Virus record (IMG/VR): IMGVR_UViG_3300037515_000591
Location: 1-64,000 of that record
Strand: one strand, 5' to 3'
Length of the DNA: 64,000 bases
Source: a virus
The notes under the pieces were generated by a model. It saw only the letters and a list, made by a program, of their open reading frames with translations, did not search any database and was not told where the DNA came from. The position numbers were made by a program, and so were the translations under genes. Positions 1-64,000 of the stretch are shown piece by piece. How positions within the stretch are numbered: position 1 is the stretch's first letter; every line of letters starts with the position of its first letter.

Positions 1-61
1 CGTGCTGTCACGAAAAAGCCTGGTCAGCCAGGTTCCCCGCATGGGGAAGCTGAGGTCAGCG

Positions 62-89
62 CATCACTTCGCCGTCTGGCGAAGTGATG
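62..89 (-). terminator. stem-loop downstream of lysis cassette
   Basis: perfect 12-bp inverted repeat CATCACTTCGCC/GGCGAAGTGATG, 4-nt loop, 9 nt beyond stop of ORF 98-376; no U-tract. Confidence 0.55.
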
Positions 90-97
90 TCCCGCCG

Positions 98-376
98 TCA
101 CGACGAGTCGTCGCCCGCGGACAGGTGCTCCTCGAAGCGTTGCTTCAACTCGCACAGTTCCCGCACCGTCTCGTCCACCTTCACAGCCGTCTCGTCCACC
201 TTGCGTTCCGTCCGCGTCACCGTGTCCTTCATCGAATGGCCGCCGTTCGGCGCCAACTCCTGCACCGCATCCACAATCTTCACGATCCGTCGGTTGGACC
301 GCCACAACGCGCGGACCAGGGCGCCGAGGGCCAGCAGAGAACCGGCCCCAATTCCGAGCCATTCGAGCAGGTGCAT
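98..376 (-). CDS. lysis-cassette membrane protein (N-terminal TM helix, C-terminal coiled coil), function unknown
   Basis: 92 aa; hydrophobic WLGIGAGSLLALGALVRALW; last gene after endolysin and holin-like ORF. Confidence 0.5.
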   Translation of the reverse strand: MHLLEWLGIGAGSLLALGALVRALWRSNRRIVKIVDAVQELAPNGGHSMKDTVTRTERKVDETAVKVDETVRELCELKQRFEEHLSAGDDSS

Positions 377-385
377 GAGGGACGC

Positions 386-574
386 TCACAGGCCTCTGTC
401 GTCGGCTGGCCGGTTCGGCACCGCCCACGTCAGACCCAGGCCCCCGACGAGCGCCCCGACGATGAGCCACACCTCGCCGCTCGTAATGACATCGTCGGCC
501 GCCGCGGTGGACAGGGCCCCGCTCGCGGCGACGGCTCCGGCGACGAGCGCCTTCCAGTACTTCGAGATCTTCAC
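386..574 (-). CDS. putative holin (small two-TM protein)
   Basis: 62 aa, two hydrophobic segments, charged C-terminus, 4 nt downstream of endolysin. Confidence 0.5.
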   Translation of the reverse strand: MKISKYWKALVAGAVAASGALSTAAADDVITSGEVWLIVGALVGGLGLTWAVPNRPADDRGL

Positions 575-577
575 GGT

Positions 578-1543
578 TCAGCCTTCCTGTACGTCGAGGC
601 GGACGGTGACGGATTCGATGGCCGCTGTAAGCTCCGCGACGATCGCGGCCGGGTCGAGGTCGCCGAGCCCAGCGGCGAGGGTGGCGACCGTCCTCACGAG
701 CTGGTCGATCGTCGCCGCCTGCGTCTCGACGCTGACCTTCATCGACCGGACCACGTTGTTGGTGTCCGTCTCGATCGAAGCGAGCTGCCACGTCGGGTTG
801 GTGTCCCGCGTCGTACTCGTCAGCGGGGCGGGCATCTTGTCGTTCTTGACGACGCCCTTGTACAGCGCGTCCTGGCCCGCCCTCGACTTCAGTACGTCGA
901 GTACGGCCCTCTCAACCTGCTCGGGGGTCACATCGTCCTCCTGGGGGTGGTTACCGTCGAGGCGGGCGGCGATCCGGCCGCGCATCGTCTGCATGGAGAA
1001 ACCGCGCGGATCGACCTTCCCCGGCTGCCACTCCAGATGCCCGATCACCGAGCCAGCGCCCCAGCCGTGATGCCGGCAGATCGCCGCCGACACCTTCTCG
1101 ATGGCGTCGAGCTGAGCTGCGGGCCACGGATCCTCGCCGTCGCCGAGGTTCTCGCACTCGAAGCCGTAGAAGCGGGCGTTGCCGTCCGTGCTTGCCTCAT
1201 TGTCCGCGGGCAGTGCACGCTCGGCGATGACCGCGGCCAGGACGTCGGGGTCACCGGATCCGGCGTGGTTGGTGCGGCCGTAGCCGACCAGATGGACGCG
1301 GCCGTCCTTGGTGATGACGCCGTGACACAAAGGGCCGGGGAGCTTCACGTATCCGTCACGGCAGATCTGCACGGTGCGAGCCGAGCCGGAGGTGACGGTG
1401 TGGTGGATCATCACGCCGTTGACCGGACCCCACGCGCCTACGTGGTTGCGGTTGTGGTGCTCCCAGTCGCCGACCTCAACGACCGTGAGGCCCTCGTCGC
1501 GGAAGAGCTTGGCGAACGCGTGCGCGCTCGGGGGTGCAGCCAT
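578..1543 (-). CDS. endolysin, N-acetylmuramoyl-L-alanine amidase (amidase_2/PGRP type) with non-catalytic C-terminal domain
   Basis: GVMIHHTV, NHAGSGD, FYGFECEN, GHLEW motifs of zinc amidase_2 fold; end of late operon. Confidence 0.85.
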   Translation of the reverse strand: MAAPPSAHAFAKLFRDEGLTVVEVGDWEHHNRNHVGAWGPVNGVMIHHTVTSGSARTVQICRDGYVKLPGPLCHGVITKDGRVHLVGYGRTNHAGSGDPDVLAAVIAERALPADNEASTDGNARFYGFECENLGDGEDPWPAAQLDAIEKVSAAICRHHGWGAGSVIGHLEWQPGKVDPRGFSMQTMRGRIAARLDGNHPQEDDVTPEQVERAVLDVLKSRAGQDALYKGVVKNDKMPAPLTSTTRDTNPTWQLASIETDTNNVVRSMKVSVETQAATIDQLVRTVATLAAGLGDLDPAAIVAELTAAIESVTVRLDVQEG

Positions 1544-1558
1544 GGCCGAGCTCTCTCT

Positions 1559-1987
1559 CTAGTAGTCCCACGTCATGCCGACGAACTGCGCATGACCCAC
1601 ATGCGCGGCCTCGTGGTGGTCATGCCACACCTCCACCCCGACGGGCTGCCCGTGCCGGCCGTAGAACGGCCACATCACCGTGTCCCAGTCCTTGCCCGGC
1701 GAGTCCACCCGGTCCGCGGCCCCCGTGTCGTCACGCACGCCGTGCGGGTCGCGGATGAACCGGGACATGAACTGCCGCTGGCGGGTGTCCCCTGCCGGAA
1801 CGGCGACCGTCTCCCATCGGATGTTCCGCGACCACACGAAGTCCCCGTCGAACGGGGGCACGATCAGGGACAGGTTCCGGACCATGCTCAAGTCGTTGCG
1901 GATCGCCTTCTCGAACGTGAGCAGCGTCCACGTGTTCGGCTCGATGATCTGCGGGGTGTTGCGGTACAGCTTCGCTTGCGTCGCCAC
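1559..1987 (-). CDS. hypothetical tail-associated protein
   Basis: 142-aa track ORF with balanced composition between tail genes and endolysin. Confidence 0.5.
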   Translation of the reverse strand: MATQAKLYRNTPQIIEPNTWTLLTFEKAIRNDLSMVRNLSLIVPPFDGDFVWSRNIRWETVAVPAGDTRQRQFMSRFIRDPHGVRDDTGAADRVDSPGKDWDTVMWPFYGRHGQPVGVEVWHDHHEAAHVGHAQFVGMTWDY

Positions 1988-1997
1988 GCTGGTCTCC

Positions 1998-2495
1998 TCA
2001 GGCTGCCTGGTAGTGGCCGTGCAGCAGGAACCGGTCTCCGTCGGCCCAGGTGAGCGGAGTCACCGGGTCAATGAGACCGTTGTTGGTGTTGGCGGTGTCG
2101 TTGTAATTCCGGCCGGACGTTTCGAGAGAGAGATCGGTGGTGGCGACAACGCGGGCGCGAATCGGCCAGCGCTCTGCCGAATCGGCGCCGTCCTGGACCT
2201 CGCCATACCCTGCGATCAACTGGGTTTCCCCGGCCGTCACCGGCAGCGTGAACCTCCAGTTGGAGTCGTTGGCAGCAGTACCGAATGTCGTGGTGCTCCC
2301 GAATGTGATCTCCATCTCGAAGAACACGACGTCACCGGACTGCGCGTACTTGCAGTCCACGGTCGCATTCCCATAAGCAGGAGCCGTACCGTTGGTGGCC
2401 GTCCAGGTGGGCGTCCACGCCGCCCAGACGGGCAGCATCTCCCCAAGCCTGGTGGCGGTGATCCGGGCACCCGCCCGCCATGCCGTTACAGCCAC
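1998..2495 (-). CDS. hypothetical minor tail protein
   Basis: 165 aa, beta-rich Thr/Gly/Asn composition, follows tail-tip gene. Confidence 0.5.
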   Translation of the reverse strand: MAVTAWRAGARITATRLGEMLPVWAAWTPTWTATNGTAPAYGNATVDCKYAQSGDVVFFEMEITFGSTTTFGTAANDSNWRFTLPVTAGETQLIAGYGEVQDGADSAERWPIRARVVATTDLSLETSGRNYNDTANTNNGLIDPVTPLTWADGDRFLLHGHYQAA

Positions 2496-2504
2496 GACAA
2501 CCTC

Positions 2505-5500
2505 CTAGAGACCCACATAAGCGGGATAGGCGAGAACAACATCCGTGTCCGCACTGTGGGTTTTGACGACACCGTTCTGAGAGCGGGTCACCGTGTACGT
2601 CTGCGGGGTGGCCAGATCGAAATTGTCGAAGGACACGACCGGGTTCGTGTTCGTGTTCGCAGCATCAGCGAGCGACCAGCAGCCCAGACTCGCCGCACCA
2701 GTCAACGAGGAATCGGTGACCTCCGCCTGCCACGGCCCCGGCTCCAGCTCACTGGCCTCCCACACCTTCGCCTTCAACGCAGTGCCGAACCCCTGGAACC
2801 GCACCCGGACAAACGTCCCCGCGACATGCGTCAACCGCGTCGTAAACGACACGAGGTTCGTCTGCGCTGCGGCGACCCGCTTGAAGATGACCAGCGTCAC
2901 CGTTTGTGTGGTGGAGAACGCCAGCCTTGCCACATACAAGTTGTTGACATCCGTATAGCGGGCCATCGGCCCCGCATACAGCGCACCACCCGCAGCCAGA
3001 GCGTCGGTTGCGATATCCACGTAGATGTCGAAGTCGGCGGACGGCGCTGGCACGGATGACCGGTGTGCCGAGTTGACCGCCGTCAGAGTGTGGGTTCCCT
3101 CAGCGCCATCGACATCGAAGTTCCCCGCCGCAGTGCCGGTGTTCGTCCACGTCTGCCCGGAATCAGCCGTGCCCCAACTGTTCGTCTCGCTGCGGGTGAA
3201 CGAGTCATGAACCGCCGAGGCCGTGGCATGGGTGACCCGGGCCCCCCACACATGCCAGGTGTCCGCCGCGTCCGGTGTGTCACTGTGGAGCGCCAGCATC
3301 ACAGCCCTGGACGAGGTCGCCGGAGCCGTGAACGTCGCCTCCAGATACGTCCAGACACCAGCCGCGACCGCGAACCCCCCACCTGTTGAACTGGTCGATA
3401 TGTACGTCCCATCGGACTCATGCCAGTTCACGGCCGGTTGCAGCTCATCCCAACCGCCGGGACTGTACGCCCACAAAGACGCCGTGTAGGAAGCCCCGGG
3501 CTGGATGCTGCCGACCGCTGTCTGTGTGCAGCGGGCATCACCAGTGGCGGATGACCCGTTCGGGGTGATGAGCAGCGACGCGACAGCCCGTGGATGCGGA
3601 AGAACCTGCGCGGTGGAGCGTGCGATCGTCGTGTTGTTCCCGCTCCAGTCGGTGGTGTCCGTGTCGAAGAACGGATTCTCGTTCAGCAGGCCGCCCGGTG
3701 CGGTGACGGTCATGACTTCGCCGCCCACCCGCAGGTCGTACGGGGTATCGCCCACATCGTCGGTCCACGTCGGCCCCGACGTGGTGAGAACGTCGACGTC
3801 CGTCTCCGTCGTCGACAGTGCCTCCGCCAGCTCCGCCCCTTCCGTGTCGGCCCAGGAAAACTCCAGCTCCTGCTCCACCGTGTCGTCATCACCGGCCCAC
3901 GCCACATCGAACGGGCCGGCCGGGGTGCAGTTGTAGGTGATGGTCCACCGGTACTGGTCCATCACCTCGCTGTAGCCCTGCACGAGCAGGTCCAAAGTGT
4001 CCGGGGGCAGCCATACGGGCGGGTTGGTGATCTGGATGCGGGAGCCGACGTCGACGGCGGCCGCGGCCTCGATCGATGCGGGGGCTGCGGCCAGGTTCAC
4101 CGTCACCTGCGGGAAACGCGTCTCGTCCCAGGTCCCGACGTGCAGCCGCCACCCTGCATGGTTCAGCGGCTGCTCGTCATCGAGCAGGTTGAGGGTGTGT
4201 GCGGTGTCGTACAGGCCGATCCCGTCCGGCGGTGGCTGCGTGGACAAGGCGCCGGAGTCCAGCGTTACGCGGGCGATGGCTCCGTCTGTGCGCTGGACGG
4301 TGACATCGTTGGTGACGTTCTGATCGTCGTCGACCGGGTCGAGCGGGGTCACCAGCCCGTCGGCGCCGGTGTAGTCAAGGGTCAGCGCGGCCGGCTGGTT
4401 GTACAGGCTGGCCCGTGTGACGTAGCGGACCCCCAAGAGGTCACGCTGCTCGGCGAGGATCCCGCCGTCCACCTCGGCGGCGGTCTGCATCAGATCGGCG
4501 GCCGTGCCGCGGGCCTGCGGGCCTGCCTGTTCGTCTCCGGGGCCGGTGGAGTAGGAGTGGATTTCCTCCTCGTCCCCCAGCCGCGAAATGCGGGAGGCGG
4601 CTTCCTCGGCGTTCCAGCCCACAATCGGGGCCGCGGTGCCCGTGAAGCTCTGTGTGGAGTTGCCCATGGTCACCTGTCCGATGACCGTGTCATTCATGGC
4701 GCCGTCTTCACCGAAGCGGATCGCTGAAGCGATGCCCATCGTTGTTGAGCTGACAGTGCCGCTGAAGGTGAAGACAGTGGTCGAATCGTCGGGAACAGCC
4801 GTGGGAAGGGAATCGGCGACGTCTACGACAGTGACAAGGTAATCAACATCAGCGCCGTCCGTGACGAGCCGCAAAATGACTACTTTCTCCAGCCCGTTGA
4901 TGGAGTCCGAACCGAACCCTGAGGCATGGAGCTGCGTACCCTCGGCGTCAAAAGCACGCAAATCCAGGTTCCCGGACGTATTAACAAAGAGAGACCAGGT
5001 GCGAGCCGCCCCTGTCGTGGACAGGGAAACGAGCCGCTGCGTCGACACCACGCCCGCTGACGGGACCTTCGCGAAAAAGAACAAGTGGTTCGCCGGATTC
5101 GTGGCGTTCAAAGAGAACGACGGAATCGACACCTTCATCGACCCCGTACCCACCGTCGGCAGGGCGTCGGAACCGACCCAGTCCCCATACGCGGCAGGCG
5201 TCACCGTCCCCGTGATCACAAATGACGGATGCCCGTCGATCGCGGACCCCAGAACCGTGGCGTCCTCGCCGTCCTCCATCGGCCAGTACCCGGCGATGCG
5301 GGAGCTGCGCCCGGGATCAGTGAGCTCCCGGTACATCGGTGACTTCAGCGGAACCGCGCCCTGGCTCAGACGACGCAGAACGCCGGCGGCCTCCACCTCC
5401 GTCACAACATCGAGGCCGCCGGTTTCCCAGCGTGGAGTCCAGGAGGCGATCTCACCGAGAAAGCGGACCTTGCGATTGGTGATCTCCGCGTTCCCGGCCA

Positions 5501-6398
5501 CCGTCCAGGTGAGACCCGCAGCGTCATTGAAACTCGTCGCGCCGTCAGACTGCGCGGTGAAGTCGGGGTTGGCCACGGCGGTGCCATCAATGCCGGACAG
5601 GACTTGCACGGCGTGAACACGGCCGATGGCCTCGTCGAAACCGAAGTCGGGAATGCTCCCGATACGCAGATCGGCTGTGCCGCTGTGGATGGATGTGGTG
5701 CCCGATCCGGTGATCACGTCACCGAGCTGTATCCATGGGCCGTCGATGCTGTCGGCCGTGTAGAAAATGATGTCGTGTCCGGATGCGCCGTTGTCGACAT
5801 CGAGCGTGGCCCGTATGGCGAGGCGTCCACTCGATGTCAGGGGGAGATCGGTCGGCGTCGCGAACCTCAGCGCAGAGCCGTCCTCCGACCAGATCAGGTA
5901 GGGCCTGCTGAGCCGGATGTACAGGATCCATGAGACCTGCCCGGACGACCCCTTCCCGACGAGTTCCGTACGGTCGAAATCGACACCGCCCTCGGACGGG
6001 TAGTCGGGAAGAATCCAGTTGTTCAGCGTCGCGTCGAACCGGATGTCGATGTCACCAGTGATGTCCAGTGATGCATCGTCGGGAGTGGAGATGTAGTCGC
6101 CGGAATCCCCGGGGAGACTCAGTGCCACGCTCCCGGTGTTGACCGACACGCGGCAGGGTGTGTTGCGGCCTATCTGCCCGAAGTGCGTCCCTTCCGGGTT
6201 ACGGGGGGAGTAGGTGCCGTCCGTGTTGGACAGCACGAACGAGCAGCGGCCGGCGTCGACCCGCTGGCCCCAGTCGGAGCGGCCGCGGGTGATGCGGATC
6301 TGCTGCTCGCCACGGACGTCGGAGCTGACGTCCGTCCACGTCGAGCCGTCGAGGGAGAGGTCGACCTGGAGCGGGAGGATGGTCTCGGGGAACGCCAC
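2505..6398 (-). CDS. large tail-tip/receptor-binding protein (Dit-like N-terminus interrupted by LamG-like module, carbohydrate-binding-like C-terminal domains)
   Basis: 1297 aa directly after tape measure; N-terminal SLDGSTWTDVSSDV...RFLGEI pattern of siphovirus distal tail proteins; aa 91-306 LamG-like; NPFFDTDTTDWSGNN jelly-roll-like region. Confidence 0.8.
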   Translation of the reverse strand: MAFPETILPLQVDLSLDGSTWTDVSSDVRGEQQIRITRGRSDWGQRVDAGRCSFVLSNTDGTYSPRNPEGTHFGQIGRNTPCRVSVNTGSVALSLPGDSGDYISTPDDASLDITGDIDIRFDATLNNWILPDYPSEGGVDFDRTELVGKGSSGQVSWILYIRLSRPYLIWSEDGSALRFATPTDLPLTSSGRLAIRATLDVDNGASGHDIIFYTADSIDGPWIQLGDVITGSGTTSIHSGTADLRIGSIPDFGFDEAIGRVHAVQVLSGIDGTAVANPDFTAQSDGATSFNDAAGLTWTVAGNAEITNRKVRFLGEIASWTPRWETGGLDVVTEVEAAGVLRRLSQGAVPLKSPMYRELTDPGRSSRIAGYWPMEDGEDATVLGSAIDGHPSFVITGTVTPAAYGDWVGSDALPTVGTGSMKVSIPSFSLNATNPANHLFFFAKVPSAGVVSTQRLVSLSTTGAARTWSLFVNTSGNLDLRAFDAEGTQLHASGFGSDSINGLEKVVILRLVTDGADVDYLVTVVDVADSLPTAVPDDSTTVFTFSGTVSSTTMGIASAIRFGEDGAMNDTVIGQVTMGNSTQSFTGTAAPIVGWNAEEAASRISRLGDEEEIHSYSTGPGDEQAGPQARGTAADLMQTAAEVDGGILAEQRDLLGVRYVTRASLYNQPAALTLDYTGADGLVTPLDPVDDDQNVTNDVTVQRTDGAIARVTLDSGALSTQPPPDGIGLYDTAHTLNLLDDEQPLNHAGWRLHVGTWDETRFPQVTVNLAAAPASIEAAAAVDVGSRIQITNPPVWLPPDTLDLLVQGYSEVMDQYRWTITYNCTPAGPFDVAWAGDDDTVEQELEFSWADTEGAELAEALSTTETDVDVLTTSGPTWTDDVGDTPYDLRVGGEVMTVTAPGGLLNENPFFDTDTTDWSGNNTTIARSTAQVLPHPRAVASLLITPNGSSATGDARCTQTAVGSIQPGASYTASLWAYSPGGWDELQPAVNWHESDGTYISTSSTGGGFAVAAGVWTYLEATFTAPATSSRAVMLALHSDTPDAADTWHVWGARVTHATASAVHDSFTRSETNSWGTADSGQTWTNTGTAAGNFDVDGAEGTHTLTAVNSAHRSSVPAPSADFDIYVDIATDALAAGGALYAGPMARYTDVNNLYVARLAFSTTQTVTLVIFKRVAAAQTNLVSFTTRLTHVAGTFVRVRFQGFGTALKAKVWEASELEPGPWQAEVTDSSLTGAASLGCWSLADAANTNTNPVVSFDNFDLATPQTYTVTRSQNGVVKTHSADTDVVLAYPAYVGL

Positions 6399-6399
6399 G

Positions 6400-9300
6400 T
6401 CAGTTCCGTCCCATCGCCTGCTGTACGATGCCGCCGCGGTGGGCGATCTCTTCGCGCAGCGGGTCGAAGATCTGCCGGGCTACGATGCGCCCGTCCAGGG
6501 TGATCGTTTGGTGCACGACGATCGGCTGCCCCCCGCCGGCCGTGCCGCCTGGCCGCCCGCCGCCTGCTCCGTTGCGGGGCATGTTGAGCATCGACGCCCA
6601 CGCCGGCTGCACACTGCGGTTGCGTTGGATGCCTTGCGCGAAGCCTTCCGCGGTCTGCCCGCCGATCGTCTCCATCACCTGCGACGGAGACTTGATCTTC
6701 AATGCGTGCTTGATGCCCCGCTCCATCGCGAAAGCGATGCGCATCATGCCCTTCTCGATGATCTTCTGCCGTGAGGCCAGGCCCTTCACCAACCCCTCAG
6801 CCGCCTTGATGCCCGCCCCGTACATGGCGTCCGCAGCCACCGCCCCCGCGGTCTTCGCGTTCGCTTTGATCTGTTTCTGCAGGGTGTTGAGCTGCCGGAT
6901 TTCACCCTTGCCGCCGCCGAGGATCGCCGCCGCGGTTTCCATGCCGCCGCCGTCGATACCGGCTTCGGCGATCTGCTCGATCAGATCGCCGCGCAGTCCG
7001 CGGCCCTTCAACTGTTTGAGCATCCCGGAGAACTGGCCCGAGTTGGCTGCGCTGCCCTGCATCTGGGAGAGGATCGTGTTGATGGTGACGCGGGAGTCCT
7101 CGGCTCCGGCAGCGCGGGTGATGTTCGCGCCGCCGACGATGCCCGAAGCGACAGACGTCTTCAACTGCGAGGCTGCACCCTTCAGGTCGGACAGTTTGTC
7201 CCTGGCGCCGTCCAGGGCTTTGTTGACTTTGAGGAGTTTCTTTTCCTGCATGAGCAGGGCTTTGCCGGTGTTGTTGAGCCAGCGCAGCAGGCGTGATTCC
7301 TCGGCGCCGTGTGTCGTCTTCTTGATCACGCTGCGCCATTTGTTCAGTGCTTTGACGAGGTCCATGACGCTGTCGGGGTCGCCGATCTGGTTGCGGATCT
7401 CCGGGTTTTTGAACCCGGCCATGCGCCCGAAGTGGGAGACGGTCAGCTCACCGCGCGCAGCGCTGCGGGCCTCACGTTCCTTCTTCGTGACACCGCCCTT
7501 CGCGAACCCGGCCAGTTTCAGACGGCCCGAGTTCAACGCGTCGAGCAGCGGAACCCCGTACTTGCTGACGGCGCTGGCCTGCACGATGTACTCACGGTCC
7601 GACGCCCGGTACGCGCCGCCGTTCGGCGGCAGCATGAGAATCGAGTCCGAGGTGGGTGTGCCAGGGCCACGGATGAGGCCGCCGTCCGGGTAGGACTGCA
7701 CGTTGCCGCCGCCCGCATAGCCGGGTGCGAGACCGCCTGCTGCAAGGCCGGAGCGTGCGGTGCCCGCGCCGACGCCCGCGTAGTTGTACTGGCGGGTGTA
7801 GGTGGTCTTGACGTACGTGTTGGCGGTCTTGCCGTTGAGGCTGTCCAGGGCTTGCCGGACCGAGCCGATGGGTCCGAGGGCCTGGCCGTTCGCGGTGAAC
7901 ACCTGCGTCTTGCCATCGGGGAGTTGCTTCGTCTTCAGCCCCACGGCCTCCAGCGCCGCGATGGCTGCACCGTTCAACGTGTCGACCTTCACCGACTTGG
8001 CGCCCGGCGTCTTGTCGATCTCGGCCTGGACGTCCTTCAGCCCGGCGATGGCTTCCTCGCGCTCCAGCTTCACCAGCGTTTTGATATCGCCTGGCACCCC
8101 GAGCAGCTCGTTGACGTACTCGCGGGCCTTGGCCTTGTTCCCGTCGAAGGCATCCACCGCGAGGCGCATCATCGTCTCGCGAAGCTCGTCCGACTTCTTC
8201 GTCATCGACCCCAGCGACTCACCCGCCGCAAGCCCCGTCGCGATCAACTCGTCCTGAGACTTAGCCGCCGCCGACATCGCCTCACCGTTCCGGCGCCCCG
8301 CATCAGTGTCGAGGTCGAGGGTGGCGCCGTGCTCCTTGAAGCTCGCGGTCAGGTCGTCCAGCGACTGCTCGAACCCGATCTGCGCGTCGTACGCGGAGCG
8401 GTTCACGTCGTTCAACGCGAGGATGCTCGCGCGGAGTCCGTCCGCGGACTCCTTCTGCGCGCCGAGCTTCGCCGACGTATCCAACGCCGCCTGCCCGAAC
8501 ACGCTCATACTGTCCGCAGCGAGCTGCTGCTCCGCCTTCAACCCGGCAACCCGCGCCAGATACTCCGGGACCCGCTCCTCCACCTCCTTGAGCGAATGCC
8601 CCTGCTCCAAAGCGGCATCCTTCACCAGCCGGAAATCAGCCGCCGCCTGGCCCGCAAACCCAGAGTCGACCATCGACGCCAGCGACTGATCGAGCGCCCC
8701 GAACCGGTCGTCCAGCGACTTCAGCGAATCCTCGCCCTTGGTGAAGTCCTGCCACAGGCTGTTCGCCCCCCGCCGCAGGTCATCCAGCGGACCGATGCCG
8801 GAGTTCCCGAACGACTTGACGTACTCCTCCTGGTCCTGCGCCGACTGCCCGACCTTCCCGATGTCCTCGACCAGGCCGTCGAGGTCGCCGAACGCCTGCT
8901 TGAGTTCGCCCGTGAACTTGCCCGTCGACGCGAGGTTCTTCAGGCTCGTGGTCAGCCGGTCAACATCCGGCGGCGCACCCCGCGCCTGCTCGGCGAGCTT
9001 CGCAACCCCCAGCCCCACCGCCACGATCCCCGCAGCGATGAGACCGCCCTTCACCGACGTCGACAACGTTCCGATCGCAGCCCGCGCCCCGCGGACACCG
9101 CCACCCGCAGCAGCCGACGCAGCCGACAGCGCGAGCATCGCATCCCGCAACTTGCCCACCCCGGCGGCGGTCGCCGCCACCCCGGCGCCGGCCAGTGACA
9201 TGAGCTTCAGCCCTACCGCAGTCTGCATGGCGATCGTGACCAGCTCGGGCGGCAGAGCAGCGACCAGCTTCGCAACCGCATTCACCAGGGTGAGCATGCC

Positions 9301-10167
9301 CGGACCGGCGTCGGCGGCCGCCTCGGCGAGCGTCACCACGGCGTCCCCGGCGTTCGACAGGGTCTCGCGGACGGCGGGCCCGTTCTGTGCGGCGTAGTCC
9401 ATGAACGCTTTGACGGGGCCGTTGGCGTCACCGTCCGCGAGAGCCGTTGAGAAGCGGATGATGCCGGTGACCGCATCGCGCAGTGAGTCGTTCGCGAACG
9501 TCGACACCCGGTCTGCGAAACCGTCGAACCCCGGCGAAGCCACCGCACCGCCGGCCACCGACACCAGCCGGTCCAACTGCTCGGAAGCGCCGCGCGCCAT
9601 CGGCGTCAGCTTCGGCACCAGCTCGTTGAGGAGCGTGAACGACTTCTCCACCGGCGTCATCGTGAAGTCGGCTATGGAGTCCGACCAGTCCTGAAAGCCG
9701 TCCTTCAACGTCTGCATGCCGACCGCGGCCCGGGCCGTCGAGACGGGCATGCGGGACAGCGTCGTCGACAGCGTGTGCTGCGCCTCGGCCGCTTCCTTCG
9801 ACCCGCGCCCGGACTTGACGACCGCATCCGAGTACTTGGTCTGCGCCTCCGACGCCGCCGACAGAGACGACACCTGCCCGGCTATCGCCGCGCCGAACGC
9901 GGACAACGCCAACACAGCGCCGCCCGTCGCGCCGGCAGCCTTCCCCACAGCCACACCCAGCGCGGCAGTGACCGGAACTGCCGCCGCCGCCACCGGAATC
10001 AGCGACCCGACCGACTTGGACACCCGGTTCATCGCGGCGCTCATGATCGAGCTTTCGGACACGAACCGGCCGCGCATGTCCCGCAGGTGGCCGTTGACGT
10101 CACGGAACGCGCGGACGGCCTGGCCGTTGTTCGCACGGATAGTGATCGTTACGTCATCACCGGCCAC
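6400..10167 (-). CDS. tape measure protein
   Basis: 1255 aa, Ala/Gly-rich helical protein with hydrophobic segments, follows G/G-T chaperones. Confidence 0.9.
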   Translation of the reverse strand: MAGDDVTITIRANNGQAVRAFRDVNGHLRDMRGRFVSESSIMSAAMNRVSKSVGSLIPVAAAAVPVTAALGVAVGKAAGATGGAVLALSAFGAAIAGQVSSLSAASEAQTKYSDAVVKSGRGSKEAAEAQHTLSTTLSRMPVSTARAAVGMQTLKDGFQDWSDSIADFTMTPVEKSFTLLNELVPKLTPMARGASEQLDRLVSVAGGAVASPGFDGFADRVSTFANDSLRDAVTGIIRFSTALADGDANGPVKAFMDYAAQNGPAVRETLSNAGDAVVTLAEAAADAGPGMLTLVNAVAKLVAALPPELVTIAMQTAVGLKLMSLAGAGVAATAAGVGKLRDAMLALSAASAAAGGGVRGARAAIGTLSTSVKGGLIAAGIVAVGLGVAKLAEQARGAPPDVDRLTTSLKNLASTGKFTGELKQAFGDLDGLVEDIGKVGQSAQDQEEYVKSFGNSGIGPLDDLRRGANSLWQDFTKGEDSLKSLDDRFGALDQSLASMVDSGFAGQAAADFRLVKDAALEQGHSLKEVEERVPEYLARVAGLKAEQQLAADSMSVFGQAALDTSAKLGAQKESADGLRASILALNDVNRSAYDAQIGFEQSLDDLTASFKEHGATLDLDTDAGRRNGEAMSAAAKSQDELIATGLAAGESLGSMTKKSDELRETMMRLAVDAFDGNKAKAREYVNELLGVPGDIKTLVKLEREEAIAGLKDVQAEIDKTPGAKSVKVDTLNGAAIAALEAVGLKTKQLPDGKTQVFTANGQALGPIGSVRQALDSLNGKTANTYVKTTYTRQYNYAGVGAGTARSGLAAGGLAPGYAGGGNVQSYPDGGLIRGPGTPTSDSILMLPPNGGAYRASDREYIVQASAVSKYGVPLLDALNSGRLKLAGFAKGGVTKKEREARSAARGELTVSHFGRMAGFKNPEIRNQIGDPDSVMDLVKALNKWRSVIKKTTHGAEESRLLRWLNNTGKALLMQEKKLLKVNKALDGARDKLSDLKGAASQLKTSVASGIVGGANITRAAGAEDSRVTINTILSQMQGSAANSGQFSGMLKQLKGRGLRGDLIEQIAEAGIDGGGMETAAAILGGGKGEIRQLNTLQKQIKANAKTAGAVAADAMYGAGIKAAEGLVKGLASRQKIIEKGMMRIAFAMERGIKHALKIKSPSQVMETIGGQTAEGFAQGIQRNRSVQPAWASMLNMPRNGAGGGRPGGTAGGGQPIVVHQTITLDGRIVARQIFDPLREEIAHRGGIVQQAMGRN

Positions 10168-10720
10168 GTTTCACCTCCATCCGGGTCGGGGTCGGGTTCG
10201 TCGGGTGCGCCGAGGTTTTCGATGGCGAGGAGGCGCAGGAAGCGGGTGTCTTCCTGCATGAGCGTCGTGTAGGTGTAGCCGGGGAACTGACGGAGCAGGC
10301 CGAGGACCCATCGGGCGTGGGCTAGTTGGCCTGGCTCTCCGACAAGGGAGCCATCGGAATTGCGGGCGCCGGGGAGGGTTCGCCAGAGGTGGAGCTGTCG
10401 GGCAAAGGGTCGCTCTTGTGGACCCCCGTGAGGGCTTCGACGTAGGCGTTGTTGAGGCGCAGGATGAGGCGGTGGGGGCGTTCGCGGGATGCGCTGACGG
10501 GGATGGGCTGGCCGTCGGCGTCTTCGAGGTTCCAGGAGATGAGCGCCTTGTGGAACCGTTCCATGGTCTTGCCGGTGTCGTCGCCGTCGCCGCCGTCCCA
10601 GCCCATGGAGGACATGAATTCGCCGATGCTCATGCCTTGCAGGGTGGCTTCGAGGCCGTGGAGTTCGTCGTCCTCGGCGAAGCGGAGGGTGATGGTGTTG
10701 GGCTGCTCGCGGTATCCCAC
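10149..10720 (-). CDS. tail assembly chaperone, -1 frameshift (G-T) product
   Basis: the ORF ending at 10149 is in the -1 frame relative to G (codon phases 2 vs 1 mod 3); T part reads ...WVLGLLRQFPGYTYTTLMQEDTRFLRLLAIENLG; overlaps TMP start. Confidence 0.7.
10322..10720 (-). CDS. tail assembly chaperone (G)
   Basis: 132 aa acidic protein immediately upstream of tape measure; canonical synteny. Confidence 0.8.
   Translation of the reverse strand: MGYREQPNTITLRFAEDDELHGLEATLQGMSIGEFMSSMGWDGGDGDDTGKTMERFHKALISWNLEDADGQPIPVSASRERPHRLILRLNNAYVEALTGVHKSDPLPDSSTSGEPSPAPAIPMAPLSESQAN
10403..10409 (-). other. candidate -1 programmed frameshift slippery heptamer C_CCT_TTG
   Basis: minus-strand gaC CCT TTG is in the zero frame of G (D-P-L); shifting -1 gives PFARQLHLWR..., continuous with the T-frame ORF. 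Confidence 0.6.
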
Positions 10721-10753
10721 GGCCGCACCTCCAATCCTTATTGAAAACCGTTT

Positions 10754-11161
10754 TCAAGCCCAAGTCGGCGTTGCGCCATCCGAAAGCTGGAACGGGACAC
10801 TCCACGTGAACTCGCCGGACTGCGCCCTGGTCATCGCGTAGTCCGTGAGGATCACCGTGTTCGCCAGCGTCTGGCTTGAGATGACGATCGTCATCTCCCG
10901 CTCCACCGATGTGGAGGAGACGGTGCGGAACACCGAGTGCGCCTTGTTCGATTCGTCGTCGAAGCCGCCCGCCATGGTTCCGGAGAAGTCGGCGAGGAGC
11001 AGGTTGCGGGCCATCGCGGACTGTGAGATCGCGGTGATGTCCCACACGCCGCGCGGCATCGTCCAGTCCAGGTTGAATGTGCTGGATCGGATGTCTCGCG
11101 CCGTTGTGTCTGAATCGTCCACTTCGAGCGTCGTCCACCCGAGGCCGTTTTCAATAGCCAT
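10754..11161 (-). CDS. tail tube (major tail) protein candidate, 135 aa
   Basis: gene immediately upstream of G/G-T chaperones; N-terminus MAIENGLG resembles that of ORF 11643-13031. Confidence 0.55.
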   Translation of the reverse strand: MAIENGLGWTTLEVDDSDTTARDIRSSTFNLDWTMPRGVWDITAISQSAMARNLLLADFSGTMAGGFDDESNKAHSVFRTVSSTSVEREMTIVISSQTLANTVILTDYAMTRAQSGEFTWSVPFQLSDGATPTWA

Positions 11162-11197
11162 GTCCGCTTACCTCCCTATTTGTGACGCCGGTGGGCG

Positions 11198-11632
11198 TCA
11201 GCCCTTGTCCCGCTCATCGAGGAGCTGCCCCATGTGCTGCTGCACGTGCTCCACCCAGTCCGACGCCCGCTTATGCACCCGCAGCGGACCGACCTTCGCC
11301 CGGTAGTCCCCACCCCGCACCAGATACCGCTCCGGCATCGACTGGTGATCCTCGAAACAGCGCTGCCCCGACTCGAACCGGAACACCGTCAACCCGACCG
11401 CGGTGCGCTGCTCCCGGAAAGTGCGGCGCGAGCCGCGAATGAACGCCGCCTGCCCTTTCCCCAGCGGAGTGGACTCGTCGATGACCGACTCCCAGCCGCC
11501 GCGCCACCGCGGGCAGCCCACCCGCTCACACACCGACTTCACCCGCTTGTCCGGACGCGACTGCACACTCCACGTCCGGTACGACTCCACCGGCATCCGC
11601 GGATCACTCGGCCGAAACGGCTCACCCATCAC
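11198..11632 (-). CDS. hypothetical basic Cys-containing protein embedded among tail genes
   Basis: 144 aa, Arg/Lys-rich, CERVGCPRW motif; no structural-protein character. Confidence 0.5.
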   Translation of the reverse strand: MMGEPFRPSDPRMPVESYRTWSVQSRPDKRVKSVCERVGCPRWRGGWESVIDESTPLGKGQAAFIRGSRRTFREQRTAVGLTVFRFESGQRCFEDHQSMPERYLVRGGDYRAKVGPLRVHKRASDWVEHVQQHMGQLLDERDKG

Positions 11633-11642
11633 CCATCACCCC

Positions 11643-13031
11643 CTAGAACGTTGTCGCCGTGATGTTGACGTTCACAGCCACCGCGAACACCAGGCTTGTG
11701 AATCCAGCCGAGGTTGTCGTCACCGCCCGCACATACCGGCGGATCTCCGTCCCCGCCGCCACCGCAATCCGCTCCACCGTCGGAGCCGACCCGATCGCCG
11801 TGAACCCGCCACCCGTGATGTCCGCGAACGCGTCCTCACCACCGTTGTCGTGGGAGTGCTGGAGTTTCACCGTGGCGTCGGTGCCCGCGAAGCTGAACGC
11901 CTGCAAGTAGGCCTGCGCCCCGTGCACGGTGTGGGAGGAGATGAACGCGTCGCCCTGCACCGTCCACGTCAATGGCGTCGCATCCGACACATCGTCATCC
12001 GCGACAGAAGCGACCGGCGCAGCCACCGACGACCCAGCAATCCCGGACAGCACCTCACCCTGGAAGAACTTGCCCGCCAGCCGGTTCACGGTGCCCGCCG
12101 TCTGCGCACCGACCTCCAGCACCGCCGTCGAGGCGAAGATCGACGTGGTGGACCCGTTGCTCTGCGTCGCCCCCAACTGCGTCCACGTCACCCCGTCCTC
12201 CGACGTGTAGAACACGACGTCCGCATCCGACGACCCGTTGTCGACGTCGATCGTCGCCCGCACCCAGTGCGTCGTCCCATCCGTGAACCCGGTCGCAGCC
12301 GACGATGTTTCCGTCAGCTCGACCGTCCCGTCCTCCGACCACCGGAAAATCAGATTGCCGCCCGTCGTCACCGCCAGCGCATACGACCGCTGGTTGCTGG
12401 TCGCCGTATACTTCGCGATCAGCGTCGACTCCGCCGCCGGCGTCCAGTCATCCATCGCGACCCGCACCCGCAGGTCCAGGTCTCCCGTGATGTCCAGGCT
12501 GGCCGCGTCGGGGGTGGAGGCGTAGTCGCCGGACGTCCCGGACAGGAAAAGGAAGTCCTCCCCGTCGTAGCCGAACACGGCGGCGGTGCCGTTGGTGGCG
12601 CCGGTGTCGGTGCGCTGCTGTGCGGTGAGGAGGTCGCCCCATTCCAGGCCGAAGGCGTTGCCCTGCGCGTTGACGGCGATCGTGAGGGAGCCGTCCTGTG
12701 GCCGGGTGAAGTCGTAGTTGATCTGCTTGGCGACCAGGCAGGCCGCTGGGTCACCGATCGCGCTGCCGGTTGCCCACATCAGGTGCCGGTCCGCGGTGGG
12801 CAGTGCGCCGAGCTGGTCGTGGGCGCGGTCCGTGGCGTCGTTGAAGAATGCGCCCCAGGAGATCCGGCCGTCCCGCAGCAGGCCGATCCGCTTGTACGCG
12901 GACAGGTCGATGGTCGTGATGTCCTGGGTGCCCACCAGGCCGCCGCCGATGTCATCAGCGGAACCGGTGTCACCGGACAGGTCGTAGCCGCCGTAGTAGA
13001 AGGCCTGCCCGAGCCCGTTACTGATCGTCAT
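11643..13031 (-). CDS. major tail protein candidate carrying an internal LamG-like insertion
   Basis: 462 aa; aa 158-365 homologous to the LamG-like module of the tail-tip protein; flanks total about 255 aa. Confidence 0.6.
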   Translation of the reverse strand: MTISNGLGQAFYYGGYDLSGDTGSADDIGGGLVGTQDITTIDLSAYKRIGLLRDGRISWGAFFNDATDRAHDQLGALPTADRHLMWATGSAIGDPAACLVAKQINYDFTRPQDGSLTIAVNAQGNAFGLEWGDLLTAQQRTDTGATNGTAAVFGYDGEDFLFLSGTSGDYASTPDAASLDITGDLDLRVRVAMDDWTPAAESTLIAKYTATSNQRSYALAVTTGGNLIFRWSEDGTVELTETSSAATGFTDGTTHWVRATIDVDNGSSDADVVFYTSEDGVTWTQLGATQSNGSTTSIFASTAVLEVGAQTAGTVNRLAGKFFQGEVLSGIAGSSVAAPVASVADDDVSDATPLTWTVQGDAFISSHTVHGAQAYLQAFSFAGTDATVKLQHSHDNGGEDAFADITGGGFTAIGSAPTVERIAVAAGTEIRRYVRAVTTTSAGFTSLVFAVAVNVNITATTF

Positions 13032-13490
13032 TCACGCCACCTGTCCCCACGCGTTGGAGAAGACTGTCGGAATCGTGAGGGTCGCGATCCGGTAGGTCGT
13101 GGACCCGATGTCGAGATAGCCGAGGCGGGCGCGCATGCGGTCTCCGAATTCGCCGAGCAAATCGATGTTGCGGACGCTGCCGCCGAGCGTGAAATCGCCC
13201 GTGTACGTGCTCATCAAGTCGGTGACCGCGTTCGTCAACTGGACGTCGACCCCGTCCATCGGCTCGGTATCTGCGGGCAGGTAGATGCGGCCGTTGAAGA
13301 TGACGCGGACGCTCGTCGACGCGAGCCCGGACGCGGCCGGTAGCGGGTCGATGTCGCCGCCCCATACCGCATAGGTGAGTCCGCTGCCGGGTGAGGACAG
13401 CGGCTCGTGCTTGAGGACCTGCCCGAAAATACCGAGGGCCTGCCCGTGGGAGGTGAGCACGTCGCGGGGGGTGGCTATGTCGAGGGCCAT
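13032..13490 (-). CDS. tail terminator/head-tail joining candidate
   Basis: 152 aa, position between neck genes and major tail candidate. Confidence 0.45.
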
Positions 13491-14017
13491 GGGCGTCTCC
13501 TCACCGTTCCGGGGGCGAACTGTCCTGTCTCTGGGTCACGCCATGGCCCGGCCACGGGCTCTCGCTTGTTGTTCGCCTGCGTGGGCAGGTCAGCCCAGCG
13601 GCAGTTGTCGGGCGAGTACGGGCCGTCGTTGTTGATGCGGTCCAGCGTGAGACCGCTTGGCTGCTCGCCCATGTCGGCGAGGAAGTTCCGGAAGTCCCGC
13701 CACTGCTCGCACACCGCGATACCTCGGCCGCCGTAGAGGTCCCAGTCCGCGTTGTTGGAGTTGGTGCAGCGCTGGATCATGGCAGCCCACACGTAGTAGG
13801 TGGGCGTCCCTCCTCTGCCCTCGGGGCGGCGCCGCGCGTGGCCGTGCTTCGTGCGCTCACGTGCCATGCGCTCCTTGGCCTCGTCGGACATCACCCGCGG
13901 GGCCGACCGCATCGCTGCTGAGCGGTTTCGCTCAGCAACGTCGGGCCTCTTCTTGCCCTTCTTCGCCTCCGAGATCTTGCGGCGGCGCTCCAACTCCTTT
14001 GCGCTCACGGGCTTCAC
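13475..14017 (-). CDS. HNH endonuclease
   Basis: [11 protein letters not shown]...[11 protein letters not shown]...[28 protein letters not shown] motif; start set to GTG 14017 in GTGA overlap with upstream stop. Confidence 0.8.
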
Positions 14018-14409
14018 ATCCTCGCCGTGTAGCGGGACAGGAGGCGTCGAGCTATGCCCGGAGCCCTCTGCTGAATCAGCGCCCGCGCTCGGCTGAATGC
14101 CCTGTACCCGCGGAAGCGCGTCACCGGATAGTTCCTGCTCGAATTCCCTTCCAACCATGGGCCATACACTATGCCGTGGTCGGTGACCTCGTAGCCGCCG
14201 CGCGAGGAGCGCTCCACCCCGACGCGGGTTTCGTAGTAGGGGGTGCGGACCTTGATGGACCGGCCGAGGTGCTGCAGGACGAGGTTCTCCGCCTCGGTCG
14301 CCACCCGGTAGTCGATCTGGTCGGTGTAGTCGCGGAGCGCGCGCTGGGCACGCCCGTCGAACATCGGGCCACGGGAGTTGGCGTTCACACGGATGTCGAA
14401 ACCAGGCAT
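14014..14409 (-). CDS. HK97 gp10-like tail-completion/neck protein
   Basis: 131 aa; YGPWLEG and TRFRGY motifs typical of the gp10 family; synteny. Confidence 0.7.
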
Positions 14410-14411
14410 GT

Positions 14412-15467
14412 CTACACGCTCCTCGTTCGCGCCTTGCGGCCGTGGGAGACGTACACGCGGTCCCGCAAGTCCTTCAGCCCACGCCCGGACACCTCACGCT
14501 CGCCCTCACCGGAGCCGGCGGTCCGCGCATACCCGGACCGGCCCTGCAACAGGTCGACGAGCGCTTCGGCCACACAGAGTTGGCGGACGGGGCCGGGCGG
14601 GTCCCATCGCTGGACGGTCGTGGAGGTGGTGTGGGTGGCCGCGGTGGTGCCGAGCGCGCCGCGGGTGACGGCCAGGGTGCGGGGGGCGTAGATGTCCGCG
14701 CTGCTCGTGTGTGCGGCGAGGGTGGTGCCGTCCCAGGCGCGGGTGACGGTGAGGGTGTTGCCGCTGATTTCGTCGATGCGCATCTTCTCGGAGTCGATGA
14801 GGATGACTTCGTCGACGGCGTAGCCGGTGCCGTCCGTCACCGACACGGCGACGTCGTTGTTGGCGGCGGTGAGGTTGCCGCCGAGGTTCTGCCCGGTGTC
14901 GAGCTGGGATCGGCCAGTGACGATGACCCGCTCGGAGTCGATGCGCAGCAGGGAGCCGATACCGACCGCGGCCGAGGTGGCGGCGTCGACGTCGACGCCG
15001 GTCTCGCTGTCGTCGAGAGCCTCATCCGTAGAGCCGAGGGTGGTTTCGTCGTTGCGGTAGCCGAACAGGCCGGTGACGCTGATGTCGCGTTGGTGGGTGT
15101 CGCCGCCGCCGAATGCCGCGTTGGAGTCGAGGTCGATTTCGATGCGGTTGTACGGGGGCCCGTACTGGTTGGGCTCGAGGAAGTAGTCCGCCGCGACGAT
15201 GGTTGTGCCGCCGGATGTGAGGGTGGTGACGGAGATGACCTCGTTCGCATCCAGCCACAGCCGCCATGAGCGGGCGTACTGCATGTTGGGCCAGTCGAAG
15301 TGGCGGGTGTCCTGCTCGGGGTAGAACGTGCGGTGGCATAGGCCGTGGATGGTTTCGGTTGCGTCGGCGAGGGCGCGGTCGATGCGTGTGTTGGAGCGTG
15401 CGGTTTCCTTCACGTCGAGCTCGGCTTTGATCTCTTCGCGGGTGGCGTAGTACGGCGTGGTGGTCAT
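14412..15467 (-). CDS. head-tail adaptor (gp6-like N-terminus) with long C-terminal extension
   Basis: N-terminal [13 protein letters not shown]...[12 protein letters not shown] pattern of head-tail connectors; 351 aa. Confidence 0.55.
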
Positions 15468-15510
15468 CTCTTGTCACCTCCTCTCACGGTGTCGTCTCGG
15501 GCCGGGTGTG

Positions 15511-16038
15511 CTACTCGGCGGTGTCAGCAGCCGACGTAGCTTCCGTCTGGTCTCCAGCCGTCAAAGGGGCAGAAGAGCTGCCCGTCCGGGCCTGTGTCGA
15601 GCGGCTCGCCGTCGTTCGGGCAGGCTTGCGGCGGGGCGGCTTGCTCGGCTCGGAGGTCGTCGGCTGCACTCCGGTAGATGCTGATGAGCTGCTCCCAGGC
15701 GATGACGACTCGCCTCCCTCCACTACCGGTACGGGCGGGCCCGCCAGGTCGTCCGTGACGTCGAGCGGCTCGGCGTCCTCAGGCTCGGGCGCCGGGGCGT
15801 CGACGGCCACACGCGCCTCACTGTGGTCCGCTGCCGCCGCGGGCGCGGGATCGGTCGCGGCGGCAGCGGCGTCTGTCGTGGGCAGCGTCGCGTCGGACGC
15901 CCCACCGTGGCGAGTGATCTTCGCCATGGGATCTCCATCCTCGTGGAATTCCGTGTTGTGGCAGCGAGGGCACCGGAACAGGCCCACCGCGTACTTCGTC
16001 CCGCACCCGCCCCCACCAGCACAAACCCATAGCGCCAT
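15511..16038 (-). CDS. zinc-ribbon protein with long disordered Ala/Pro/Ser tail
   Basis: start set to ATG 16038 (TGATG overlap); CAGGGGCGTKY...CPRCHNTEF; upstream part of the track ORF is Arg/Gly junk. Confidence 0.5.
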   Translation of the reverse strand: MALWVCAGGGGCGTKYAVGLFRCPRCHNTEFHEDGDPMAKITRHGGASDATLPTTDAAAAATDPAPAAAADHSEARVAVDAPAPEPEDAEPLDVTDDLAGPPVPVVEGGESSSPGSSSSASTGVQPTTSEPSKPPRRKPARTTASRSTQARTGSSSAPLTAGDQTEATSAADTAE

Positions 16039-16700
16039 CACGAAGGCTCCACGATCATCCAGGCCACCACCGACGTGTCCGTGCCATCGGCAGACGTGAT
16101 CGTGAAGTCTTGGGCCGCGTTTCGCGCCGTCACCCCGACCGCCTGCGGCGCCGACACCGTCCCCAGCGACTGCACCGTCAACTGAATCCGACTGGACGCC
16201 GTGACCTCCGTCGTGCTCACGGTCGCCGCACCAGACGACAGCGTCGCCACACCCGAGCGGGCGTTGTCGCCCTCCTTCAAGTTCAGACCGCCGCCAGCGA
16301 CATCGCAGTGCAGATCGCCCTCGGTCACGAACGTGTTCACCGTGTGCAGGCGGCTGCTGCCGTCGCGGGCGAGGTTGACGTCCACCGCACCCGAACCGGG
16401 GCCCCACTCCAGTTGCCCGTTCGCGTTGACGACGAACTGGGCGACGGCGTCCCCCGTCACCCGGGAGGTGAGGACGTCCGTACCCGAGGTGGCACCCTCC
16501 AGCGTCCACGCCCCAATCAGGCGCACCACGCCCGCCGAATCCCGGGACAGCACCGCATCAGGCACACCGCCGGCACCGTCAGTGAAAGCGATGCTGCCGT
16601 CATGGATGAGGAGGTACTTGCCTCGCAGCAGTGGTTCTTGCTGCTGGTTTTGTTCGGTGTCGCCGACGGTGCCGCCGCGGGCGCGGGTCGTTCTGGGCAT
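16038..16700 (-). CDS. hypothetical virion protein (beta-rich)
   Basis: start set to ATG 16700 (TGATG overlap); 220 aa Thr/Ser/Gly/Val-rich. Confidence 0.5.
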   Translation of the reverse strand: MPRTTRARGGTVGDTEQNQQQEPLLRGKYLLIHDGSIAFTDGAGGVPDAVLSRDSAGVVRLIGAWTLEGATSGTDVLTSRVTGDAVAQFVVNANGQLEWGPGSGAVDVNLARDGSSRLHTVNTFVTEGDLHCDVAGGGLNLKEGDNARSGVATLSSGAATVSTTEVTASSRIQLTVQSLGTVSAPQAVGVTARNAAQDFTITSADGTDTSVVAWMIVEPS

Positions 16701-17482
16701 CAGGCCACTCCCATCATGGGTGCGGTGTAGCCGTACAGGGTGGTGACCTCGGCGGCCGACAGTGCCTTGCCGGTGATGAAGGGGAGCGCGATGCGGCCGT
16801 GGAACTCGGCCACTGGTGTGGCGGTGACGCCGGAGCAGCCGATAGTGAGTGGGGCGGCGGTGTTCTCCATCGCGACGTAGGAGCCGTCCTCGGTGGTGGT
16901 GCCGTCGTTCGCGAGGGCGCCGTCGACGTACAGGTTGACCACCGGGGCGGTCTCGGTTCCGTCGTACGTAGCGATGACGTGGACCCACTGGCCAATGGTG
17001 AGGGCGCTGTCCGAGACGGCGATCTCCGTAGCGGACGCGGATGCGTCATGCAGTTCCAGAGACAGCAGGCCGGAGCCATCGATGAAGAACCGCCACTCCT
17101 CCAGGTTTCCCGCGGAGTCGTACTTCCCCATGATTACGTTGGTGGCGATGGCGTTCGGGCGGATCCATGCCCCCACCGAGAACGGGGTGTCCACCGTGCC
17201 GTTACCGAAGGAGTAATTCGTCGAGTCGACCCCGGCCAGGTGCTGATTCCCGACCGGGTTGAAGTGGTACGAGTGCAGCCCGGACGGCAGCGCGATGGGC
17301 GCGAACTCGCTCTGCAAGGTCCGGGCGGCCGCCTCGTCCGACGACGTCAGATCACCGACGCTGATACCGGAGATCAGCGAGCCTTCCGCCTCCCAGAATG
17401 GCCACAGGCTGGGCGTCGTGGTACCGAGGGTCGTCATGATGTCGTTCAGACGGCCCTCAGTCCCACGCCGGTACACAGTCAT
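16700..17482 (-). CDS. LamG (laminin_G_3-like) domain protein, possible capsid/neck decoration
   Basis: FSVGAWIRP...WRFFIDGSG...WVHVIATYDG...LYVDG...FHGRIALPFITGKALSAAEVTTLY; start ATG 17482 (TGATG overlap). Confidence 0.65.
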   Translation of the reverse strand: MTVYRRGTEGRLNDIMTTLGTTTPSLWPFWEAEGSLISGISVGDLTSSDEAAARTLQSEFAPIALPSGLHSYHFNPVGNQHLAGVDSTNYSFGNGTVDTPFSVGAWIRPNAIATNVIMGKYDSAGNLEEWRFFIDGSGLLSLELHDASASATEIAVSDSALTIGQWVHVIATYDGTETAPVVNLYVDGALANDGTTTEDGSYVAMENTAAPLTIGCSGVTATPVAEFHGRIALPFITGKALSAAEVTTLYGYTAPMMGVA

Positions 17483-17961
17483 CAGGCAGCCGCCACCAGC
17501 GTTGCACCCGGCGTCAGCGGCACATACGTCGCGTACCACTCCACGACACCGTCAACACTCGAAGCGCCAGCGACCTCGATCTCCCCAGTACTCACAACGA
17601 GCGGGCCAAGCGGAGCGCCGTTGACCGCGAAGTTCGTCTGGTTGTTCGCCGTGTCGTTGGTCTCGATCGCGATACCGATGACGTCACCGGCCAAGGTGTT
17701 GGTGGTGCCCAGGTCGGTGGCAGTGACAATGGTCGTCGTGTCACCCGTGGTGGGATCCACCGCGAGAGCGATCGTGCCGCCGTCCTCCGCGACGACCGTG
17801 GTCACCAGACCCCACAGCGCGGTGATGTACACCTCGCCACCGGCCACCGTGAACACCTGGTAAGTGGCGTCACCACCTGTCGTGAAGTCACTGGTCTTGC
17901 CCTGGACGTAGCGGCCCAGGAGCAGGCTCCGCAGCTCATGACCCTGAATGATCGTGCTCAT
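17482..17961 (-). CDS. hypothetical head-proximal structural protein
   Basis: 159-aa track ORF, beta-rich composition, coupled to neighbours. Confidence 0.5.
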   Translation of the reverse strand: MSTIIQGHELRSLLLGRYVQGKTSDFTTGGDATYQVFTVAGGEVYITALWGLVTTVVAEDGGTIALAVDPTTGDTTTIVTATDLGTTNTLAGDVIGIAIETNDTANNQTNFAVNGAPLGPLVVSTGEIEVAGASSVDGVVEWYATYVPLTPGATLVAAA

Positions 17962-17963
17962 GT

Positions 17964-18383
17964 TCAGGCCCCCAGGATCGCGAGGTTCGCGGGAGTCCGC
18001 TGCACCGTCAGGTCATGGAACACCGCAGTCACCAGACCAGCCGACGAGGCCGTCACCTTGATGTAGTCCTTCGTGTCCGGAAGCATGCTCCCGGACACGA
18101 AGAACACCACCGTGCCCGACGAGATGGTCACCGCGTTCGACGCCGACTGAGTGGCCGCGACCCAGGCGGCGGTGCCGTCGGTGGCCGTGTTGGTGAACTT
18201 GCGGGTGATGATGTTGCCGGGCGTCGCGAACGATCCGGCGAACGCATCGGAGACGGTGATGGTGAACGTGTCGTTGCCGGTGCAGATGTACGTCACACCG
18301 GACGCATCCTTCAGCGACAGCGACACCGCGTCCGCGATGGGGACGGCGTTGAAGACTCGTCCGAGGCCTTCCATTCCTGCCAT
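17964..18383 (-). CDS. hypothetical head-proximal protein (decoration candidate)
   Basis: 139 aa, first gene after the capsid gene. Confidence 0.5.
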   Translation of the reverse strand: MAGMEGLGRVFNAVPIADAVSLSLKDASGVTYICTGNDTFTITVSDAFAGSFATPGNIITRKFTNTATDGTAAWVAATQSASNAVTISSGTVVFFVSGSMLPDTKDYIKVTASSAGLVTAVFHDLTVQRTPANLAILGA

Positions 18384-18426
18384 GGTGTTGCCCTCCTTGA
18401 GGGGGTTGAGTGCCTCTGCGGATTGG

Positions 18427-18458
18427 GCCCGAGCGGGGGTGTTACTGCCCGCCCGGGC
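18427..18458 (-). terminator. intra-operon hairpin after capsid gene
   Basis: 11-bp stem GCCCGAGCGGG/CCCGCCCGGGC (1 mismatch), 10-nt loop, 8 nt beyond capsid stop. Confidence 0.4.
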
Positions 18459-18465
18459 TGGCGGG

Positions 18466-19965
18466 TCAGGCTCGGGCGGCCAACTGCACGAACGGCGAAA
18501 GCGGGTCGCTGTTGTTCTGTGGCGTGCACGGGGACTGGAGCCACGGCTGACCGTCGACGCGCTGGATGATGCGGTAGGCGGTCTGGTCGTTCTGGAACTT
18601 GAAGTGCGGCGACGACATCGCCGACATGACCTGCCGGTCGCCGATCAGGTAGAACCCGAAGTCCACAAACGAGATGTCGCCCTTGTCGCCGAGGACACCC
18701 GGTGCCTTCTCGGTGACGACGACGGGGCGGCCGAGGATCGTCATCGGCGGGCCCTGAACGCCGTTGTTCAGCCAGATCGCCGAGCCGCCCGTACCGACGG
18801 ACAGACTCATGGTGGCGAGCTCCGGGAACACGTCCGGGCTCACGACCCACACCGCGCGGTCCAGGCTGCCGGGGAGCATGCGGGCGTACATCTTCACCAG
18901 GTTTTCCCACACCACGGTGTCGGCTGCCTGCCCGGACTCCTTGGCGACCTCGACGATCGCCGTGTTGCCCGCCTCCAGCGCGCCCTGGGGTTCGCCGACA
19001 CCACTGCCCTTGAGGAACGCGATGTCCTCGTAGAAGTTGAGGGCCTCGGGGAAGATCTGGTCGAGGAACGCCTGGAACGAGATGGCGGAGTCGGAGATCA
19101 GTTCGTTGGGGACCTCGGTGTACGCGGTGAGCTTCTTCGCGTCGAGGACGATCCGGGAGAACGCGGCCTGCGACGCGGTGAGCGCTGCGCCCTCTTCGGT
19201 CCAGTAGCCGACGACTCCGCCGTACACCGAGCTGACGTTGCTGGTGGAATCAACTGCCGGGAACGGCACCCGGAGCGTCTCCATCGGGATGACGCGGGCC
19301 CGCTGCCGGACGACGGACTGCTCCAGCGCCACCGCGAGGAGTTCGCTACGGAGGACCTCGGGGATGAGGAACCCGCCCTCCGATGGCACCGTGCTGGAGA
19401 ACGCGTTGCGGACGCGGGTCAGCTTCGCCTGCATGTCCGCAGTCCGGTTCGCGTTGTGCCAGATCGTCTGGAAGTACTCCGCCGAGTTCTTGAACTCGCG
19501 GTCCAGGACCGCACCCATCGCCCGCGGGTTGTGAATGTGGTTCCGCGCACTGCCCGTCTGCACGACGGCCTTCGGGGTCAGGTCGATGCGGTCCACACCG
19601 TCGGGCTGGTTGTCGCGCAGCCAGTTCGCGAGGATCTGCTCCGTCTGCTCCTTGACCTGCGTCGCAATGCTGAGGTCGCGGGCGTGGGTGTTGCGGGCGT
19701 AGTTGGTGATGAACTCGCCGAAGGCTTCCGGCTGCGCGAAGACGCGCTGCATCTTCGCCGAGTCGGTCAGCATCTCCTCCAGCGCGGCCTGGTTGGTGGG
19801 GATGGTGAGACGGTCGGGGTCCACCCCTCCGGCCGGGGCCGGCGGTTCGGCGATCCGGTTGTACGCCTTGCCGATCTGGCGCGGGTCGAACCCGGCGCGG
19901 AGGATCATGCGGTGGCGCATGCCGGACACGGTGTCGGCGCGCCCCCGGGCGATTGTGGTGTTCAC
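18466..19965 (-). CDS. major capsid protein, HK97 fold with N-terminal delta domain
   Basis: 499 aa; GGFLIPEV, PFPAVD, YWTEEGA, KKLTAYTEVPNELI, SPHFKFQNDQTAYR motifs; GTG 19965 in GTGA overlap after GGGAGG. Confidence 0.9.
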   Translation of the reverse strand: MNTTIARGRADTVSGMRHRMILRAGFDPRQIGKAYNRIAEPPAPAGGVDPDRLTIPTNQAALEEMLTDSAKMQRVFAQPEAFGEFITNYARNTHARDLSIATQVKEQTEQILANWLRDNQPDGVDRIDLTPKAVVQTGSARNHIHNPRAMGAVLDREFKNSAEYFQTIWHNANRTADMQAKLTRVRNAFSSTVPSEGGFLIPEVLRSELLAVALEQSVVRQRARVIPMETLRVPFPAVDSTSNVSSVYGGVVGYWTEEGAALTASQAAFSRIVLDAKKLTAYTEVPNELISDSAISFQAFLDQIFPEALNFYEDIAFLKGSGVGEPQGALEAGNTAIVEVAKESGQAADTVVWENLVKMYARMLPGSLDRAVWVVSPDVFPELATMSLSVGTGGSAIWLNNGVQGPPMTILGRPVVVTEKAPGVLGDKGDISFVDFGFYLIGDRQVMSAMSSPHFKFQNDQTAYRIIQRVDGQPWLQSPCTPQNNSDPLSPFVQLAARA

Positions 19966-21698
19966 AGTTCTGCCTCCCAAAGGGCACGTCGTACTGCTGA
20001 TTGGTCGATCGTTTGGACCGGCTCGGGCGCGGCCGGCTGGGGCGCGGCGGGCTGGGGTGGGGCGGGTGCGTCGTTGGCGACACCGGTCATGACGGCGCGC
20101 AGGTAGTCGGCGACGACTTGCCCGGCGGGCGGCGGCGGTTCGGGCACGACGGCCGCAGCCGGGGTGGGCACGGCCGGGGTGGGGCGTGCGGTCTGCGGGG
20201 CGGCCGGAGCATCGTTGGCGACCCCGGCGAACAGGGACCGGAAGTAGCCGACCGCCACCGTCTGCGGATCCGCCTCAGGCACGACGTCTACAGGCGGCGG
20301 CACATACGGGACCGGGTCCTGCCGCGGGGCGGGTACGGCCGGTGCGTCACCCGCCACACCCGCCATGAGAGAGCGGAAGTAGCCGGCGGCCACGGTCTGC
20401 TCGTCGGGTTCGGGCACGACGTCCGTGGGCGGCGGCACGTACGGGGCGGCCTGGCGTACGGGCGTGGGCGCGGCGGGTGCATCACCTGCGACACCGGCCA
20501 TCAGCGACCGCAGGTGCTCGGGCTGGTAGCCGGGCATCGGGTCGAGCGCGGCGGTTGCGGCGGCACGGAACACGGACGGGTCGAACGCGGCTGCCGTGGG
20601 CGCGTCGCGGGCGCGGTCCTCGCTGCTGTCGCCGTCCGCAAGGTGGGCGCGCAGGTGAGCTTCCACCGCGGCGCGCTGCGCCTCGGGTACGTCGGACTGG
20701 GGGAGGCGTGCGAGCCCGTTGCGGCAGGCGGCCAAGTTGGCGGCGCCCGGGCTACCGTCGCCGTCGACCTCGTGGTGGGGGAACTTGCACGCGCTCTTGG
20801 GGAGTTCGCCGCTCTCGACCTGTTCGGGGTCGTACCAGCCGTACGCCTTCTTCGCGGTGGCGACGGTCATGGGGGCGGGGAGGCGGCGCTCATTCGGGCC
20901 CGCATCCCATGGGGAGTCGACGGTCGCGGTGTGGTGCGTCGGCGACGCAGTGTCGAGCGGTGGTGCGGGAGCGGTCTCGCGGCTGGTGTGCGCGTAGTTG
21001 TACACCGACAGGTCCCACGCGGCGGCGACCGCCCGGTCGTCGGGCATCTCTTCCATCTGCCGCTCAGGCTTCGCAACCTCGTCCGCGAGCCCGGCCTCAA
21101 CCGCCTCATCGGCGAAGAACCAGGTTTCGGCAGCCATGAGGCGGAGCCACTGCTTGACCGTGCCGCCTGCACGCTCGGCGTACACCCCGGCCAGGTTTTC
21201 GCTCTGCCGGTCGAGAAATTCGGCGTACTCGCGGAGTTCAGCCGCTTCGCCGCTGGCGACGCCCTGCGCCATGTGCAGCATCATCTGGCTGTGCGGGGCC
21301 ATGATGATCCGGTCTCCGGCCATGGCGATGACGGAGGCGATCGATGCGGCGAGGCTGTCGACCTGGACGATGACCTTGGCGCGGTGGGAGCGGAGTGCGT
21401 TATAGCAGGCCAGGCCGTCATAGACCTCTCCGCCAGGGCTGTTGACGTACAGCCTGATCTCCGGCGCATCGATGGCCTTGAGTTCCTCCACAAAGGAGGA
21501 GGCTGAAATTCCCCACGAGCCAATGTCGCCGTAGATGTACATCGAGGCGACGGGTGAGCCGCCTTCGTCGACGGTGTTGGTGATGCGGTACCAGCCCTCG
21601 ACGCCGTCGGGTCCGGGCAGTGCGGGGCGTGCGGCTCGGCTGCGTTCGGCAATCACTTCGGGGGCGGCGGTATTCCACGATCGCCGCGTGTGGCTCAT
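19962..21698 (-). CDS. ClpP-family (S14) prohead protease fused to scaffold-like repeat region
   Basis: YIYGDIGSWG...VNSPGGEVYDG...SLAASIASVIAMAGD...MMLHMAQG; start ATG 21698 after GGGGAGGG. Confidence 0.85.
   Translation of the reverse strand: MSHTRRSWNTAAPEVIAERSRAARPALPGPDGVEGWYRITNTVDEGGSPVASMYIYGDIGSWGISASSFVEELKAIDAPEIRLYVNSPGGEVYDGLACYNALRSHRAKVIVQVDSLAASIASVIAMAGDRIIMAPHSQMMLHMAQGVASGEAAELREYAEFLDRQSENLAGVYAERAGGTVKQWLRLMAAETWFFADEAVEAGLADEVAKPERQMEEMPDDRAVAAAWDLSVYNYAHTSRETAPAPPLDTASPTHHTATVDSPWDAGPNERRLPAPMTVATAKKAYGWYDPEQVESGELPKSACKFPHHEVDGDGSPGAANLAACRNGLARLPQSDVPEAQRAAVEAHLRAHLADGDSSEDRARDAPTAAAFDPSVFRAAATAALDPMPGYQPEHLRSLMAGVAGDAPAAPTPVRQAAPYVPPPTDVVPEPDEQTVAAGYFRSLMAGVAGDAPAVPAPRQDPVPYVPPPVDVVPEADPQTVAVGYFRSLFAGVANDAPAAPQTARPTPAVPTPAAAVVPEPPPPAGQVVADYLRAVMTGVANDAPAPPQPAAPQPAAPEPVQTIDQSAVRRALWEAEL
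19965..20516 (-). repeat. four tandem ~45-aa coding repeats at the C-terminus of the protease-scaffold
   Basis: units start HLRSLMAGVAGDAP / YFRSLMAGVAGDAP / YFRSLFAGVANDAP / YLRAVMTGVANDAP, each followed by a Pro-rich spacer. Confidence 0.8.
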
Positions 21699-21905
21699 TG
21701 GGTTTCGCCCTCCCCGGTGCGGGTTTTCGCATTGTCCAGGCAGGGTCATTGTGCACTATGCGTTGCGGCTTGTATGGCCTCTGACCTGCGATAACGCGGC
21801 TTTACCGTTTCCATATCGCGGGTGTCGCATTTCTTTAACAGTGGGTTTTCTTAATTCCCGTCAGCCGCGTGCATGTTTACGTGTATTCGCGTACCATTCC
21901 GGTGC

Positions 21906-22178
21906 ATGAAGGTAAACACTTCGCAGGGTGATGATGCTGCGCGGGTGGATGAGCTGGCCGCTCGTGTGCGTGCCGGGCAGCTTCCGCCGCCGGAGGAGCG
22001 GGCTCGGATACGGCAGTCGGCTCATGTGACGTTGGAGCACTTCGCACGGGTGCTGCGGGTCAGCGTGATGACGGTCAGCCGGTGGGAGCGCGGGGAGACG
22101 GAACCGGGGCTGGATCAGCGGGCGGCGTACGCGCGACTGCTGCGGGAAGTCGCCGCCGCCACGGAGGGGGAGGCCTGA
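21906..22178 (+). CDS. XRE-family HTH transcriptional regulator
   Basis: IRQSAHVTLEHFARVLRVSVMTVSRWERGETEP; start ATG 21906 or 21873 uncertain; heads the plus-strand island. Confidence 0.75.
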   Translation: MKVNTSQGDDAARVDELAARVRAGQLPPPEERARIRQSAHVTLEHFARVLRVSVMTVSRWERGETEPGLDQRAAYARLLREVAAATEGEA

Positions 22179-22180
22179 CT

Positions 22181-22588
22181 GTGGAGCCAAAATTCGTGAT
22201 GAAGCGAGCCTGCTTCTCGACAGAGCGCAGGGCTTTGGACAGCGGAAGGACCGTCCGAGACCGAAGTCTGGGAATGATCGCGATCTACACACCGGTCCGC
22301 GTCAAGCCCCGTTACTGGACCAGCGCAACACTCTCGGGCTCAGTCATCCACATCGCCACCGGTCGCGGCATCCTCACTCAAGGCACCGTGGCCACCCGAG
22401 GAATGATCACGGTGGAGCCCTACTGCAACGGGCATCTCGAATGGCCCCGCTCGCTCTCGTCTCCAGCGGACTTCCCCGAGAGACGCCTGTGCGGAATGTG
22501 CCTTGAGCGGGCGCACAACACTGCGCCTGGCAGCCTCACTCGGCCCGTTTCGCCACGGACGATCACCGTGCACGTCGTGACGACCTGA
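22181..22588 (+). CDS. hypothetical protein, lower-GC
   Basis: GTG 3 nt after XRE stop (alt ATG 22199); sampled 60-nt blocks 60-65% GC; no motif recognised. Confidence 0.5.
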   Translation: MEPKFVMKRACFSTERRALDSGRTVRDRSLGMIAIYTPVRVKPRYWTSATLSGSVIHIATGRGILTQGTVATRGMITVEPYCNGHLEWPRSLSSPADFPERRLCGMCLERAHNTAPGSLTRPVSPRTITVHVVTT

Positions 22589-22602
22589 CTGGAGCCCGCC
22601 CC

Positions 22603-22806
22603 GTGAGTGCCCCGTTGAACCTGACCGCCGAGCAACTCCGCACGATCGCCGCAGCCCTCGACGAACTCACCGAAATCACGAAGCTGCGCGAGGTGTCGTT
22701 CACGCCTTCCGGCTTCCTCGAAATCGGACTTGCCGACAACACGCTGAGCGTGACGCGGGACAGCGAGACCGGCGCGTACGTCATCGACGACCGCAACGGC
22801 GACTAA
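22603..22806 (+). CDS. hypothetical small acidic protein
   Basis: 67-aa track ORF. Confidence 0.45.
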   Translation: MSAPLNLTAEQLRTIAAALDELTEITKLREVSFTPSGFLEIGLADNTLSVTRDSETGAYVIDDRNGD

Positions 22807-22816
22807 GGAGAAACCC

Positions 22817-23122
22817 GTGAGCACCTGTCCCGCCGAACCCCCCGGCCCCCACGACTTCACCGTCGAAGCCTGCCCCCACTGCGACACCTTCCAGTGGCCC
22901 AGCCGCACAGACCAGCATGTCGCTACCGTCCACGCCGACCTGCCGCCCTGCACAGCCCGCCTCGACAACGAGTACGGCTCGTACACGTGCATCCTCCGCG
23001 CCGGGCACCGGATAGGACACGGCCAGTACGGCGACTACCACGTCAGCGTCATCGGGCCGAACGGGCGCACCGTGTGGAACGACACCGCCGACGGCGCCAC
23101 CCCGCACAAGGAGCAGTCGTGA
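22817..23122 (+). CDS. hypothetical Cys/His-rich protein
   Basis: 101 aa; CPHC...C...C..H..H pattern. Confidence 0.5.
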   Translation: MSTCPAEPPGPHDFTVEACPHCDTFQWPSRTDQHVATVHADLPPCTARLDNEYGSYTCILRAGHRIGHGQYGDYHVSVIGPNGRTVWNDTADGATPHKEQS

Positions 23123-23523
23123 GCAGCAACTACAGCGTCCTCTGCCTCTCCCACGACCCCGCCATCATCGTCCACGACCCCGGCTTCAACCGGCCCGAGC
23201 AGGCCGAAGCCGCCATCGCTGACGGCGTCACCGGGCACGAGAACTGCGACCTGATGATCGGCCGCTACTCGTACCCGCTCGTCGAACTCGGCTGCCCGCC
23301 CGCCCGTGATGGCCTCGGCCCTTCCTTCAGGAGGTGCTACCACGGAGAAACCGTGTGGGTGTGCAGGGAATGGCTATGGATCCTGGCCGCGGCCTACCAA
23401 TCGTCTGATCCGGACGTACGGGCGACTACGCAAGCAAACCGCAGCCCGCGGTGTCTGCCGTGGGAGCGGCTACGGCGGTTGCGGAACGAACTCGACTTCA
23501 CGATCAAGGAGGCCGCCCCGTGA
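23119..23523 (+). CDS. hypothetical protein
   Basis: GTG in GTGA overlap; LCLSHDP and TGHENC motifs (TGHENC recurs in ORF 25987-26307). Confidence 0.5.
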   Translation: MSSNYSVLCLSHDPAIIVHDPGFNRPEQAEAAIADGVTGHENCDLMIGRYSYPLVELGCPPARDGLGPSFRRCYHGETVWVCREWLWILAAAYQSSDPDVRATTQANRSPRCLPWERLRRLRNELDFTIKEAAP

Positions 23524-23915
23524 GCGCCGTCCACATCGTTGTCGTCGTCGTCGCGGTGGCTGTCATCGGCCTCTGTACGTGGGCTGCTCCCCGCCGCTAC
23601 CACCTCCAGCGGTCGAAGTCCCAGGACCATGCGCCCCGAGTGCTCACTATCCCTGAGCCGATCACGGAGGCCGAGTACGAGGCGATCAAGACGCGCTGGC
23701 TGGCCCTGTACGGCAGCAACACGAACGCGCACCTCGTGACGCCGCTCTGCACGGAGCACGACGTCAACGAGTGGGCGTGCGTCACCAACCCGCGCACCGG
23801 GCGTATGGAGCACTTCAAGCGGCCGTGGCCCGGTTGCCGAATCGACTTCACAGGAAGCTCGCGCAACGGCCTGGTGGACCCACTGCCTCACACCACCCCC
23901 GAGGAGACCCCGTGA
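23520..23915 (+). CDS. hypothetical N-terminally membrane-anchored protein
   Basis: GTGA overlap start; VHIVVVVVAVAVIGLC TM helix. Confidence 0.5.
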   Translation: MSAVHIVVVVVAVAVIGLCTWAAPRRYHLQRSKSQDHAPRVLTIPEPITEAEYEAIKTRWLALYGSNTNAHLVTPLCTEHDVNEWACVTNPRTGRMEHFKRPWPGCRIDFTGSSRNGLVDPLPHTTPEETP

Positions 23916-24157
23916 ACGTCTTCGAGACCGTCTACGTCATCGGCGCCGCGATCTCCGCAGTCATCCTCGCCATCGACATCACCATCGACGAGGCCGACTG
24001 GAGCAGGCGCATGGTCTCGTTCCCGGATCCTGGCGAGCCGCTTCGGATTGAAACCGAACACGTCGTCAGCGGCATCCTGATGGGGCTTGTGACTGCGTTC
24101 GTCTGGCCGGTTGGGGTTCCGGCGTACTTCCTCGCGTTCAGGACCCGGCGTGGGTGA
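23912..24157 (+). CDS. hypothetical two-TM membrane protein
   Basis: GTGA overlap start; VYVIGAAISAVILAI and ILMGLVTAFVWPVGVPAYFLAF. Confidence 0.5.
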   Translation: MNVFETVYVIGAAISAVILAIDITIDEADWSRRMVSFPDPGEPLRIETEHVVSGILMGLVTAFVWPVGVPAYFLAFRTRRG

Positions 24158-24341
24158 CCGTCTGCGTCCGGTGCGCCTGTTCGGCCGCGACTACTACTGG
24201 CACGCCGGGCCCGGCCATCCGCTGCAACTGCTGCCCGCCGTCCCGTGGCCCGAGCTGCCCAAGGTGCAGCCCGAGGATCTGTACTCGGAGTTGGTCCGCC
24301 TGTACGCCCGCCCACTCCCACAACCCGAGGAGATCCCTTGA
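24150..24341 (+). CDS. hypothetical small protein
   Basis: GTG 24150, 8-nt overlap with upstream gene; competing frame is Cys/Pro junk. Confidence 0.4.
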   Translation: MGDRLRPVRLFGRDYYWHAGPGHPLQLLPAVPWPELPKVQPEDLYSELVRLYARPLPQPEEIP

Positions 24342-24811
24342 CGGCTGACAGCCCGCGACGCGTGATCACGCTGAACTGTTTGACCTGCGGCGAGACCGGC
24401 ATCACCGTATGGGCCGCACACGCCAGCGCCTGCCCCGGCCCGTCCCACGGCGGCGGGCCAGCCGAGACCATCGAAGGCGTCCGTCACCTCGAAGCCCGCC
24501 TATGGGAGAACAACGACGCTCGGGAGATGCCCGTCTCCGCCGTGTGCCACTCGATCGCTAACGATCTGCGGGACGTCCTCGCAGACGACGATCACCGGCC
24601 TACCGCCCCCGACCTGACCACCGGCACCCGAGGTGAGTACAACGAGTGGGTCATCGAGACGAAGCTCGGGCGCAGGCTCGCTGTGTGTGTCGACCGCAGC
24701 CCGTATCGGGAGGACGCACGCCGGCGGTTGGAGGAGCTACGGGCCGAGCATCCGGGGATGGTGTTCCGAGTGGTCCGGGAGACGAGTACGCGTACTGAGG
24801 AGGATTGGTGA
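24338..24811 (+). CDS. hypothetical protein
   Basis: TTG in TTGA overlap (start uncertain); CLTCG...C motif. Confidence 0.45.
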   Translation: MTADSPRRVITLNCLTCGETGITVWAAHASACPGPSHGGGPAETIEGVRHLEARLWENNDAREMPVSAVCHSIANDLRDVLADDDHRPTAPDLTTGTRGEYNEWVIETKLGRRLAVCVDRSPYREDARRRLEELRAEHPGMVFRVVRETSTRTEEDW

Positions 24812-25425
24812 TGCCTGACCTGCATGGCTGGCTGAGTCAACAGATCGACGCGGTGGAAGCCGTAGCGCGGGCCGCAGCCTCCGACGGAACGCCCGACTGG
24901 TACACCAAGAACCATTTCGCTGTAGCCGACGGGGACGGCGATGCGGTCGCGTACAACGAGGGAAACCCCACCCCGGACCAGGCCCGACACATTGCCCTGC
25001 ACGACCCTGCGGGCGTGCTGCGCCGTTGTGCCGCTGACCGGAAGATTCTCGCCGAGCACCGGCCCCACGGCGGCAAGTGGGAGCCGTACGCCTGCGAGGG
25101 GTGCGGCATGGACGGCGGGGACTGCGCCGACTGGATGGTTGAGCACGTCAACGACTGCCCGACGCTGCTCGCGCTCGCGGAGGGGTACGGGCTCACCGGC
25201 GAGCAGCGCGCCGTACTGGACCGGCCCGAGCCTGAGCGGCCTGCACCGTCCGGGCCCAGCCTTCTCCCTGACGGGCTCGCCGAGGCCATGTTCGGCAACC
25301 TGTACGCCTTCGCACTCGGTGTACGGGAGGTTGAGCGGAGCCCGGAGGTGAAGGCGATGGAGATCCTGAACCCGGAGTTGAAGAAGATCCCCGGCTACCT
25401 GCCCACCACCGAGGAGCAGCAGTGA
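24811..25425 (+). CDS. DUF6221-like protein
   Basis: ATG 8 nt after GAGGAGG; HDPAGVLRRCAADRKILAEH motif recalled from the actinobacterial DUF6221 family (not searched). Confidence 0.55.
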   Translation: MPDLHGWLSQQIDAVEAVARAAASDGTPDWYTKNHFAVADGDGDAVAYNEGNPTPDQARHIALHDPAGVLRRCAADRKILAEHRPHGGKWEPYACEGCGMDGGDCADWMVEHVNDCPTLLALAEGYGLTGEQRAVLDRPEPERPAPSGPSLLPDGLAEAMFGNLYAFALGVREVERSPEVKAMEILNPELKKIPGYLPTTEEQQ

Positions 25426-25739
25426 GGCGCCTGATCAGCAACAAGACTCTGTGGCCTCTGCACGTCGCTCAGGGCCGCGCCGAGGAGATCTCCGCGTGGG
25501 TGGCTGCGAACGGCATCGAACCCGACGACGTGTCCACCAACCATGATCTGATCGTTGAGGACGTGGCAGGCGTTCTGTCGATCCGGTGCACGGTGTACCT
25601 GCGGACGCTGGACGGCTCCAAGTACGTGGATGGCGCGTTGGATGACGCGGCGGTGGCGGAACGGCGTGTGCCGCTGCTGGTGCTGCCGCCGGATTCCTGG
25701 CCGACGTGGGCGCTCGCCGACGAAAGGCCACAGCCGTGA
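25422..25739 (+). CDS. hypothetical protein
   Basis: 105-aa track ORF, GTGA-type coupling. Confidence 0.45.
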   Translation: MRRLISNKTLWPLHVAQGRAEEISAWVAANGIEPDDVSTNHDLIVEDVAGVLSIRCTVYLRTLDGSKYVDGALDDAAVAERRVPLLVLPPDSWPTWALADERPQP

Positions 25740-25990
25740 GGCCACTGCAATGCGTGATCGGCCGCCACGCATGGACCGGCTGGCGTAAGCACGAGAAGGG
25801 ATGCGGCGACCACGGCTGCGACCGCTACCTACGCCGCTGTACTCGGTGCCCGAGGTGGCAGCGCAAGTTCCCAGGAGGGCGACCGCGCGAGTTCGAGTGC
25901 CGCTGCCTCGCCTTCGCCTGCTGCTCGGACGAATGCCGCCAAGGCCGATGCCCATCCATCCCAGCCGAGCTCAGAGAGGACACCCGATGA
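25736..25990 (+). CDS. hypothetical Cys-rich protein
   Basis: GTG 25736 in GTGA overlap; 12 Cys in 84 aa. Confidence 0.45.
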   Translation: MRPLQCVIGRHAWTGWRKHEKGCGDHGCDRYLRRCTRCPRWQRKFPGGRPREFECRCLAFACCSDECRQGRCPSIPAELREDTR

Positions 25991-26307
25991 GCCAACCACT
26001 CGACGAACAGCAGATGCGAGATGCCTGGGACACGGCTGTACAGGACTGCCTGACCGGGCACGAGAACTGCTCGTACGGCGGCATGACCCCACAGACCGGC
26101 TACTGGCTCCAAGCCGAGGGCTGCCAACTCAACCACGGTGAGAGGTGCGTGTGGTGCGGCGGCGAGGCGGAGACGGGGTTCTCCAACTGGGCCGACGACG
26201 GGTTTTCGATCTACCGGGTTCCTGCGTGTGAGGGGTGCGCGCAGCAGTGGGTGCGGTTCGATGTTCGGTGGGTGCGGAGCATCGCGGACGAGGAGCCCAC
26301 CCCGTGA
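25987..26307 (+). CDS. hypothetical Cys-rich protein
   Basis: ATG 25987 in ATGA overlap; TGHENC, CVWCGG, CEGC motifs. Confidence 0.45.
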   Translation: MSQPLDEQQMRDAWDTAVQDCLTGHENCSYGGMTPQTGYWLQAEGCQLNHGERCVWCGGEAETGFSNWADDGFSIYRVPACEGCAQQWVRFDVRWVRSIADEEPTP

Positions 26308-26738
26308 GCAACTACGCGTACGCCAGCGTCCCAGGCAACGACTCTGCGATCGTCGGCCCCGAAACCGTCAACGGCACCGGACAGGTCTACCTCCACGCCG
26401 ACGACCTCTGCTTCCTCAGCAACGAGGAAGCCCGCGAACTCGGGCGCGCGCTGATCGAGGCCGCCGACTACGCGAAGGCCGTGCAGAACGAGAAGGAGAA
26501 CTGGCCGGGCGGCGGACCGCCCAAGTCTGTACTCGACGTCGCGTGGACCGATCCGCAGTGGCGTTCCGCTGGCCCGGACGGCGACCCCGACACCGCGTGC
26601 AGCGCCTCTCACCGCCCAGACCCCCGCAGCACCAGCCCCCGGAGCGTTGCCCGTTGCACGCGGGGCTGCGGCCACTGCGGGGCGCACGCCGGGGCCGACT
26701 TCGACGGAAGGTCGTACCAGTGGGAGGACACGCGATGA
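26304..26738 (+). CDS. hypothetical protein
   Basis: GTG 26304 in GTGA overlap; 144 aa. Confidence 0.45.
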   Translation: MSNYAYASVPGNDSAIVGPETVNGTGQVYLHADDLCFLSNEEARELGRALIEAADYAKAVQNEKENWPGGGPPKSVLDVAWTDPQWRSAGPDGDPDTACSASHRPDPRSTSPRSVARCTRGCGHCGAHAGADFDGRSYQWEDTR

Positions 26739-26854
26739 CCGTCACGCTGCGACTCGTCGTCGAGACGTGCTGCGCCTGCCCCAACCAGTGGGACGCCTGG
26801 ACCGTCGACGGCCAATACCTTGCATGTCAACTATGTTCGCGAATAATGTTGTGA
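26735..26854 (+). pseudogene. 5' fragment of a small CxxC gene, truncated at an AT-rich junction
   Basis: MTVTLRLVVETCCACPNQWDAWTVDGQYL, then an abrupt drop in GC at about 26820 and a stop after 10 more codons. Confidence 0.5.
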
Positions 26855-26866
26855 CACAATGGAACT

Positions 26867-27064
26867 GTGACCGACTACAGCCAGCGACTCAAGAGGGCCC
26901 GCGCCGCCTATGACAGAGCGCGCTCCGCCTTGTTTGCAGAGATCAAGGAAGCGCTCGAAGCCGAAGACGGACCAACCGTCTCCCAGATCGCACGCGACGC
27001 CGATTTCACCCGCGAGTACATCGCCAAGATTCGCGATGGCCAGGGACCGAAGGAGACGCGATGA
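26867..27064 (+). CDS. small HTH DNA-binding protein associated with HNH cassette
   Basis: 65 aa; coiled-coil N-terminus then TVSQIARDADFTREYIAKIRDG; paralog-like to ORFs 53123 and 34817. Confidence 0.55.
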   Translation: MTDYSQRLKRARAAYDRARSALFAEIKEALEAEDGPTVSQIARDADFTREYIAKIRDGQGPKETR

Positions 27065-27624
27065 GCGGACGTGTCTGCGCAGTAGACGCATGCGAAAGGC
27101 CGCGCCATCGCCGCGACTGGTGCGTTATGCACCACAGCCGCTGGAAGCGGACGGGGAACCCGCTTGGCGCGCGAACCAGCCCCGACGTGCGGTTCTGGGC
27201 GAAGGTCGACAAGCGCGGTCCGATGTCGGAGCACCGCCCGGACCTCGGTGCATGCTGGGTGTGGACTGGCGGCAAGGATCGCCTCGGGTATGGGCACTTT
27301 TGGCTGGACCGCAGCCACGTGCTCGCCCATCGGTTCGCATACGAACTGCTGGTGGGCCCAATCGCGGGGAGTCTAGAGATGGACCACTTGTGCCGGGTTA
27401 GGCACTGCGTTAACCCGCACCACCTCGAACAGGTAACTCACCGGGTGAACACTCTGCGCGGCACGTGCCCTTCAGCGCAGGCGGCACGGGTGACCCACTG
27501 CCCACAAGGGCACGCGTACAACGAGGAGAACACCCGCATCTATCAGGGGCGACGGTACTGCCGTGAGTGCAGCCGTGAAGCGAGCCGCCGCTACAAGGCC
27601 TCTAAGCGGGCGGAGCGGGAGTGA
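27061..27624 (+). CDS. HNH endonuclease
   Basis: CWVWTGGKDRLGYGHFW...AHRFAYELLVG...EMDHLCRVRHCVNPHHLEQVTHRVN plus CPQGH...CRECS zinc ribbon. Confidence 0.85.
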   Translation: MSGRVCAVDACERPRHRRDWCVMHHSRWKRTGNPLGARTSPDVRFWAKVDKRGPMSEHRPDLGACWVWTGGKDRLGYGHFWLDRSHVLAHRFAYELLVGPIAGSLEMDHLCRVRHCVNPHHLEQVTHRVNTLRGTCPSAQAARVTHCPQGHAYNEENTRIYQGRRYCRECSREASRRYKASKRAERE

Positions 27625-27689
27625 TCACGCTGACGGAGTTCCTACGCCGGACGGGCCTGCGACTCGCACCAGACGCGGTGGTGAGCTGA
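27621..27689 (+). pseudogene. possible 3' remnant of the split gene (22 codons)
   Basis: GTG in GTGA overlap with HNH stop; VITLTEFLRRTGLRLAPDAVVS; its TGA overlaps the next ATG (TGATG). Confidence 0.35.
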
Positions 27690-28027
27690 TGAGTACCGAG
27701 TGGATGACGCCCGAGCAGATCCGGCAACACCGCGCCGCCGAGATCATGGAAGGCCCGCTCGGCCAAGCCATCTACGACGTCATCATCTGGACACGGAAGC
27801 AATGGCCACCCATGCGGTCCGATGACGAACTGTGGCTCAACCCCACCGACCACGGCGCCACCGTGCTGATCGGCGGCCGGGTGCTCGGCTACGAAGTGTG
27901 CGCCTCCGAACAGGTGCCGCCCGGCAAGGCGCTGATCTACTGCAAGGCCCTCAGCGCGTACGTGGGCGACGGGCAGATGCCGGACGGCCGGTACATGCTG
28001 GTGCGACTCCCGGAGATCACGCTGTGA
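27689..28027 (+). CDS. hypothetical protein
   Basis: ATG 27689; 112 aa. Confidence 0.5.
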   Translation: MSTEWMTPEQIRQHRAAEIMEGPLGQAIYDVIIWTRKQWPPMRSDDELWLNPTDHGATVLIGGRVLGYEVCASEQVPPGKALIYCKALSAYVGDGQMPDGRYMLVRLPEITL

Positions 28028-28326
28028 GCGACCGCATTCCACTCGACCCCGACCAGGCCATCGCCTTCGACAAGGCGACAGAGAACCGCCGCGAATACAT
28101 CCGAGCGGAAAGACTCGACCAGCTGGCCGACGGTGGCGAGTCCGTGCACTACCCGGGCTGCCCTGAATGCGGCGTGCCGGCGAAACACGTCGTGTGGTCC
28201 ACGTACGACCAGGGTCCGGGCGGTGTGCTGGAGATCGATTTGGGTACGTGCGGGCATCGGTTCACCGTGAGCCCGGTACCAGCACGCTTCGACCCAGACG
28301 GCTTCTGGTGGCACTCGGAAGACTGA
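28024..28326 (+). CDS. hypothetical zinc-ribbon-like protein
   Basis: GTG in GTGA overlap; CPECG...CGH; last gene of the island, ends 9 nt from the portal stop. Confidence 0.5.
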   Translation: MSDRIPLDPDQAIAFDKATENRREYIRAERLDQLADGGESVHYPGCPECGVPAKHVVWSTYDQGPGGVLEIDLGTCGHRFTVSPVPARFDPDGFWWHSED

Positions 28327-28335
28327 CGACCGCGC

Positions 28336-30390
28336 TCACTCCCAGCGGGCCACGAACGTGCCCCTGCACCGCACGCCGCCCTCGCACCGCAGATAGCCGC
28401 CCGCACCATACGCAGCCCGCACCGCGTCCAAGTCGTCGAACTCCGTGCCGTCGATCTCAGAGCACGGGTCACACACCCGGCTGTCGTTCTTCTCGCTCGC
28501 GAAATACCGGGCAGTCGGCGCAGCGGCCAACGTCGCCACCCGGCCCGCGTTCTGCGCCCGATGCAACGCACCCCCAAGCTGGTCACGCCGGAACCAATTC
28601 TTCAACCCCTTCAGGAACCGGGTGACCTTGCCCGCCACACCCTCACCGTCCGCACCCGGCGTCAGCAGACGCAACGCCTCACGCCCCGCAGACCCGGCAA
28701 GATCAGCAGCCAGCAGAGCAGCCGTCGCCGCGGCGATCTCCACCAACTCCGACCCGAACGCGTTCGTCAACGACCGGCTCAAACGCGGCGGCTTCACCTT
28801 CACACCCTGCTCGGCAGCCTCCGCCACCATCTGCGCGGCAGCAGCCTTCGCCATGTCGGCGAGCGCACCCCGCAGCACCTTCGCCGCCACATCCGAGTCC
28901 ACACTCAGATCAGCGAGCGCCTCAGTATCACCCGCATCCACCGCGGTCTCGATCTGCGCGGCGAGCGCCTCAACCTGCGCCTCCGCGACCGGCTCCCACG
29001 CCTCCAACAGCCCAGCCAGCGCCTCCTCGAACTGGACCCGCACCCGCTCCAACGCATCGTCATCAGCCTGCGCACGCACCCGACCGTGCTCCAACACCCG
29101 GTTGTACGACGGCTGCCCGGCAGGCAACGCGAACGGCACATGGTGATGCAAGTCCAGACGGGCCGCCGGCGCGGGCACAACCGGAGCCTGCTGAGGCGCC
29201 CGAGCAGGGGCCGGCGCCCGGTACCCCAGATCCGGCAAGCCCAAATACTCCGACGCCAACCGAGGATCCGCGCCCCCATCCACCAGCGTCTTCCACGCCA
29301 CCGTCTTCGACTCCGCCTCCTTCACCTCCAACTCCCGGTCCGTCGGAGTCGGATCCACAAAGTCGAACTCCAGGGCACGCGCCGCATCCTTGCCGTACAG
29401 CGGTAGCAACTGGTGGTTCAGCGCGCCGCGGATCGCCCGCAGATCCGGGACGACCAGCCAGCGGGAGAACATGACATCGGCGGCTTCCATGTTGGCGCGG
29501 TTCGCGTCATCAACTGTGCCGAGCATCGGCTTGGGGAAGCCGAGCCCTTCGCGGATGACCTCGCGGGACGCCGCGTTCGACTCGACGAACTGCATGTCGC
29601 GCTGCGTGTACTTGCGGTCCTTCCACACCCCGTGCTCCAGGAACGCGACACGGTGGGCGTTGGCAACACCCTTGTGCTGCTCGTCCCAGCGGGCCTGCAA
29701 CTGGTCCCACTCGGGGTCGGAGAGGACGGAGGGGAGTTCGATGATCCCGCCCGGCTCCGCGCTGTTCATGAAGAAGTTCCGCTGCCATTCGGCCGCGAAC
29801 TTGTTCGAGTCGATCTCGGCGAGCAGCGGCTGAATCGGCGAGATCCCCCGGTACGGATCCCTCGGGTGCGGCGTACGAATGAAGATCACGTCTTCCAGAC
29901 GCAACGCCACCTCCTCACCCCCCGGCCCCGTGTACATGTACCCCGACAGGAACTTCGTGGGATGCGGCACCGGCTGGATACGGTCCGGGCGCACATTCCA
30001 CATCTCCAGCGGCATCGTCGACCGGGCGCTATTCCGGGCGATCACCCACCACGTCTCCCCCGTCAAACCCTTGTGCTGCTGCCCCGCTTCCACGAAAATC
30101 TCGCGGGTGAAGAACGGGTTCGGCTTATTCCACAGGTCGAGCGCGGGATGAACCGCAACTTCCTGCCGGTCCTCCTTCAGCCCAGACTTGGCCTTGCGGT
30201 ACAGATGCCACTCCACCCCGGCCACAGCCTTCGACCAGCGGCTGACGATCGCATGGACGGTGCCCACCGTCTCCATCGCCCGCATCTGCGCCTCAGCACC
30301 GCTGGGTGCCCGCCACGGAATCGACAGCCCGCCACGGGCCGACACGTACGGCACCGGCGTCTTATTCCTCAGGGCACGTAGAGACCTCAC
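28336..30390 (-). CDS. portal protein (HK97 family) fused to MuF-like minor capsid domain
   Basis: HPALDLWNKPNPFF, GETWWV, FIRTPHPRDPYRGISP, FFMNSAEPGG portal motifs; C-terminal FASEKNDSRVCDPCSEIDGTEF MuF-like; GTG 30390 in GTGA overlap after GGAGAAGGGG. Confidence 0.85.
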   Translation of the reverse strand: MRSLRALRNKTPVPYVSARGGLSIPWRAPSGAEAQMRAMETVGTVHAIVSRWSKAVAGVEWHLYRKAKSGLKEDRQEVAVHPALDLWNKPNPFFTREIFVEAGQQHKGLTGETWWVIARNSARSTMPLEMWNVRPDRIQPVPHPTKFLSGYMYTGPGGEEVALRLEDVIFIRTPHPRDPYRGISPIQPLLAEIDSNKFAAEWQRNFFMNSAEPGGIIELPSVLSDPEWDQLQARWDEQHKGVANAHRVAFLEHGVWKDRKYTQRDMQFVESNAASREVIREGLGFPKPMLGTVDDANRANMEAADVMFSRWLVVPDLRAIRGALNHQLLPLYGKDAARALEFDFVDPTPTDRELEVKEAESKTVAWKTLVDGGADPRLASEYLGLPDLGYRAPAPARAPQQAPVVPAPAARLDLHHHVPFALPAGQPSYNRVLEHGRVRAQADDDALERVRVQFEEALAGLLEAWEPVAEAQVEALAAQIETAVDAGDTEALADLSVDSDVAAKVLRGALADMAKAAAAQMVAEAAEQGVKVKPPRLSRSLTNAFGSELVEIAAATAALLAADLAGSAGREALRLLTPGADGEGVAGKVTRFLKGLKNWFRRDQLGGALHRAQNAGRVATLAAAPTARYFASEKNDSRVCDPCSEIDGTEFDDLDAVRAAYGAGGYLRCEGGVRCRGTFVARWE

Positions 30391-30611
30391 CGGACTGTCC
30401 CCTTCTCCTGGTCGGACAGGACGCCCATCAACAGCAGCGCCACCGACGCCCCTGCAAGACCGGCACCGACACCCCAAGTAACCCACGCGGACGCGGTACC
30501 GCACGCAAACCCGGCGGTGGTGAACAGGCCGGCACGAGCCTCGGACGCTACAGTCGCGGCCTTGGTGAAGCGGGCGCGGGCCGCAGCGAGTATGGCGGCT
30601 GTCTGTTTCAC
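30387..30611 (-). CDS. small membrane protein coupled to portal
   Basis: GTG 30611 six nt after GGGAGG; 74 aa with two hydrophobic segments. Confidence 0.45.
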   Translation of the reverse strand: MKQTAAILAAARARFTKAATVASEARAGLFTTAGFACGTASAWVTWGVGAGLAGASVALLLMGVLSDQEKGTVR

Positions 30612-30762
30612 GCCGGCCTCCCAAATCGGTTCGACTACCTGGCATTGTCCACGCACCCGCGCTACCGGGGCTAGCGGCGGGCGATCACAGCCAACGCACC
30701 TAGGCGTAGCGCACGACATAGAAAGCCAGCAATAGAGTGTCAGCAGTTGATGGAATCGCCTG

Positions 30763-31398
30763 GTGAATCCACCAGTTCAGGTTGTGTACAAGGGCGTTAC
30801 GTACAAGCGGAATCCCAACAGCGATGACTGGCCCAAGCGCGTGTATTACCAGGCGCCTCGCGGCAGCGGACGCGGATACCTGCACCGCGACGTCTTCACC
30901 GACGCCAATGGTCCGATCCCGGACGGCATGCACGTCCATCACCGAGACCACGACCCGTTCAACAACGACCCGTCGAATCTGACGCTCCTCACCCCGAAGC
31001 AGCACCGCCAAGAGCACAGCAAGAAGTTCGACGAAGCACGCATGAAGATCTTCAGGGAGACCACTCTCGCAGCTGCGGCGAAATGGCATGGAAGCGAAGA
31101 AGGCCGCGCTTGGCATCGGGAGCACGGCCGCAAGACCTGGGAGGGGCGCGAGACGAGCACCTTCACATGCCCTGAGTGTGGGGAGGAACACCAGGGGCAC
31201 TTCCTGGCGCGCACCGGCCCTGAACGGTACTGCTCAGGGCGTTGCAGGCAGCGAGCGGAATGGCGAACGAAGAAGTACTGGGAAGATGCCACCTGCCCCA
31301 TGTGCTCGGCAGCGTTCAAGCGACAGCGGGGACGTAGTGAGACTTGCTCGCGCAGTTGCGGGGCAAAGCTCAATTGGCAGCGGCGTGCGTCCTCATAG
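30763..31398 (+). CDS. HNH endonuclease, antisense to late operon
   Basis: GMHVHHRDHDPFNNDPSNLTLLTPKQHRQEH; C-terminal CPECG/CSGRC/CPMC/CSRSC zinc fingers; sampled GC about 57%. Confidence 0.8.
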   Translation: MNPPVQVVYKGVTYKRNPNSDDWPKRVYYQAPRGSGRGYLHRDVFTDANGPIPDGMHVHHRDHDPFNNDPSNLTLLTPKQHRQEHSKKFDEARMKIFRETTLAAAAKWHGSEEGRAWHREHGRKTWEGRETSTFTCPECGEEHQGHFLARTGPERYCSGRCRQRAEWRTKKYWEDATCPMCSAAFKRQRGRSETCSRSCGAKLNWQRRASS

Positions 31399-32838
31399 CC
31401 AACGGACCCTGGTCCGGGGACCGACAAAATAGGCCAAAAGCAACGCATCTGCGTTATCCGGGCTTCGGCCGATTCGCTTCTTCGTCTCATCCTTCGGCTC
31501 CACCACCGTCCGCCCCGCGCTGTCCGTCGTGTACTTCGGCGCCGTCAACTGCGACACCAACCGCTCCCGATCCTTCTCCTCCAGCCCCGACATGTCCCAC
31601 GCCAGATCCTCCGACAACTGCCGGCCCACCTCCCACCACAACTGCGACCGCAGATTCTTGAACCGGCCCGGATTCGACGACGCCTCCGACACGTTCACCC
31701 CCACCACCTGTGCCCGGTGCAAGCTCTGCGACTGCTTCTCCCGCAGTGAGCCGACCACGCCCCACCCGATCCCGATCGCATCCACCTTCACGATCGCGGC
31801 CTGCGACTGGTTGATCGCCTCCACGATCCGGGCCACAGACCTCACCGGATCCCGCTCACGGAACCGCCACTCCCGGCCCACCACCACACCACGCCGCTCA
31901 CGAATCACCGTCTCGTCACCGCCAGCACCCATATCGATCCCGAGCTCCACCGGCGTGAGCTGACCTGGCGGCCACGGGATATCGCGCGGCCGGCAGCAGG
32001 CACGGACTTTCGACAGGCGCACCACCCCGTCCTCCGCGTCCGACGGGAAATCCCCGAGGACCTTGCTGATGTAGGTGGGCGACTCCTCCCCGTACTCCAG
32101 CCGCATCTCCTCGACGTAAGCGTGGGAGACGAGCATCTCCCGCAGCTCGTCCGGGACTTCCTCGCCCGTGAAGTTGGGGGTGTCGAACGCCGAGATCTTG
32201 ATGGTGTTCCAGCGTCCACTCCCGCAGACGCGAGCGAACTCAGTCCCCGGGTCGTCCGGATTGCCGACAGCGAGAATGCGGCAGTGCTCGCCCGTGGCGA
32301 TCGCGCGCGCAGCGGTCCAGAACTGCTTGTTCACGCCGCACGCTTCATCCAAGATCACAAGCACGTACTTCGCGTGGATGCCCTGGAAGGCATGCGGGTT
32401 GTAGTCGGACGGTTTGCGGCCGAAAGCGATCAGCCGCTTCCCCAGCTTCCAGTCCGTCTCATTGATCCGCCCCAGAAACGGACGGCCCCGCGCCTCGGCC
32501 TTCGTGAACGCCCCGTTGATCTCAGACCACAGGATCGCCTTCACCTGATCCCCGGTCGGCGCAGTCGTCACCACCCGCGCCTCACCCGGCGGATGAATGT
32601 CCAGCCACCACGCCACCAACTGCGCAGCCAAGAAGCTCTTGCCGACACCGTGGCAGGACTGCACGGCCGTCTGCCGGTGGTCGCGCACCGACTCCGCAAT
32701 CTGGATCTGCTTCGACCACAGATGCGTGCCCAGCTTCTCCCGCGCCCACAAGCCCGGGTCGTCGACGTACTGCTCCGCGACAGCAGCCTCATCCGCCTGA
32801 TCCTCCAGGCGACCTGCGGCAAGCGTGATCGCGTCCAC
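31393..32838 (-). CDS. terminase large subunit
   Basis: HGVGKSFLAA Walker A-like, VLVILDEACGV Walker B; nuclease half with IDMGAGGDETV; 481 aa. Confidence 0.9.
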   Translation of the reverse strand: MDAITLAAGRLEDQADEAAVAEQYVDDPGLWAREKLGTHLWSKQIQIAESVRDHRQTAVQSCHGVGKSFLAAQLVAWWLDIHPPGEARVVTTAPTGDQVKAILWSEINGAFTKAEARGRPFLGRINETDWKLGKRLIAFGRKPSDYNPHAFQGIHAKYVLVILDEACGVNKQFWTAARAIATGEHCRILAVGNPDDPGTEFARVCGSGRWNTIKISAFDTPNFTGEEVPDELREMLVSHAYVEEMRLEYGEESPTYISKVLGDFPSDAEDGVVRLSKVRACCRPRDIPWPPGQLTPVELGIDMGAGGDETVIRERRGVVVGREWRFRERDPVRSVARIVEAINQSQAAIVKVDAIGIGWGVVGSLREKQSQSLHRAQVVGVNVSEASSNPGRFKNLRSQLWWEVGRQLSEDLAWDMSGLEEKDRERLVSQLTAPKYTTDSAGRTVVEPKDETKKRIGRSPDNADALLLAYFVGPRTRVRWL

Positions 32839-32847
32839 CCCAGGGCC

Positions 32848-33420
32848 CTACACAGTCCTGAGATGACGGGCAGCGGCCTGCTTGGCCTTCGCCGCGTCCT
32901 GCCCCGTCACGCCGACCGCGGCGAGAGCCGCGTCGATCGCGTCGATCACCGCGTCCGCCTGGCGCTCCGTCACCCGGGCCAGCCGCTCCTCGATATTCAA
33001 ACGGGCAATCGCAGAGAGCACCGCCACCGCCCGGTCCATCGCCCGCTCATACAAGGCGACCTCGGCGCGAAGCTGCTCCGCCCCAGTCGCGCCTTCGTAG
33101 CGGACTTCCTCCAGCCCGTTGACGAGCGTCGCCGTCGCCTCCTGCCAGGCGAGGATCTGCCCGGCCAGCTTCAGCAGGGCAGCAAGCGGGTCATCGACCG
33201 CAGGGACGCCGAGTTCGGCGAGTACCGCGCGGGCTTCTGCCTCGGCGCGCCGGCGGACCGCTCCGGTTGTCTGGGTGCTGGTGCTACCGCCGTGCAGCCG
33301 GCAGGCGCCGTATCCAGGGTGGTCGGTTCCCCATCCGGCTGTCTTGCGGCACGTTCCCTCTGCCTGGCGGAGTCGGGCGCCACAGAGGTCATGGAGGCTG
33401 TTGTCTGACGCGAAGGTCAT
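32848..33420 (-). CDS. terminase small subunit candidate
   Basis: ATG 33420 after AAGGAGG; 190 aa helical protein directly upstream of TerL; called by position only. Confidence 0.55.
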   Translation of the reverse strand: MTFASDNSLHDLCGARLRQAEGTCRKTAGWGTDHPGYGACRLHGGSTSTQTTGAVRRRAEAEARAVLAELGVPAVDDPLAALLKLAGQILAWQEATATLVNGLEEVRYEGATGAEQLRAEVALYERAMDRAVAVLSAIARLNIEERLARVTERQADAVIDAIDAALAAVGVTGQDAAKAKQAAARHLRTV

Positions 33421-33504
33421 GGAGCCTCCTTTGTGTGCGGTTACTGTCTGTCGTGGTTTGATGGTAACGAGGGTGTGCAACTGGTGGATGGTGGTGCACG
33501 CGAT

Positions 33505-33543
33505 GAAGGCCCGCTTCCCGATGGGCGTCGGGGGCGGGCCTTC
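33505..33543 (-). terminator. hairpin separating upstream genes from the late operon
   Basis: 10-bp stem GAAGGCCCGC/GCGGGCCTTC with inner CCCGA/TCGGG pairing, 22 nt beyond stop of ORF 33565. Confidence 0.55.
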
Positions 33544-33564
33544 GGCGTGCGTGGGGTCCGGCGG

Positions 33565-34047
33565 TCAGCTCTCCCAGCCTTGGGCGACGTCCAGGGCGCG
33601 GCGCAGCGCGGACGCGAACGGCAGGCGCTGCGCCTCCGGCAGGGTGATCGACGCCGCCGTGATGCCGCTGTGCCCGTCGTCCTCCAACACGGTCACGGAA
33701 AACCCGTCCTGCATCGGGTTGAGAGCCAGCCCGTACAGGTCACCCAGCCACGTGCCGATACGGCCCTTCTCGGTGCCGTCCGGCCAGTGCGCCGCGTGCT
33801 CCCAGTGTCCGGTGACCGGCACGTTGAGCGCGGTGATGAGCGCGGGCAGGTCGGTGGTGGTGATCGCGGCCTCGGCGGCGTGGGTCTTGTCGCGGGTGAC
33901 CCGCAGGTACACCTCGGCGCTACCGGGCTCGGCGTGGGGGAGGCCGGCGGGGATGACGGTGAGGGTCGTCCCGTCGACGCTGGTGTAGTCCCAGGGTTGG
34001 GGGGTGAGTTCGGCGATGGTCTGGTTGAGGGCGGTGTGGAAGTCCAT
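33565..34047 (-). CDS. hypothetical protein
   Basis: 160-aa track ORF, balanced composition. Confidence 0.55.
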   Translation of the reverse strand: MDFHTALNQTIAELTPQPWDYTSVDGTTLTVIPAGLPHAEPGSAEVYLRVTRDKTHAAEAAITTTDLPALITALNVPVTGHWEHAAHWPDGTEKGRIGTWLGDLYGLALNPMQDGFSVTVLEDDGHSGITAASITLPEAQRLPFASALRRALDVAQGWES

Positions 34048-34092
34048 GAGGGTCTCCTTCGGGGGCAGGCGGGGGTGCGGGGGCGGGGCGGG

Positions 34093-34332
34093 TCAGTCGT
34101 CGATGGGCCGGAGTGCGCTGCACTGGCGTCGGCGGGGCACGATCCGGGAGCCGTGCCCGTCGAGGTCTGCGGCGACCGCGCCGTTGCCGTAGACGGCGGT
34201 GACGTACCCGCACACGGTGTCGTACGGCCAGGCGCCGGTGTAGGCCTGGATCCACCAGCCGGGTTGGATGTCGGCGAAGGTGGCGGGTTGGCCGTTGGGC
34301 ATGAGGTGGGTGTAGGTGCGGGTGTCGGTCAT
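34093..34332 (-). CDS. hypothetical small protein
   Basis: 79-aa track ORF. Confidence 0.5.
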   Translation of the reverse strand: MTDTRTYTHLMPNGQPATFADIQPGWWIQAYTGAWPYDTVCGYVTAVYGNGAVAADLDGHGSRIVPRRRQCSALRPIDD

Positions 34333-34341
34333 GGCGGCCTC

Positions 34342-34704
34342 CTAGGCGGCGAGGCTGAGGATGTGGGCGGCGATGCGGTGGTAGCAGACGTGCTTGCCCT
34401 TCAGGCCGGCGGCGCAGGTGCAGCCCTGGGGGGCGGTCTTGTAGGTGTCGGTGCCGTTGGAGGCGATGACCTGGAAGACGTGACGGCCGCGGAGGGGGAT
34501 GAGGGCGCCCTGCTCGATGAGTTCTTCGGCCTTGGCGACGAGGTGGGCCTTGTACTGGGAGACGACCTGCGCCTTGCGGGCCTTGCGGATCATGACGCGG
34601 CACTTGGGGCCGTAGCCGTCGGCGGTGGGGACGCGGAGGGCGCGGCGGCAGCGGAGGCAGTGACCGATGATCGGCTTCTGGGTGGTGGTGGCTGCGGCGT
34701 TCAC
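34342..34704 (-). CDS. zinc-finger protein (DUF6011-like CxxC...GYGPKC plus SWIM-type CxC...CxH)
   Basis: CLRCRRALRVPTADGYGPKC and CTCAAGLKGKHVCYHRIAA; GTG 34704 after GAGGGGG. Confidence 0.6.
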   Translation of the reverse strand: MNAAATTTQKPIIGHCLRCRRALRVPTADGYGPKCRVMIRKARKAQVVSQYKAHLVAKAEELIEQGALIPLRGRHVFQVIASNGTDTYKTAPQGCTCAAGLKGKHVCYHRIAAHILSLAA

Positions 34705-34740
34705 GGTGGTCCCCCTCGGTGCGGTGTTCCTTCTGACTCC

Positions 34741-34769
34741 ATAATGGCCAACCCTGTTGGCATTGTCAA
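34741..34769 (-). promoter_or_regulatory. sigma-70/HrdB-like promoter candidate
   Basis: minus-strand TTGACA (34769-34764), 17-nt spacer, CATTAT (34746-34741); about 37 nt upstream of GTG 34704. Confidence 0.5.
34748..34760. promoter_or_regulatory. inverted repeat CCAAC-CCT-GTTGG inside the promoter spacer
   Basis: perfect 5-bp arms; GTTGGCAWTG also occurs twice (34756-34765, 34774-34783). Confidence 0.4.
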
Positions 34770-34816
34770 TACGGTTGGCAATGGCATACGCGTAGGCCAT
34801 GTGCAACCATGACCGC

Positions 34817-35371
34817 ATGGACACTGCCAACCTCGAACACACAGCACGCCGCTACCGAGATGCCGAAGCCGCCCTAGACGCAGCCCGCACCAATCTCCAG
34901 ACCGAAGTGATCGCCTTCCTCCAGCAGCACGCCAGCGAACGCGGCGCACAGACCACAGCCGCCACCATCACCGGATGGAGCCGCGAGCACCTGCGAGGAC
35001 TACGGAAGAAAGCCGAGGAAGAGGCCGAACGCGCCCGCCGCGAGGCTGTGGTGGAGGCGCTGCGCCGGAAGGTCGAGGAGCTCAGCGCCACGGGCGAGCC
35101 GCAGCCTGCTGCCGTCGCGCCTCGCGTGCAGGTCTCGGCGGTAGTGCCGTCAGAGCCGCTGCCCGAGCTGTTGCCGAGGGAGTTCCGCAAGGTGGTCGCG
35201 CGGGCTATGAGCCGTGCGAAGCCCGACCAGCGTGAACGGCTGAACCTGACCGCGAAGACTGCGGAGCAGTTGGGCCGCGACAAGAACGACGCGGTTCTGA
35301 AGGTGGCGTTCGAGTTGGGGCTGCTGAAGCACGACGAGGTGTACGGCACGAACGAGGAGCCGACCGCATGA
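34817..35371 (+). CDS. HTH-containing protein heading plus-strand island 2
   Basis: ATG 34817; coiled-coil N-terminus then TAATITGWSREHLRGLRKK. Confidence 0.5.
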   Translation: MDTANLEHTARRYRDAEAALDAARTNLQTEVIAFLQQHASERGAQTTAATITGWSREHLRGLRKKAEEEAERARREAVVEALRRKVEELSATGEPQPAAVAPRVQVSAVVPSEPLPELLPREFRKVVARAMSRAKPDQRERLNLTAKTAEQLGRDKNDAVLKVAFELGLLKHDEVYGTNEEPTA

Positions 35372-35691
35372 GCGAGGCAGTCACCTGGGTCGCCCAGCAG
35401 CTCACTGCGGCAGGATTCACCCCACTGCCGAGCCTTCACCCGTCCGAGTACTTCTCCGTGACGGGCTTCGCTGTCGAGGATGCCAGCGACCCGGACGCTG
35501 CCCGCGTGACGGTCACTGCACGGTTCACTGGCCAGGATCAGTACAAGCAGTGGGGTGAGGCGCGGCGGCTGGCCGGCAGGTTGATGGATGTGCTTCAGCC
35601 GCTGGGCGTCGGGTTCGAGGAGATCAAGGGCCGTGAGCCGAACTGCGCTTTCGACGCCTACCCGCCCGACAGCGAGGATGCGACCGCATGA
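35368..35691 (+). CDS. hypothetical protein
   Basis: 107 aa, ATGA overlap. Confidence 0.5.
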   Translation: MSEAVTWVAQQLTAAGFTPLPSLHPSEYFSVTGFAVEDASDPDAARVTVTARFTGQDQYKQWGEARRLAGRLMDVLQPLGVGFEEIKGREPNCAFDAYPPDSEDATA

Positions 35692-36119
35692 GCGCCCTAC
35701 GCCCCGCCACGCTCGACGAATACCTGACCTGGCTACGCGCCTGGCTCACACCCGATCGGCCACCCACGCACGCCTACAACTACCCGTGGGCGCGATGGAC
35801 GTGGCTCACCGCCACCCGCGACTTCACCCTCGGCGGCGAGTGCGGAGCAAACGCCGTGCACATCATCGTGCCTGACGGAATCGACTACGCGCGCGGCGAC
35901 ATCGGGCACAACGAGCTGTACTTCATGAACGGCCCCGTGCAGTGCGGCGGCCTAGTGCCGGTGTTCTCCGACCCGGCGTTCCAGTCGCTTCCTGGTGTGC
36001 CGGAGTTCATCGCGGCTGAGCGGCTGAAGGAGACTGCGTGGATGCGGGAGCAGGATGAGGCCGAAGAGCAGCGGCTACGGATGGCGGCAGACAGCGACGT
36101 GCCCCGGCGCGCCTGGTGA
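35688..36119 (+). CDS. hypothetical protein
   Basis: 143 aa, Trp-rich N-terminus, ATGA overlap. Confidence 0.5.
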   Translation: MSALRPATLDEYLTWLRAWLTPDRPPTHAYNYPWARWTWLTATRDFTLGGECGANAVHIIVPDGIDYARGDIGHNELYFMNGPVQCGGLVPVFSDPAFQSLPGVPEFIAAERLKETAWMREQDEAEEQRLRMAADSDVPRRAW

Positions 36120-36138
36120 GCAGCGAGGAGACGAGCAC

Positions 36139-36372
36139 GTGAGCAACGAACCCCGCAGGCCGTCTCCACCGGTGGCCGAGGAGATCCCCAATGTTCTGCC
36201 CGACGTCTCGTTGACCGTGGTCAACACCGAGTTCGGGCAGATCGCCGTGTCCGATCATCTGGTGCGGATCTGGAACCGGTACGGGTGGCCGGAGGACTCG
36301 GTACTCAAGCAGATGGCCGACGTGCAACCGCCGGACGGGTGGCCGGTGAGCGGCGAGGAGACCACCCCATGA
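36139..36372 (+). CDS. hypothetical protein
   Basis: GTG 36139 after GAGGAG. Confidence 0.45.
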   Translation: MSNEPRRPSPPVAEEIPNVLPDVSLTVVNTEFGQIAVSDHLVRIWNRYGWPEDSVLKQMADVQPPDGWPVSGEETTP

Positions 36373-36638
36373 GCAACGGCACCGGCTTCGACCGCGACCC
36401 CGAGGCCCTGGCATGGGCACGCAGCAAGGTCGACGTGTTCCTGACCCGCCTCGTCAGCTTCGAGGACCAAGCCGCCGCCGAAGACGACCTGACTACCGTG
36501 CACGCTTGTCGAGTGTCGCGCCGGATCGCTGAGCTGCACTTCCTTGGCGATGGTGACCGCCAGGTCGGGGCTTTCGACGAGCGTCTTCCTGGACTGGCCG
36601 ACGGAGGCCCAACCCCTGGCGAGGAGACCACCACATGA
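36369..36638 (+). CDS. hypothetical protein
   Basis: ATG 36369 in ATGA overlap. Confidence 0.45.
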   Translation: MSNGTGFDRDPEALAWARSKVDVFLTRLVSFEDQAAAEDDLTTVHACRVSRRIAELHFLGDGDRQVGAFDERLPGLADGGPTPGEETTT

Positions 36639-37033
36639 GCGACCGCGAGAACATCCTCTGCCACCTCATGGTCATCTTCTACGACAACACCCAAGGACTC
36701 GGCCTCTGCGGCTGCGGCAACCCCGAAGCCGCCTACGACCTCGTACGCGACCTCCTCAGCCTCGCCCCGTTCTACGAAGACTCCCACTGGAAGACCGCCG
36801 AAGCCCTGACCGGGAACATCCCCGGCGCCCATCACATCGTCCTCGGCGCCATGGACCGAGCCGGGCTGATCGAGCACGGATCGAGCCAGAACGGGGCGTG
36901 GCTCACGGACAAGGGCGAGTGGTGTCTCGCTGCGATGCGGACGGCGGAATTCGACGACCTCGATCAGCAGGGCTATCCGCACGATGGTGATGCGTGCACG
37001 GACGCCTGCTGGCGCCTACCCGTCGACGTGTAG
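36635..37033 (+). CDS. hypothetical Cys-containing protein
   Basis: 132 aa; LCGCGNPE motif; ATGA overlap. Confidence 0.5.
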   Translation: MSDRENILCHLMVIFYDNTQGLGLCGCGNPEAAYDLVRDLLSLAPFYEDSHWKTAEALTGNIPGAHHIVLGAMDRAGLIEHGSSQNGAWLTDKGEWCLAAMRTAEFDDLDQQGYPHDGDACTDACWRLPVDV

Positions 37034-37048
37034 CCCGCCGCATGACGA

Positions 37049-37081
37049 AGGCCTCGCCGTCGGGGGGACGCGGCGAGGCCT
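37049..37081. terminator. bidirectional terminator between convergent units
   Basis: perfect 11-bp stem AGGCCTCGCCG/CGGCGAGGCCT, 11-nt loop, between stops at 37033 (+) and 37133 (-). Confidence 0.65.
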
Positions 37082-37132
37082 CCAGGGGGTGCCGGGCGCT
37101 ACCTGGCGCGCAGCCTTCAGTGTGGCAGGCGG

Positions 37133-37273
37133 TCAGCCTTTCGGCTTGCCGGGGACGGGCTTCTTGGCCTTCGGGTAGTAGCCGCCTCGCGACGCCTGGT
37201 ACTCGGTCGGCTGCTTCTCGTAGTCCGGGATCCGGTTGGGGTCGCGGGTCGGCCAGTTCTTGGGCAGCGCCAT
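37133..37273 (-). CDS. small basic peptide (46 aa)
   Basis: ATG 37273 after AGGAG; MALPKNWPTRDPNRIPDYEKQPTEYQ...KKPVPGKPKG. Confidence 0.4.
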   Translation of the reverse strand: MALPKNWPTRDPNRIPDYEKQPTEYQASRGGYYPKAKKPVPGKPKG

Positions 37274-37359
37274 GATGGGGCTCCTGTCTCGCGTGTCGGG
37301 ATGGGACCGGGGCGGCCGGTTAGCTGGCAGGCAGGCGGCCGCCCCGGGGTCTTGTGGGC

Positions 37360-37608
37360 TCAGCGGCCCCAGCAGTTCGCCAGCAGCAGCGCCAGGAAAA
37401 ACAGCAGCGCCCAGAACGAACCCGACGGCAGACACCCGTCGCCGCGGGCTTCCGCATGCACGTGACGGACCTCGTCGCCACCGGCCGGCGCGAGCCCTCC
37501 GTGCGCGTCCCGGCGATGGGCGGCGCCTTCGTCCATGGCGTCCGCTTCGCGGGCGCGGCGCTCCGGGGAGACCGCGTCACAGGCCCGACAGAAGTACTCG
37601 TACGGCAT
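37360..37608 (-). CDS. small C-terminally membrane-anchored protein
   Basis: 82 aa; CRAC motif, C-terminal FWALLFFLALLLANCW. Confidence 0.45.
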   Translation of the reverse strand: MPYEYFCRACDAVSPERRAREADAMDEGAAHRRDAHGGLAPAGGDEVRHVHAEARGDGCLPSGSFWALLFFLALLLANCWGR

Positions 37609-37638
37609 CAGGGTCTCCGGGGGGCAGTAGGCGCGCGT

Positions 37639-38709
37639 CTACGATGACTTGACTAGACGGCCGTTGATCACGTCGTACCTGTGCACCCCTGGGCCGTTCC
37701 CCTTCGGGGTGCGTACGCCGGGCCGTACGTTGATGTCGGCCTTGTCGAGAAGGTCTCGCACGGCCTTGGTGTCCCCGAGACCGAAGCGTTCACGAACCGT
37801 AGTGAGCAGTACTCCCCTGTCGTCGCCTACTAGCCGGGCAACGGCCGCTCTCACCTGGTCCGAGCTTGCGGTAGCAGCATCGAACGAATCGTCTCCCGTA
37901 TCGGCGAAGACCTTGCGAGAGTGCCCAGGCCCAGGGCACGGGCTGATGAAGCCGCGTTGTTCCAAGGCGTCCAGCAGCTTCGCGGCCCTGGAAAAGCCGA
38001 TCTTTAGACGTTGCTGGAGCATGGTCGCCGAGGCGATGCCGGTAGAGGTGACCAACTCTGCTGCCTGCGCCAAGAGGTCGTCTGTCTGCCTCTTGCGCAG
38101 ATCGAAAGCCTCGGCCTCGCTCGGGTTGTGACTTGCTACGAATTGCTTGATGTCTCGCGTGTACTTGAACCACTCGCTCCGTCGGACTCGCGCGTCCTTG
38201 AAGCGGTCGTGCAGCGCGGCTTCGAGTTCCCTGCCACCAGCCAGGGTCAGCGCGACGTTCTCCTTCGGCTGGGCCAGAGACGACAGGCGTCCGCCCAAGT
38301 TCGTCGAATAGCCGATCTTGACCCGGTCTCCGTTCGCGATGAAGTAGACGACCGGCTCGTGAGGTCCGCTGAATACGGGCTGAACGGCTTTACCGAAGAC
38401 TGGCTGCTGGACTGTCCCTGATGCGGCAGCCGCCAGCATCTCCGGGACGATGGAGATGGCCACCTGCATCCGGTGCCGCTGGCACAGCGCTACGGGAACG
38501 GTGGACGTCACGATGTCGGTGCACGGCTGCCCGCTGTCGGCCGCAAGGCAGCGCGCGCTAAGGTCGGTCATGTCGATCTCCTTTGCAGATCGGCCATGCC
38601 CCGGGACCGTTGGCGCGGTCGCCGGGGTCAGTCTTTGGTTGTGTCTCAAGTATCCCATGTGCACCACCTGTTGAGAGCCATCCGGCATGCCTAGAAGCGC
38701 GTAGATCAT
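37639..38709 (-). CDS. T5orf172 (GIY-YIG-related) domain - FtsK gamma domain fusion protein
   Basis: VVYFIANGDRVKIGYSTNLGGRLSSL...EAALHDRF...SEWF; ASATMLQQRLKIGFSRAAKLLDALEQRGFIS; ATG 38709 in ATGA overlap. Confidence 0.75.
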   Translation of the reverse strand: MIYALLGMPDGSQQVVHMGYLRHNQRLTPATAPTVPGHGRSAKEIDMTDLSARCLAADSGQPCTDIVTSTVPVALCQRHRMQVAISIVPEMLAAAASGTVQQPVFGKAVQPVFSGPHEPVVYFIANGDRVKIGYSTNLGGRLSSLAQPKENVALTLAGGRELEAALHDRFKDARVRRSEWFKYTRDIKQFVASHNPSEAEAFDLRKRQTDDLLAQAAELVTSTGIASATMLQQRLKIGFSRAAKLLDALEQRGFISPCPGPGHSRKVFADTGDDSFDAATASSDQVRAAVARLVGDDRGVLLTTVRERFGLGDTKAVRDLLDKADINVRPGVRTPKGNGPGVHRYDVINGRLVKSS

Positions 38710-39449
38710 GTGGTCTTCACCTCCTCTCCAACCCCGGAGAGCGGCGGAGAATCGGCGCTCTGACCTGCATCTCCACCGGAATCCACAGGCGACTCTCCAT
38801 CGGAGGGGAGGAGGGCCTCGACGTCGCCTCGGCGGACCCCTGAGCGGCCCGCGACTCGGCCCAGGCGGAGGCTGCGATGGACGGGCACATCGAAGGCCCG
38901 GAGTAGGGCCCTCAACTCGGCGTCCGTACGCCCCTCGTGCCCAGGCAGTTCGCGCATCGCCGGGTACAGCTCGCGGAGGTGGATTCCGGGCCGCTTGCCG
39001 ATGGTGTCGAGGAGCCATTGGGCGAGCGCGTGTCGGGGGTCTGCGGGGGCGTCCTCGGCGGCCTCCGGCTGGGTCTCGTCGGGGGTACGTGCGGTGCGCC
39101 GCTCGGTCCATGCGGTTGCCCGGTCGAGGTACTCCTTCGGGATGAACAGGAGCACCGCGGCCAGCCAGGCGAGGATGATGCCGGCCGCGGTCCAGCCGCC
39201 GTAGAAGCCGACCGCCCACACGGCGACGACGTGGACGCCCCACGCCCAGCCGGTGCCGAAGCGGGCGGCGATCCACGAGCTCGGCCCGCACACACCCAGG
39301 AGCAGCGCGCCGAGGCTGCCGGGCGGCTCGGCCGGCGCCTCATCGACGACGGGCTCGGTCTCTTCGTCCAGCTCATCGACCACCTCGTCGAGGTCCTCCT
39401 CGACGGGCGCCGGCTCGGGCTGGTGTTTCCGCAGGCTGAAGTACGTCAT
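38706..39449 (-). CDS. membrane protein with acidic N-terminus and cytoplasmic winged-helix-like C-terminus
   Basis: ATG 39449 in ATGA overlap; TM segments VHVVAVWAVGFYGGW and IILAWLAAVLLFI; tail GIHLRELY...LRALLRAFDVPV...GRSGVRRGDV. Confidence 0.55.
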   Translation of the reverse strand: MTYFSLRKHQPEPAPVEEDLDEVVDELDEETEPVVDEAPAEPPGSLGALLLGVCGPSSWIAARFGTGWAWGVHVVAVWAVGFYGGWTAAGIILAWLAAVLLFIPKEYLDRATAWTERRTARTPDETQPEAAEDAPADPRHALAQWLLDTIGKRPGIHLRELYPAMRELPGHEGRTDAELRALLRAFDVPVHRSLRLGRVAGRSGVRRGDVEALLPSDGESPVDSGGDAGQSADSPPLSGVGEEVKTT

Positions 39450-39850
39450 GCCAGGTTCGCCCCCAGGTCGGCGATCGCGTCGGAGATGTACGCCCACGTG
39501 CCGCCTGCACCTGCGGCGATGTACCAGAAGAAGATCCCCAGGACGCCGATCTGCTTCGTCGTCAGCCGCTTGAACAGAATGAAGATCGCCATGGACAGGG
39601 CGAGCGCGGGCATCGTCACGCCGGGGATCACATCGTTGACGGTCGCGATGAGGCTGCCCACGAAGTCCGGGACGAACTTGAAGAAGCCTCCGGCCGCCTT
39701 ATAGGCGGACCCGGCGAGCATCGACAGAATCAGGGTGGGCCACCAGCCGAGCGGCTTCAACCGGCCGCCGCCGGGGATCCCGACGAGCAAGAGCACGGTG
39801 AGGACGACGGCCAGGCCGACGGTGCCGAGGTTGCCGAACACGCTGTTCAC
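39446..39850 (-). CDS. four-TM membrane protein
   Basis: 134 aa, four long hydrophobic segments. Confidence 0.6.
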   Translation of the reverse strand: MNSVFGNLGTVGLAVVLTVLLLVGIPGGGRLKPLGWWPTLILSMLAGSAYKAAGGFFKFVPDFVGSLIATVNDVIPGVTMPALALSMAIFILFKRLTTKQIGVLGIFFWYIAAGAGGTWAYISDAIADLGANLA

Positions 39851-39859
39851 GACGGGTTC

Positions 39860-40570
39860 CTAAGGCTGGTAGCCGGTGCCGTACAGGGCGATACCGGCGA
39901 TGACGGATGAGACGGGGACGGCAGCAGCCCAGGCGACGGGCCACGCCCACGTGCGGGAGCGCCGGTACAGGGCGCAGGCGCAGAACCCGAGGCCGTACAG
40001 GGCGAATGCGGAGGGGCTGGCCCAGTGGCCGTCGGCGTACCAGGCGGCGGTGTCGGTGCCCCAGTCGACCCAGCCGAGCGGCCAGCCTGCTGCGGCGGCG
40101 GTGGCGTGGTAGATGAGCCAGCGGATGCGGTTGGGGATGCGGTCGTAGGCGTCGAGGAGGGATTGGCGGGGCGGGTGGGGCTGGTCGTCGCGGTATGTGG
40201 GGCGGGCGGTGCGGCGCTTGGGCGGCCGTGGGGCGGGGGCCCGGGTCGGGCCGGGGTCCGCGGGTTCTTCTACTGGCTCCGGTTCGTCCTCGGCGGGCTC
40301 CTCGTCGGCCTCGCCGGCGTCGTCGGCGGTGAGGTCGGTGGGCTTGCGGCTCCACCAGTTCGGGAGCCGTGGCGCAGCCCGGCGCGTGGGCGGCCTGGGC
40401 TGCTCGTCGCCGTACAGGTCGTCCCACCACGCGTCTTCCGCTGCGGGCCGGTATCCGTCCGACGGCGGGCCGGGCGGCATGGGTGGTGGCGTGGCGTCCG
40501 GGCCGTCGATGAGACGGCGGAGACTGCCGCGGATACGGAGCTCGTCAGCGCCGGGCTTCGTCTCGCCCAT
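39860..40570 (-). CDS. Pro-rich N-terminus / C-terminal multi-TM protein
   Basis: ATG 40570 (TGATG overlap); first 42 aa paralogous to ORF 40710-40958; C-terminal WLIYHATAAAAGW..., FALYGLGFCACALY, AAAVPVSSVIAGIALYG. Confidence 0.55.
   Translation of the reverse strand: MGETKPGADELRIRGSLRRLIDGPDATPPPMPPGPPSDGYRPAAEDAWWDDLYGDEQPRPPTRRAAPRLPNWWSRKPTDLTADDAGEADEEPAEDEPEPVEEPADPGPTRAPAPRPPKRRTARPTYRDDQPHPPRQSLLDAYDRIPNRIRWLIYHATAAAAGWPLGWVDWGTDTAAWYADGHWASPSAFALYGLGFCACALYRRSRTWAWPVAWAAAVPVSSVIAGIALYGTGYQP
40445..40570 (-). repeat. copy 1 of ~126-nt duplicated 5' coding segment
   Basis: about 75% nucleotide identity by eye to 40833-40958. Confidence 0.6.
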
Positions 40571-40710
40571 CACAGCCCCCACCACATCTGAACGGCGATC
40601 ACGACGGCCATGGCCAGGGAGACGCGGGAGAGGAAACGGGCGTCGGAGGCAGGCGCGCGCCATCCGGCGGCAGCGACGGCCAGGAACCCGCCGAGGAGGA
40701 GGTAGCCCAT
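40570..40710 (-). CDS. 46-aa membrane peptide (not in ORF track)
   Basis: own translation MGYLLLGGFLAVAAAGW...LAMAVVIAVQMWWGL; TGATG overlaps at both ends. Confidence 0.4.
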   Translation of the reverse strand: MGYLLLGGFLAVAAAGWRAPASDARFLSRVSLAMAVVIAVQMWWGL

Positions 40711-40958
40711 CACGCGCCCCTCAGGTAGCGGTTGACGGTCTCCGGCTTGGCGACTGATTCCGGGACGTGCGCGGGGGGCGGGGGTGTGGCGTTGCTGTCG
40801 AGGATGTCGTCGAGCCAGTCCCGCGGGCGCGCGGGCCGGTAGCCGTCAGGTGGCGGCCCAGGCGGCATGGGTGGGGGTTCGACTGTGGGGCCGTCGACGA
40901 GCTTGCGGAGACGGTCCTGGATACGGCGCTCGTCGGCGTCCGGCTTCGCCCCGCTCAT
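40710..40958 (-). CDS. small Pro-rich protein, paralog of the N-terminus of ORF 39860-40570
   Basis: KPDADERRIQDRLRKLVDGPTVEPPPMPPGPPPDGYRP vs KPGADELRIRGSLRRLIDGPDATPPPMPPGPPSDGYRP. Confidence 0.5.
   Translation of the reverse strand: MSGAKPDADERRIQDRLRKLVDGPTVEPPPMPPGPPPDGYRPARPRDWLDDILDSNATPPPPAHVPESVAKPETVNRYLRGA
40833..40958 (-). repeat. copy 2 of ~126-nt duplicated 5' coding segment
   Basis: see 40445-40570. Confidence 0.6.
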
Positions 40959-41974
40959 GACCGCACCTGCCGGGCTTCGCGCAGGTACCGCTTCGCGGTC
41001 GCGGGACTCACGTCCAGGAGCTCAGCGACCTGAGCTGAGGTGAGCCCCGAGTCCTGAGCCACGAGCTCAGCCACCCGCGCCACGCTCTGAGCCCGCTGGG
41101 CCGACTGTGCGGTGAGGTGTGCGGAGAACCCGAAGGCGTGGGCCTCGGGCTCGGCAGCCTGGGCCTGAGGCTCAGGTGCTGCGGCCTGCGACGACGTGAG
41201 AACGATGGGCGCGCCGGACGGGTGAGGCTCAACCATCTGAGCCTCGGGCTCAACCGCCTGAGCCTCGGGCTCGGTGGGCTCATCGCGCCGCGCCTCGGGC
41301 CCTGGCTGAGCTACCTCGATGGCCTGAGCCGCTACCTCATCGAACGCGCGAAGAGACTCGGCAGTTGAGCCGGCCGTCAGGGCGAGTGGCGTACGGCGCT
41401 GGATCTCGGCACGCTTCTCGATCCGCTCCAGGCTGATCTGGAAGTCGGCGTCATCGCGGGCAAGGACGGTGCGCGCTTCAGCCTTGATACGGGCGATCTC
41501 CGCGTCCGCGGCCCGGGTGAGCTGCTCCAGGCCGGCCTCGTGGAGCTGCGCGGTGTACGAGCTGCTGCGCATGACGTCGTGGATCTCGGCCTGCTGCTCC
41601 GGGGTGAGGGCGGCCGGGTCGCGCATCGCGGCGAGCGCGAACACCCACACGATCTTCCCGACGCCCACGACGAACGGCCCAGCGATCGCCTGCCCGCGGG
41701 ATGCTTCGGCTCCGTGGATGACGAGGAGGACGGCGACACCGACGGCGATGGCCCAGCCGGCCAGTGGGGCGGGCCATCGGCGGCCGCCGATGGTGACGCC
41801 CTGGTACTCGGCCCACAGGACGGTGACCCAGCCGATGTCTCCGGCGAGGGCGACGGACAGGCCGAACGGTCCGCTGTGCATGAGGTCGGTGATGGCGTAG
41901 GCGGACCAGATGAGGGAGAGGGCTGCGAGGGCGGCGGCGCCGTAGGTGATGGCGGGCCGACGGGTGGTCTTCAT
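40955..41974 (-). CDS. DUF2637-like four-TM protein with repeat linker and C-terminal HTH
   Basis: ATG 41974; N-terminal TM bundle; EPEAQAVEPEAQMVEP/PEPQAQAAEPEA repeats; C-terminal LTSAQVAELLDVSPATAKRYLREAR. Confidence 0.6.
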   Translation of the reverse strand: MKTTRRPAITYGAAALAALSLIWSAYAITDLMHSGPFGLSVALAGDIGWVTVLWAEYQGVTIGGRRWPAPLAGWAIAVGVAVLLVIHGAEASRGQAIAGPFVVGVGKIVWVFALAAMRDPAALTPEQQAEIHDVMRSSSYTAQLHEAGLEQLTRAADAEIARIKAEARTVLARDDADFQISLERIEKRAEIQRRTPLALTAGSTAESLRAFDEVAAQAIEVAQPGPEARRDEPTEPEAQAVEPEAQMVEPHPSGAPIVLTSSQAAAPEPQAQAAEPEAHAFGFSAHLTAQSAQRAQSVARVAELVAQDSGLTSAQVAELLDVSPATAKRYLREARQVRS

Positions 41975-42105
41975 CGGATCTTCCAGGCGTAGGCGGCGAT
42001 CACAGCGCTGACGAGGAACGGTGCGGGTTGGTCGGTGAGGAGGGCGACGGCGGCGCACACGGTGAAGCCGTAGCGCGCGAGGGGCGTTTGGAAGTGGCGG
42101 CGCAT
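41971..42105 (-). CDS. 44-aa membrane peptide (not in ORF track)
   Basis: ATG 42105 after GGAGG; MRRHFQTPLARYGFTVCAAVALL...VSAVIAAYAWKIR; ATGA overlap with next gene. Confidence 0.4.
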   Translation of the reverse strand: MRRHFQTPLARYGFTVCAAVALLTDQPAPFLVSAVIAAYAWKIR

Positions 42106-42125
42106 CGGGGCCTCCGGGGGTGGGG

Positions 42126-42161
42126 CCGCCGCCCCGCGGGGGGAATGTCGCGGGGCGGCGG
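42126..42161 (-). terminator. strong hairpin opening the membrane module
   Basis: perfect 13-bp stem CCGCCGCCCCGCG/CGCGGGGCGGCGG, 10-nt loop, 13 nt beyond stop at 42174. Confidence 0.55.
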
Positions 42162-42173
42162 CGGTCGGGTGGG

Positions 42174-42386
42174 TTAGCGGGCGCGGTACCAGCCGCCGTG
42201 TCGGTCGCGTTGCCTGTCGGTGTCTTCCCAGGCTTGGCCTTGGCGGGCGGCTCGGGTGGCGCCGTTGTTGCGGTGGCTGCGGCGGCGTTGGCGGGAGGCG
42301 GATGCGGTCGCGGACTCGCGGCCCGGGTATCGGGTTGCTGCGCGTTCGTGGTCGTTGCCGCCGCCGAGGAACTTGGGGAGCCTCAC
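42174..42386 (-). CDS. hypothetical basic protein (70 aa)
   Basis: GTG 42386 in GTGA overlap; Arg-rich, so coding status uncertain. Confidence 0.3.
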   Translation of the reverse strand: MRLPKFLGGGNDHERAATRYPGRESATASASRQRRRSHRNNGATRAARQGQAWEDTDRQRDRHGGWYRAR

Positions 42387-42493
42387 CGGCCGCCGCCTTG
42401 GGTGCCGGTGAGGCAGTGGGCGAGGTTTCGGCATGCCGCGCAGGTCCAGGCGGTGAGGCCGAACCATCCGCCGCAGGTGTCGCACTGGCTCAC
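42383..42493 (-). CDS. 36-aa zinc-ribbon mini-protein (not in track)
   Basis: own translation VSQCDTCGGWFGLTAWTCAACRNLAHCLTGTQGGGR; GTGA overlaps at both ends. Confidence 0.35.
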   Translation of the reverse strand: MSQCDTCGGWFGLTAWTCAACRNLAHCLTGTQGGGR

Positions 42494-42621
42494 AGCGACC
42501 CCCCAGGCGCGCGACGCGGGAGGCTGTCCTCGGGGTGGGGGCGGGGCGCGGGGACCGGGTGACGTTGCGGCATGTCGCCGCCGGGCCGCTGATGCTCGGG
42601 GGTTGGCTGCTGCTCGCTCAT
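42490..42621 (-). CDS. 43-aa Pro-rich peptide (not in track)
   Basis: ATG 42621 in ATGA overlap with upstream stop; weak composition. Confidence 0.25.
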   Translation of the reverse strand: MSEQQPTPEHQRPGGDMPQRHPVPAPRPHPEDSLPRRAPGGSL

Positions 42622-42893
42622 GCGTTCACCGCCCGCAGTTCGGCCGCGTACTGGCCTTGCGTCATCCCGTAAGTCGGGGGCGTGGAAGCGAGAAGGTACT
42701 GCCGCTCGCGGACGCTGCTCGTGTTCCGCTCGGCCTCGCCGATGAGGGTGTTCTCGGTCATCGGGGCGCCCGGGTTGGTGTCGAGCTGGTCGGCGATGCT
42801 GGCGGTTTGGGTATGCATGCGGGTGCGTTCGGTGTCGGTGACTTGCCCGGTCGCCGGGGTGGGCTGTTGCGGTTGCCGCTGGATACGATCCAC
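42618..42893 (-). CDS. hypothetical protein, first gene of leftward unit
   Basis: GTG 42893 ten nt after AGGAG; 91 aa. Confidence 0.45.
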   Translation of the reverse strand: MDRIQRQPQQPTPATGQVTDTERTRMHTQTASIADQLDTNPGAPMTENTLIGEAERNTSSVRERQYLLASTPPTYGMTQGQYAAELRAVNA

Positions 42894-42986
42894 GTGGTCA
42901 TCTCCTGTGTTGGCAGGTGGTGGCTGGCCCCGGCCGGGCTCTCACAACCGACCGGGGCCGTTCTGTTGGTGCTGTACGAACGTAGC

Positions 42987-43013
42987 GACTTATTGCGCTG
43001 AACGCAATAAGTC
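42987..43013. promoter_or_regulatory. operator-like palindrome
   Basis: perfect 11-bp arms GACTTATTGCG / CGCAATAAGTC, 5-nt spacer, 16 nt upstream of ATG 43029 and next to its GGGAGG. Confidence 0.6.
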
Positions 43014-43028
43014 TGGGAGGGTGGCCCC

Positions 43029-43586
43029 ATGCCCGAAGACACGCCACAGGGAGAGGAGCAGCGCGAGATGCTGTCCTTCACCGAGGCTGCCGAACGGCTC
43101 GTCAATGACGGCATCGCCCTGAACATGACCGCCGAAGGACTACGGCGACTCGCCCGTGACCGAAACTCCGGCTGGCCCATCGGCCCCAATGACTACCGGG
43201 TCGTCGGCAAGACGCGGATGCTCCCCTACGAACTGCTCGCGCCGTACATGCGGGAGCGCTATGGGAAGCGGCGAGGGCGTGGCCCGGACACCAAGAAGCG
43301 CAGCCCCAAGTCCCAGTCGCAAGGAGATCCCATGTCCACGACCGTTGATCCGCGTATCGCGATCCTGTCCGCCCTGAACGATCCGCCGTACAACGAGACG
43401 GCCGAGAAGCGGTGCGTGCCGTGGGATGAAGCGGCGCAGCTCCTCAACGCCTACCGGGCGGCCGTCATCCGTGAGGCCGCTGACGCTGTGGCGCAGTTGA
43501 TCGCCGATGGAGAGCACGACCCGGACTGTCTCGTCGACGAGCTGCGCCACCTGGCGCGCAAGACGCCCGAGGTGCGGGATGTCTGA
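43029..43586 (+). CDS. HTH DNA-binding protein (excisionase/MerR-like N-terminus) with possible nested in-frame product
   Basis: LSFTEAAERLVNDGIALNMTAEGLRRLARD; internal AAGGAGA-N5-ATG at 43332 in the same frame. Confidence 0.55.
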   Translation: MPEDTPQGEEQREMLSFTEAAERLVNDGIALNMTAEGLRRLARDRNSGWPIGPNDYRVVGKTRMLPYELLAPYMRERYGKRRGRGPDTKKRSPKSQSQGDPMSTTVDPRIAILSALNDPPYNETAEKRCVPWDEAAQLLNAYRAAVIREAADAVAQLIADGEHDPDCLVDELRHLARKTPEVRDV

Positions 43587-43755
43587 CCGGATGCGGATGC
43601 TGGAGGCCGGTCACGCGTGGATGCGCGGCGAGCTGGACAGCGAGACGTATTTCGCGATGGCGCGGCGTGAGGCGTGGCGTTCTGTGTGGCGGTCGCGGCG
43701 TCCGGCGCGGGCGGGCTGGTGGACGAGGTTGTGGCGTGCGACGACCGGGAAGTAG
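43579..43755 (+). CDS. hypothetical small protein
   Basis: ATG 43579, 8-nt overlap with upstream gene; 58 aa. Confidence 0.4.
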   Translation: MSDRMRMLEAGHAWMRGELDSETYFAMARREAWRSVWRSRRPARAGWWTRLWRATTGK

Positions 43756-43767
43756 CCGCGCGTGACG

Positions 43768-43794
43768 AAGCCCCGACCGATGTGGTCGGGGCTT
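43768..43794. terminator. terminator hairpin
   Basis: 11-bp stem AAGCCCCGACC/GGTCGGGGCTT, 5-nt loop, followed by TCGCTT; 13 nt after plus-strand stop. Confidence 0.6.
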
Positions 43795-43890
43795 TCGCTT
43801 GCCCGCGGTTGCTGTCCACCGGGCGTGTAGCAGCGCGGGGGCCCAGCCATGGAAGCCGCCCGCACCACGAAGCGTATCCGCCGGGTACGA

Positions 43891-43927
43891 CACCGGGCGC
43901 CCGCTCTGGGGGAGCGGGCGCCCGGTG
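43891..43927. terminator. 16-bp perfect hairpin
   Basis: CACCGGGCGCCCGCTC tgggg GAGCGGGCGCCCGGTG. Confidence 0.55.
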
Positions 43928-43985
43928 GTGGCGATCGCGTGTCTCGCACCATCGCCTCTGGGCACCCGAGATGAGGCGCGCCAGG

Positions 43986-44003
43986 GGGCGGCGCATGCCG
44001 CCC
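43986..44003 (-). terminator. short hairpin abutting stop of ORF 44008
   Basis: GGGCGGC gcat GCCGCCC. Confidence 0.35.
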
Positions 44004-44007
44004 GCGT

Positions 44008-44271
44008 TCAGGATGCCAGACCCGGGCGCTGCTCGTCGGCGATTGCGCGGGCGGCGGCGTGCAGTACGTCGGCCGGCAGGATGACGGCCTGCTCCCCGGG
44101 GCCGATGCCCGCGCCGTGCTGGGCGAGTTCGCGGGCCGAGATGTTCGGTACGCCGGGCACCTTGCCGATGATCAGGTAGTCGCCAGTGTCGAGGGCGAGG
44201 ACGGCCGGGCAACTGCTCTGTCCGGTGCAGCGCTCGGCGGGGCTGCTGCCGTAGCGGCGGACGATCTTCAC
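44008..44271 (-). CDS. hypothetical protein (87 aa)
   Basis: GTG 44271 in GTGA overlap; upstream part of the track ORF is Arg/Pro junk. Confidence 0.5.
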   Translation of the reverse strand: MKIVRRYGSSPAERCTGQSSCPAVLALDTGDYLIIGKVPGVPNISARELAQHGAGIGPGEQAVILPADVLHAAARAIADEQRPGLAS

Positions 44272-45173
44272 GACTGCTCCTTGGCCGGGTTGAGGATCGC
44301 GGTGTGGAGTTCGGCGAGCCGGATATCCCACCAGCGGGATACGGATGTGCCGATGGGTGGCGGTCCGGTTTTGACCCAGCGTTCGTACAGGTCGATGACG
44401 CGGGACACGTCGGCTTCGGCGCTGCGGTGGAGAGCGGCGAGGACTGCGGCGGTCTGCCGGTCCACGGTGGGCGCGGGCTGCTCGCGGAGTCCGGCCGGGG
44501 CGGGCGCTGGCGTGCCCGCGTCGCCGTACAGCAGCCAGTCCACCGACACATCTGCCGCTTCGGCGATGAGCACCATGTCGAGGCTGGTGGGGCGGTGGCC
44601 GAGATGGAGGATGCCGGGCAGTCGGCGGCTGATGTGTGGGGCGAGTTGGCGGCCTGGTGCGGGCAGTGTGAGGCTGCGGATGCGGGCGGTTCGCGCGGCC
44701 GTGGTGTCGGTCGCTTGGGTCGGGGCCGGGCCGGACGCGGGCTCGTCGAGGGCGCGGATGGTGTCGCAGGGCCAGGTGGTGTCGTAGCCGAGGCGCTGTC
44801 CGTGCGCGCAGTAGACGCAGGTGTCGCCGTGGCTGGCCTTCCGGTGCAGGGCGCAGACGCGGGCGACGGCGGCCTCGGCCTGCTCGGCGCGCTGCTCGGC
44901 CTCTTTGCGGAGCCGGTCGTGGTTCTTGCACGCGGTCATCGCCGTGTCTGCGGCTCGGGCTGCGAGCTGGCGTCCGTACTGCTCCCACTCGCGGGCATCG
45001 GTGAGGTCGGTGCGGAGGCGTTCGGCCTCGCGTCCGGCGGCCTCGGCGCGGGCGAGCTGGTCGTGCAGGTGGTCGAGGTCGTCGCTGGTCATCTCGTCCA
45101 GCTTCAGCCGGGCCGGCGGGTGTGGCTGGGCTTCGGCCGCGCGGCGGTCGAGCGCTGCGGGTTCTTGGTTCAT
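44268..45173 (-). CDS. coiled-coil / Cys-His / HTH-like protein
   Basis: ATG 45173 in ATGA overlap; HGDTCVYCAH; SLDMVLIAEAADVSVDWLLYG HTH-like. Confidence 0.55.
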   Translation of the reverse strand: MNQEPAALDRRAAEAQPHPPARLKLDEMTSDDLDHLHDQLARAEAAGREAERLRTDLTDAREWEQYGRQLAARAADTAMTACKNHDRLRKEAEQRAEQAEAAVARVCALHRKASHGDTCVYCAHGQRLGYDTTWPCDTIRALDEPASGPAPTQATDTTAARTARIRSLTLPAPGRQLAPHISRRLPGILHLGHRPTSLDMVLIAEAADVSVDWLLYGDAGTPAPAPAGLREQPAPTVDRQTAAVLAALHRSAEADVSRVIDLYERWVKTGPPPIGTSVSRWWDIRLAELHTAILNPAKEQS

Positions 45174-45343
45174 GGGGTGCTGCTCCTGGGGTCGTCGAAG
45201 CCGGGTTCGTCCCAGGCGACGGCTCCGCACTCGCGGCCGTTGATGATGAGTGGCGCGGCGTGCGGGCCCTGGTGGCCGGCGGGCTGGGTGCAGGTGGATT
45301 CGGGGTAGTCGTAGTGCGGGAGGCCGCACAGACGGGCGGTCAT
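45170..45343 (-). CDS. hypothetical 57-aa protein
   Basis: ATG 45343 in ATGA overlap. Confidence 0.4.
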   Translation of the reverse strand: MTARLCGLPHYDYPESTCTQPAGHQGPHAAPLIINGRECGAVAWDEPGFDDPRSSTP

Positions 45344-45453
45344 GCGGTCTCCCGGGGGATGCCGGTGTACGGGCAGAGGGTGTCGATGCTCTGGTGGCGG
45401 GCTCCGCAGTGACAGCGCCAGGGCCGCCACCGTGGGGGGAGGAGGCGTGTCAC
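45340..45453 (-). CDS. 37-aa Cys-containing peptide (not in track)
   Basis: own translation VTRLLPPRWRPWRCHCGARHQSIDTLCPYTGIPRETA; GTGA and ATGA overlaps. Confidence 0.3.
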   Translation of the reverse strand: MTRLLPPRWRPWRCHCGARHQSIDTLCPYTGIPRETA

Positions 45454-45779
45454 GGCTGGCCTCCGCCGTTGATGGCGCGGGCCACGGCGAGGGCGTGGCG
45501 GGCGTCCTCGGGCATGGCGGCGTCGTCCCGGAAGTCGATGCCGGTCCAGGACTCCAGCCAGGCGGCAACGGCCTTGCCGACACCGGGGTGCATGGCTGCG
45601 ATGTAGCGCAGATCGCCGGGTGCGTCCCCGTAGGCGACCTCCCAGCCGGTTGCGGTGCGCACCGAATCGTTAGGCAGGCCCTTCGCGTACCGCCACGGCT
45701 GGTTGTTGGCGGGCGCGCCCATCGCGAGGGTTCGGATCTTCTCGGCTGCGGCCTTGAGTTCGTCGGCGGGTGTGGTCAC
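45450..45779 (-). CDS. hypothetical protein
   Basis: 109-aa track ORF, balanced composition. Confidence 0.55.
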   Translation of the reverse strand: MTTPADELKAAAEKIRTLAMGAPANNQPWRYAKGLPNDSVRTATGWEVAYGDAPGDLRYIAAMHPGVGKAVAAWLESWTGIDFRDDAAMPEDARHALAVARAINGGGQP

Positions 45780-45934
45780 AGGTAGCTCCCGGCGGGTTGG
45801 ATGTCGGTGAGGGTGAAGAACTGTGCGGCGGTGATGTGTTGGCCGCGGAGGTCTGGCGGGAGGAGGGGCGTGTCTTCGTCGTCGTCCCAGTCGGGTTCGC
45901 AGTCGGCCCAGTCGAGGGCGAACAGGTCGCTCAC
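45776..45934 (-). CDS. 52-aa acidic peptide (not in track)
   Basis: own translation VSDLFALDWADCEPDWDDDEDTPLLPPDLRGQHITAAQFFTLTDIQPAGSYL; GTGA overlaps at both ends. Confidence 0.4.
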   Translation of the reverse strand: MSDLFALDWADCEPDWDDDEDTPLLPPDLRGQHITAAQFFTLTDIQPAGSYL

Positions 45935-46083
45935 GGCTGCTCGTCGCCGTCCGCGTCGTTGTGGCAGATGCAGGGGCAGTCGGTTTCGCCGGTCTCGCAG
46001 CAGTCGATGACGCGGCCGGAGACGGAGTGGATGGCGTTGCGGCGCCCTTGCTCGGCGTCGGGGTTCTGCTTCGGCACGGTCAT
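45931..46083 (-). CDS. 50-aa Cys-rich peptide
   Basis: ATG 46083 in ATGA overlap; CCETGETDCPCICH. Confidence 0.4.
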   Translation of the reverse strand: MTVPKQNPDAEQGRRNAIHSVSGRVIDCCETGETDCPCICHNDADGDEQP

Positions 46084-46205
46084 CGTGTGCTCCGGGTGCG
46101 TGCGGTGTGGTAGAGGGTGCGGGCTGCCCAGCGGAGGGCGAGCAGGATGGCGGAGATGAACGGGGCGCAGACGATGCCGACGCCTAGCGCGTAGCCGGGG
46201 TTCAC
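46080..46205 (-). CDS. 41-aa membrane peptide
   Basis: GTG 46205 in GTGA overlap; YALGVGIVCAPFISAILLAL. Confidence 0.35.
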   Translation of the reverse strand: MNPGYALGVGIVCAPFISAILLALRWAARTLYHTARTRSTR

Positions 46206-46468
46206 GCGGCCTCCTCGAAGTCCGGAGGCTCTGAGGGCTCCTGTGGGGCCTGTGAGCCTCTGGCGCGGGTACGGGCAAGGATCCGGGCCCGGAGCCACCC
46301 TCGGGCCCACAGAGGGCGCCTGAGCCGCTTCCTGACGGCACGCCACGCCCACGCGACGGCAGCCGCTGCGCCGAGGAGCAGCAGCGTGCCCACGACCGCG
46401 AAGACGGCAATCCAGGCGAGGAGCGCCCACAGCATGCGGTCGATCGCCTCGTACAGGTCGACGATCAC
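46202..46468 (-). CDS. 88-aa membrane protein
   Basis: GTG 46468 in GTGA overlap; LWALLAWIAVFAVVGTLLLLGAAAAVAWAW. Confidence 0.45.
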   Translation of the reverse strand: MIVDLYEAIDRMLWALLAWIAVFAVVGTLLLLGAAAAVAWAWRAVRKRLRRPLWARGWLRARILARTRARGSQAPQEPSEPPDFEEAA

Positions 46469-46686
46469 GGCGACCGCCTGCTCGGGTCCGTCTCGACGGC
46501 GAACGTGGTCGTGACTCGCACGAGCCGGTACCGGCACTTCGGGCTGGCGCCCCGGCGCTCGGCCATGAACTCGGCCGCGCGGCTGAGCGGGAACAGGTTG
46601 CTGGTGTGGTCGCTCCAGGCGCCGCCGGGCTTGTACTGGATCTGGAGCATCCACGACGTCTGAGGCGGGCGTTCGTGTCGCGCCAT
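46465..46686 (-). CDS. hypothetical protein
   Basis: 73-aa track ORF. Confidence 0.5.
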   Translation of the reverse strand: MARHERPPQTSWMLQIQYKPGGAWSDHTSNLFPLSRAAEFMAERRGASPKCRYRLVRVTTTFAVETDPSRRSP

Positions 46687-46688
46687 GG

Positions 46689-47462
46689 TCAGGCCTCCCC
46701 GTCGGGCTGCGCCACAACAGCGGGCGCGGCTTCGGCAAGTGCTGCACCCAGGGCGTCACGGAGCTGGCCAGCGGCCTGGACCTGGAGAATCAACTGCCCG
46801 GCAGGAGCGAACTCGGCGAGGTTGACGGCCTTGTTGATCCACACGGCTACCCGTCCGTCGTGGTGGACGGCACCGGCGGACTCGTCCCAGAACAGCAGCG
46901 GCGGCTCGGTCTCGGGCTGTGGCGTCTCGTCGGCCATGCGGTCGAAGGTGTCGGCGAAGGCTCCGCGCCTCACCGCTACGGCAGCTTCACGGAATGCCTC
47001 GGCGCGGACGGCGGCCTGGTCGATGCTCGCGGGCAGCACGGACAGGACCGCGTCGGCGATCTCGTAACTACGGGCCCTCGCAATGACCTTCGGCAGCGTG
47101 TCGAGCAGGATCGGCACCGCCACATCGGCGATGTGGTCGCGGAGGTCGGCCCGGTCTGTGGCAGGCGCAGGCCCGGCAGACACGACGGCAGGCTCGTAGG
47201 TCTCCGCGAGCACGTCCTCAGCGACCGGATAAAACTCGCCCTTCACACCACACACGACGTGCTGCCCGGTGTACACGCCGACCCACGTGGAGTGCAGGAC
47301 GTCGAAGACCTGCGCGGTGATCTCCGGGTCCTCGGCGCGGTCCTCCGGCGGGACGGCCTCGAAGCGGTGGTTGGTGAAGGCGATCAGCTCGGCTTCGTTG
47401 CTGCCAGTCCACTGGACGGTGTCGACCTCGATGGGGCGTTTGCGGTAGCGGGTGATGGTCAC
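46689..47462 (-). CDS. hypothetical protein
   Basis: 257 aa; N-terminal YRKRPIEVDTVQWTG small-barrel-like motif common in phage proteins. Confidence 0.55.
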   Translation of the reverse strand: MTITRYRKRPIEVDTVQWTGSNEAELIAFTNHRFEAVPPEDRAEDPEITAQVFDVLHSTWVGVYTGQHVVCGVKGEFYPVAEDVLAETYEPAVVSAGPAPATDRADLRDHIADVAVPILLDTLPKVIARARSYEIADAVLSVLPASIDQAAVRAEAFREAAVAVRRGAFADTFDRMADETPQPETEPPLLFWDESAGAVHHDGRVAVWINKAVNLAEFAPAGQLILQVQAAGQLRDALGAALAEAAPAVVAQPDGEA

Positions 47463-47501
47463 GGTGTGGCTCCTCCGGTGTGGGTGTGCGGGGGCGGACG
47501 A

Positions 47502-47855
47502 TCAGACGGCGGCGGGCGGGTTGCGGCGGTAGACGTCGAGTGCGGTGCGCCCGTTGACGATCAGGTGCGGGGCGGCCTGCTTGGCGAGCTGCTGCGCGGT
47601 GTCGAGGTCGAAGCGATGCGCGGCCAGCCACTCCTCCTCCCGCTCGGAGGGGATCGACTCGTAGGACCACTCACCCGCAGCGTTGAGGCACTGGCGGTGA
47701 CGGACCACAGCCCACCGGTCGTGGCCTCGGAACTCGACGTCGATCGTGAACGCGGAGCGGTTGATGTCGTCGGCGGGGAAGATCGACACCTCGAAGCGGG
47801 TCGCCTCGACGAACGGGACGGGCGGCTGGTCGTGGGTTTGGGGTGTGGTGGGCAC
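47502..47855 (-). CDS. hypothetical protein
   Basis: GTG 47855 after GAGGAG; upstream part of the track ORF is Arg/Pro junk. Confidence 0.5.
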   Translation of the reverse strand: MPTTPQTHDQPPVPFVEATRFEVSIFPADDINRSAFTIDVEFRGHDRWAVVRHRQCLNAAGEWSYESIPSEREEEWLAAHRFDLDTAQQLAKQAAPHLIVNGRTALDVYRRNPPAAV

Positions 47856-47893
47856 GGTGTGGCTCCTCGCGCGAGGTAGTGATCGACTGCGGG

Positions 47894-48085
47894 TCAGGCG
47901 GCTTCGGGCTGGTCGACGAGGTGGAGGTGCGGTCGGCGGTCGCGGTGGTAGGTCCAGTCGTCGAGGGCTTCGAGGAGGGCGGCGACGTGGGCGGCTTGCT
48001 GTTCGGGCGTCCATGTGGGGCGACGGTCTGGGGGTGGGGGGCGGGTGGGGATGGCTTCGGCGAGGAGCCGCTCGTACGCGTTCAC
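47894..48085 (-). CDS. hypothetical 63-aa protein
   Basis: GTG 48085 in GTGA overlap. Confidence 0.4.
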   Translation of the reverse strand: MNAYERLLAEAIPTRPPPPDRRPTWTPEQQAAHVAALLEALDDWTYHRDRRPHLHLVDQPEAA

Positions 48086-48465
48086 GGGGTGGCCCGGTCT
48101 GCGGCGGTCTTCATGATCTGGATGCCGTCGGGGTGGGCGTGGACTGTGGACGTGACGGCGTCGTGCCAGGAGCGGGCGCTGGCGAGGGTGTGCTTCAGGT
48201 CGGCGATCTCGCGGCGGGCCGTGGCGAGTTGCTCCGCGATGGTCTGGCAGGAGCAGACGTCGATGTCCGGGTTCACGACGCGGGAGAGGCAGCCGGGGAT
48301 GAGGAAGCGTCCGCCGTGGCCGTCGTCGTACCAGTGGCACGGCTGCGGGCCGGAGTGCTCCGACTCGGGCGGCAGGCCCTGCTCGGCGCGGAGCCGGTCG
48401 GCCTTCTCCTGGAGCGTCTCGGTGTCGTAGGCGTGGTCGTGGGCGTTGCCCTTACGAGGGCTCAT
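48082..48465 (-). CDS. hypothetical protein
   Basis: 127-aa track ORF; Cys/His residues, C-terminal coiled coil. Confidence 0.55.
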   Translation of the reverse strand: MSPRKGNAHDHAYDTETLQEKADRLRAEQGLPPESEHSGPQPCHWYDDGHGGRFLIPGCLSRVVNPDIDVCSCQTIAEQLATARREIADLKHTLASARSWHDAVTSTVHAHPDGIQIMKTAADRATP

Positions 48466-48619
48466 CGGGTGCCTCCTCGGCTTGCCGGGCGGTGTGTGCG
48501 GTTTTGCGTGCGTCGTGGCTGGCGATGGCGAGTTTCCGGCCGCGGGGGCTGGTGCAACGCTGGCCGGGCGGGGCCTGGCACCAGGGGCAGCGGACCGACC
48601 ACTCCGGAAGCTGGGTCAC
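48452..48619 (-). CDS. 55-aa zinc-finger protein
   Basis: GTG 48619 in GTGA overlap; CPWCQAPPGQRCTSPRG...SHDAR. Confidence 0.45.
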   Translation of the reverse strand: MTQLPEWSVRCPWCQAPPGQRCTSPRGRKLAIASHDARKTAHTARQAEEAPDEPS

Positions 48620-49389
48620 GACGCCTCGGTCTTCCGGAGGCCGTCTTGGAACTCGTCCAGTTGGGCGCGCTCCTGAGGCGTCAGCCGGGCGAGACGGTCC
48701 CGGGCGGCAGCGCGGAGCCGTTCCTCTTCGGCGGCGGCCTGTTCGGCGGTCTGCTCCGGTGCGCCCTGTGCGGCCCTGAGGCGGGCGCTGTGCGGCTTCG
48801 GGCGGGGTTTCCCCAGCGGCTGCTTCGCGGAGCCGCCTGGCGTCTTGCATGGGCGTCCTATGGCGGCGTGGCAGGCGGGGCACTCGATGCCGAGCGGCCC
48901 GGTGCGGCGGACGGTGTCGACGAGCTCCGTCTTCACCGCGCCCTCGTCGGAGTCCGGGACCGTCCGGATGTCTTCCCAGCCGCGGGCCTCCAGCCCGTCT
49001 GTGAGCTGTTTCGACGGACCGCCGGTGAGAGCCAGCCGGCTGGAGGGTGGTGCGATGCGGCCGGAGGCGATGGCCTGGGTCTGGCCGCGGAGTCGGGCGA
49101 GGTACTCCTGCCATGTCTCGTCGCCGACGGGCTCGTACTGGAAGTTCACCAGCCGCGCCGAACGCAGCTTCGTACGGAGGGTGCGGATGTGGTGCGGGAG
49201 GATCCACAGCCGCTCTCCCGGGTTTTGCGGCGGGGTCGTGTAGTACACGGCGACCGCGGCCTTCGCATCAGAGTCGAGCGGCACGTCGTGGAGGGCGGAG
49301 GCCCAGGCAACCGCGGCGGCGACGGAGGGCTGCCGGTTGTCGAAGGAGGTGCAGTGGCCGAGGAGTTCGGCGGCTTCGTCGGGGTTCAT
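48616..49389 (-). CDS. hypothetical replication-module protein with zinc-finger motif
   Basis: ATG 49389 in ATGA overlap; CPACHAAIGRPCKTPGG...HSAR, same motif as the downstream 55-aa ORF. Confidence 0.55.
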   Translation of the reverse strand: MNPDEAAELLGHCTSFDNRQPSVAAAVAWASALHDVPLDSDAKAAVAVYYTTPPQNPGERLWILPHHIRTLRTKLRSARLVNFQYEPVGDETWQEYLARLRGQTQAIASGRIAPPSSRLALTGGPSKQLTDGLEARGWEDIRTVPDSDEGAVKTELVDTVRRTGPLGIECPACHAAIGRPCKTPGGSAKQPLGKPRPKPHSARLRAAQGAPEQTAEQAAAEEERLRAAARDRLARLTPQERAQLDEFQDGLRKTEAS

Positions 49390-50243
49390 GCGGAGTCTCC
49401 TTGCTCGCGGAGTTGGGCGGCGATGGCGGCCCAGCCGGCGACCTTGGCGTCGGTGCCGGTGAGGGTGGTTTGGCCCCCGCCGGAGAGCGGGACGAGGAAG
49501 GCGCCTTGGGTGGGCCGGGTGGCCCGGTCGGCGGCTTTTTTGGCGTCGTCGCGGATCCACTTCTGCCAGGCGTCGGGCCAGCTTTTGCGGCGGGTGCCGG
49601 TGGATCGGTAGTGGCTGACGAACTGGGCGGTGGAGTGCTCGATGTCGAGACCGGGGTATGTGGCTGCGACCCAGCGACGCATCGAGTCGGTTAGCTGGAA
49701 GCCGTCGATCTCGATCGGAGTGGGCGCGGGAGGGCCGTCAGGCCGGGCGGTCGGAGCCGTCGGCCGAGGCTGGTTCGAAGAGGCCTCAGCCCCCTCTTTC
49801 TGCGTTCCTTCTGGTGTATCTGCGTTAACTGCGTTATGGGGTGCGGATTCTGCACCCCTACCGGTACGGATTCCGTACCCCCCCGGTACGGAATCTGTAC
49901 CCCTGGGGGTGCCGTTTCTGGACCGGTACGGATTCCGTACCGGTACAGAATCCGTACCCCCCTTACGGGTGTGGCCCTTGGCGCCGGGGAGGCGGTAGCG
50001 GGTCTCTCCGTGCGGTCCCTTCTGGCCGAGCACGATCTCCAGTTCGCCGGATTCGAGGAGGGCGTCGACCGCCTTGATCACGGCTGTCCGTGACGCCTGT
50101 GAACGACGGATCAGGAAGGTGGTCCCGGCGTACGCCGAGACGTCCGGCCCGCTCGCCTTGTCGGCGATGGCGAGCAGCACGAGTCGCGCCGTGTTCTTGG
50201 AAGCGGAGTGCTCCCATACCCAGTCCTGTGCGTCGAGGCTCAA
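49386..50243 (-). CDS. replication initiator/organizer-like protein (N-terminal winged HTH)
   Basis: ARLVLLAIADKA...TFLIRRSQASRTAVIKAVDALLESGELEI; C-terminal FVSHYRSTGTRRKSWPDAWQKWI; TTG start after AGAAGGA; iterons in the linker-coding region. Confidence 0.6.
   Translation of the reverse strand: MSLDAQDWVWEHSASKNTARLVLLAIADKASGPDVSAYAGTTFLIRRSQASRTAVIKAVDALLESGELEIVLGQKGPHGETRYRLPGAKGHTRKGGTDSVPVRNPYRSRNGTPRGTDSVPGGYGIRTGRGAESAPHNAVNADTPEGTQKEGAEASSNQPRPTAPTARPDGPPAPTPIEIDGFQLTDSMRRWVAATYPGLDIEHSTAQFVSHYRSTGTRRKSWPDAWQKWIRDDAKKAADRATRPTQGAFLVPLSGGGQTTLTGTDAKVAGWAAIAAQLREQGDSA
49841..49959. repeat. six 17-bp palindromic iteron-like repeats (putative ori)
   Basis: GGTRCRGAWTCYGYACC-type copies at 49841, 49864, 49886, 49909 (degenerate), 49926, 49943; two are perfect GGTACGGATTCCGTACC; flanked by 3x CTGCGTT at 49801-49836. 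Confidence 0.65.
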
Positions 50244-50282
50244 CGGTCCTTCTCTCGGTCGTGCCGTTCGGAGGTACGAGGC

Positions 50283-50306
50283 GGGGGCGCCGCGGTGGGC
50301 GCCCCC
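50283..50306 (-). terminator. hairpin between the 261-aa gene and the replication gene
   Basis: perfect 9-bp stem GGGGGCGCC/GGCGCCCCC, 6-nt loop, 10 nt beyond stop at 50316. Confidence 0.5.
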
Positions 50307-50315
50307 GATCCGTGG

Positions 50316-51101
50316 TTACGCGGCTTCCATGTCGAAGAGGGCTGGTTCCTCGCGAAGCCCGTTCAGGACGGAGATCACCAGCCATGCGGTCCGCGCGTTG
50401 GCCTGGTTGCCGACGAGGAGAGACGAGCCGGGGCCAAGATGTAGGGCGCCCATCACGTACTTCTTGCGCTCGGTCTCCGACATCGCGGTGAGGTTGCTGT
50501 GCTTGCGCATCAGCTCGAACACGCCCCACTCCCGCAGTGAGAGGTTGTGCGGGCCTGCTTCGTCGTGGAAGCGCAGGTACGGGACGTACGGGAACCGCTT
50601 GGCGCCCTTGGGGTCCGGGCGGCCGTCGTCGAACAGCGTGAGCTGCGGGGAGTCCGGTGACTCGGGGTTGTACTTGAAGCTCAGCTCGACCTGCTCGGGG
50701 TGGAGTACGGCGAGGCTCGTCTTGTCCTTGCCGTATCCGGCGATGCGCTTGTTGGCTTCGGTGATGGAGGGCAGCACGCACCGCTTCAGCAGTTGGGCGC
50801 GCTGGGCTGCGGGCACGGTGCCGGTGACGTGGAAAGCCCGGTTGATGTCGTCGTGGTGGTCGCGGCGGAGGTCGTCTCCGGCGATGCGGTAGGACTCAGC
50901 TCGGGAGTCGCTGGAGTTGCGGTCCAGGGTGATGGTGCTGATGGACCAGCGGGGTGGGGCCTGGTAGCGGGAGAGCGGGTAGATGCGGATGAGTTGGCGG
51001 AGGGTGGCGGAGTAGCCGGCGGAGCAGACGAATACGCGGCCGTCGCGGCTGGGTTCGGGGACGGTTTTGCCGAGCATCACGAAGTCGTCGATGGTGATCA
51101 C
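50316..51101 (-). CDS. hypothetical globular protein (261 aa), family not recognised
   Basis: VMLGKTVPEPSRDGRVFVCSAGYS...LIRIYPL N-terminus; balanced composition; lower GC. Confidence 0.6.
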   Translation of the reverse strand: MITIDDFVMLGKTVPEPSRDGRVFVCSAGYSATLRQLIRIYPLSRYQAPPRWSISTITLDRNSSDSRAESYRIAGDDLRRDHHDDINRAFHVTGTVPAAQRAQLLKRCVLPSITEANKRIAGYGKDKTSLAVLHPEQVELSFKYNPESPDSPQLTLFDDGRPDPKGAKRFPYVPYLRFHDEAGPHNLSLREWGVFELMRKHSNLTAMSETERKKYVMGALHLGPGSSLLVGNQANARTAWLVISVLNGLREEPALFDMEAA

Positions 51102-51583
51102 TCCGCGGCCTCCTCGTGCGCCAGCTTCTGCAAATCCCTGATCTGCTGGAGGACACCGGCAGCTCGGTCGTTGCTGCTGATGAAGTCAGCGATGGCAACC
51201 TCGGTGCCTTCGTGGTCGAGCCAGGAATGCTCTAGCAGGGCGCCAACGAACCTGCGGTAGTGCTCGATGACCAAGTGGCCATCTGACTTGCAGCGCTCGA
51301 ATTGCGGCCTCATGTGCTGCTCGCAGCCGTCTGCCAGCGGGAGCCCATAGCCGACCAGAAGTGCATCAACCTCGCTGTGTTCAAGATCGGGCAAGAAGTG
51401 GCTGAGGATCTGGTGGGCGTATGCCGCCGAGTCGTTCTCTTCCGTCGGCGTGAGTCCCCAACCGCCTTCCCATTCAGGGAAGAACATCGGGATCCAGCTC
51501 GAATCGATCGTCTGCGGATCGCGGCCCTCTTTGGCGCACCGGATCAGTTCGGCAGCCAGTTCTTCTCGGGTGTAGTCGCTCAC
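51098..51583 (-). CDS. hypothetical protein, paralog B
   Basis: GTG 51583 in GTGA overlap; N-terminus VSDYTREELAAELIRCAKEGRDPQTIDSSW aligns with paralog A. Confidence 0.55.
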   Translation of the reverse strand: MSDYTREELAAELIRCAKEGRDPQTIDSSWIPMFFPEWEGGWGLTPTEENDSAAYAHQILSHFLPDLEHSEVDALLVGYGLPLADGCEQHMRPQFERCKSDGHLVIEHYRRFVGALLEHSWLDHEGTEVAIADFISSNDRAAGVLQQIRDLQKLAHEEAAE

Positions 51584-51972
51584 AGTTCGTCTGCTCCATC
51601 TTGAGGGTTCGGGCAACGGCACGTTCCGTCACTGTTGAACTCGTCGCCGAATGAGCTGGCGATGCGCGTCAAGTCCTCTTCGGAGATTCCTCCGTCACGC
51701 AGCCACTGGATCTCTTCCGTGGCCGTCATGCACGGGTGCTCCCAGTACGCGGTCCAGACCGTCTTGAGCTCTTCCGGAGTCAGGGGAAGCATTTCGAGGA
51801 ACCCCACGCCATAGGCACGCACGGCGTTCTCGTCTCCGTGGGGAAGATGGCCTGCTTCGTTCATGTGGAAGTACTGGCGCAGCCAGGAGGTCTTGATGGC
51901 GAATGGATCGCTTCCTTCGTTCAACGCCTGCTTGATGGCGTCGGCGAGCTCTGCAGGAGACATGTCGGTCAC
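51580..51972 (-). CDS. hypothetical protein, paralog A
   Basis: GTG 51972 in GTGA overlap (alt ATG 51963); VTDMSPAELADAIKQALNEGSDPFAIKTSW; ends GADEL like the upstream gene. Confidence 0.55.
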   Translation of the reverse strand: MTDMSPAELADAIKQALNEGSDPFAIKTSWLRQYFHMNEAGHLPHGDENAVRAYGVGFLEMLPLTPEELKTVWTAYWEHPCMTATEEIQWLRDGGISEEDLTRIASSFGDEFNSDGTCRCPNPQDGADEL

Positions 51973-52991
51973 AGCTCGTCCGCTCCGTTCTTGAGGATGT
52001 CGCCGTGGCAGGGCTCGGGGGCGCACCAGCAGCCGAGGGCTTTGCCCTTGAGCTCGTGGAGCTGGTCGAGGAGTGACGGCTTGTACGGCAGGTAGTGCTG
52101 CTCGTAGTTGCTGATGACGGCGTCGCGGTCGCCGTCGGCAGGCAGTTCGAAGGGGTTGCCCCAGGGGCCGCGGCGGTCGATGCGGACGTACAGTCCGGCG
52201 GCGTCGGCCCATTCGATGAGGTTGTTGTGCGGGCCGCGCAGGGTGACGACGATGGTTTCGCCGGAGCGGAGTTGCTTGAGGAGGTCGCGTTCGTCGTCGG
52301 TCCAGGAGGCGAAGATGCGCTCTTGCCGGATCTCTTCGAGGATCGGCTCTACGTCGATCGACTCAGGCATTCCGTCTGCCGCTTCGCGGAGGACTCCCTC
52401 ATCGAGGTGTTCAGCGATGTCACCGTTAACATCACTGAACGCTGAACCCGTACTGACGCCGAGAAAGTCGGCGATCTGTCGCGTGGACCATCCGGCTCGG
52501 GACAGCAGTAGTGCCCTTACCTTCCGTACCTCTCGCCGGTGTTCGACGATGTCGCCGACCCACTTGCTCACCGTCTGCCGCGTGACCCCGGAGTACTTGG
52601 CGATCGTCTTCAGGTCGTAGTCCGGGTTCGACTCGGCGATCTCCCGCGCGATCGTCTTCAGTTCGTCGCCCTTGATGCGGTCGCCGTGCTTCGCGGACAG
52701 GCTCGCGGCGAACAGCTTCGCGGGGACGCCTTCCGGGACCTCCTGCCATACGACGCGGATCTCGTCCCGGAGTGCCTGCTTGTGGGCCTGCCACCGGTGC
52801 ATGCCGTCGAGGAGCCGGTTCGTTTCGGGCTCCAGGACGATCGGCGGGAACTCGTCTCCGGCGTTGAGGGCTTCGGCGTAGCGGTTGACGGTGGCCTGGG
52901 ACCACTCGACGCGGGGGTAGATGGTGGGGTCGTACACGACTTCGGAGACGTTGATGTCGGCCACGTGCTCTCTTCTCTCGGGTTGGTTCAT
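51969..52991 (-). CDS. ParB-like nuclease domain (DGMHR) - HTH - DUF4326-like fusion protein
   Basis: IVLEPETNRLLDGMHRWQA; TRQTVSKWV and STRQIADFLGVS HTHs; GPWGNPFE...LGCWCAPEPCHGDIL; ATG 52991. Confidence 0.7.
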   Translation of the reverse strand: MNQPERREHVADINVSEVVYDPTIYPRVEWSQATVNRYAEALNAGDEFPPIVLEPETNRLLDGMHRWQAHKQALRDEIRVVWQEVPEGVPAKLFAASLSAKHGDRIKGDELKTIAREIAESNPDYDLKTIAKYSGVTRQTVSKWVGDIVEHRREVRKVRALLLSRAGWSTRQIADFLGVSTGSAFSDVNGDIAEHLDEGVLREAADGMPESIDVEPILEEIRQERIFASWTDDERDLLKQLRSGETIVVTLRGPHNNLIEWADAAGLYVRIDRRGPWGNPFELPADGDRDAVISNYEQHYLPYKPSLLDQLHELKGKALGCWCAPEPCHGDILKNGADEL

Positions 52992-53042
52992 GGCATGGCT
53001 GAATTGCCAGGTCAGGGAGGCCCTCTGCCGTGCACCCATGAT

Positions 53043-53058
53043 GCCACATCCATGTGGC
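53043..53058. promoter_or_regulatory. operator-like palindrome 1
   Basis: GCCACAT-CC-ATGTGGC in the divergent intergenic region. Confidence 0.5.
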
Positions 53059-53096
53059 CACTGTGGTGTGGCTTTCGAAGTTCCGCTTCCGTGTGG

Positions 53097-53110
53097 CCAC
53101 ATCGATGTGG
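53097..53110. promoter_or_regulatory. operator-like palindrome 2
   Basis: CCACAT-CG-ATGTGG, 54 bp from palindrome 1; both share TGTGGCCAC. Confidence 0.5.
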
Positions 53111-53122
53111 GAACATGCCGAC

Positions 53123-53347
53123 ATGCCCGCCACCGAAGAGACCCTCGACCGCCTGCGGAAGGCAGTCCGCGCCAAGACGGCCGCCGAGACCCGCGCCGAG
53201 AACGCCCGCGCCGCGCTCGCCATCGCCATGGCCGACGCCATAGAGGAGGGCATGCGGCAGAGCGACGTCGTGGCGATGACGGGCTACACGCGCGAGCACG
53301 TTCGCCGTCTCGTGCGTGAGGTCGAAGAGCAACGCTCCAAGTCCTGA
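53123..53347 (+). CDS. small HTH regulator
   Basis: ATG 53123; coiled-coil N-terminus then QSDVVAMTGYTREHVRRLVRE. Confidence 0.6.
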   Translation: MPATEETLDRLRKAVRAKTAAETRAENARAALAIAMADAIEEGMRQSDVVAMTGYTREHVRRLVREVEEQRSKS

Positions 53348-53368
53348 CACCGCTCCTCCTCTCCGTGG

Positions 53369-53393
53369 GCCCCGCACCGTGCTGGTGCGGGGC
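53369..53393. terminator. bidirectional terminator
   Basis: perfect 10-bp stem GCCCCGCACC/GGTGCGGGGC, 5-nt loop, then TTCG; between convergent stops. Confidence 0.6.
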
Positions 53394-53407
53394 TTCGTGC
53401 TGCGTGG

Positions 53408-53596
53408 TCAGCGGAGTTCGCGGATGCGTCCCGCCGTGACGCCGTACTCCAAAGCCAGCCCGGTTGCCTTCTCACCTGCGGCGAGGCGCTGTGTGATGTC
53501 GGACCGCTGCTGTGGCGTGAGCTTGGGTGTGGAGTGCTTTGGTGGCTTGGAGTTGCGGTGGCTGTTGCTCCAGCGGCGTTGGAGGTCGGTGGCCAT
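53408..53596 (-). CDS. small HTH protein
   Basis: 62 aa; LTPQQRSDITQRLAAGEKATGLALEYGVTAGRIRELR. Confidence 0.55.
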   Translation of the reverse strand: MATDLQRRWSNSHRNSKPPKHSTPKLTPQQRSDITQRLAAGEKATGLALEYGVTAGRIRELR

Positions 53597-53796
53597 CAGC
53601 GGGTTGTCTTCCGTCGGCCGCCGCCGGGTGCCCGCAGTGTCACGCCGGCTTCGAGGAGCAGTGCGCGGGTTCCGCCGTATGAGCGGCCGAGTTGGTCGGC
53701 GACGGATCGGATGGTGGCGCCTTGCGCGTACAACTCCGCGGCATGCTGGCGGACTCGTACGCGTTCGGCGCCTTTGGTGTAGGGGCGTTTCTCCAT
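53596..53796 (-). CDS. small HTH protein
   Basis: ATG 53796; AAELYAQGATIRSVADQLGRSYGGTRALLLEAGV. Confidence 0.55.
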   Translation of the reverse strand: MEKRPYTKGAERVRVRQHAAELYAQGATIRSVADQLGRSYGGTRALLLEAGVTLRAPGGGRRKTTR

Positions 53797-53829
53797 CGGG
53801 TGGTGCCTTTCTTCGTGGTGGCTGGGGGT

Positions 53830-53869
53830 CCCGGGCCTCGCGCCGGGGGGAGGGGTCGCGAGGCCCGGG
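53830..53869 (-). terminator. hairpin A of tandem pair
   Basis: perfect 13-bp stem CCCGGGCCTCGCG/CGCGAGGCCCGGG. Confidence 0.5.
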
Positions 53870-53871
53870 AG

Positions 53872-53905
53872 GGCGGTCGGCGCGTGGGGGTGCGGGCCGA
53901 CCGCC
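53872..53905 (-). terminator. hairpin B of tandem pair
   Basis: perfect 10-bp stem GGCGGTCGGC/GCCGACCGCC, 13 nt beyond stop at 53918. Confidence 0.5.
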
Positions 53906-53917
53906 GGTTCGGGTGGC

Positions 53918-54427
53918 TCAGTCGTGCTCGTAGAACTCGATCTCGATGCCGGTGCGGCGGACGGTGATGTTGGCGTGGTCGCCGAACGCATCGAGGAGGA
54001 CGTGCTCGAAGTGGCCGCCCTCGATGGCCTTCTCCAGTGCCTTGCACCGGTCGTAGCGGGCGCGGTCCGGGCCTTCGTAGGTCTCGCTGACGACCGTCCG
54101 GCACTTCGTAGCCGGGTCGACGTCGCCCCACTTCGTGGTGACCTTGCCGAGGCTGGGGTGGCCCCACATCTCCAGCTCGTCCTCGTCGGCGTCCTCGTCG
54201 GTCGTGGTCCGCACCCAAGTGCCGCAAGCACTGAAGGTGCAGGGTTCGCCGTCGTTGAAGTACGGGGTGTACTGCCGCCACCCGAACTCGACGATCGTCG
54301 GGTCGTCGAGGACCGCCTGAAGGATCGGCTGAAGCTCCTCGATCGGCTTCTGCGCTACACGGTCGGAGCCGCGGGTGATGTCGCCGTTGACAGGGATACC
54401 GAGGAAGTTGGTGGTCTGGTCGGTCAC
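53918..54427 (-). CDS. hypothetical protein
   Basis: GTG 54427 in GTGA overlap; YTPYFNDGEPCTF motif. Confidence 0.55.
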   Translation of the reverse strand: MTDQTTNFLGIPVNGDITRGSDRVAQKPIEELQPILQAVLDDPTIVEFGWRQYTPYFNDGEPCTFSACGTWVRTTTDEDADEDELEMWGHPSLGKVTTKWGDVDPATKCRTVVSETYEGPDRARYDRCKALEKAIEGGHFEHVLLDAFGDHANITVRRTGIEIEFYEHD

Positions 54428-54810
54428 TTCGTGTCTCCAGAGGGCTGGTTGAGGAGCAGGTGAGAGAGGGGCACGGTCTTGCGCTGGCTGCCGGACATCC
54501 ACGGGCGGATGGGCATGCCGTCGATGTAGTCCGCGGGGCTGGGCAGCCAGCCGAGGTCTTCGAGGACGTGCTGCTCGGCGATGAGCCGGACCGGGACCCG
54601 GACGGTGTTGCGGGTCTTGTGGACGTCGAGAGTGACTCCGAAGATCCGCTCGGCGAGGAACACGCCTTCGGTGTGGTGGTAGAGGGAGCGGTGGCGGACG
54701 TCGCCGATCAGGCGCTTCGAGCTGTCGAGGAACTGGTGGATCGGCAGGTACAGCTCCGGCTCACCGCCCCACTTGCGAGCGGAGGACTGGGCATGGTTGA
54801 AGGAGTTCAT
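54424..54810 (-). CDS. hypothetical His-rich protein
   Basis: 128 aa; IHQFLDSSK...RHRSLYHHTEG pattern seen in many phage proteins (family name not recalled with confidence). Confidence 0.55.
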   Translation of the reverse strand: MNSFNHAQSSARKWGGEPELYLPIHQFLDSSKRLIGDVRHRSLYHHTEGVFLAERIFGVTLDVHKTRNTVRVPVRLIAEQHVLEDLGWLPSPADYIDGMPIRPWMSGSQRKTVPLSHLLLNQPSGDTK

Positions 54811-55172
54811 GCGGCACCCGACCCGGCGTGTTCGGGGCAGTAGTCGTCGCCGTCGTCGGTGTGCTCCCAGCCCCCGTGCTCGACGAGGTGGGTGCGGGCC
54901 ACGGCGAGCCGTTCCCTGCTGCTCATCTCGCTGCTGACCATGTAGTCGCCGGTGTTCGTGGCGCCGCAGCGGTCGCAGTAGACGGTGATCTTCGACGGGT
55001 AGCGGGGGTCGTCCATGTCGCGGACGATCGCGTTGACCATGTCGGGTGTGAGGGGCTGGGGCGTGGGGTCGGGCTGGCAGGGGACGAGGTTGGAGTGGGC
55101 GTCCTTACCGCAGCCGCAGCGGTAGCCGGTGGGGCCGTAAGCGAGCGGGTCGGGGGTTGAGGTGTCGGGCAT
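54807..55172 (-). CDS. hypothetical Cys-containing protein
   Basis: 121 aa; CGCG, CDRCG, CPEH motifs. Confidence 0.5.
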   Translation of the reverse strand: MPDTSTPDPLAYGPTGYRCGCGKDAHSNLVPCQPDPTPQPLTPDMVNAIVRDMDDPRYPSKITVYCDRCGATNTGDYMVSSEMSSRERLAVARTHLVEHGGWEHTDDGDDYCPEHAGSGAA

Positions 55173-55186
55173 CGTGATCTCCTTGA

Positions 55187-55237
55187 GGTGGTGCCCCGGC
55201 CGAATTCGCGTCGGCCGGGGCGCTTTTGTGCGGGCGG
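55187..55237. repeat. conserved hairpin element E1
   Basis: GGTG-GTGCCCCGGCCGA attcgcg TCGGCCGGGGC GCTTTTGTGCGGGCGG; stem 55193-55203/55211-55221. Confidence 0.6.
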
Positions 55238-55238
55238 A

Positions 55239-56069
55239 CTACTTGGGCATGGGCATCGAGCTGTTCGGCGGGTGCACCAGCCGGTCCAGCGACCGCCCGT
55301 CACGCACCGCGTTCCAGGTCCGCACCAGGTAGCCCATATGCCGGGACTCCGGCAGCCGCATGCTGTCCAGACGCTCCGACGTCACCCGCGCCCGCAGCGC
55401 CAGAACCGGATGTCCGAGCGGAAGCTCCGCGCCGTCGGCGATGCGCTGGAAGAACCACGTCGCCTCGTCGAGAGCGAGCGCCGAGAACAGGAAGTGCGCG
55501 GAACCGAGGACCGACTGCGGGATGTGAGGGAACGCGTTACGGGTACGCACGGCAATCTCTGCGGAGCGGCGCAGCTCGGGGCGCTCGGCGAGGAGCTGGG
55601 CGCACTCGCGGTTGGTGGCCGCGTAGTTGCCGGTGAACCGGTAATCGCCGCCGTTCCAGGCCCAGACACGGCGCAGGATCGCGGCGAGGGTGTGGGCGTT
55701 GGCTTCGCCGCGCAGGCCCATGACGTCGCCGGTGGTGCGCTTGCGGCCGGTGTCCATGGTTTCTTGGGCGGCCGGGTCGAGGCCGATGACGACGAGCATC
55801 TGCACGGTGGTGTCGGCGTCGATGACGGCGCGGAGGCGGTGCTGGCCGTCGAGGACGGTGCCGTCGGTGGCGAATTTGATGGATTCGCCGTTGAGGGTCC
55901 AGTGGCCTGCGGTCATGTCGCGGGCGTAGTCGGCGACGGCTCGGTCGCGGAGTTTGCGGTTGTGGGTGTTGGTGCGGAGCCATTCGCGGGCGAGGTCGGG
56001 GGTGACGTCGATGACGACGGCGGTGGGGCCGTCGGTGTCGATGAGGGTGGGTAGGGTTTGAGCGTTCAT
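55239..56069 (-). CDS. ParB-like nuclease domain protein of DGQHR (DndB-like) type
   Basis: NRKLRDRAVADYARDM...WTLNGESIKFATDGTVLDGQHRLRAV; ATG 56069. Confidence 0.7.
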   Translation of the reverse strand: MNAQTLPTLIDTDGPTAVVIDVTPDLAREWLRTNTHNRKLRDRAVADYARDMTAGHWTLNGESIKFATDGTVLDGQHRLRAVIDADTTVQMLVVIGLDPAAQETMDTGRKRTTGDVMGLRGEANAHTLAAILRRVWAWNGGDYRFTGNYAATNRECAQLLAERPELRRSAEIAVRTRNAFPHIPQSVLGSAHFLFSALALDEATWFFQRIADGAELPLGHPVLALRARVTSERLDSMRLPESRHMGYLVRTWNAVRDGRSLDRLVHPPNSSMPMPK

Positions 56070-56086
56070 GGGTTGTTGCCTTTCGG

Positions 56087-56136
56087 GGTGGGTGCCCCGC
56101 CGGTTTCCGCCCGGCGGGGCGCTTTTGTGTGGGCGG
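56087..56136. repeat. conserved hairpin element E2
   Basis: GGTGGGTGCCCCGCCGG tttccgc CCGGCGGGGC GCTTTTGTGTGGGCGG; stem 56094-56103/56111-56120. Confidence 0.6.
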
Positions 56137-56355
56137 TCAGGCGAGGTGTTCGTTCTCGTACGCCTCCGCGGCTTCCGCAGCCCGGACCGCGAGGGCGTCT
56201 TCTGCGCACGACTTATGCGCTGGAGACCGCTTCGAGTCGCGGAGGTTCGTCGGCCGCTGGCAGTACCGGCACGGCTTCTCGGTCCACGACCAATGCGAGG
56301 CGTCACGCCAGTCGAGGAGCGGCGGCGGGTCCCGGCCCGCGGGCTCCCCGCTCAC
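56137..56355 (-). CDS. hypothetical 72-aa protein
   Basis: GTG 56355 in GTGA overlap; WTEKPCRYCQRP...HKSCAE. Confidence 0.45.
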   Translation of the reverse strand: MSGEPAGRDPPPLLDWRDASHWSWTEKPCRYCQRPTNLRDSKRSPAHKSCAEDALAVRAAEAAEAYENEHLA

Positions 56356-57038
56356 GCCAGGGCCTTGGTCGAACCGGTGCGGCGCAGCCGGTTGTCCGCG
56401 TCCGCGTTCGCCTGACGGCACGGAGGACACGGCGTCTGGCCAAGCTTGAGATGCCGCTGATAGCCGGGCCGGGTCCCGCACCGGGCGCGTCCCTCGCTGT
56501 CGATGAGGTGCGCGGGGAGGTGGCATTCCTGGCTGCGGCAGTCGGCTGTCACGGGGCCGTTCGGGGTGTGGCCGCGGTCGAGGGTGAAGCACAACTGCCG
56601 GGGTGTGTACGTCTTCCCGCGGAAGCTGACCTTCCTCGGGCCGGTCCAGGCGAGGTGCCCGCCGTACAGGCGCACGGTGTTGTCGTCGAAGATTGACTGC
56701 ATGGTGCGGGGCTTGACGGGCCGGCGGGTCTGCCCGGCTTTGACCTCGTCGGGGGTGAGGTTGCGGCGTGCAGCCTGGCGGAGCAGACCGCGGCGCTCCG
56801 CCTCCGACATGCCGCCCCACACACCGAACGCCTGCCGTGTCGCCAAAGCCCAGGCCCCGCACGCTTGAAGGACCGGACAGCCGGAGCAGATGACTTTGGC
56901 GTGGCGCGTCTGGGCGTTGGCAGCGGGTGTGGCGCCGACAGGGAAGAACAGCTCTGCGTCCTCGTCGCGACATGCCGCGGCGTCTCGCCAGTCGGTGGCG
57001 CGTTGGGTGTCGGGGGCGGCGCCGGTGTAGTTGTTCAC
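56352..57038 (-). CDS. WhiB-like Fe-S regulator fused to HNH-like/zinc-ribbon C-terminal region
   Basis: CRDEDAELFFP...AKVICSGCPVLQACGAWAL...GVWGGMSEAERR; C-terminal HLAWTGPRK...CRSQECHLPAHL and CGTRPGYQRH...CPPCR; GTG 57038 in GTGA overlap. Confidence 0.75.
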   Translation of the reverse strand: MNNYTGAAPDTQRATDWRDAAACRDEDAELFFPVGATPAANAQTRHAKVICSGCPVLQACGAWALATRQAFGVWGGMSEAERRGLLRQAARRNLTPDEVKAGQTRRPVKPRTMQSIFDDNTVRLYGGHLAWTGPRKVSFRGKTYTPRQLCFTLDRGHTPNGPVTADCRSQECHLPAHLIDSEGRARCGTRPGYQRHLKLGQTPCPPCRQANADADNRLRRTGSTKALA

Positions 57039-57316
57039 GCTTCGCCCTCCTGCTCGCGGTGTTCGTGGATGGCGTCGCGGAGCCGGTCGCACCCGGCGGC
57101 GTCGGCCGGGGGAGGCCCGAGTTCTTCGAACAGGGGGGCCAGGCGGGCGAAGTGGGCGTCGAGGTGCGCGTCGAGGTCTTCGAGGAGGAGCAGCCCGTCG
57201 GGGCCGACGTCGTGCTCCTCGTCGTCGCCCGCCCAGGCGGAGAGGATCTGCCACGCCCAAGCGAGCGCGGTGAAGACGGCGATCGTGGTGATGGTGAGGG
57301 CCTGACTGGTACTCAC
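57035..57316 (-). CDS. small membrane-anchored acidic protein
   Basis: GTG 57316 in GTGA overlap; ALTITTIAVFTALAWAWQILSAW. Confidence 0.45.
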   Translation of the reverse strand: MSTSQALTITTIAVFTALAWAWQILSAWAGDDEEHDVGPDGLLLLEDLDAHLDAHFARLAPLFEELGPPPADAAGCDRLRDAIHEHREQEGEA

Positions 57317-57852
57317 CGCGCCACCGCCAGCGGCCACACGCGGATCACGCAGCCCGGCCCGTCCAGCACATCCGGCGCGTCGGTCCCGGCGTAGTACTTG
57401 CCGAGCCGCACATACTCCACAACCCGCTGATCGTCATGCCAGACCACGCCGGTGAGGGCGTCTTCCGTACACCTGAGAATTTTGGACAAGTCGGGGAAGA
57501 CCGACGGACGTGCGGGCGCCCCGTCCCGCAGCAGGTGCGCGTTGCGGCCCGTGCGGTAATGCCCCTTGGGCCGGGCGAAGGTGAACGTCATGGACGCGGC
57601 GAGGGGGCCGTCGAGGATCTTCCAGCCGGGCACGGCGGCGGTGGCGGCGAGGGCGGCGTACTTGACGTCCTGCCGCCACGGTTTGACCTTCTTGCTGGAT
57701 TCGATCATGACGCCGTTGCCGACATGGCGTTTTGACCCCTGAGGTGCCGGGAGGCCGTGGACGGTGACGGTGATGGCGGATGAACCGGGCCGTGGCCCGG
57801 CCGCCGTGGTGGCGACCGGAACCCGCGGGGTGAACAGGGTCGGGGTGGTCAT
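57313..57852 (-). CDS. rusA: RusA-type Holliday junction resolvase
   Basis: GLPAPQGSKR, VKPWRQDV, DLSKILRCTEDALTGVVWHDDQRVVE; ATG 57852 in ATGA overlap. Confidence 0.8.
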   Translation of the reverse strand: MTTPTLFTPRVPVATTAAGPRPGSSAITVTVHGLPAPQGSKRHVGNGVMIESSKKVKPWRQDVKYAALAATAAVPGWKILDGPLAASMTFTFARPKGHYRTGRNAHLLRDGAPARPSVFPDLSKILRCTEDALTGVVWHDDQRVVEYVRLGKYYAGTDAPDVLDGPGCVIRVWPLAVAR

Positions 57853-58658
57853 GTCATGCACCACCCGGAGTCACAGGCACCATCGGCTTCGTCGAACATC
57901 GGCAGCAGGTCGACGCCGTCCGGGATGGCCTGCCGCAACGGCTTGTTGAACCGGGTCAGGTAGACGTGGTCCTTGCCCCGCTCGTCGCGGCGCTCGTTGA
58001 GGAGTTCTTCGAGCTGGCACGACTTCTCGAACAGCTCCGGCTCGTCGCGCCGCTGGTCGTGCCACGTCTCCGGGCGGTGGAACGGGCAGAAGAAACATGA
58101 GCTCTTGGGCGGCACCGGCAGGCCTGCCTCGCGGATGATGCGCGCGCAGTCGGTGCGCCTCAGGCCGAGGTCGAGCAGCGGGTAGGTGATGACCTCGTGC
58201 GGCTCGGTGCGCCGGTTGTTTGCCCGGTGGATCTCGTCGACGCTGATGCCGATGCCGATCACGGCCGGGGCCGTGGCAGTTGCGCCGCGCCGCTTCAGTT
58301 CCTTCCCGATCACCTTGATCTTGAAGTCGGCGGTGCACGACCGCTGGCCGGGCGCCCCGTTGGACATGCGGACCGGGATCGGCAGCGAGCGGGAGCCGGG
58401 CCGGGTGAGTCGGCCTATGAGGGTCTCGACGCTGCCGTCGCGCTTCACCCGGTCCAGGACGGCGAGCTCTATGCCGTGCTCGGCAGCGAACGGCCGGGCG
58501 TACTCCTCGACGTACCGGAGAGTGCTGGGGTTCTCGGAGTCGTCGCCCACGTTGGCCATGAGGAACAGGCGGAAGTCGATGCGCTCCTGTGCGGCGAGGA
58601 CGAGGAGGGCGGTGGATTGGACGCCACCGCCGTAGCTGATGGATCTCAGGACGGTCAT
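57849..58658 (-). CDS. PAPS reductase/DndC-like PP-loop ATP pyrophosphatase family protein
   Basis: N-terminal SYGGGVQSTALLVLAA PP-loop; C-terminal SSCFFCPFH and CDSGWC cysteines; 269 aa. Confidence 0.75.
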   Translation of the reverse strand: MTVLRSISYGGGVQSTALLVLAAQERIDFRLFLMANVGDDSENPSTLRYVEEYARPFAAEHGIELAVLDRVKRDGSVETLIGRLTRPGSRSLPIPVRMSNGAPGQRSCTADFKIKVIGKELKRRGATATAPAVIGIGISVDEIHRANNRRTEPHEVITYPLLDLGLRRTDCARIIREAGLPVPPKSSCFFCPFHRPETWHDQRRDEPELFEKSCQLEELLNERRDERGKDHVYLTRFNKPLRQAIPDGVDLLPMFDEADGACDSGWCMT

Positions 58659-58963
58659 GAGTCCCCCAGGGTGGTGGTGCCGCAGTCCCAGCAGCGCCGG
58701 GACGTGTCGCGGTTGACGGCGTGGGCGGTGGCCCGCTCGCAGCGCGGGCAGTCGGCGTCCTCGTGAGTGGCGATCTCATCCGCGTCGAGGAGCTGGCTCA
58801 GCTCCGTCTCGTTGAGGACCACGTGCGGGATCGGCACCGTCTGCTCGACGAGCGGTACGTCGGGCAGCAGCACGGGACGCCGCGGCCGGTGTCGGCCGGT
58901 GGGGGCGACGATCTGCCGCAGGACACGGGCGGGGCGCCGCAGGACACGCAGAGGACTGTTCAC
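58655..58963 (-). CDS. hypothetical protein with CxxC...CxxC zinc ribbon
   Basis: 102 aa; DCPRCERA...CWDCG. Confidence 0.5.
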   Translation of the reverse strand: MNSPLRVLRRPARVLRQIVAPTGRHRPRRPVLLPDVPLVEQTVPIPHVVLNETELSQLLDADEIATHEDADCPRCERATAHAVNRDTSRRCWDCGTTTLGDS

Positions 58964-59316
58964 GGTGTCGGCTCCTTCACGATCGGCTTGTCCTGCCGGT
59001 GACGGCCCGCTTCAACAGCCGGGTCGTTGAGGCCGCACGCGTCGTCGAGCTGCTGCTCCAGGTGCTCGATACGCCGCTCCAGGGCGGCCATGTGGGCGGC
59101 GTCGGTGCTGTCTTCGAGGCGGCGGGCCAGTTCCGTGTTGCGGCCTTCGAGGCGCAGGTTCGCGGCGTGGAGGACGGCGTTCCGGGCGGCGAGGACGCGC
59201 CGTTCGCCTTCTGCGTCGTCGTGGCGTGCCTCGGTGTCCAGAACCCGTTGGCGCAGCTTGGTGACCTCGGCGAGTGCAGCGTTCAGGTGGCGGCGGGTAA
59301 CGAATGGCCAGTTCAC
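58960..59316 (-). CDS. hypothetical coiled-coil protein
   Basis: 118-aa track ORF. Confidence 0.5.
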   Translation of the reverse strand: MNWPFVTRRHLNAALAEVTKLRQRVLDTEARHDDAEGERRVLAARNAVLHAANLRLEGRNTELARRLEDSTDAAHMAALERRIEHLEQQLDDACGLNDPAVEAGRHRQDKPIVKEPTP

Positions 59317-59615
59317 AGGTCGGCTCCTTCCAGGCGGTCAAGCTCCAGGCGGATGTCGACGCGGGCCGCCGTCAGCTGCTCGGCGAGCGCTGCAGCGAAT
59401 GCGCGGACGTCCTGCACTGCCGTGTCGGGGTGGCCGGCTGCGGTGATGACGGAGGCGATGACGTCCTTCGCGCGGGACAGCTTCCCGGCCACCAGCTCCA
59501 GGGCGTAGGCGCACACGCGGGCGTCGTACTCGGCGGCTTCGAGGTGGGCTTCGGCGGACTCGGCGCGTGCGTTGGCGGCGTTGGCGCGGTCGATGATCTG
59601 GCGGCGAGACGTCAC
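59313..59615 (-). CDS. hypothetical helical protein
   Basis: GTG 59615 in GTGA overlap with exonuclease stop. Confidence 0.45.
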   Translation of the reverse strand: MTSRRQIIDRANAANARAESAEAHLEAAEYDARVCAYALELVAGKLSRAKDVIASVITAAGHPDTAVQDVRAFAAALAEQLTAARVDIRLELDRLEGADL

Positions 59616-60364
59616 GCTGCACCCCCGACCGGACGCAGCGGCCACGAACCATCCACGACCTCGTCCGGCTTCCCGGACCGCCGGAGGAACCCCTGATAGT
59701 TCGCGGCCCACCGCTCGTGCATGGTCACCTGCCAGCCGTGCAGCACCCGGGCCGGAACCTGAAGTTGCTCATGCCGCTCGGCGATCGCCAGGGCCACATC
59801 GAGCGAGGCCTTCGCGTCCGCGTCCGCCTGGTGCGCGCCGGTCAACGTGACGCCGTAGTGCGCAGCGAGGGATTCCAGGTTCCGGCGGCCCTTGCGGTAC
59901 TTGTCCGCAGCCCGGTCCAAGACAAGTGGATCGATGACTGGGCCGATCGGGTGGCCGATGCGCTCCGCCACCGTCGGCACGCCGTGCCGCACGCACTCCG
60001 CGTCCAGCAGCGGCAGGTCGAAGGGTGCGTTCATTACCACCAGCGCCGCGCCGACTGGATCGCCGAGCGCCGTGGCGAGGGTGGCCGCGATGTCCTCCAC
60101 GACCTCCTTCGCCGGGCGCCCGTGCGCACGGGCGTGCTCGGTGGTCACCTTGTGCACGGCGGTCGCGGCCTCGGGGATGTCGACGCCGTCCGCGTCGGAC
60201 AGCCATGTGATGCAGCGCCCGGACGGAGTGATGAGGGCGGCGGTGACGATGCGGTCGGTGGCGGTGTTCAGGCCATTGGTCTCGCAGTCGTAGCTCGCGA
60301 GTGGGCCGCGGTGCCAGGGGACTTCGACGTGCCCGGTGAGGTCGGGCTGCACGGCGGCAGTCAC
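59612..60364 (-). CDS. DnaQ-like DEDDh 3'-5' exonuclease
   Basis: YDCETNGL (Exo I), MNAPFDLPLL (Exo II), HQADADAKA (Exo III). Confidence 0.85.
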   Translation of the reverse strand: MTAAVQPDLTGHVEVPWHRGPLASYDCETNGLNTATDRIVTAALITPSGRCITWLSDADGVDIPEAATAVHKVTTEHARAHGRPAKEVVEDIAATLATALGDPVGAALVVMNAPFDLPLLDAECVRHGVPTVAERIGHPIGPVIDPLVLDRAADKYRKGRRNLESLAAHYGVTLTGAHQADADAKASLDVALAIAERHEQLQVPARVLHGWQVTMHERWAANYQGFLRRSGKPDEVVDGSWPLRPVGGAA

Positions 60365-60891
60365 TCGGCACCGCCAGCGGTGAGCTGGGGCAGCGCCACG
60401 GTGGCGAGACGGCCTTCACGCCAGGCGGTCATGACCTGGTCCCGGCCGTCCTTCTTGAAGCGGACAGCGTGCGTACGCGCGCGGGCCGGGGCGATTTCCA
60501 CCCCGGGTACCTCATGGATGACGCCGTTCTCCGGGTCGGGCCACTCCGTGCCGCCGGCCGCCGTCAGCTCGGCGAGGATCTTCTTCTCGAAGGCGGGCTG
60601 CACCGAGGTGACGAACTCGCGTTTGATCTCGCTGTCGTAGTTCTCCAGCACCCACGCCTTGAACTTCTCCGGGTCGGTGACCTTCGCTGCGCCCTCGCCA
60701 GCGGAGAGGCTGACGGTGGCGATGTCCGGCCCGTCAGGCAGGGTGACGGCCACTTGGCGGGTACCGGTCTCCTCCGCGGCAGTGTCGAGGAGCGACTGAG
60801 TTTCGGCGCGGGCCTCCTTGTACGCGTCGTTGACGACGTCGAGGAGGGTCTTCAGGTACGCCTCGCGGGCGGCGGCCTCTTTCAGGCTCAT
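60361..60891 (-). CDS. hypothetical protein of recombination module
   Basis: 176-aa track ORF between RecT and exonuclease. Confidence 0.55.
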   Translation of the reverse strand: MSLKEAAAREAYLKTLLDVVNDAYKEARAETQSLLDTAAEETGTRQVAVTLPDGPDIATVSLSAGEGAAKVTDPEKFKAWVLENYDSEIKREFVTSVQPAFEKKILAELTAAGGTEWPDPENGVIHEVPGVEIAPARARTHAVRFKKDGRDQVMTAWREGRLATVALPQLTAGGAE

Positions 60892-60914
60892 GTGCTGTGG
60901 TCTCCTTGCTGGGC

Positions 60915-60947
60915 GGGGCCGCCCCCGTTTCGGGCGGGGACGGCCCC
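60915..60947 (-). terminator. hairpin after recT
   Basis: 11-bp stem GGGGCCGCCCC/GGGG(A)CGGCCCC with one bulge, 15 nt beyond RecT stop. Confidence 0.35.
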
Positions 60948-60961
60948 GTGCTGGTCGTGGA

Positions 60962-62083
60962 TCAGGCGGCTGAGCCGGTCAAGATGGCGGTCATCTCGCG
61001 CATCTGCTGGGCGCCGGCCTGGGCGATGGGCAGGCCGTAGGAGCGCTCGAACTCGGCGTCCAGTTCGGTGAGTCCGGCCTTCGCGGCGGCGGCGCGGAGT
61101 TCCTGCTCGGCGGCCGCAGCGGCGTCCTCCGTGGTGATGGCGCCCTCGGCTGCGGCCGCGTCGGACATGGAGTACGGCGCCGGTCCGCCGGTCTCGACGA
61201 CCTCGCCCTCCACCACCTCGGCGTCGTCGCCCTGCGCCTGCTCGGCGGCGGCCTTCTGCTTGCCGACGTCGGCGATCTGCGCGAGGTACTCCGGGCGCGC
61301 GGCCTCGCCCTTGGCGTCCTGCCAGATCTGCCGCACCGTGGCCGCGTCCGGGGCGGCGTGCGCCTCGTGCAGGTAGTCCCGCCCTGCGGGAGTCAGCGAC
61401 TCCGGCGGCACATCCGCCGTGCCCGCCCGGACGGTCTCCGCGGGAGTCGCCCACTGGTCGGTCTGGCCCTGCTCGACACGGCGCAACTGCTGCACCTGCG
61501 CCTCGACCGGCTCACCGTCCTGATTGACGATGGCGCCCAGCTCTTCAGGCGTGTAGTGCAGGCCGAACAGCACGTCCTCACACGCGTCCCGCGCCACCTC
61601 AGTGATCGCACGCGCCTTCAACATCGCGGCCGGGTACTTCTCCCACGCGGTGGGCTTCCCATTGCGGTCACGCGCCCACGGCTTGCCGCTCTTCACCTGG
61701 CACAGTCCGGCCTGCTCAGCGCGCTCCAGCGTCCACGTGCACTCGTACGTGAAGTCCGGGTCGTCAGCGCGGACGATCTGCGCGGTGGCCGTCGTCATCC
61801 CGTCACTGCGAACGCGGAGCTTGTGGCCGGCCTGCCGCACGAGGCCACCGATCAGCCCGGACGATGCGGACGGTTTCCCCTCGATGACGTGGATGCCGGT
61901 GATGGCGGCGATCGGGGTGATGCCCAAGGTCCTGCCGTACTCGACGGCGTAGAGGACGTTGGCGGGCTTCCCGACGAACTGACGCGGCAGGAGGTCGGCG
62001 TCGGCGAGGAGTTGGGCGAAGCGGACGGCCCCGTCGAGGGTGGCCGGTGCTGAGCCCTGGTGCTTGACGATCTCGGTGGTCAC
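60962..62083 (-). CDS. recT: RecT-family single-strand annealing recombinase with long acidic C-terminal tail
   Basis: LLPRQFVGKPANVLYAVEYGRTLGITPIAAITGIHVIEGKPSASSGLIGGL; GTG 62083 in GTGA overlap; upstream part of the track ORF is junk. Confidence 0.85.
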   Translation of the reverse strand: MTTEIVKHQGSAPATLDGAVRFAQLLADADLLPRQFVGKPANVLYAVEYGRTLGITPIAAITGIHVIEGKPSASSGLIGGLVRQAGHKLRVRSDGMTTATAQIVRADDPDFTYECTWTLERAEQAGLCQVKSGKPWARDRNGKPTAWEKYPAAMLKARAITEVARDACEDVLFGLHYTPEELGAIVNQDGEPVEAQVQQLRRVEQGQTDQWATPAETVRAGTADVPPESLTPAGRDYLHEAHAAPDAATVRQIWQDAKGEAARPEYLAQIADVGKQKAAAEQAQGDDAEVVEGEVVETGGPAPYSMSDAAAAEGAITTEDAAAAAEQELRAAAAKAGLTELDAEFERSYGLPIAQAGAQQMREMTAILTGSAA

Positions 62084-62574
62084 GTGCGGTCCTTCCGGGT
62101 GGTGTGGGAGGCGCGGGTGTAGAACCTCACGCCGGCGGTGTCGTGTTGGGTGATGGCGCCGGAGTCGCGGAGGGTCGCGAGGTCGTGGCGTGCCGCACGG
62201 ACGTCGAGCCCGGTCAGGCCGTTGCGCTGGTACCAGGCGACGACGTCGCCGGACTTCCACCGGCCGCCGAGGTCCATTTCGTGGAGGAGTCGGGCGCGGC
62301 GGTTGGTGTCGGTGGGAGTGGCCGTCGGCGCCTGGGCGCTGGCCTCCTCCCCAGCCGTGGCACGCAGTCCGTCGGCGAGCTTCCGGCCGATGCAGGTGTC
62401 GCAGCCGCCGCAGTCGCAGGTGTCGTCGTTGCCGACGAACGCCGCGGCCTCGTGCAGGACCTCGGCGCGGTGGGCGTCGACGAGCTGCTCGGCGTGAGCC
62501 ACGTCGTGGAGGGTGGCGATTCCACCCAGGCTGTCTTCGGAGAGCGCGGCGATGATCTGACGACGGACGCTCAT
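62080..62574 (-). CDS. hypothetical protein (Cys cluster, C-terminal wHTH-like)
   Basis: ATG 62574 in ATGA overlap; CDCGGCDTC. Confidence 0.5.
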   Translation of the reverse strand: MSVRRQIIAALSEDSLGGIATLHDVAHAEQLVDAHRAEVLHEAAAFVGNDDTCDCGGCDTCIGRKLADGLRATAGEEASAQAPTATPTDTNRRARLLHEMDLGGRWKSGDVVAWYQRNGLTGLDVRAARHDLATLRDSGAITQHDTAGVRFYTRASHTTRKDRT

Positions 62575-63056
62575 GCCGTCCGCCGATCGGTCTGCTCCGG
62601 CAGCGGGTTCGCGGCGAGGTGCTTGCGGGTGGCCCGCATCGACGGATGCTTGATCTCCGACGCACACCGCGCACGCTCCGCATGCACCAGCGCATCCGTG
62701 GCCTTCTTCACCGCGGCCTCCTGCTCCTGCGCCGCCTCCGCCAACGGATGACCCAGCCGAGCCATCCGCCCAGCCACACGCATCGCCTGTGGCCCGCTCA
62801 GCGAGACCCGCGTCGACATGCGCTCCACCAGCAGCTCCGTCAGCCGCTCGAACCCGAGACGCTCCGGGGCATGCCCGTCGTGACTGGTCGGCTCCTGGTC
62901 GGCGACCTCACAGAAGTCGTCGTAAAACTCGCTGCTCAGCAGGTCGAGGAGTTCGGCGACATTCGCATGAACCAGCGGGGTGACGTCAGCGGTCACCATC
63001 AGCGGCGTCGCATCCACGTACATGGGGCCGCGCACGGGCCCATTGGTCTCGGTCAT
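62571..63056 (-). CDS. hypothetical protein
   Basis: 161-aa track ORF. Confidence 0.5.
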   Translation of the reverse strand: MTETNGPVRGPMYVDATPLMVTADVTPLVHANVAELLDLLSSEFYDDFCEVADQEPTSHDGHAPERLGFERLTELLVERMSTRVSLSGPQAMRVAGRMARLGHPLAEAAQEQEAAVKKATDALVHAERARCASEIKHPSMRATRKHLAANPLPEQTDRRTA

Positions 63057-63394
63057 CGAAGGGTTCCCTTCGGGGAGGTGGTGAGGAGGATGAGGAGGGC
63101 GGCGGCGTCACGGCACGCTTCGCGGGCGGTGAACAGCGCGTGCCAGACCCAGGCGGCGACCGGGGCCAGGTAGTGGCGGGCGGAGGCGTACGCGCGGTTC
63201 AGGTTGTTGCCCGCGCACACAGCGCCCTCATGCACGGCCCTGGCCGTACGGCGCACCAGCGGGCGCGGGTCGAGGTCGCAGTCCAGCAGCGGCTCGAACA
63301 GCAGCAGCCACAGCAGCCAGCCAGTGGCGGTGAGGCCGGTACCGAGCGACAAGAACGCCGCCCACTCGGTGAGGTCGTGGGTCTGACCCGTCAT
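63053..63394 (-). CDS. hypothetical membrane protein
   Basis: ATG 63394 in ATGA overlap; WAAFLSLGTGLTATGWLLWLLLF. Confidence 0.5.
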   Translation of the reverse strand: MTGQTHDLTEWAAFLSLGTGLTATGWLLWLLLFEPLLDCDLDPRPLVRRTARAVHEGAVCAGNNLNRAYASARHYLAPVAAWVWHALFTAREACRDAAALLILLTTSPKGTLR

Positions 63395-64000
63395 TCGTCG
63401 GCCTCCGCGTCGTACTCGGAGGCGACCGTCAGCGGCGTCACCACGTAGCCGGTGCCGCGGATCAGCCCGCCGGTTTCGGCCGGGGTGATGTGCAGCTCGT
63501 ACTCGGCCTGGTCGCCGATGTCGTCGGCGGACCAGCTCAAGTGCCGGATTGACCCTGCGGGCTCCTCCTGCCGGACCTTGGCCTCGCAGTGCTCCTGAGC
63601 GGCCTCGCGGGTGGTGTACAGGCCCATGACGATCGAGTCGTGCGACGCCCGGAACACCTGACGCGGCGCGGCCTCCAGCTCGGTGACCCGAGCGATCAGC
63701 CACTCCACCGCCGGAGTCAACGTCTCACCCAACGGGAACGGAACCTTGCGGTCCTCACCCGTCGGGGACAGCGACCCCCGCATGTTCAACGCGTCGTTCT
63801 GCAACGCAACCAGCCGCACCCGACGCCGCTCACGCTGAGCCTCCAGCTCGGCGACCCGAGCCCGCAACCCACGAACCTCCGCCAGCAGCGCAGCAAGGTG
63901 ACCGCTCACGACCACCGCCGACTTCTCCGGCATCATCGCCAGCAGGTCCAGCGTGCCAATCTCCCGCTCACGCTCCGACGTCAGCCCCAACGGCTCCGGC
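63391..64000 (-). CDS. hypothetical coiled-coil protein, 5' end probably outside window
   Basis: frame stays open to the window edge; the track start is only a TTG. Confidence 0.5.
   Translation of the reverse strand, partial: PEPLGLTSEREREIGTLDLLAMMPEKSAVVVSGHLAALLAEVRGLRARVAELEAQRERRRVRLVALQNDALNMRGSLSPTGEDRKVPFPLGETLTPAVEWLIARVTELEAAPRQVFRASHDSIVMGLYTTREAAQEHCEAKVRQEEPAGSIRHLSWSADDIGDQAEYELHITPAETGGLIRGTGYVVTPLTVASEYDAEADE

Follow-up and report, generated by a model that had tools for sequence, protein, structure and literature searches.

In the lactococcal 936 phages, carbohydrate modules are found as decorations on Dit, MTP and neck proteins (Hayes et al. 2019, PMC6669499). These decorations comprise the evolved Dit, the MTP extension TpeX and the neck passage structure, and those of Dit and MTP tend to co-occur (20/30). 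A tail module and a neck module were tested, and each bound its own host. The idea of shared structural 'bricks' was already stated in that study (PMC6669499). A ring-forming N-terminal tube domain combined with an outward extra domain is found in lambda gpV, which has a C-terminal Ig-like domain, and in Douge gp13, a TTP with an Ig-like domain. For the Ig-like domains glycan binding was proposed by the authors of the work on mycobacteriophage Douge (PMC13033339).

Here, two tail proteins of a Streptomyces prophage are described. They are encoded on the minus strand of a window of 64,000 nucleotides (positions 1 to 64,000 of IMG/VR record IMGVR_UViG_3300037515_000591): a tail-tip protein of 1297 aa (P0001, 2505-6398), whose gene is the first beyond the tape measure gene (6400-10167, minus strand, 1255 aa), and a tail protein of 462 aa (P0002, 11643-13031). 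As in the 936 group (Skunavirus), accessory beta-sandwich modules are present on a tube protein and a distal tail protein of one virion, with the reservation that the tube identity of P0002 is uncertain and the Dit is assigned by gene order. By analogy, the case appears to be the actinophage counterpart of the lactococcal decoration. In contrast to the 936 group, a high-GC actinomycete serves as host, the module on the tube side was inserted internally, in a linker, instead of being added by a frameshift as a C-terminal extension, and the two modules are demonstrably homologous to each other. Furthermore, the tip-side module resides in a 1297-aa fusion protein and not in a stand-alone Dit, and binding is predicted here. 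P0002 resembles lambda gpV and Douge gp13 in its domain order, and gpV (246 aa) is nearly equal in size to an insert-less homologue of P0002 (248 aa). Instead of an Ig-like domain, however, P0002 has as its decoration a module of ConA/LamG fold and, C-terminal to it, a jelly-roll-like domain. The closest relatives of P0001 are the actinophage proteins of phrog_5313 (e.g. Streptomyces phage phiSASD1 gp38 and the Dagobah 'carbohydrate binding domain-containing protein'), in which the module is found at this position too and from which P0001 shows no difference. P0002 is akin to this family through the module segment only (profile positions 239-435, E 1.5e-24).

Results

Homology of the modules

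A sequence-only reading had placed the same cassette of about 210 residues at 5481-6128 (residues 91-306 of the 1297-aa ORF) and at 11937-12560 (residues 158-365 of the 462-aa ORF), both on the minus strand. Coordinates and reading frames were correct. Residues 93-312 of P0001 and 161-370 of P0002 were aligned by BLASTP with 38% identity and 53% positives (E 4e-29). The Smith-Waterman score of the pair was 305, compared with 40.7 +/- 7.1 in 500 shuffles (z = 37), and profile-profile alignment of the two module families by hhalign covered 200 columns (probability 100%, E 3.9e-53). Since this similarity far exceeds chance, composition alone is excluded as its cause, and on sequence comparison the two modules are homologues. 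They have long near-identical motifs in common; the motifs listed previously were found in both, apart from G.TTSI, which is inexact in the tip protein. At the DNA level nucleotide identity was 54%, third-position identity was 45% versus 33% expected from composition, and synonymous sites were close to saturation. A difference in G3/C3 skew between the modules was considered as a clue to their origin and dropped, as it lay inside the wide gene-to-gene scatter.

Residues 360-600 of P0001 may contain a second, very divergent LamG-like domain. The hhalign match is weak (probability 57%, E 1e-4) and no claim is made for it.

Predicted fold

In the AlphaFold2 model, with a mean pLDDT of 80, the module was mostly at 85-96. 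Foldseek against the PDB matched it to CBM40, C-reactive protein, PTX3, laminin-G, agrin and neurexin LNS domains (probability 1.0, E 5e-5 to 7e-4, target-normalised TM 0.55-0.67). Phage proteins labelled as ConA-like lectins were matched in BFVD. Both searches were run with the full P0002 model, the matches of which are dominated by the module and uninformative for the host domains. Thus, the module is predicted to be a beta-sandwich of about 210 residues with a concanavalin-A/LamG-like fold, in agreement with the fold first suggested for it. The curated LamG models gave no match above the gathering score for the tube module (Pfam Laminin_G_1/2/3; best Laminin_G_1, E 0.034, 14.8 bits, cut-off 24) and no match at all for the tip module. 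An NCBIfam search yielded no match for P0001, P0002 or the flanks of the tip insert. Asp and Trp positions are conserved in the module family. Glycan binding would follow from the fold, which is what suggests it.

Insertion into the tail-tip protein

Residues 4-89 and 312-483 of P0001 align with residues 199-283 and 289-462 of ORF21 of Thermobifida phage P1312. Between these blocks P0001 has 222 residues (90-311; 5466-6131, minus strand), namely the ConA/LamG-like module, versus 5 residues in P1312. By this alignment the module is a true insertion. P0001 furthermore unites as one fusion two proteins of separate P1312 genes, a tail protein and a phosphodiesterase, and contains a CBM_4_9 domain (residues 904-1040). 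It belongs to phrog_5313 with a match over residues 2-940 (E 5.5e-223).

The N-terminus had been called Dit-like. The gene lies directly after the tape measure gene, a position fitting Dit, but no Pfam, NCBIfam or PDB-profile match indicated Dit kinship, and the designation is one by position only. The isolated flanks and further segments of P0001 had no Pfam match. PDB sequence searches with P0001, P0002 and the tip-family profile gave nothing meaningful, and hhalign, run between the tube-fold and tip families, gave no signal of Dit/tube kinship.

Insertion into the 462-aa tail protein and its identity

P0002 has three parts: a tube-fold domain at the N-terminus, the module, and a beta-sandwich at the C-terminus. 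Its residues 6-145 and 370-456 align with residues 6-144 and 159-241 of a 248-aa protein of phage Dagobah. At the insertion site 224 residues of P0002 (146-369; 11925-12596, minus strand) stand against 14 in the Dagobah homologue, so that the module is a true insertion here as well. The insert is made up of a 15-residue linker followed by the module (residues 161-369). It is located in the linker between the N-terminal domain (residues 1-145; 12597-13031, minus strand) and the C-terminal beta-sandwich (residues 370-462; 11646-11924, minus strand), inside neither domain. Hence, the proposal that the module interrupts an otherwise contiguous domain applies to the short turn of the tip N-terminal domain, but in P0002 the interrupted site is an inter-domain linker. 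In both hosts the shared similarity starts and stops at the borders of the indel seen against the insert-less homologues. Because such natural homologues exist for both, the limits of the domain insertion are unusually clean.

The lambda-like tail tube model Phage_TTP_11 matched the insert-less homologues with 19-27 bits (E 4e-6 to 1e-3) in a consistent register; none of them reached the curated cut-off of 28.4 bits, and the P0002 N-domain scored 13.4 bits. The C-domain was matched by phrog_9522, 'major tail protein', at the C-terminal end of that family (E 1.4e-5). For the insert-less model the top Foldseek matches were the Douge baseplate chain 8zdo_m, a phage NF5 baseplate chain and a phage p2 baseplate chain, all weak (E 2.7e-4 to 5e-3, TM about 0.26-0.30) and indicating Dit proteins as much as tube proteins. 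Chain 8zdo_m, with 290 residues, is close in length to the 291-residue DTP of Douge; the chain of the p2 entry has 298 residues. When the insert-less family was compared with lambda gpV by hhalign, no signal was obtained.

A tube gene is expected to sit directly upstream of the genes for the tail chaperone and the tape measure, and that of P0002 does not. Two genes lie between it and the tail chaperone gene, encoding a 144-aa basic protein and P0514 (10754-11161, minus strand). The latter is a 135-aa paralogue with the tube domain alone, 26% identical to residues 1-123 of P0002; its Dagobah counterpart is 51% identical to it. Since this paralogue is nearer to the chaperone genes, it is uncertain if P0002 is the major tube subunit, and the suggestion of modules along the tail tube hinges on that identity.

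Distribution and phylogeny

Among the protein clusters of Streptomyces prophages, each architecture is kept in more than 100. For the 460-aa architecture of the P0002 type at least 120 protein clusters were found, with identities reaching down to 55%, and for the tip architecture more than 100 clusters plus 32 records of isolated Streptomyces phages. The tip module is the older of the two and the more widespread: Dagobah and many isolated phages of Streptomyces have it without the tube insert. Within the tail-protein family conservation was 68% for the module versus 61-64% for the host domains.

The module pool comprises 6,238 protein clusters (50% identity), often with 2-9 copies per protein in tandem. 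Ten large module-bearing representatives were scanned; these had the phrog_5313 module part alone in common or were members of the tip family. By name look-up the large module-bearing proteins were all unnamed metagenome proteins. The modules belong to a very large family of building blocks of phage tail proteins without a Pfam name.

In the module trees the tube modules formed one clade and the tip modules another (support 99-100). The other module sequences had been picked by similarity to the tube module, so a bias of the topology is possible. In a careful maximum-likelihood tree, starred branches lay between the tube and tip clades, which were joined in 0/200 bootstrap trees. In a tree of 509 sequences the path between the two copies was 2.78, and many modules of other proteins were closer to each copy (1.46-1.8). 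With the tube and tip clades constrained as sisters, the AU test gave a borderline p of 0.062 (likelihood difference 26.4) and no formal rejection. A previous AU test from a quick search was set aside: there the constrained sister tree had the slightly better likelihood, a sign that the free tree of that search was insufficiently optimised, and it was replaced by the careful search. The host-domain tree of P0002 had a single branch (support 100) between insert-bearing and insert-less proteins.

Discussion

We consider it probable that the two modules are ancient paralogues of an unnamed ConA/LamG module family which were recruited separately and act as outward accessory adhesins. The tip protein accommodates the module in a short turn within its N-terminal domain, through an old insertion that many isolated Streptomyces phages have in common. 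In the tube-fold protein the linker that joins the ring-forming N-terminal domain to the C-terminal decoration domain received the module apparently in a single event, which defines one prophage clade in the host-domain tree. Separate recruitment from a pool of tail modules by recombination would most likely account for the two copies, more so than recent gene-to-gene copying. Both modules may point outward from the tail as accessory carbohydrate-binding adhesins. Weak multivalent binding of cell-wall glycopolymers could then aid adsorption, like the lactococcal carbohydrate-module decorations.

As the sister arrangement of the clades was not formally rejected by the AU test, an ancient duplication within the genome is possible. 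The tip module would have been copied into the tube-fold linker in an ancestor of the clade, and both copies would have diverged to about 40% identity. We regard this as rather unlikely. It agrees with the greater age and wider occurrence of the tip module, with the long near-identical motifs and with the outcome of the quick search, but the branches between the two clades, the bootstrap trees and the foreign modules nearer to each copy argue against it.

A different question is whether the modules are adhesive. They could instead be structural and stabilise the tail via ring-ring or tube-to-tip contacts, or dock tail proteins, without glycan binding. This would be in line with the conservation of the module within the tail-protein family, which equals or exceeds that of its host domains and is atypical of fast-evolving receptor-binding parts, and with the use of ConA-like folds for protein-protein contacts, e.g. 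in neurexin and laminin. However, insertion in a linker between domains in one host and in a short turn in the other suggests outward display, the family forms tandem arrays in fibre-like proteins, and the lactococcal precedents bind host cells (PMC6669499). A structural role is thus judged improbable, and the adhesin reading is preferred.

Recent movement of a cassette between genes of this genome, as proposed in the sequence-only reading from the two copies in one genome and the matching limits of similarity and insert, is highly improbable in view of the low DNA identity and near-saturated synonymous sites, the fixation of both architectures in more than 100 diverged relatives and the monophyletic grouping of each copy with its orthologues, not with its genome-mate.

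A wider proposal can be made, which we hold to be possible though rather doubtful: that the modules represent a very large unnamed family of insertable tail domains and, if P0002 is the major tube subunit, form a lectin array along the whole tail of this clade. A few hundred module copies would then be present along the tail shaft, with a ring at the tip. Such an array would let the phage bind and scan the walls of Streptomyces hyphae ahead of commitment at the tip.

The understanding of phage tails is not changed by this finding. With it, the idea of shared carbohydrate-binding 'bricks' on several tail proteins, known from dairy phages, is extended to Streptomyces prophages, and a large module family outside Pfam coverage is flagged as a candidate for curation. 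The receptors of Streptomyces phages are poorly known; therefore, the modules could be used in isolated form to probe cell-wall glycopolymers.

Near the capsid gene of the same prophage a 279-aa protein (16700-17539, minus strand) with a classical Laminin_G_3 domain is encoded. This is a third ConA-like domain of the virion module, only distantly related.

Results

The 1297-aa tail-tip protein P0001 (2505-6398, minus strand) and the 462-aa tail protein P0002 (11643-13031, minus strand) share a module of about 210 residues, the coordinates of which were exact in the sequence-only reading. The resemblance of the two copies is homology. P0001 93-312 and P0002 161-370 showed 38% identity (BLASTP, E 4e-29), their local alignment scored 37 standard deviations above shuffled sequences, and the profiles of the two module families aligned across 200 columns (E 3.9e-53).

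An AlphaFold2 model of P0002 was calculated with 31 family members as input (mean pLDDT 80; module mostly 85-96). In the PDB, Foldseek matched sialidase CBM40, the pentraxin domains of C-reactive protein and PTX3, and the LG domains of laminin-G, agrin, neurexin and pikachurin (probability 1.0, target-normalised TM 0.55-0.67). Matches in BFVD were phage proteins annotated as concanavalin A-like lectin or LamG-like jelly roll. No curated sequence model was above threshold on the module, the best being Laminin_G_1 (E 0.034). Therefore, the earlier term LamG-like is right at fold level, but the family itself is without a name. P0001 360-600 opens with a YWPMEDG-type motif, and its profile aligned weakly with that of the shared module (hhalign probability 57%, E 1e-4). 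The tip protein may have another, strongly diverged LamG-like domain here.

Natural homologues without the module showed that it is an insertion in both hosts. The P0002 homologue of Streptomyces phage Dagobah has 248 aa and aligns on both sides of the module (P0002 6-145 with 6-144, E 5e-25; 370-456 with 159-241, E 4e-14), so that 224 residues stand against 14. For P0001 the insert-less homologue is ORF21 of Thermobifida phage P1312, which likewise follows the tape measure gene directly. P0001 4-89 aligns with ORF21 199-283 (E 3e-19) and 312-483 with 289-462 (E 3e-13), with 222 residues against 5. The limits of similarity between the modules agree with both indel limits to within a few residues. 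At its own N-terminus ORF21 (6407-8380 of the P1312 sequence) bears about 198 extra, unrelated residues; therefore, the tip-protein scaffold takes different add-ons at different positions.

In both hosts the module had been described as interrupting a contiguous domain. This does not apply to P0002. Two units are seen in its model and in a model calculated for insert-less homologues (mean pLDDT 74): an N-terminal domain, which extends to about residue 142, and a seven-strand C-terminal beta-sandwich starting at P0002 residue 370 or short-form residue 161. According to both models, the module occupies the linker between these two domains. In P0001, conserved segments flank the insert, which takes the place of a five-residue turn; a position inside a domain is consistent with this.

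At least 120 protein clusters, with identity down to 55%, have the 460-aa architecture of the tail protein; isolated phage records gave no match. In a host-domain tree with the module columns taken out, one branch (support 100) splits insert-bearing from insert-less proteins, which fits a single event for the tube insert. Over 100 clusters contain the tip module, as do 32 records of isolated Streptomyces phages, Dagobah among them. Thus, the tip module is more widespread than the tube insert and probably older. The module alone matched 6,238 clusters at 50% identity, 1,197 of them with E < 1e-30. In many of the clusters, proteins 500-3,000 residues long carry the module 2-9 times in tandem. 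Ten such tandem-copy proteins were scanned; they had phage-family matches via the module only, or were tip-family members with extra copies.

Module trees were calculated with 509 sequences (FastTree) and 80 sequences (IQ-TREE). An earlier quick tree search was misleading and is superseded by the careful tree. Tube modules and tip modules each formed one clade in three trees (support 97-100).

The structural gene module of a high-GC prophage of siphophage type occupies the left 22 kb of the window and is encoded on the minus strand. It starts in gene order with a ClpP-type protease (19962-21749) and the major capsid protein (18466-19980), followed by a 279-aa Laminin_G_3 protein (16700-17539; Pfam E 6e-21), an adaptor-like protein (14412-15467), an HNH endonuclease (13475-14158; phrog_374, E 3e-39) and a 152-aa protein. 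P0002, a basic 144-aa protein with cysteines and no assigned function (11198-11632), the 135-aa protein P0514 (10754-11161), a 132-aa chaperone candidate, the tape measure protein (6400-10167), P0001, two small genes and an amidase come next. Named homologues of P0001 and P0002 belong nearly all to Streptomyces genomes; the remainder are metagenome proteins.

The kinship of the Laminin_G_3 protein to the shared module is distant (BLASTP E 0.024). This protein may decorate the head or neck, and in that case the virion would have ConA-like domains at three places. The HNH/homing-type endonuclease ORF lies among head-tail joining genes and, in the present gene calls, overlaps both flanking ORFs. 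A counterpart at that position is lacking in Dagobah, where the homologue of an adjoining 131-aa gene sits elsewhere. Within the P0002 gene the third-codon-position G/C skew was -0.38 (N-domain), +0.21 (module) and +0.15 (C-domain). Among the structural genes it varied strongly from gene to gene (-0.49 to +0.44).

Discussion

In a codon alignment the two copies are 54% identical in nucleotides, and 45% at third positions versus 33% expected from composition. Thus, any duplication is old and beyond dating at the DNA level. Separate recruitment of the copies from the module pool is favoured by the trees. An ancient duplication within the lineage is the less likely source of both: well-supported branches part the two clades in the careful tree and 0 of 200 bootstrap trees join them, although the AU test of tube and tip modules as sisters was borderline (likelihood difference 26.4, p 0.062). 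The recent movement of a cassette within one genome, proposed in the sequence-only reading, is excluded by the nucleotide identity and the separate clades.

P0002 is probably a tube-fold, ring-forming protein. Insert-less homologues consistently reached 19-27 bits with the Pfam family of lambda-like tail tubes, Phage_TTP_11, below the cut-off of 28.4. The C-terminal beta-sandwich of P0002 matches phrog_9522 'major tail protein' over the C-terminal end of that family (E 1.4e-5). Foldseek matches of the insert-less model were weak, with a 290-residue chain of the Douge baseplate, a 298-residue chain of the p2 baseplate and an NF5 baseplate chain at the top. The p2 chain is presumably p2 Dit, and these proteins share the tube fold. 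The distal tail protein of mycobacteriophage Douge has 291 residues, which fits the chain length (PMC13033339).

P0514 consists of the tube domain only and is a paralogue of the P0002 N-terminus (26% identity, E 2e-4). In Dagobah the two paralogues and the intervening basic protein are kept in the same order. The major tube gene usually sits beside a chaperone gene, and here P0514 adjoins the chaperone candidate. For this reason, P0002 is rated as somewhat more likely than not to be the major tube subunit; a protein of one ring only is the alternative.

Gene order suggests the label Dit-like for the P0001 N-terminus, but searches with HMMs, PDB profiles and profile-profile comparison gave no match. 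P0001 is the counterpart of the P1312 tail protein and phosphodiesterase joined in one protein, in agreement with the P1312 paper on phiSASD1 gp38.

We read the modules as accessory carbohydrate-binding domains facing outward, because of their fold, insertion sites suited to display, the tandem arrays that the family forms in tail proteins and the precedent of the lactococcal 936 phages. Both would give low-affinity, multivalent contact with the cell wall. In 936 phages, modules on Dit, MTP and neck proteins tend to occur together, and two tested modules, one of the tail and one of the neck, each bound its host (PMC6669499). For Douge, Ig-like domains were proposed for the same role (PMC13033339). 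The finding is a real, tidy and ordinary actinophage case of the known tail proteins decorated with carbohydrate-binding modules. Here, this class includes two homologous, anciently diverged copies in one actinophage-type genome.

Mean pairwise identity in the tail-protein family is 68% for the module versus 61-64% for the scaffold. The tube module is as conserved as the scaffold and therefore not a fast-evolving specificity determinant. In P0001 the most variable parts sit further C-terminal than the module.

Follow-up and report, generated by a model that had tools for sequence, protein, structure and literature searches.

An opposite-strand operon that may be a lineage-conserved annex of early-type accessory genes separates portal and protease in an HK97-like Streptomyces phage

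Why should two neighboring head genes of a tailed phage be separated by a long run of genes facing the other way? In the analyzed window (64,000 nucleotides, positions 1 to 64,000 of a viral contig), the minus-strand genes for the portal protein and the ClpP-type prohead protease are held apart by 19 plus-strand genes (cf. Table 1). The sequence-only reading of this DNA had pointed out that these two genes are normally contiguous, and this was borne out by their being adjacent or fused in Streptomyces phage Dagobah and in many closer relatives. The flanks form an HK97-like head module, with the genes for the large terminase subunit (TerL), portal (PF04860), ClpP-type protease and major capsid protein (MCP; PF05065) on one strand and in this order, which is intact though broken by the island between portal and protease. 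The main early region of the window and its late genes share one strand.

The portal is annotated as a 649-aa protein (P0331) on the 71,402-bp source contig. Its ORF is open to 30645 and its likely start falls at about 30285-30354, while in an alignment the homology to portals of relatives begins at about residue 84-90. The protein carries a long C-terminal extension with the Cys motif CEGGVRCRGTFVARWE at its end. The protease, which belongs to a head maturation protease family (phrog_2976), has a Pro/Ala-rich, scaffold-like repeat region at its C-terminus. Its ORF is open upstream to 21749, and the true start is ATG 21698, as the sequence-only reading had it, since this codon follows the ribosome-binding site (RBS) GGGGAGGG and its Met is homologous to the start in relatives. 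An upstream ATG at 21749 was rejected as a start, since 4 of 11 related loci either lack it or have it in another reading frame.

Table 1 Features of the portal-protease joint and its flanks in the window
Feature	Coordinates	Strand	Remarks
MCP, HK97-fold	18466-19965 (ORF to 19980)	-	Pfam Phage_capsid, E 1e-49
ClpP-type prohead protease, 578 aa	19962-21698	-	CLP_protease, E 3e-30; phrog_2976, E 8e-80
Conserved divergent control region	21699-21905		55% GC
14-bp near-palindrome CATTGTGCACTATG	21747-21760
Candidate island promoter	21781-21786 (-35 CTGACC); 21803-21808 (-10 TACCGT)		16-nt spacer
Short repeats GATAACGCGG and ATATCGCGGG	21790-21799; 21813-21822
Element CATTTCTTTAAC	21828-21839
Element TATTCGCGTA	21884-21893
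g01, XRE-family HTH regulator, 90 aa	21906-22178	+	Pfam HTH_3, E 3e-7, 30.8 bits (cutoff 23)
g02, 135-aa ORF	22181-22588	+	coding status uncertain; good RBS
g03, backbone	22603-22806	+	collinear order kept across loci
g04	22817-23122	+	grouped with backbone genes (22603-24811)
g05, backbone	23119-23523	+	collinear order kept across loci
g06, backbone	23520-23915	+	N-terminal TM; collinear order kept across loci
g07, membrane protein	23912-24157	+	window only
g08, backbone	24150-24341	+	collinear order kept across loci
g09, backbone	24338-24811	+	N-terminal zinc ribbon; collinear order kept across loci
g10, DUF6221 protein	24811-25425	+	PF19730, E 3e-15, 57.3 bits (cutoff 27.6)
g11, variable cargo	25422-25739	+	frame plot and start analysis
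g12, variable cargo	25736-25990	+	frame plot and start analysis
g13, variable cargo	25987-26307	+	frame plot and start analysis
g14, variable cargo	26304-26738	+	frame plot and start analysis
g15, 39-aa Cys-rich mini-protein	26735-26854	+	phrog_16837, E 7e-5
g16 (small HTH) and g17 (HNH_3, 187 aa)	26867-27624	+	window-specific mobile cassette; g16 phrog_686
g18, 112 aa	27689-28027	+	112-aa orthologues in L006, L029, L039; dN/dS ~0.2
g19, 100 aa, zinc-ribbon-like	28024-28326	+	last island gene
Portal protein	28336-30354	-	Pfam Phage_portal, E 8e-55; phrog_2662
TerL, upstream late gene	31393-32838	-	phrog_2, E 9e-34

A GC3 frame plot combined with start analysis resolved the island into 19 genes, where about 18 small genes plus two gene fragments had been counted earlier; the plus-strand block thus held up, and the fragments were not identified as such. 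From 21906 to 28326 the DNA is 98% coding, with a median protein of 105 aa, and 12 of the 18 gene junctions overlap by 4-8 nt (13 if one 1-nt overlap is added). An XRE-family gene heads this translationally coupled operon, and dN/dS ratios of 0.1-0.6 indicate that the island genes are real. The XRE, DUF6221 and HNH assignments proposed earlier all exceeded their Pfam thresholds, and the two membrane proteins were recovered as g06 and g07. The structure searches suggested alongside them gave no match for two core proteins: the AF2 model of g05 (pLDDT 83.6) had no PDB or BFVD neighbor, and that of g10 (pLDDT 69) had no PDB match. The regulator g01, for which a sequence search found no close solved structure, has an alternative start at ATG 21873; the start at 21906 is more likely, and codons 21873-21905 are conserved at the DNA level and not at the codon level. 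The following ORF, g02, has a GC3 of only 0.76, was missed by a codon-usage caller and has no homologue in any related locus.

The genes from 22603 to 24811 evolve under dN/dS of 0.3-0.6. All 167 homologues of g05 are labelled hypothetical, while g10 has 357, mostly from Streptomyces, with Cys/His columns invariant in 48 of them; the g10 family (F0) and the g09 family are the most widespread in the islands (14 loci each). Several of the proteins encoded by g11-g14 are Cys-rich; their orthologues are sporadic (dN/dS 0.27-0.51) and Pfam and PHROG assigned them no function. Copies of g15 about 70% identical occur in at least six loci. The g16-g17 cassette is missing from all related islands, and g15 and g18 are direct neighbors in L006. 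With an HNH_3 protein (Pfam E 1e-9, 38.1 bits versus a cutoff of 24.8; phrog_826, E 5e-51) and presence/absence polymorphism at a conserved site, it has the features of an HNH homing-endonuclease cassette, its cleavage activity being predicted. Translation of g18 probably does not take in the long 5' extension of its ORF. Orthologues of g19, 87-90% identical, adjoin the portal gene in L002, L010 and L012.

At its far end, the island meets the portal gene tail to tail, and the gap of 9 nt between the two stop codons (28327-28335, CGACCGCGC) is exactly as first described. This spacer holds no terminator hairpin, and its folding does not surpass that of shuffled controls (z +2.1 and +1.6); a search of both strands of the window found no terminators, with 2.9 expected. 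The spacing between island and portal is 0-13 nt in 15 loci, whichever gene family comes last. A GC-rich hairpin spacer separates them only in L029, L030, L039 and L026-28, and these loci still keep the control-region blocks.

To place the island among its relatives, we used tblastn maps of 39 portal-bearing loci, together with the further loci L041, L043, L044, L045 and L051. At this joint, an opposite-strand block is present in no fewer than 25 related prophage or viral loci of Streptomyces, complete chromosomes among them. A collinear backbone of g03, g05, g06, g08, g09 and g10 is common to the loci. The protease-proximal end was covered in 15 loci (11 aligned, two found by signature and two annotated genomes), and an XRE gene adjoins the protease gene in 14 of them, only L016 giving no match. 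The cargo is far less constant: the 153 proteins encoded in the gaps, about 97% of them on the strand opposite to portal, fall into 54 families, 30 of which are singletons. Judged from the sequences, this cargo is turned over rapidly through recombination. Compared with L010, the flanks are 86-98% identical (TerL 93%, portal 86%, XRE 98%, MCP 95%), whereas less than half of the island genes have a counterpart there, and these reach only 55-69% identity; compared with L011, identity along the island jumps (98/90/68/80/76/93/61%). Lipobox lipoproteins, a Dam methylase and a Thg1-like enzyme are among the cargo elsewhere. The locus is thus a hotspot with a fixed position, conserved flanks and variable cargo, and the earlier description of an accessory island in a hotspot stood as regards its accessory nature, high variability, fixed site, own regulator and candidate promoter. 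Its sporadic character did not, as recurrence in at least 25 loci makes it a lineage-wide module. This recurrence comes close to what the sequence-only reading had itself named as evidence against its proposal, namely that related phages routinely carry the same block with known core functions, the exception being that the block has no known core function and most of its cargo differs by locus.

The synteny comparison also yielded relatives in which the island is absent. Portal and protease genes are adjacent or fused in L001, L005, L009, L019-L021, L023-L025, L032, L033 and L040, so that the island represents extra DNA between two genes adjacent in related phages. The in-frame fusion ORF measures about 1,160 aa, and about 30 protein clusters contain both Pfam domains. 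The fused proteins, named "head maturation protease, ClpP-related" by PGAP (P0245, P0247, P0260 and others) and found in Streptomyces prophages, have the same joint and the same portal and protease families as the window (60-66% and 72-76% identity, respectively). At their joint, 7-8 in-frame codons (TT(T)EEAS) link the two parts and still encode an GGAGGAGG Shine-Dalgarno before the protease Met; in the window, the place of this linker is taken by a stop codon, the 6.5 kb of reverse-strand genes and the control region of 207 bp. Among isolated phages the nearest is Dagobah (MT711977), which has homologous TerL, portal (45% identity), ClpP and HK97 MCP (54%); its portal gene (445 aa) lies directly beside ClpP (262 aa), and it lacks both the long portal extension and the protease repeat tail found in the window. 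In one well-resolved fused-type prophage, of Streptomyces sp. YIM S03343, a g05 homologue was located next to a DUF6221 gene in a same-strand early region, some 14.6 kb upstream of portal, where IstB-like, Phage_zn_bind_8 and DUF6011 genes are also found; L025 and L040 gave weaker hints of such early-region homologues.

The stretch between protease and g01 had been described as a divergent region of lower GC and 150 bp; the lower GC was confirmed (55% versus 67% for island and flanks), and the protease start is separated by 174 nt from ATG 21873 and by 207 nt from the likelier start. In 9 of 11 aligned loci the region measures 173-174 nt, and its invariant blocks are kept although the portals share only 58-86% identity. 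The promoter-like site is positionally conserved in eight of the 11 (-35 CTGACC, -10 TAnnnT). The signature TCATTGTGCACTA-N15-40-CTGACCTG matched eight viral contigs, six being known island loci and the two new ones being confirmed at the protease-XRE boundary, and the conserved control signature was present in all 13 loci checked. The motifs are unique within the window. The short repeats are modestly above chance, two of the seven WTWWCGCG sites in the window lying 22 bp apart. None of the 11 loci showed a sigma70-like promoter on the protease strand, and no conserved RNA fold was found in the control region.

Taken together, we favor, with a probability of roughly 0.55, a reading of the block as an annex of early-type accessory genes that is conserved in the lineage and regulates itself, situated at the portal-protease joint opposite to the late operon of an HK97-like Streptomyces temperate phage. 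We infer its function, both of its promoters and its timing (early lytic or lysogen). The island would be transcribed from the conserved -35/-10 site, and the XRE protein might autoregulate it via the short repeats straddling that site. Its genes would act early in infection and perhaps in the lysogen too, with roles in taking over the host, in counter-defence or in exclusion; the cargo across islands comprises Dam methylase, Thg1-like and HNH enzymes, lipoproteins and membrane proteins. The negative PADLOC, PDB and BFVD searches weigh against this reading. With the late operon split by the island, transcription of the protease-capsid-tail genes is probably restarted from the same control region, for which the invariant palindrome, located 51 nt upstream of the protease start codon, is the best candidate element; that the control-region blocks are kept in the loci with a hairpin spacer fits such a restart. 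The palindrome is invariant even where XRE is only 47% identical, which suggests that its reader is a conserved factor and not XRE. Since no sigma70-like promoter was seen on the protease strand, 6.5 kb of antisense read-through from the terminase-portal transcript is also possible in the window; the earlier argument that the late genes beyond the island depend on a promoter of their own or on such read-through is supported. Convergent transcription into portal and TerL suggests that island and late expression would be separated in time.

The chief alternative is that the block is a moron or lysogenic-conversion island, switched on in the prophage and mainly protecting the host by superinfection exclusion or defence, its antisense transcription of portal and TerL being harmless or helping to silence late genes. 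Its orientation opposite to the lytic operons, own regulator, candidate promoter and membrane proteins would suit this role, as would the loci being prophages in Streptomyces chromosomes, the portal-proximal lipoproteins of L022, L029, L030 and L039, and the 991-bp mini-island of L026-28, in which one lipoprotein gene, the only opposite-strand gene, is followed by a hairpin in the classic moron layout. Against it, the island has the composition of the phage (GC 66.7% versus 67.0% in the left late genes and 66.0% in portal-TerL; GC3 0.72-0.90, like the rest) and no portal-end terminator, so that it seems to lack two classic moron traits. PADLOC recognized no known defence system among 10 island proteins, and Pfam found only a Dam methylase among 10 cargo proteins from other islands; none of the cargo searched was recognizable as a known defence system. 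Moreover, a coupled 19-gene operon with Dam methylase, HNH or Thg1-like genes (in this or sister islands) resembles a lytic early set. The negative PADLOC result and the two core genes traced to the early region of a sister prophage make a relocated early-type accessory operon a better fit than a moron, which we consider unlikely, though a serious contender.

A more speculative proposal, which we hold to be improbable, takes the control region and XRE as a regulatory checkpoint that uncouples terminase/portal from protease/capsid/tail transcription. Terminator-less island transcription would act as an antisense brake on the packaging genes until XRE shuts it off, and the lineage would toggle between the split state and a portal-protease-scaffold polyprotein. 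If so, gain or loss of an accessory operon would rewire head-assembly stoichiometry and late-gene control.

Still less probable is an immunity or lysis-lysogeny module with g01 as the main (CI-like) repressor or Cro. An XRE-family gene does head the operon beside a conserved region that is richer in AT and includes a palindrome and repeats, and no other recognizable CI-type repressor and no integrase were found in the 64-kb window. However, the divergent partner of g01 is the prohead protease and not another regulator, g01 has no peptidase or sensor domain, and the fused- and adjacent-type relatives are also prophages, yet show no XRE match within 10 kb of portal; furthermore, the source contig spans 71.4 kb, and a canonical immunity region may lie outside the window. 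Finally, the entry of foreign mobile DNA in a single recent event (as a transposon, satellite or homing-endonuclease-driven cassette) or an assembly or inversion artefact, as the HNH_3 endonuclease and the abrupt strand switch might suggest, is hardly credible given the same architecture in at least 25 independent assemblies, the lack of flanking direct or inverted repeats and of a detectable integrase or transposase in the island, the matching GC of island and flanks, and the confinement of the HNH and HTH pair to the window, where it accounts for only about 0.8 kb.

The annex can be set beside three known arrangements. Morons of lambdoid and HK97-like phages, reportedly described by Juhala, Hendrix and colleagues, are extra genes, one or two at a time, between late genes adjacent in relatives. 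They frequently lie on the opposite strand, carry expression signals of their own and serve accessory functions. The island shares this position, but comprises 19 genes in 6.5 kb with phage-like composition and no terminator, is served by an XRE regulator of its own and by a control region that the whole clade has conserved, and is vertically retained with internal turnover instead of being sporadically inserted. The P2/P4 defence hotspots and the central prophage-mediated defence loci of cluster N mycobacteriophages are fixed, hypervariable accessory hotspots in temperate phages; the island resembles them in its constant position, conserved flanks and fast-exchanging small-gene cargo, and differs in lying inside the head-assembly cluster, at the portal-protease joint, and in its early-region-like cargo, none of the 10 proteins searched matching a known defence system. 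Lastly, the leftward early or non-structural arms of actinobacteriophages consist of many small, translationally coupled ORFs opposite to the structural arm. The island is like them in gene size, coupling, Zn-ribbon-rich ORFans and Dam, HNH and HTH content, but unlike them it is a small-scale counterpart set inside the structural operon.

The sequence-only reading had placed about 18 small plus-strand genes between the minus-strand portal and prohead protease genes, and a GC3 frame plot, a start-codon and RBS analysis and a codon-usage caller resolved 19 (g01-g19). The window DNA is GC-rich and of the Streptomyces phage type, and nearly all of its genes lie on the minus strand in the order early region (~64-37 kb), small genes, large terminase (TerL), portal, protease, capsid and tail. 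The island is 98% coding with a median protein length of 105 aa, and at 12 of its 18 gene junctions neighboring ORFs share 4-8 nt, in most cases as ATGA or GTGA, and at one further junction 1 nt. Several of its features proved to be as described: an XRE/HTH_3 regulator is the first gene, separated from the protease start by a region of lower GC (55% versus 67% around), here measured at 174-207 nt, and the last island stop lies 9 nt from that of the portal. Profile matches also bore out the DUF6221 (g10) and HNH_3 (g17) proteins and added a small HTH protein (g16), and the two membrane proteins, g06 and g07, carry hydrophobic transmembrane-like segments, N-terminal or internal, as read from sequence.

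The window portal ends in …ARWE* and the protease begins with MSHTRRSWNT…. The portal ORF stays open over 769 codons; its homologues and a 649-aa source annotation indicate a start near 30285-30354, and the translation of its Arg/Cys-rich first ~95 codons still aligns with several island-type relatives (from residue 8). A protease start at ATG 21749, giving a longer ORF, was ruled out by frame-breaking indels in four of 11 loci. About four Pro/Ala-rich repeats (...YFRSLMAGVAGDAPA...) make up the protease's C-terminal half, owing to which the 20-21 kb bin has the highest GC of the window (75%); this region is probably a fused scaffold domain, and its length is very variable among relatives (protease 426-595 aa). 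Between the capsid gene and the connector/tail genes lies the gene of a Laminin_G_3 (concanavalin-A-like) protein, which may decorate the head or bind carbohydrate on the virion. The early region codes for a WhiB-like factor, a T5orf172/MUG113 protein with an FtsK-gamma domain, an RNase_T-type exonuclease and a weak RecT-like protein, while the leftmost end of the window encodes an Amidase_2 endolysin; neither an integrase nor a CI-type repressor was recognised within the 64 kb. Just upstream of the packaging genes, six coupled small genes without Pfam matches form another opposite-strand block, and three relatives have blocks at the same position. Rfam at gathering thresholds and ARAGORN returned nothing in the whole window.

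Coordinates of features in the window and in related loci (L numbers)
Feature	Position	Strand	Remarks
Early genes and endolysin	56352-57038, 37639-38709, 59612-62083, 578-1543		
Second opposite-strand block	34799-37033	+	
TerL	31393-32838	-	
Portal	28336-30354	-	PF04860, E 8e-55; also confirmed by PHROGs
Open portal ORF	28336-30645	-	
Island g01-g19	21906-28326	+	
g16 (HTH), g17 (HNH_3)	26867-27624	+	
Junction repeats, 17-18 nt, near-identical	22591-22607, 23508-23524, 26292-26308		
Junction repeats, 17-18 nt, near-identical	25977-25993, 26725-26741, 27051-27067		
Junction repeats, 17-18 nt, near-identical	23898-23915, 24324-24341		
Looser repeat TATTCGCGTA	just before XRE start		
Block CATTTCTTTAAC	21828-21839		
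TAnnnT (TACCGT)	21803-21808		16 nt after CTGACCTG
Short repeats GATAACGCGG, ATATCGCGGG	on either side of -10		
-35-like CTGACCTG	21781-21788		
Near-palindrome CATTGTGCACTATG	21747-21760		14 bp; 51 nt upstream of protease ATG
ClpP-type prohead protease	ATG 21698	-	RBS GGGGAGGG; PF00574, E 3e-30; phrog_2976, E 8e-80
Protease repeats	~19962-20750	-	
HK97-fold capsid protein		-	PF05065
Laminin_G_3 protein	16700-17476	-	
Fused ORFs	L005 5211-8705; L020 8378-11860		1,164 aa; 1,160 aa
Intein-like insertion	L008 ~5510-6860 (= L031)		
Blocks at position of second block	L043 18292-19291; L044 18672-19494; L052 4192-5345		L052: HTH gene at head
Metagenome contig	L041 1-5675		5.7 kb
Methylase, Thg1-like and lipoprotein genes	L011 16221-16640; L043 11052-11834; L026 6284-6718; L039 12245-12556; L022 12346-12768		

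The synteny of portal, protease and capsid genes ranks among the best-conserved traits of HK97-like phages. Megablast of the 20-32 kb part of the window against 50,697 phage records gave no match, and the nearest isolated phage was Streptomyces phage Dagobah (45% portal identity), in which, unlike in the window, portal, ClpP and capsid protein genes are contiguous. Thirty-nine related loci, covered to +/-10 kb, were collected from Streptomyces genomes and IMG/VR by portal scans, and their organization, read from tblastn maps, took three forms. Portal and protease are separate neighbors in Dagobah, L025, L033, L035, L038 and L040; they are fused in a second set, including one locus with a frameshift (L007); and they are separated by an opposite-strand block, 2-6 kb long or, in L026-28, shrunk to a 991-bp mini-version, in 19 of the loci collected first and in L041, L043, L044, L045 and L051, added later. 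The expected contiguity was thus recovered in Dagobah and other relatives, as adjacency or fusion, yet at least 25 loci carry a block at the same joint; in one way the finding is more ordinary, as this is a module that the whole clade has kept by vertical descent and not a one-off insertion. Complete cultured hosts with the element include Streptomyces sp. AMCC400023 (CP024989.1), several NPDC strains and the S. bottropensis strain of assembly JBIURY010000004.1. Exact-protein look-ups for the window's own portal, g10 and protein P0121 returned no record, a metagenome scan with the XRE protein gave 600 pattern matches, none confirmed, and a literature search for DUF6221, portal-protease fusions and opposite-strand insertions in head modules found no precedent in the library searched. 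In the portal tree, island loci occupy at least three clades, the fused clade is nested among them and the adjacent-type outgroups lie outside; since the TerL tree conflicts with this topology and island loci are so spread, recombination is pervasive.

The portal-protease fusion is real. The portal ORF lacks a stop and continues in frame into the protease in L005 and L020, and an uninterrupted portal-ClpP protease-scaffold ORF of ~1,160 aa is likewise present in L008/L031, L009, L019, L021, L023, L024 and L032. About 30 database clusters of 1,100-1,300 aa carry both PF04860 and PF00574, and NCBI's pipeline has annotated fused proteins, some containing an intein, in several Streptomyces species. 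The linker (…AVWDTTEEAS-MGRTRR…, ACG ACG GAG GAG GCC TCG ATG; 7-8 codons) retains the Shine-Dalgarno sequence GGAGGAGG ahead of the protease Met, which indicates that the linker was once a spacer, the stop of which has been lost while the ribosome-binding sequence remains. The island sits exactly at the joint where sister phages fuse the two genes, and in this respect the finding exceeds its first description. As a separate observation, in L008 and the proteins P0258 and P0259 an intein-like insertion (CLAPEV...VLVHNC; PF14890) interrupts the C-terminal Cys motif of the fused protein's portal part; gauged by eye on the translated sequence it is ~450 aa long, and the products measure 1,665-1,672 aa.

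The spacer between protease and XRE (control region, 21699-21905; 174 nt up to ATG 21873, 207 nt up to ATG 21906) measures 173-174 nt in nine of 11 loci and contains several invariant blocks, despite portals that are 58-86% identical. The -35-like element together with TAnnnT is a candidate sigma70-like promoter facing the island, its position being kept in eight of 11 loci; scanning 21400-28700 for consensus promoters and for terminators gave zero hits for either. The near-palindrome is invariant even where the XRE proteins are only 47% identical (L022, L039), and the short repeats vary with XRE; on this basis XRE would act at the repeats and a conserved factor at the palindrome, which is possibly part of a late promoter. 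None of the control-region motifs recurs elsewhere in the window, and their reuse there as a general late promoter was rejected. The codons from ATG 21873 to ATG 21906 show zero synonymous variation and are non-preferred, so that 21873-21905 is constrained as DNA and the XRE start at 21906 is the more likely one. The signature TCATTGTGCACTA-N15-40-CTGACCTG was found on eight viral contigs; six of these belong to island loci known before, and for the two others a position at the protease-XRE boundary was confirmed. A conserved RNA structure was rejected (RNAalifold -8.9 kcal/mol, covariation term ~0), and two WTWWCGCG sites spaced 22 bp apart, with seven across the entire window, exceed chance only modestly.

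At the other end, the last island stop falls 0-13 nt from the portal stop in 15 loci, whichever of 11 gene families ends the island. No terminator-like sites were found on either strand of 21400-28700, and the window's island-portal junction folds less than shuffled sequence. With the genes convergent and terminator-less, island and late transcription must collide unless temporally separated. A clade comprising L029, L030, L039 and L026-28 has a GC-rich inverted repeat of 42-52 nt between the two stops; it would block read-through, so that, at least there, the protease-capsid-tail genes would need their own start.

We infer, with a probability of about 55%, that the island is a self-regulated annex of early-type accessory genes and that transcription of the late operon is started anew from its control region. 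ORFans make up most of the island's proteins. The 167 homologues of g05, nearly all from Streptomyces or soil metagenomes, are all labelled hypothetical, and DUF6221 has 357 homologues; the confident AF2 model of g05 (pLDDT 83.6) had no neighbor at E<0.001 in PDB or BFVD, and the weaker one of g10 (pLDDT 69) no PDB match. PADLOC found nothing in 10 island proteins, tblastn of g05 and g10 gave no match in the 50,697 isolated-phage records, and neither XRE nor HNH had a phmmer match among PDB sequences. Gene context is the most informative clue: in the fused-type prophage of Streptomyces sp. YIM S03343 (where L042 overlaps L052 on the chromosome), a g05 homologue (60% identity) is part of the same-strand early region, ~14.6 kb upstream of the portal gene, and has an adjoining DUF6221 gene and IstB-like, Phage_zn_bind_8 and DUF6011 genes around it; at least two core island genes are therefore among the early genes on which this group of phages draws. 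Sister islands carry a Dam-type N6-adenine methylase (PF05869, E 1e-13), a Thg1-like 3'-5' polymerase whose gene shares 20 nt with the portal 3' end, lipobox lipoproteins of three families encoded beside the portal, and several membrane proteins; with the HNH+HTH cassette of the window, this mix fits counter-restriction, nucleic-acid repair or mobility, and exclusion, the usual roles of early or accessory phage genes. The lipoproteins and membrane proteins would also suit a moron or exclusion island expressed from the prophage, which we rank second and regard, given the early location of the g05 and DUF6221 homologues, as rather unlikely. That the XRE-headed block is an immunity module is improbable and ranks third.

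The island is variable in content. In 20 island-bearing loci (window included) and five shorter-gap loci (L026-28, L035, L038), 153 gap proteins, ~97% of which are encoded on the anti-portal strand, formed 54 families (30 singletons). A collinear backbone recurs (XRE … g03, g04, g05, g06, g08, g09, DUF6221 … portal) with indels everywhere around it, and the claimed hotspot holds insofar as variable cargo occupies a fixed joint, but the module with its backbone is clade-wide. Identity is mosaic: versus L010, the flanks are 86-98% and shared island genes just 55-69% identical, and versus L011 it runs 98/90/68/80/76/93/61% along the island. The contig L041 matches the window in g05 (99%) and g10 (86%), and carries seven other genes ahead of g05 and another membrane protein behind it, so cargo turns over even between near-identical backbones. 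Genes g02, g07, g16 and g17 are absent from other islands; the g16-g17 pair, missing from every related island and with g15 and g18 adjacent in L006, behaves as an inserted homing-endonuclease-type cassette. RBS-plus-stop/start junction sequences recur in the island (e.g. GGAGCCCGCCCCGTGAG three times) and could provide microhomology for cassette exchange. A foreign insertion or artefact is extremely improbable and ranks last. Island composition equals that of the phage, its genes are under purifying selection (dN/dS 0.1-0.6) and neither an integrase nor a transposase was detected among them. No flanking repeats were found, and an invertible segment or transposon was rejected as terminal repeats are missing; bldA control was rejected as well, with zero TTA codons in any island gene. 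No paralogues of island genes were found elsewhere in the window.

A whole clade of Streptomyces prophages thus tolerates and retains a regulated reverse-strand operon within this conserved cluster. The hotspot is recognisable by its DNA signature and XRE head and is a source of hundreds of uncharacterised early or accessory Streptomyces-phage genes, including two widespread families without known folds. The adjacent, fused and island-split arrangements form a natural three-state series for late transcription and portal:protease stoichiometry, and the island is a test case for terminator-less convergent transcription within a late operon; since complete cultured hosts carry the element, these questions are directly testable in Streptomyces lysogens. 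Among known systems, the island is a variant of the moron or plasticity hotspot; what is unusual about it is where it lies, the conserved control region of its own, the convergence without terminators and the link to the portal-protease fusion.

Follow-up and report, generated by a model that had tools for sequence, protein, structure and literature searches.

Homing endonuclease genes usually spare their hosts, residing in introns or inteins, lying between genes, or splitting a gene that still works. Among the closest described systems, mobE, an HNH gene, lies in nrdA of Aeromonas phage Aeh1, mobA in gene 60 of T4, and seg43 in gene 43 of phage 25 (Friedrich et al. 2007, cited after PMC2988022; PMC3045599). 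As far as the cited accounts cover them, these are free-standing endonuclease genes within a conserved coding part, and compared to related phages one gene has become two ORFs, as at the locus described here. However, these accounts describe no coding loss and polypeptides that reassemble into an active enzyme, whereas at our locus the cassette has taken the place of 42 of the 93 codons, which destroys the gene. In addition, the HNH gene of the present cassette is accompanied by an HTH gene and by an operator-like leader belonging to the element, features beyond those reported in the same accounts. SegF, SegG, and SegE of T4 represent intronless homing with marker exclusion and co-conversion of the flanks (Belle et al. 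2002, cited after PMC2988022). There, an endonuclease gene that is housed in neither an intron nor an intein reaches related genomes via double-strand-break repair on flanking homology and the flanks become mosaic, which would also apply to our locus. The T4 seg genes, in contrast, are portrayed there as GIY-YIG genes that are intergenic and cut a neighbouring gene at a distance; here, the endonuclease gene stands within its presumed target, the target's core is removed, and cleavage is putative.

Two further systems are related by enzyme family or by host. The ShiLan element is a hidden out-of-frame HNH in an actinobacteriophage DNA methylase gene (PMC11855218). It is likewise an actinophage HNH homing element within a host gene, neither intron nor intein, with presence/absence polymorphism among relatives, but the host frame stays open across the insert and the methylase may remain functional, whereas our insert interrupts the host frame and has cost the gene its core. 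The introns of the ICP1 tape-measure gene carry HNH-3 homing endonuclease genes (PMC10448857). There, too, the HNH_3 family interrupts a phage gene and the occupants of one site vary between genomes; those introns, however, undergo splicing, with RT-PCR demonstrating that joining of the exons re-forms the complete gene, while our locus has no intron structure and nothing that could be restored.

The resident gene and its two remnants

The DNA analysed here, referred to as the window, comprises 64,000 nucleotides of an IMG/VR virus record. As judged by alignment, the ORFs at 26735-26854 and 27621-27689 are the two ends of one resident gene of ~93 aa (Table 1), and their similarity to homologues of ~100 aa is real, lying far above chance in these comparisons. 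In tblastn searches of the phage genome, the intact 93-aa homologue P0004 matched 26735-26839 (E 1.1e-15), and its residues 72-92 matched 27624-27686 (E 3.7e-4). The original prediction had pointed to intact homologues of roughly 100 aa sharing the end segment, and had read the 22-codon ORF between its GTGA and TGATG overlaps as a resident 3' end; both points were borne out by these matches to P0004. The N-terminal remnant covers family residues 1-29 and the C-terminal remnant residues 72-92. The same searches yielded no match beyond these two stumps and thus no second copy of the gene, and codons 30-71 (126 nt) of the resident gene are absent across the entire 71.4-kb genome.

Table 1. Coordinates of the resident gene remnants, the cassette, and the downstream gene.
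Feature	Position	Strand	Basis or remark
N-terminal stump ORF, 39 codons	26735..26854	+	tblastn, nucleotide identity to intact alleles; stop at 26852-26854
Codons 1-29 of the ~93-aa gene (in N-stump)	26735-26820/21		
N-stump tail, 10 codons	26822-26851		unlike the family
Left junction	26821..26824	+	family homology stops at 26820; leader homology of other phages begins at 26825
Cassette leader	26825..26866	+	conserved upstream of HTH start in seven independent contexts
Imperfect 24-bp palindrome	26828-26851		in leader; two AAC-N3-GTT type sites
-10-like CACAAT	26855-26860		six bases upstream of GTG start
65-aa HTH gene	26867..27064	+	PHROG 686, E 4.7e-5; Pfam HTH_19 weak only
187-aa HNH_3 (His-Me finger) endonuclease gene	27061..27624	+	Pfam PF13392, PHROG 826
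C-terminal stump ORF, 22 codons	27621..27689	+	tblastn, nucleotide identity, junction motif; GTG 27621 comes from cassette end
Final 21 codons of resident gene (in C-stump)	27624-27686		
Downstream resident 112-aa gene	27689..28027	+	synteny anchor, outside element

At the nucleotide level, the N-terminal stump is 88–89% identical to the intact alleles of L004 and L122, dropping to ~25% past 26820, and the C-terminal stump is 90% identical to intact alleles over 27636-27684. The order, strand, and syntenic place of the stumps agree with those of intact members, as seen by synteny with the prophage L004. Both short ORFs retain start-stop overlaps with their neighbours: the ATG of the N-terminal stump shares an ATGA overlap with the upstream stop, the GTG of the C-terminal stump overlaps the stop of the HNH gene (GTGA), and its own stop forms a TGATG overlap with the start of the 112-aa gene. 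The latter is 81–88% identical in L001, L002, and L004, and no matches to it were obtained among GenBank phages. The N-terminal stump had weak matches among GenBank phages; one of these, in Rhodococcus phage REQ3, adjoins an HNH gene but falls at the C-terminal end of a gene of 160 aa, and we attribute it to chance.

The family of ~93 aa is large, occurs in Streptomyces phages and prophages, and is uncatalogued. A total of 1228 representatives of 50% clusters was obtained at E ≤ 0.001. The family resembles PHROG 16837 (E 4.7e-7) and gave no match to Pfam, and a fold search of the model of the intact protein against the PDB gave a best value of only E 1.9. Uninterrupted genes were found in L004 and at 107 other loci of viral and genomic collections; cassette-free alleles, which the original prediction had proposed to look for, thus exist. 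In L004 the gene order is DUF6221, the intact 93-aa gene, the 112-aa gene, and portal, and in L099 the intact gene stands between g95 and g187, corresponding to the context in L203, a contig that carries the cassette (see below). Cassette-free alleles are therefore known at both genomic positions, L004-type and L099-type. Accordingly, the locus displays presence/absence polymorphism: the window, L202, and L203 have the cassette, whereas L004, L099, and the 107 surveyed loci lack it.

Codons 30-71 are present in 109 of 109 intact alleles and include the invariant motif YxRYRxGxGxV. The missing residues comprise nearly all invariant positions of the family and, in a predicted model (pLDDT 90.8), strands 3–5 of six (residues 28-34, 37-43, and 60-63). 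We concluded that the resident gene is inactivated by the cassette.

Extent, junctions, and genes of the cassette

The cassette spans 802 nt (26822-27623), stands where codons 30-71 were, and contains an operator-like palindrome, the 65-aa HTH gene, and the 187-aa HNH_3 endonuclease gene. Its limits were set by alignment to the syntenic intact DNA of L004: identity is 88% to 26820, then falls abruptly to chance (~25%), and returns at 27624-27636. This alignment supports the earlier proposal that the middle of the gene had been lost on insertion. The switch to AT-rich sequence noted at about 26820, with the frame stopping 10 codons further on, is likewise evident, GC content being 52% in 26800-26899 and 40% in the 45-nt joint (26822-26866), which is the only non-coding part of the insert. 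Position 26821 may be the synonymous third base of a Leu codon. In L203 the left junction falls in the same codon (DGQ/Y) and is 7 bases longer, whereas at the right junction the window, L202, and L203 all share the motif GTGATC without change. Homing sites usually lie in conserved stretches, and the left junction falls within nt 46-102, where the nucleotide sequence of the gene is most conserved.

The predicted small HTH and HNH genes downstream of the break were both recovered by PHROG and Pfam searches. The HNH protein scored 38.1 bits against Pfam PF13392 (cut-off 24.8) and matched PHROG 826 with E 4.9e-51. Across 30 HNH homologues there is no variation at D108-H109, at N130, or at the Cys/His zinc ligands, and an AF2 model had a pLDDT of 93.3, with I-PpoI (E 0.011) and I-HmuI (E 0.13) as best fold neighbours in the PDB, both weak. 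The gene has its own start, which overlaps the HTH stop (ATGA), so that the two genes are translationally coupled, and its stop codon TGA (27622-27624) sits on the right junction. It lacks intein blocks and the insert has no Rfam intron match; its status is hence that of a free-standing gene. No paralogue was found in the window at E < 1. Apart from L202 and L203, no relative above 64% identity was found in IMG/VR, JGI metagenomes, GenBank phages, or a word-indexed protein collection, and none above 55% in IMG/VR or JGI metagenomes; a word search of 5.8 billion proteins missed the ~83–84% identical copy of L203, which was reached only via the HTH gene. A search of GenBank phage DNA matched Gordonia phages alone, over 80 nt of an HNH motif.

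The HTH gene is cargo or a regulator of the cassette. It gave no matches among GenBank phages, and relatives were found at 63–85% identity. The leader element is located ~30 nt upstream of the HTH start in the seven contexts, and the consensus derived from them is fully palindromic; six of the seven also keep a -10-like NANNNT at a distance of six bases from the start codon. A scan of 26600-27800 for sigma-70 promoters and terminators returned no site above threshold. Presumably, the palindrome is the operator of the HTH protein and the leader its promoter region. The HTH gene occurs alone at divergent promoters (L204, L205/206, L287/288, L289/290, and L090), and leader and HTH gene together occur without the HNH gene in L204 and five other contexts, suggesting that both were captured from an original location at the start of gene islands of this kind. 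We also considered whether the leader is common to other nuclease genes of this genome. This was rejected; an 18-nt match at 51571-51588 was attributed to chance.

Evidence for mobility and competing explanations

Two Logan contigs (SRA assemblies), L202 and L203, contain this cassette with junctions that are essentially those of the window, and match the window over 26765-27682 at 79%. Thus, the composite is known from three contigs representing only two lineages. In L203 the cassette occupies a diverged allele at another position in the gene island. The HTH and HNH proteins of the window and L203 are 83% and 84% identical, respectively, compared to 38–64% for five other shared island proteins. 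The stumps of the window are 64.5% identical to those of L203 at the nucleotide level (rank 32 of 110), but 85% identical to the corresponding parts of L004. The cassette copies are not recent duplicates of one another (dS 0.7–0.8), so that the comparison captures no transfer in progress, and both cassette genes are under purifying selection, with dN/dS relative to L203 of 0.15 for HTH and 0.13 for HNH. In the careful tree, built on a 31-row subset with only 141 columns, the window stumps were nested in a clade of intact alleles (support 96/90), and the decisive AU test on this tree rejected a single clade for the stumps of the split alleles (lnL difference 33.1, p 0.0004). With a quick 111-row tree one clade for the split alleles gave p 0.70, the free tree being poor and weakly resolved. 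Synonymous difference was 0.24 (CI 0.12–0.38) between the window stumps and intact L004, and 0.48 (CI 0.40–0.57) between the cassette copies. By these comparisons, the history of the cassette is discordant with that of its flanks.

Because a distant phage has the cassette at the corresponding point of its own, diverged gene copy, we regard it as a gene-targeting mobile element and not as an intron. Based on sequence evidence, we assign a probability of roughly 0.78 to replacement of the gene core combined with gene-targeted spread of a free-standing homing-endonuclease cassette. The disruptive homing put forward in the original prediction fits this reading, as the same cassette stands in a diverged allele with an identical right junction and a left junction within ~7 nt. 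That the HNH enzyme drives a step of the spread we hold to be only slightly more likely than not; both the initiation of spread by HNH cutting and the location of the cut are putative. According to the proposed scheme, a phage bearing the cassette would meet an intact allele in another phage or in a prophage, and that allele would be broken, most likely by the HNH enzyme, in or beside the highly conserved stretch missing from the cassette allele. The stumps would act as homology arms, and the cassette-bearing copy would template repair of the break, so that the cassette is copied in and the core deleted. Spread would thus proceed by gene conversion that destroys the target gene, with nothing being spliced.

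The most serious competitor is that ordinary homologous recombination alone moves the composite between co-infecting phages and prophages, the HNH gene being a passenger or having some other function (DNA processing or competition, for instance) without cutting the intact allele. Such recombination between co-infecting phages could carry the composite without help from the HNH enzyme, the island is strongly mosaic, with L001, L002, L004, and L095 differing in the neighbours around the family gene, and L001 shows a recombination joint in the conserved stretch of the left junction (DGQYL), with no nuclease gene present. We nevertheless consider this unlikely, since the HNH dN/dS of 0.13 has been held over a dS of ~0.8, copies of one and the same gene harbour the cassette at two different genomic positions, and the left junction lies in the target's most conserved stretch, all of which a site-specific, nuclease-driven process predicts. 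A single ancient insertion inherited vertically in both lineages, with stumps diverging as pseudogene debris, would explain why both junctions are essentially common to the window and L203 and why the synonymous difference between their stumps (0.48) equals that of the cassette. It is highly improbable, however, as the window stumps are closer to intact alleles (0.24) than the two cassettes are to each other, group with intact alleles in the tree and AU test described above, and lie among proteins far less similar than those of the cassette, at a different gene position.

Still less can be said for a self-splicing group I or II intron of ~800 nt with an HNH ORF, the two ORFs being exons. The stumps are mutually in frame once 26822-27623 is removed, the putative insert is preceded by U and ends in G, and HNH_3 genes do occur in phage introns, as in the ICP1 gene mentioned above (PMC10448857). 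Yet cmscan of 26300-28100 against 4227 Rfam families (E ≤ 10) produced only three unrelated chance matches, the non-coding part of the insert amounts to just 45 nt, there is no reverse transcriptase, and the leader is a putative promoter/operator region common to stand-alone HTH genes. Exact excision would yield a 50-aa product without 42 codons, nearly all invariant residues, and strands 3–5. The earlier suggestion of a spliced element is not supported by these results. Equally negligible is the view that the locus encodes functional genes-in-pieces, comparable to the NrdA of phage Aeh1 that is split by mobE, or a fractured gene with a split intein, so that the peptides from the two stumps would combine to an active protein. 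In the window and L203, both stumps do retain an open frame, a start codon, and translational coupling, but jointly the stumps span only 50 of ~93 residues, and the N-terminal stump of L203 has lost a nearly invariant Cys and its frame ends three bases earlier. Nor are there intein halves: the tail after the break has 10 residues without an intein motif, and the C-terminal stump begins at the junction. Translational bypassing of the T4 gene 60 type was dismissed, given an 802-nt gap with two translated genes and 42 missing codons.

Significance

Returning to the homing-cassette reading, the element destroys its target and yet behaves in a homing-like manner: it is found in the same gene and at the same site, in diverged alleles and at different positions, with nuclease and regulator both under selection. 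A tentative extension, which we hold to be rather doubtful, is that it represents a natural 'knock-out drive', in which a self-regulated HTH-HNH unit would cut intact alleles of an accessory gene that is very widespread in actinobacterial phages, insert, and delete the conserved core via the leftover ends as homology arms, selection acting on the element and not on the phage. In addition, the phage that carries the element may benefit from losing the target gene.

In genome annotation, both short ORFs are best labelled as remains of a single gene. The intact family merits a catalogue entry, as it comprises ~1200 50%-clusters and has a confident model without a PDB neighbour and no Pfam family. 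The locus is also a probable example of a nuclease gene that has acquired a neighbouring regulator with its putative operator and transports both. It thereby offers a testable system in Streptomyces phages, which are non-pathogenic, for three questions: how such elements spread, how they are controlled, and how mosaic boundaries in actinophage genomes originate.

Two ends of one resident gene

A related viral contig (L001) carries a 94-aa gene with a DGQYL motif and a C-terminal end resembling the 22-codon ORF. A search with this gene returned 50 proteins of approximately 93 aa from Streptomyces, Kitasatospora, Streptosporangium, and metagenomes. In the family alignment, the first window ORF corresponds to residues 1–29 and the 22-codon ORF to the last 21 residues; residues 30–71 have no counterpart in the window. 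An intact 93-aa homologue, P0004, matched the phage's own genome only at these two stumps (E = 1.1e-15 and 3.7e-4). Alignment and matches bore out the original prediction that both small ORFs derive from a single gene as its two ends, and all sequence details described for the locus (ORFs, overlaps, the change to AT-rich sequence, HTH and HNH genes) were correct. The HNH gene start overlaps the HTH gene by ATGA. GC content is 52% in 26800–26899 and 40% in the 45-nt joint at 26822–26866. The virus record holding the window comprises 71.4 kb with direct terminal repeats and is rated complete.

Features of the split gene, its cassette and the resident family
Feature	Location	Remarks
N-stump ORF	window 26735 to stop 26852–26854	29 residues, then 10 more; ATG overlaps stop of upstream gene
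24-bp palindrome	window 26828–26851; L204 2962–2985	alignment A7
HTH gene, 65 aa	window 26867–27064	PHROG 686, E 4.7e-5
HNH_3 gene, 187 aa	window 27061–27624	PF13392, 38.1 bits (cut-off 24.8); PHROG 826, E 4.9e-51
C-stump ORF, 22 codons	window 27621–27689	GTG start overlaps HNH stop; stop overlaps ATG of 112-aa gene
Cys-rich segment	L203 2367–2627; L123 2777–2880; L002 2–66; window about 25706–25990	
Secondary structure, intact-protein model	residues 4–12, 17–23, 28–34, 37–43, 60–63, 84–92 (strands); 74–81 (helix)	

At E ≤ 0.001 the family comprises 1228 50%-cluster representatives. It was absent in a Pfam search, and its sole PHROG match, PHROG 16837, is of unknown function. AlphaFold modeled the intact protein with confidence (pLDDT 90.8), and a PDB fold search with this model found no neighbour (best E 1.9). 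The missing residues 30–71 include almost all invariant positions and three of the six strands. We regard the family (P0004, alignment A4, model m6316c7fd74f0) as a candidate new domain family.

The family also occurs sometimes as the C-terminal domain of 130–330-aa proteins, and one Streptomyces genome carries two tandem paralogues (L130 2501–2746 and 2935–3180). In two other viral contigs a different HNH gene lies 0.4–1.2 kb downstream of the intact family gene (L121 3149–3490; L108 3752–3850). The gene island around the split gene is highly mosaic: compared to the syntenic prophage L004 (2453–2993), the window (24850–26726) has approximately 1.3 kb of additional genes, which separate the split gene from the DUF6221 region, and at the corresponding place L001 and L002 carry a gene of 249–282 aa. 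In P0007 and L203, a Cys-rich segment (CWHAEPD..PCDWDVCRQPE..AAGDRG) follows the family gene as a C-terminal fusion, and in relatives it lies within a separate ORF; this varied placement is domain shuffling inside the island.

Replacement of the gene's core

The L004 prophage of Streptomyces sp. MB09-02B agrees with the window in gene order, with a DUF6221 gene, the intact 93-aa gene, a 112-aa gene, and the portal gene on the other strand. Nucleotide identity between the two is 88% over gene positions 1–86 and 24–26% directly thereafter, a drop also seen against eight other intact alleles. Homology returns at the ATC at 27624 and reaches about 90% across 27636–27684. Aligning the fragments to intact homologues thus placed the breakpoints at 26820/26821 and 27624. 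Base 26821 may be the synonymous third position of Leu29; read this way, exactly 42 codons (126 nt) were replaced by 802 nt (26822–27623). HNH-free alleles, proposed as a check, were found in L004 and in 107 further loci (27 viral and 80 genomic), all 107 with an uninterrupted gene.

Across 109 intact alleles, nucleotide conservation of the gene is highest at nt 46–102, and the left junction lies within this stretch. In L001 (2974–3258), about 23 residues at the N-terminus of the family gene are unrelated to the family, and family homology begins at the same conserved DGQYL stretch at which the window's cassette begins, which suggests that this stretch is a recurrent recombination joint.

Two readings had been offered originally, loss of the middle on insertion or a spliced mobile element. 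Alignment and nucleotide identity support the former, as codons 30–71 are replaced. The latter was rejected: an Rfam scan of 26300–28100 (cmscan, all families, E ≤ 10) yielded nothing beyond three unrelated chance matches, and two translated genes occupy the insert apart from 45 nt. Removal of the insert would be in frame, but the 50-aa product would lack the core. The missing core also speaks against a gene in pieces, as does the lack of intein halves at the split gene.

Cassette genes and their relatives

Close relatives of the HTH protein exist. L204 has this leader and HTH gene as well (80% identity to window 26825–27065) and no HNH gene; there the HTH gene is alone and comes first next to a divergent promoter region, 1.3 kb upstream of an intact family gene. 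The HTH gene also stands alone in L205/206 (S. hydrogenans), L287/288, L289/290, and L090. In seven of seven unrelated contexts (window, L204, L203, L205, L287, L289, L090), a 24-bp palindrome of two AAC-N3-GTT type sites (consensus arms CAACTTTGTTCG and CGAACAAAGTTG) lies about 30 nt before the HTH start codon, and in six of them a NANNNT hexamer is found six bases before the start. Stand-alone contexts have an additional third half-site upstream of the palindrome, which the cassette's left edge has removed in the window and L203. From this arrangement we infer that the HTH protein is an autoregulated small repressor heading such islands; the palindrome is probably its operator. The HNH gene would first have settled just downstream of the HTH gene and later moved jointly with it. 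In T4, endonuclease genes are known to mobilize flanking DNA along with themselves (PMC2988022).

The HNH protein was modeled with confidence (pLDDT 93.3). Its best PDB fold matches, at low TM-scores, were the His-Me finger homing endonucleases I-PpoI (E 0.011) and I-HmuI (E 0.13); a PDB sequence search gave no match at E ≤ 0.01. Across 30 homologues, D108-H109, N130, and the zinc ligands do not vary. Relatives annotated as HNH endonuclease occur in about 780 GenBank phage records, most of them actinophages, and often in several copies per genome. The protein would presumably cleave intact alleles.

Movement between alleles

Two Logan contigs, L202 and L203, match window 26765–27682 at 79%, covering N-stump, leader, HTH gene, 187-aa HNH gene (83% identical), and C-stump. 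The right junction GTGATC is identical in all three, and the left junction falls in the same codon in the window and L203, which has 7 extra bases. In L203 the C-stump forms the first part of an 86-aa ORF, as this allele possessed a C-terminal extension similar to that of P0007. The HNH ORF at L202 1316–1876 is intact, 83% identical to the window's and free of frameshifts, with no gene on record there, and a word search of 5.8 billion proteins missed the L203 copy, so failure to find a sequence in these indexes does not show that it does not exist.

The split gene of L202/L203 lies between homologues of the window genes at 22603 and 23119, whereas that of the window follows the DUF6221 gene and thus occupies another island position; L099 shows the L203 arrangement without the cassette. 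Five island proteins shared by the window and L203 phages are 38–64% identical, compared to 83–84% for HTH and HNH. Across their 47 shared codons, identity between the stumps of the two is 64.5% (rank 32 and rank 42 of 110), compared to 85% for window–L004 and 77% for L203–L120, both intact alleles. In a 31-row tree, the window stumps fell inside a 96/90-supported clade of intact alleles, and the AU test rejected one clade of split alleles (lnL difference 33.1, p = 0.0004); a quick, unresolved tree of all 111 rows gave p = 0.70 for such a clade. Synonymous difference was 0.24 (CI 0.12–0.38) between the window stumps and intact L004 and 0.48 (CI 0.40–0.57) between the two cassette copies. Position, identity, AU test, and synonymous difference therefore do not fit a single ancient insertion with vertical descent. 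Rather, these comparisons indicate that at least one of these alleles received the cassette only after they had diverged from each other, with insertion site and deletion alike in both. If a broken intact allele were repaired from a template bearing the cassette, and the stumps served as arms, exactly this pattern would result. With dN/dS of 0.15 (HTH) and 0.13 (HNH) at dS of 0.7–0.8, both cassette genes are under purifying selection.

The replaced core, together with the same cassette and junctions in a diverged allele, supports the disruptive homing originally suggested. Most similar among known systems are mobE in Aeh1 nrdA, mobA in T4 gene 60, and seg43 in gene 43; each is a free-standing endonuclease gene that landed inside a phage gene, and the gene it split remains functional (PMC2988022, PMC3045599). 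Also similar are intronless homing by the Seg enzymes of T4 (PMC2988022), the ShiLan HNH hidden within methylase genes of actinophages (PMC11855218), and HNH-3 genes carried by ICP1 introns that are spliced (PMC10448857). In contrast to these systems, the window cassette has deleted its target's core, carries a regulator, probably a captured one, with its putative operator aboard, and keeps the operon's translational coupling via the two stumps.
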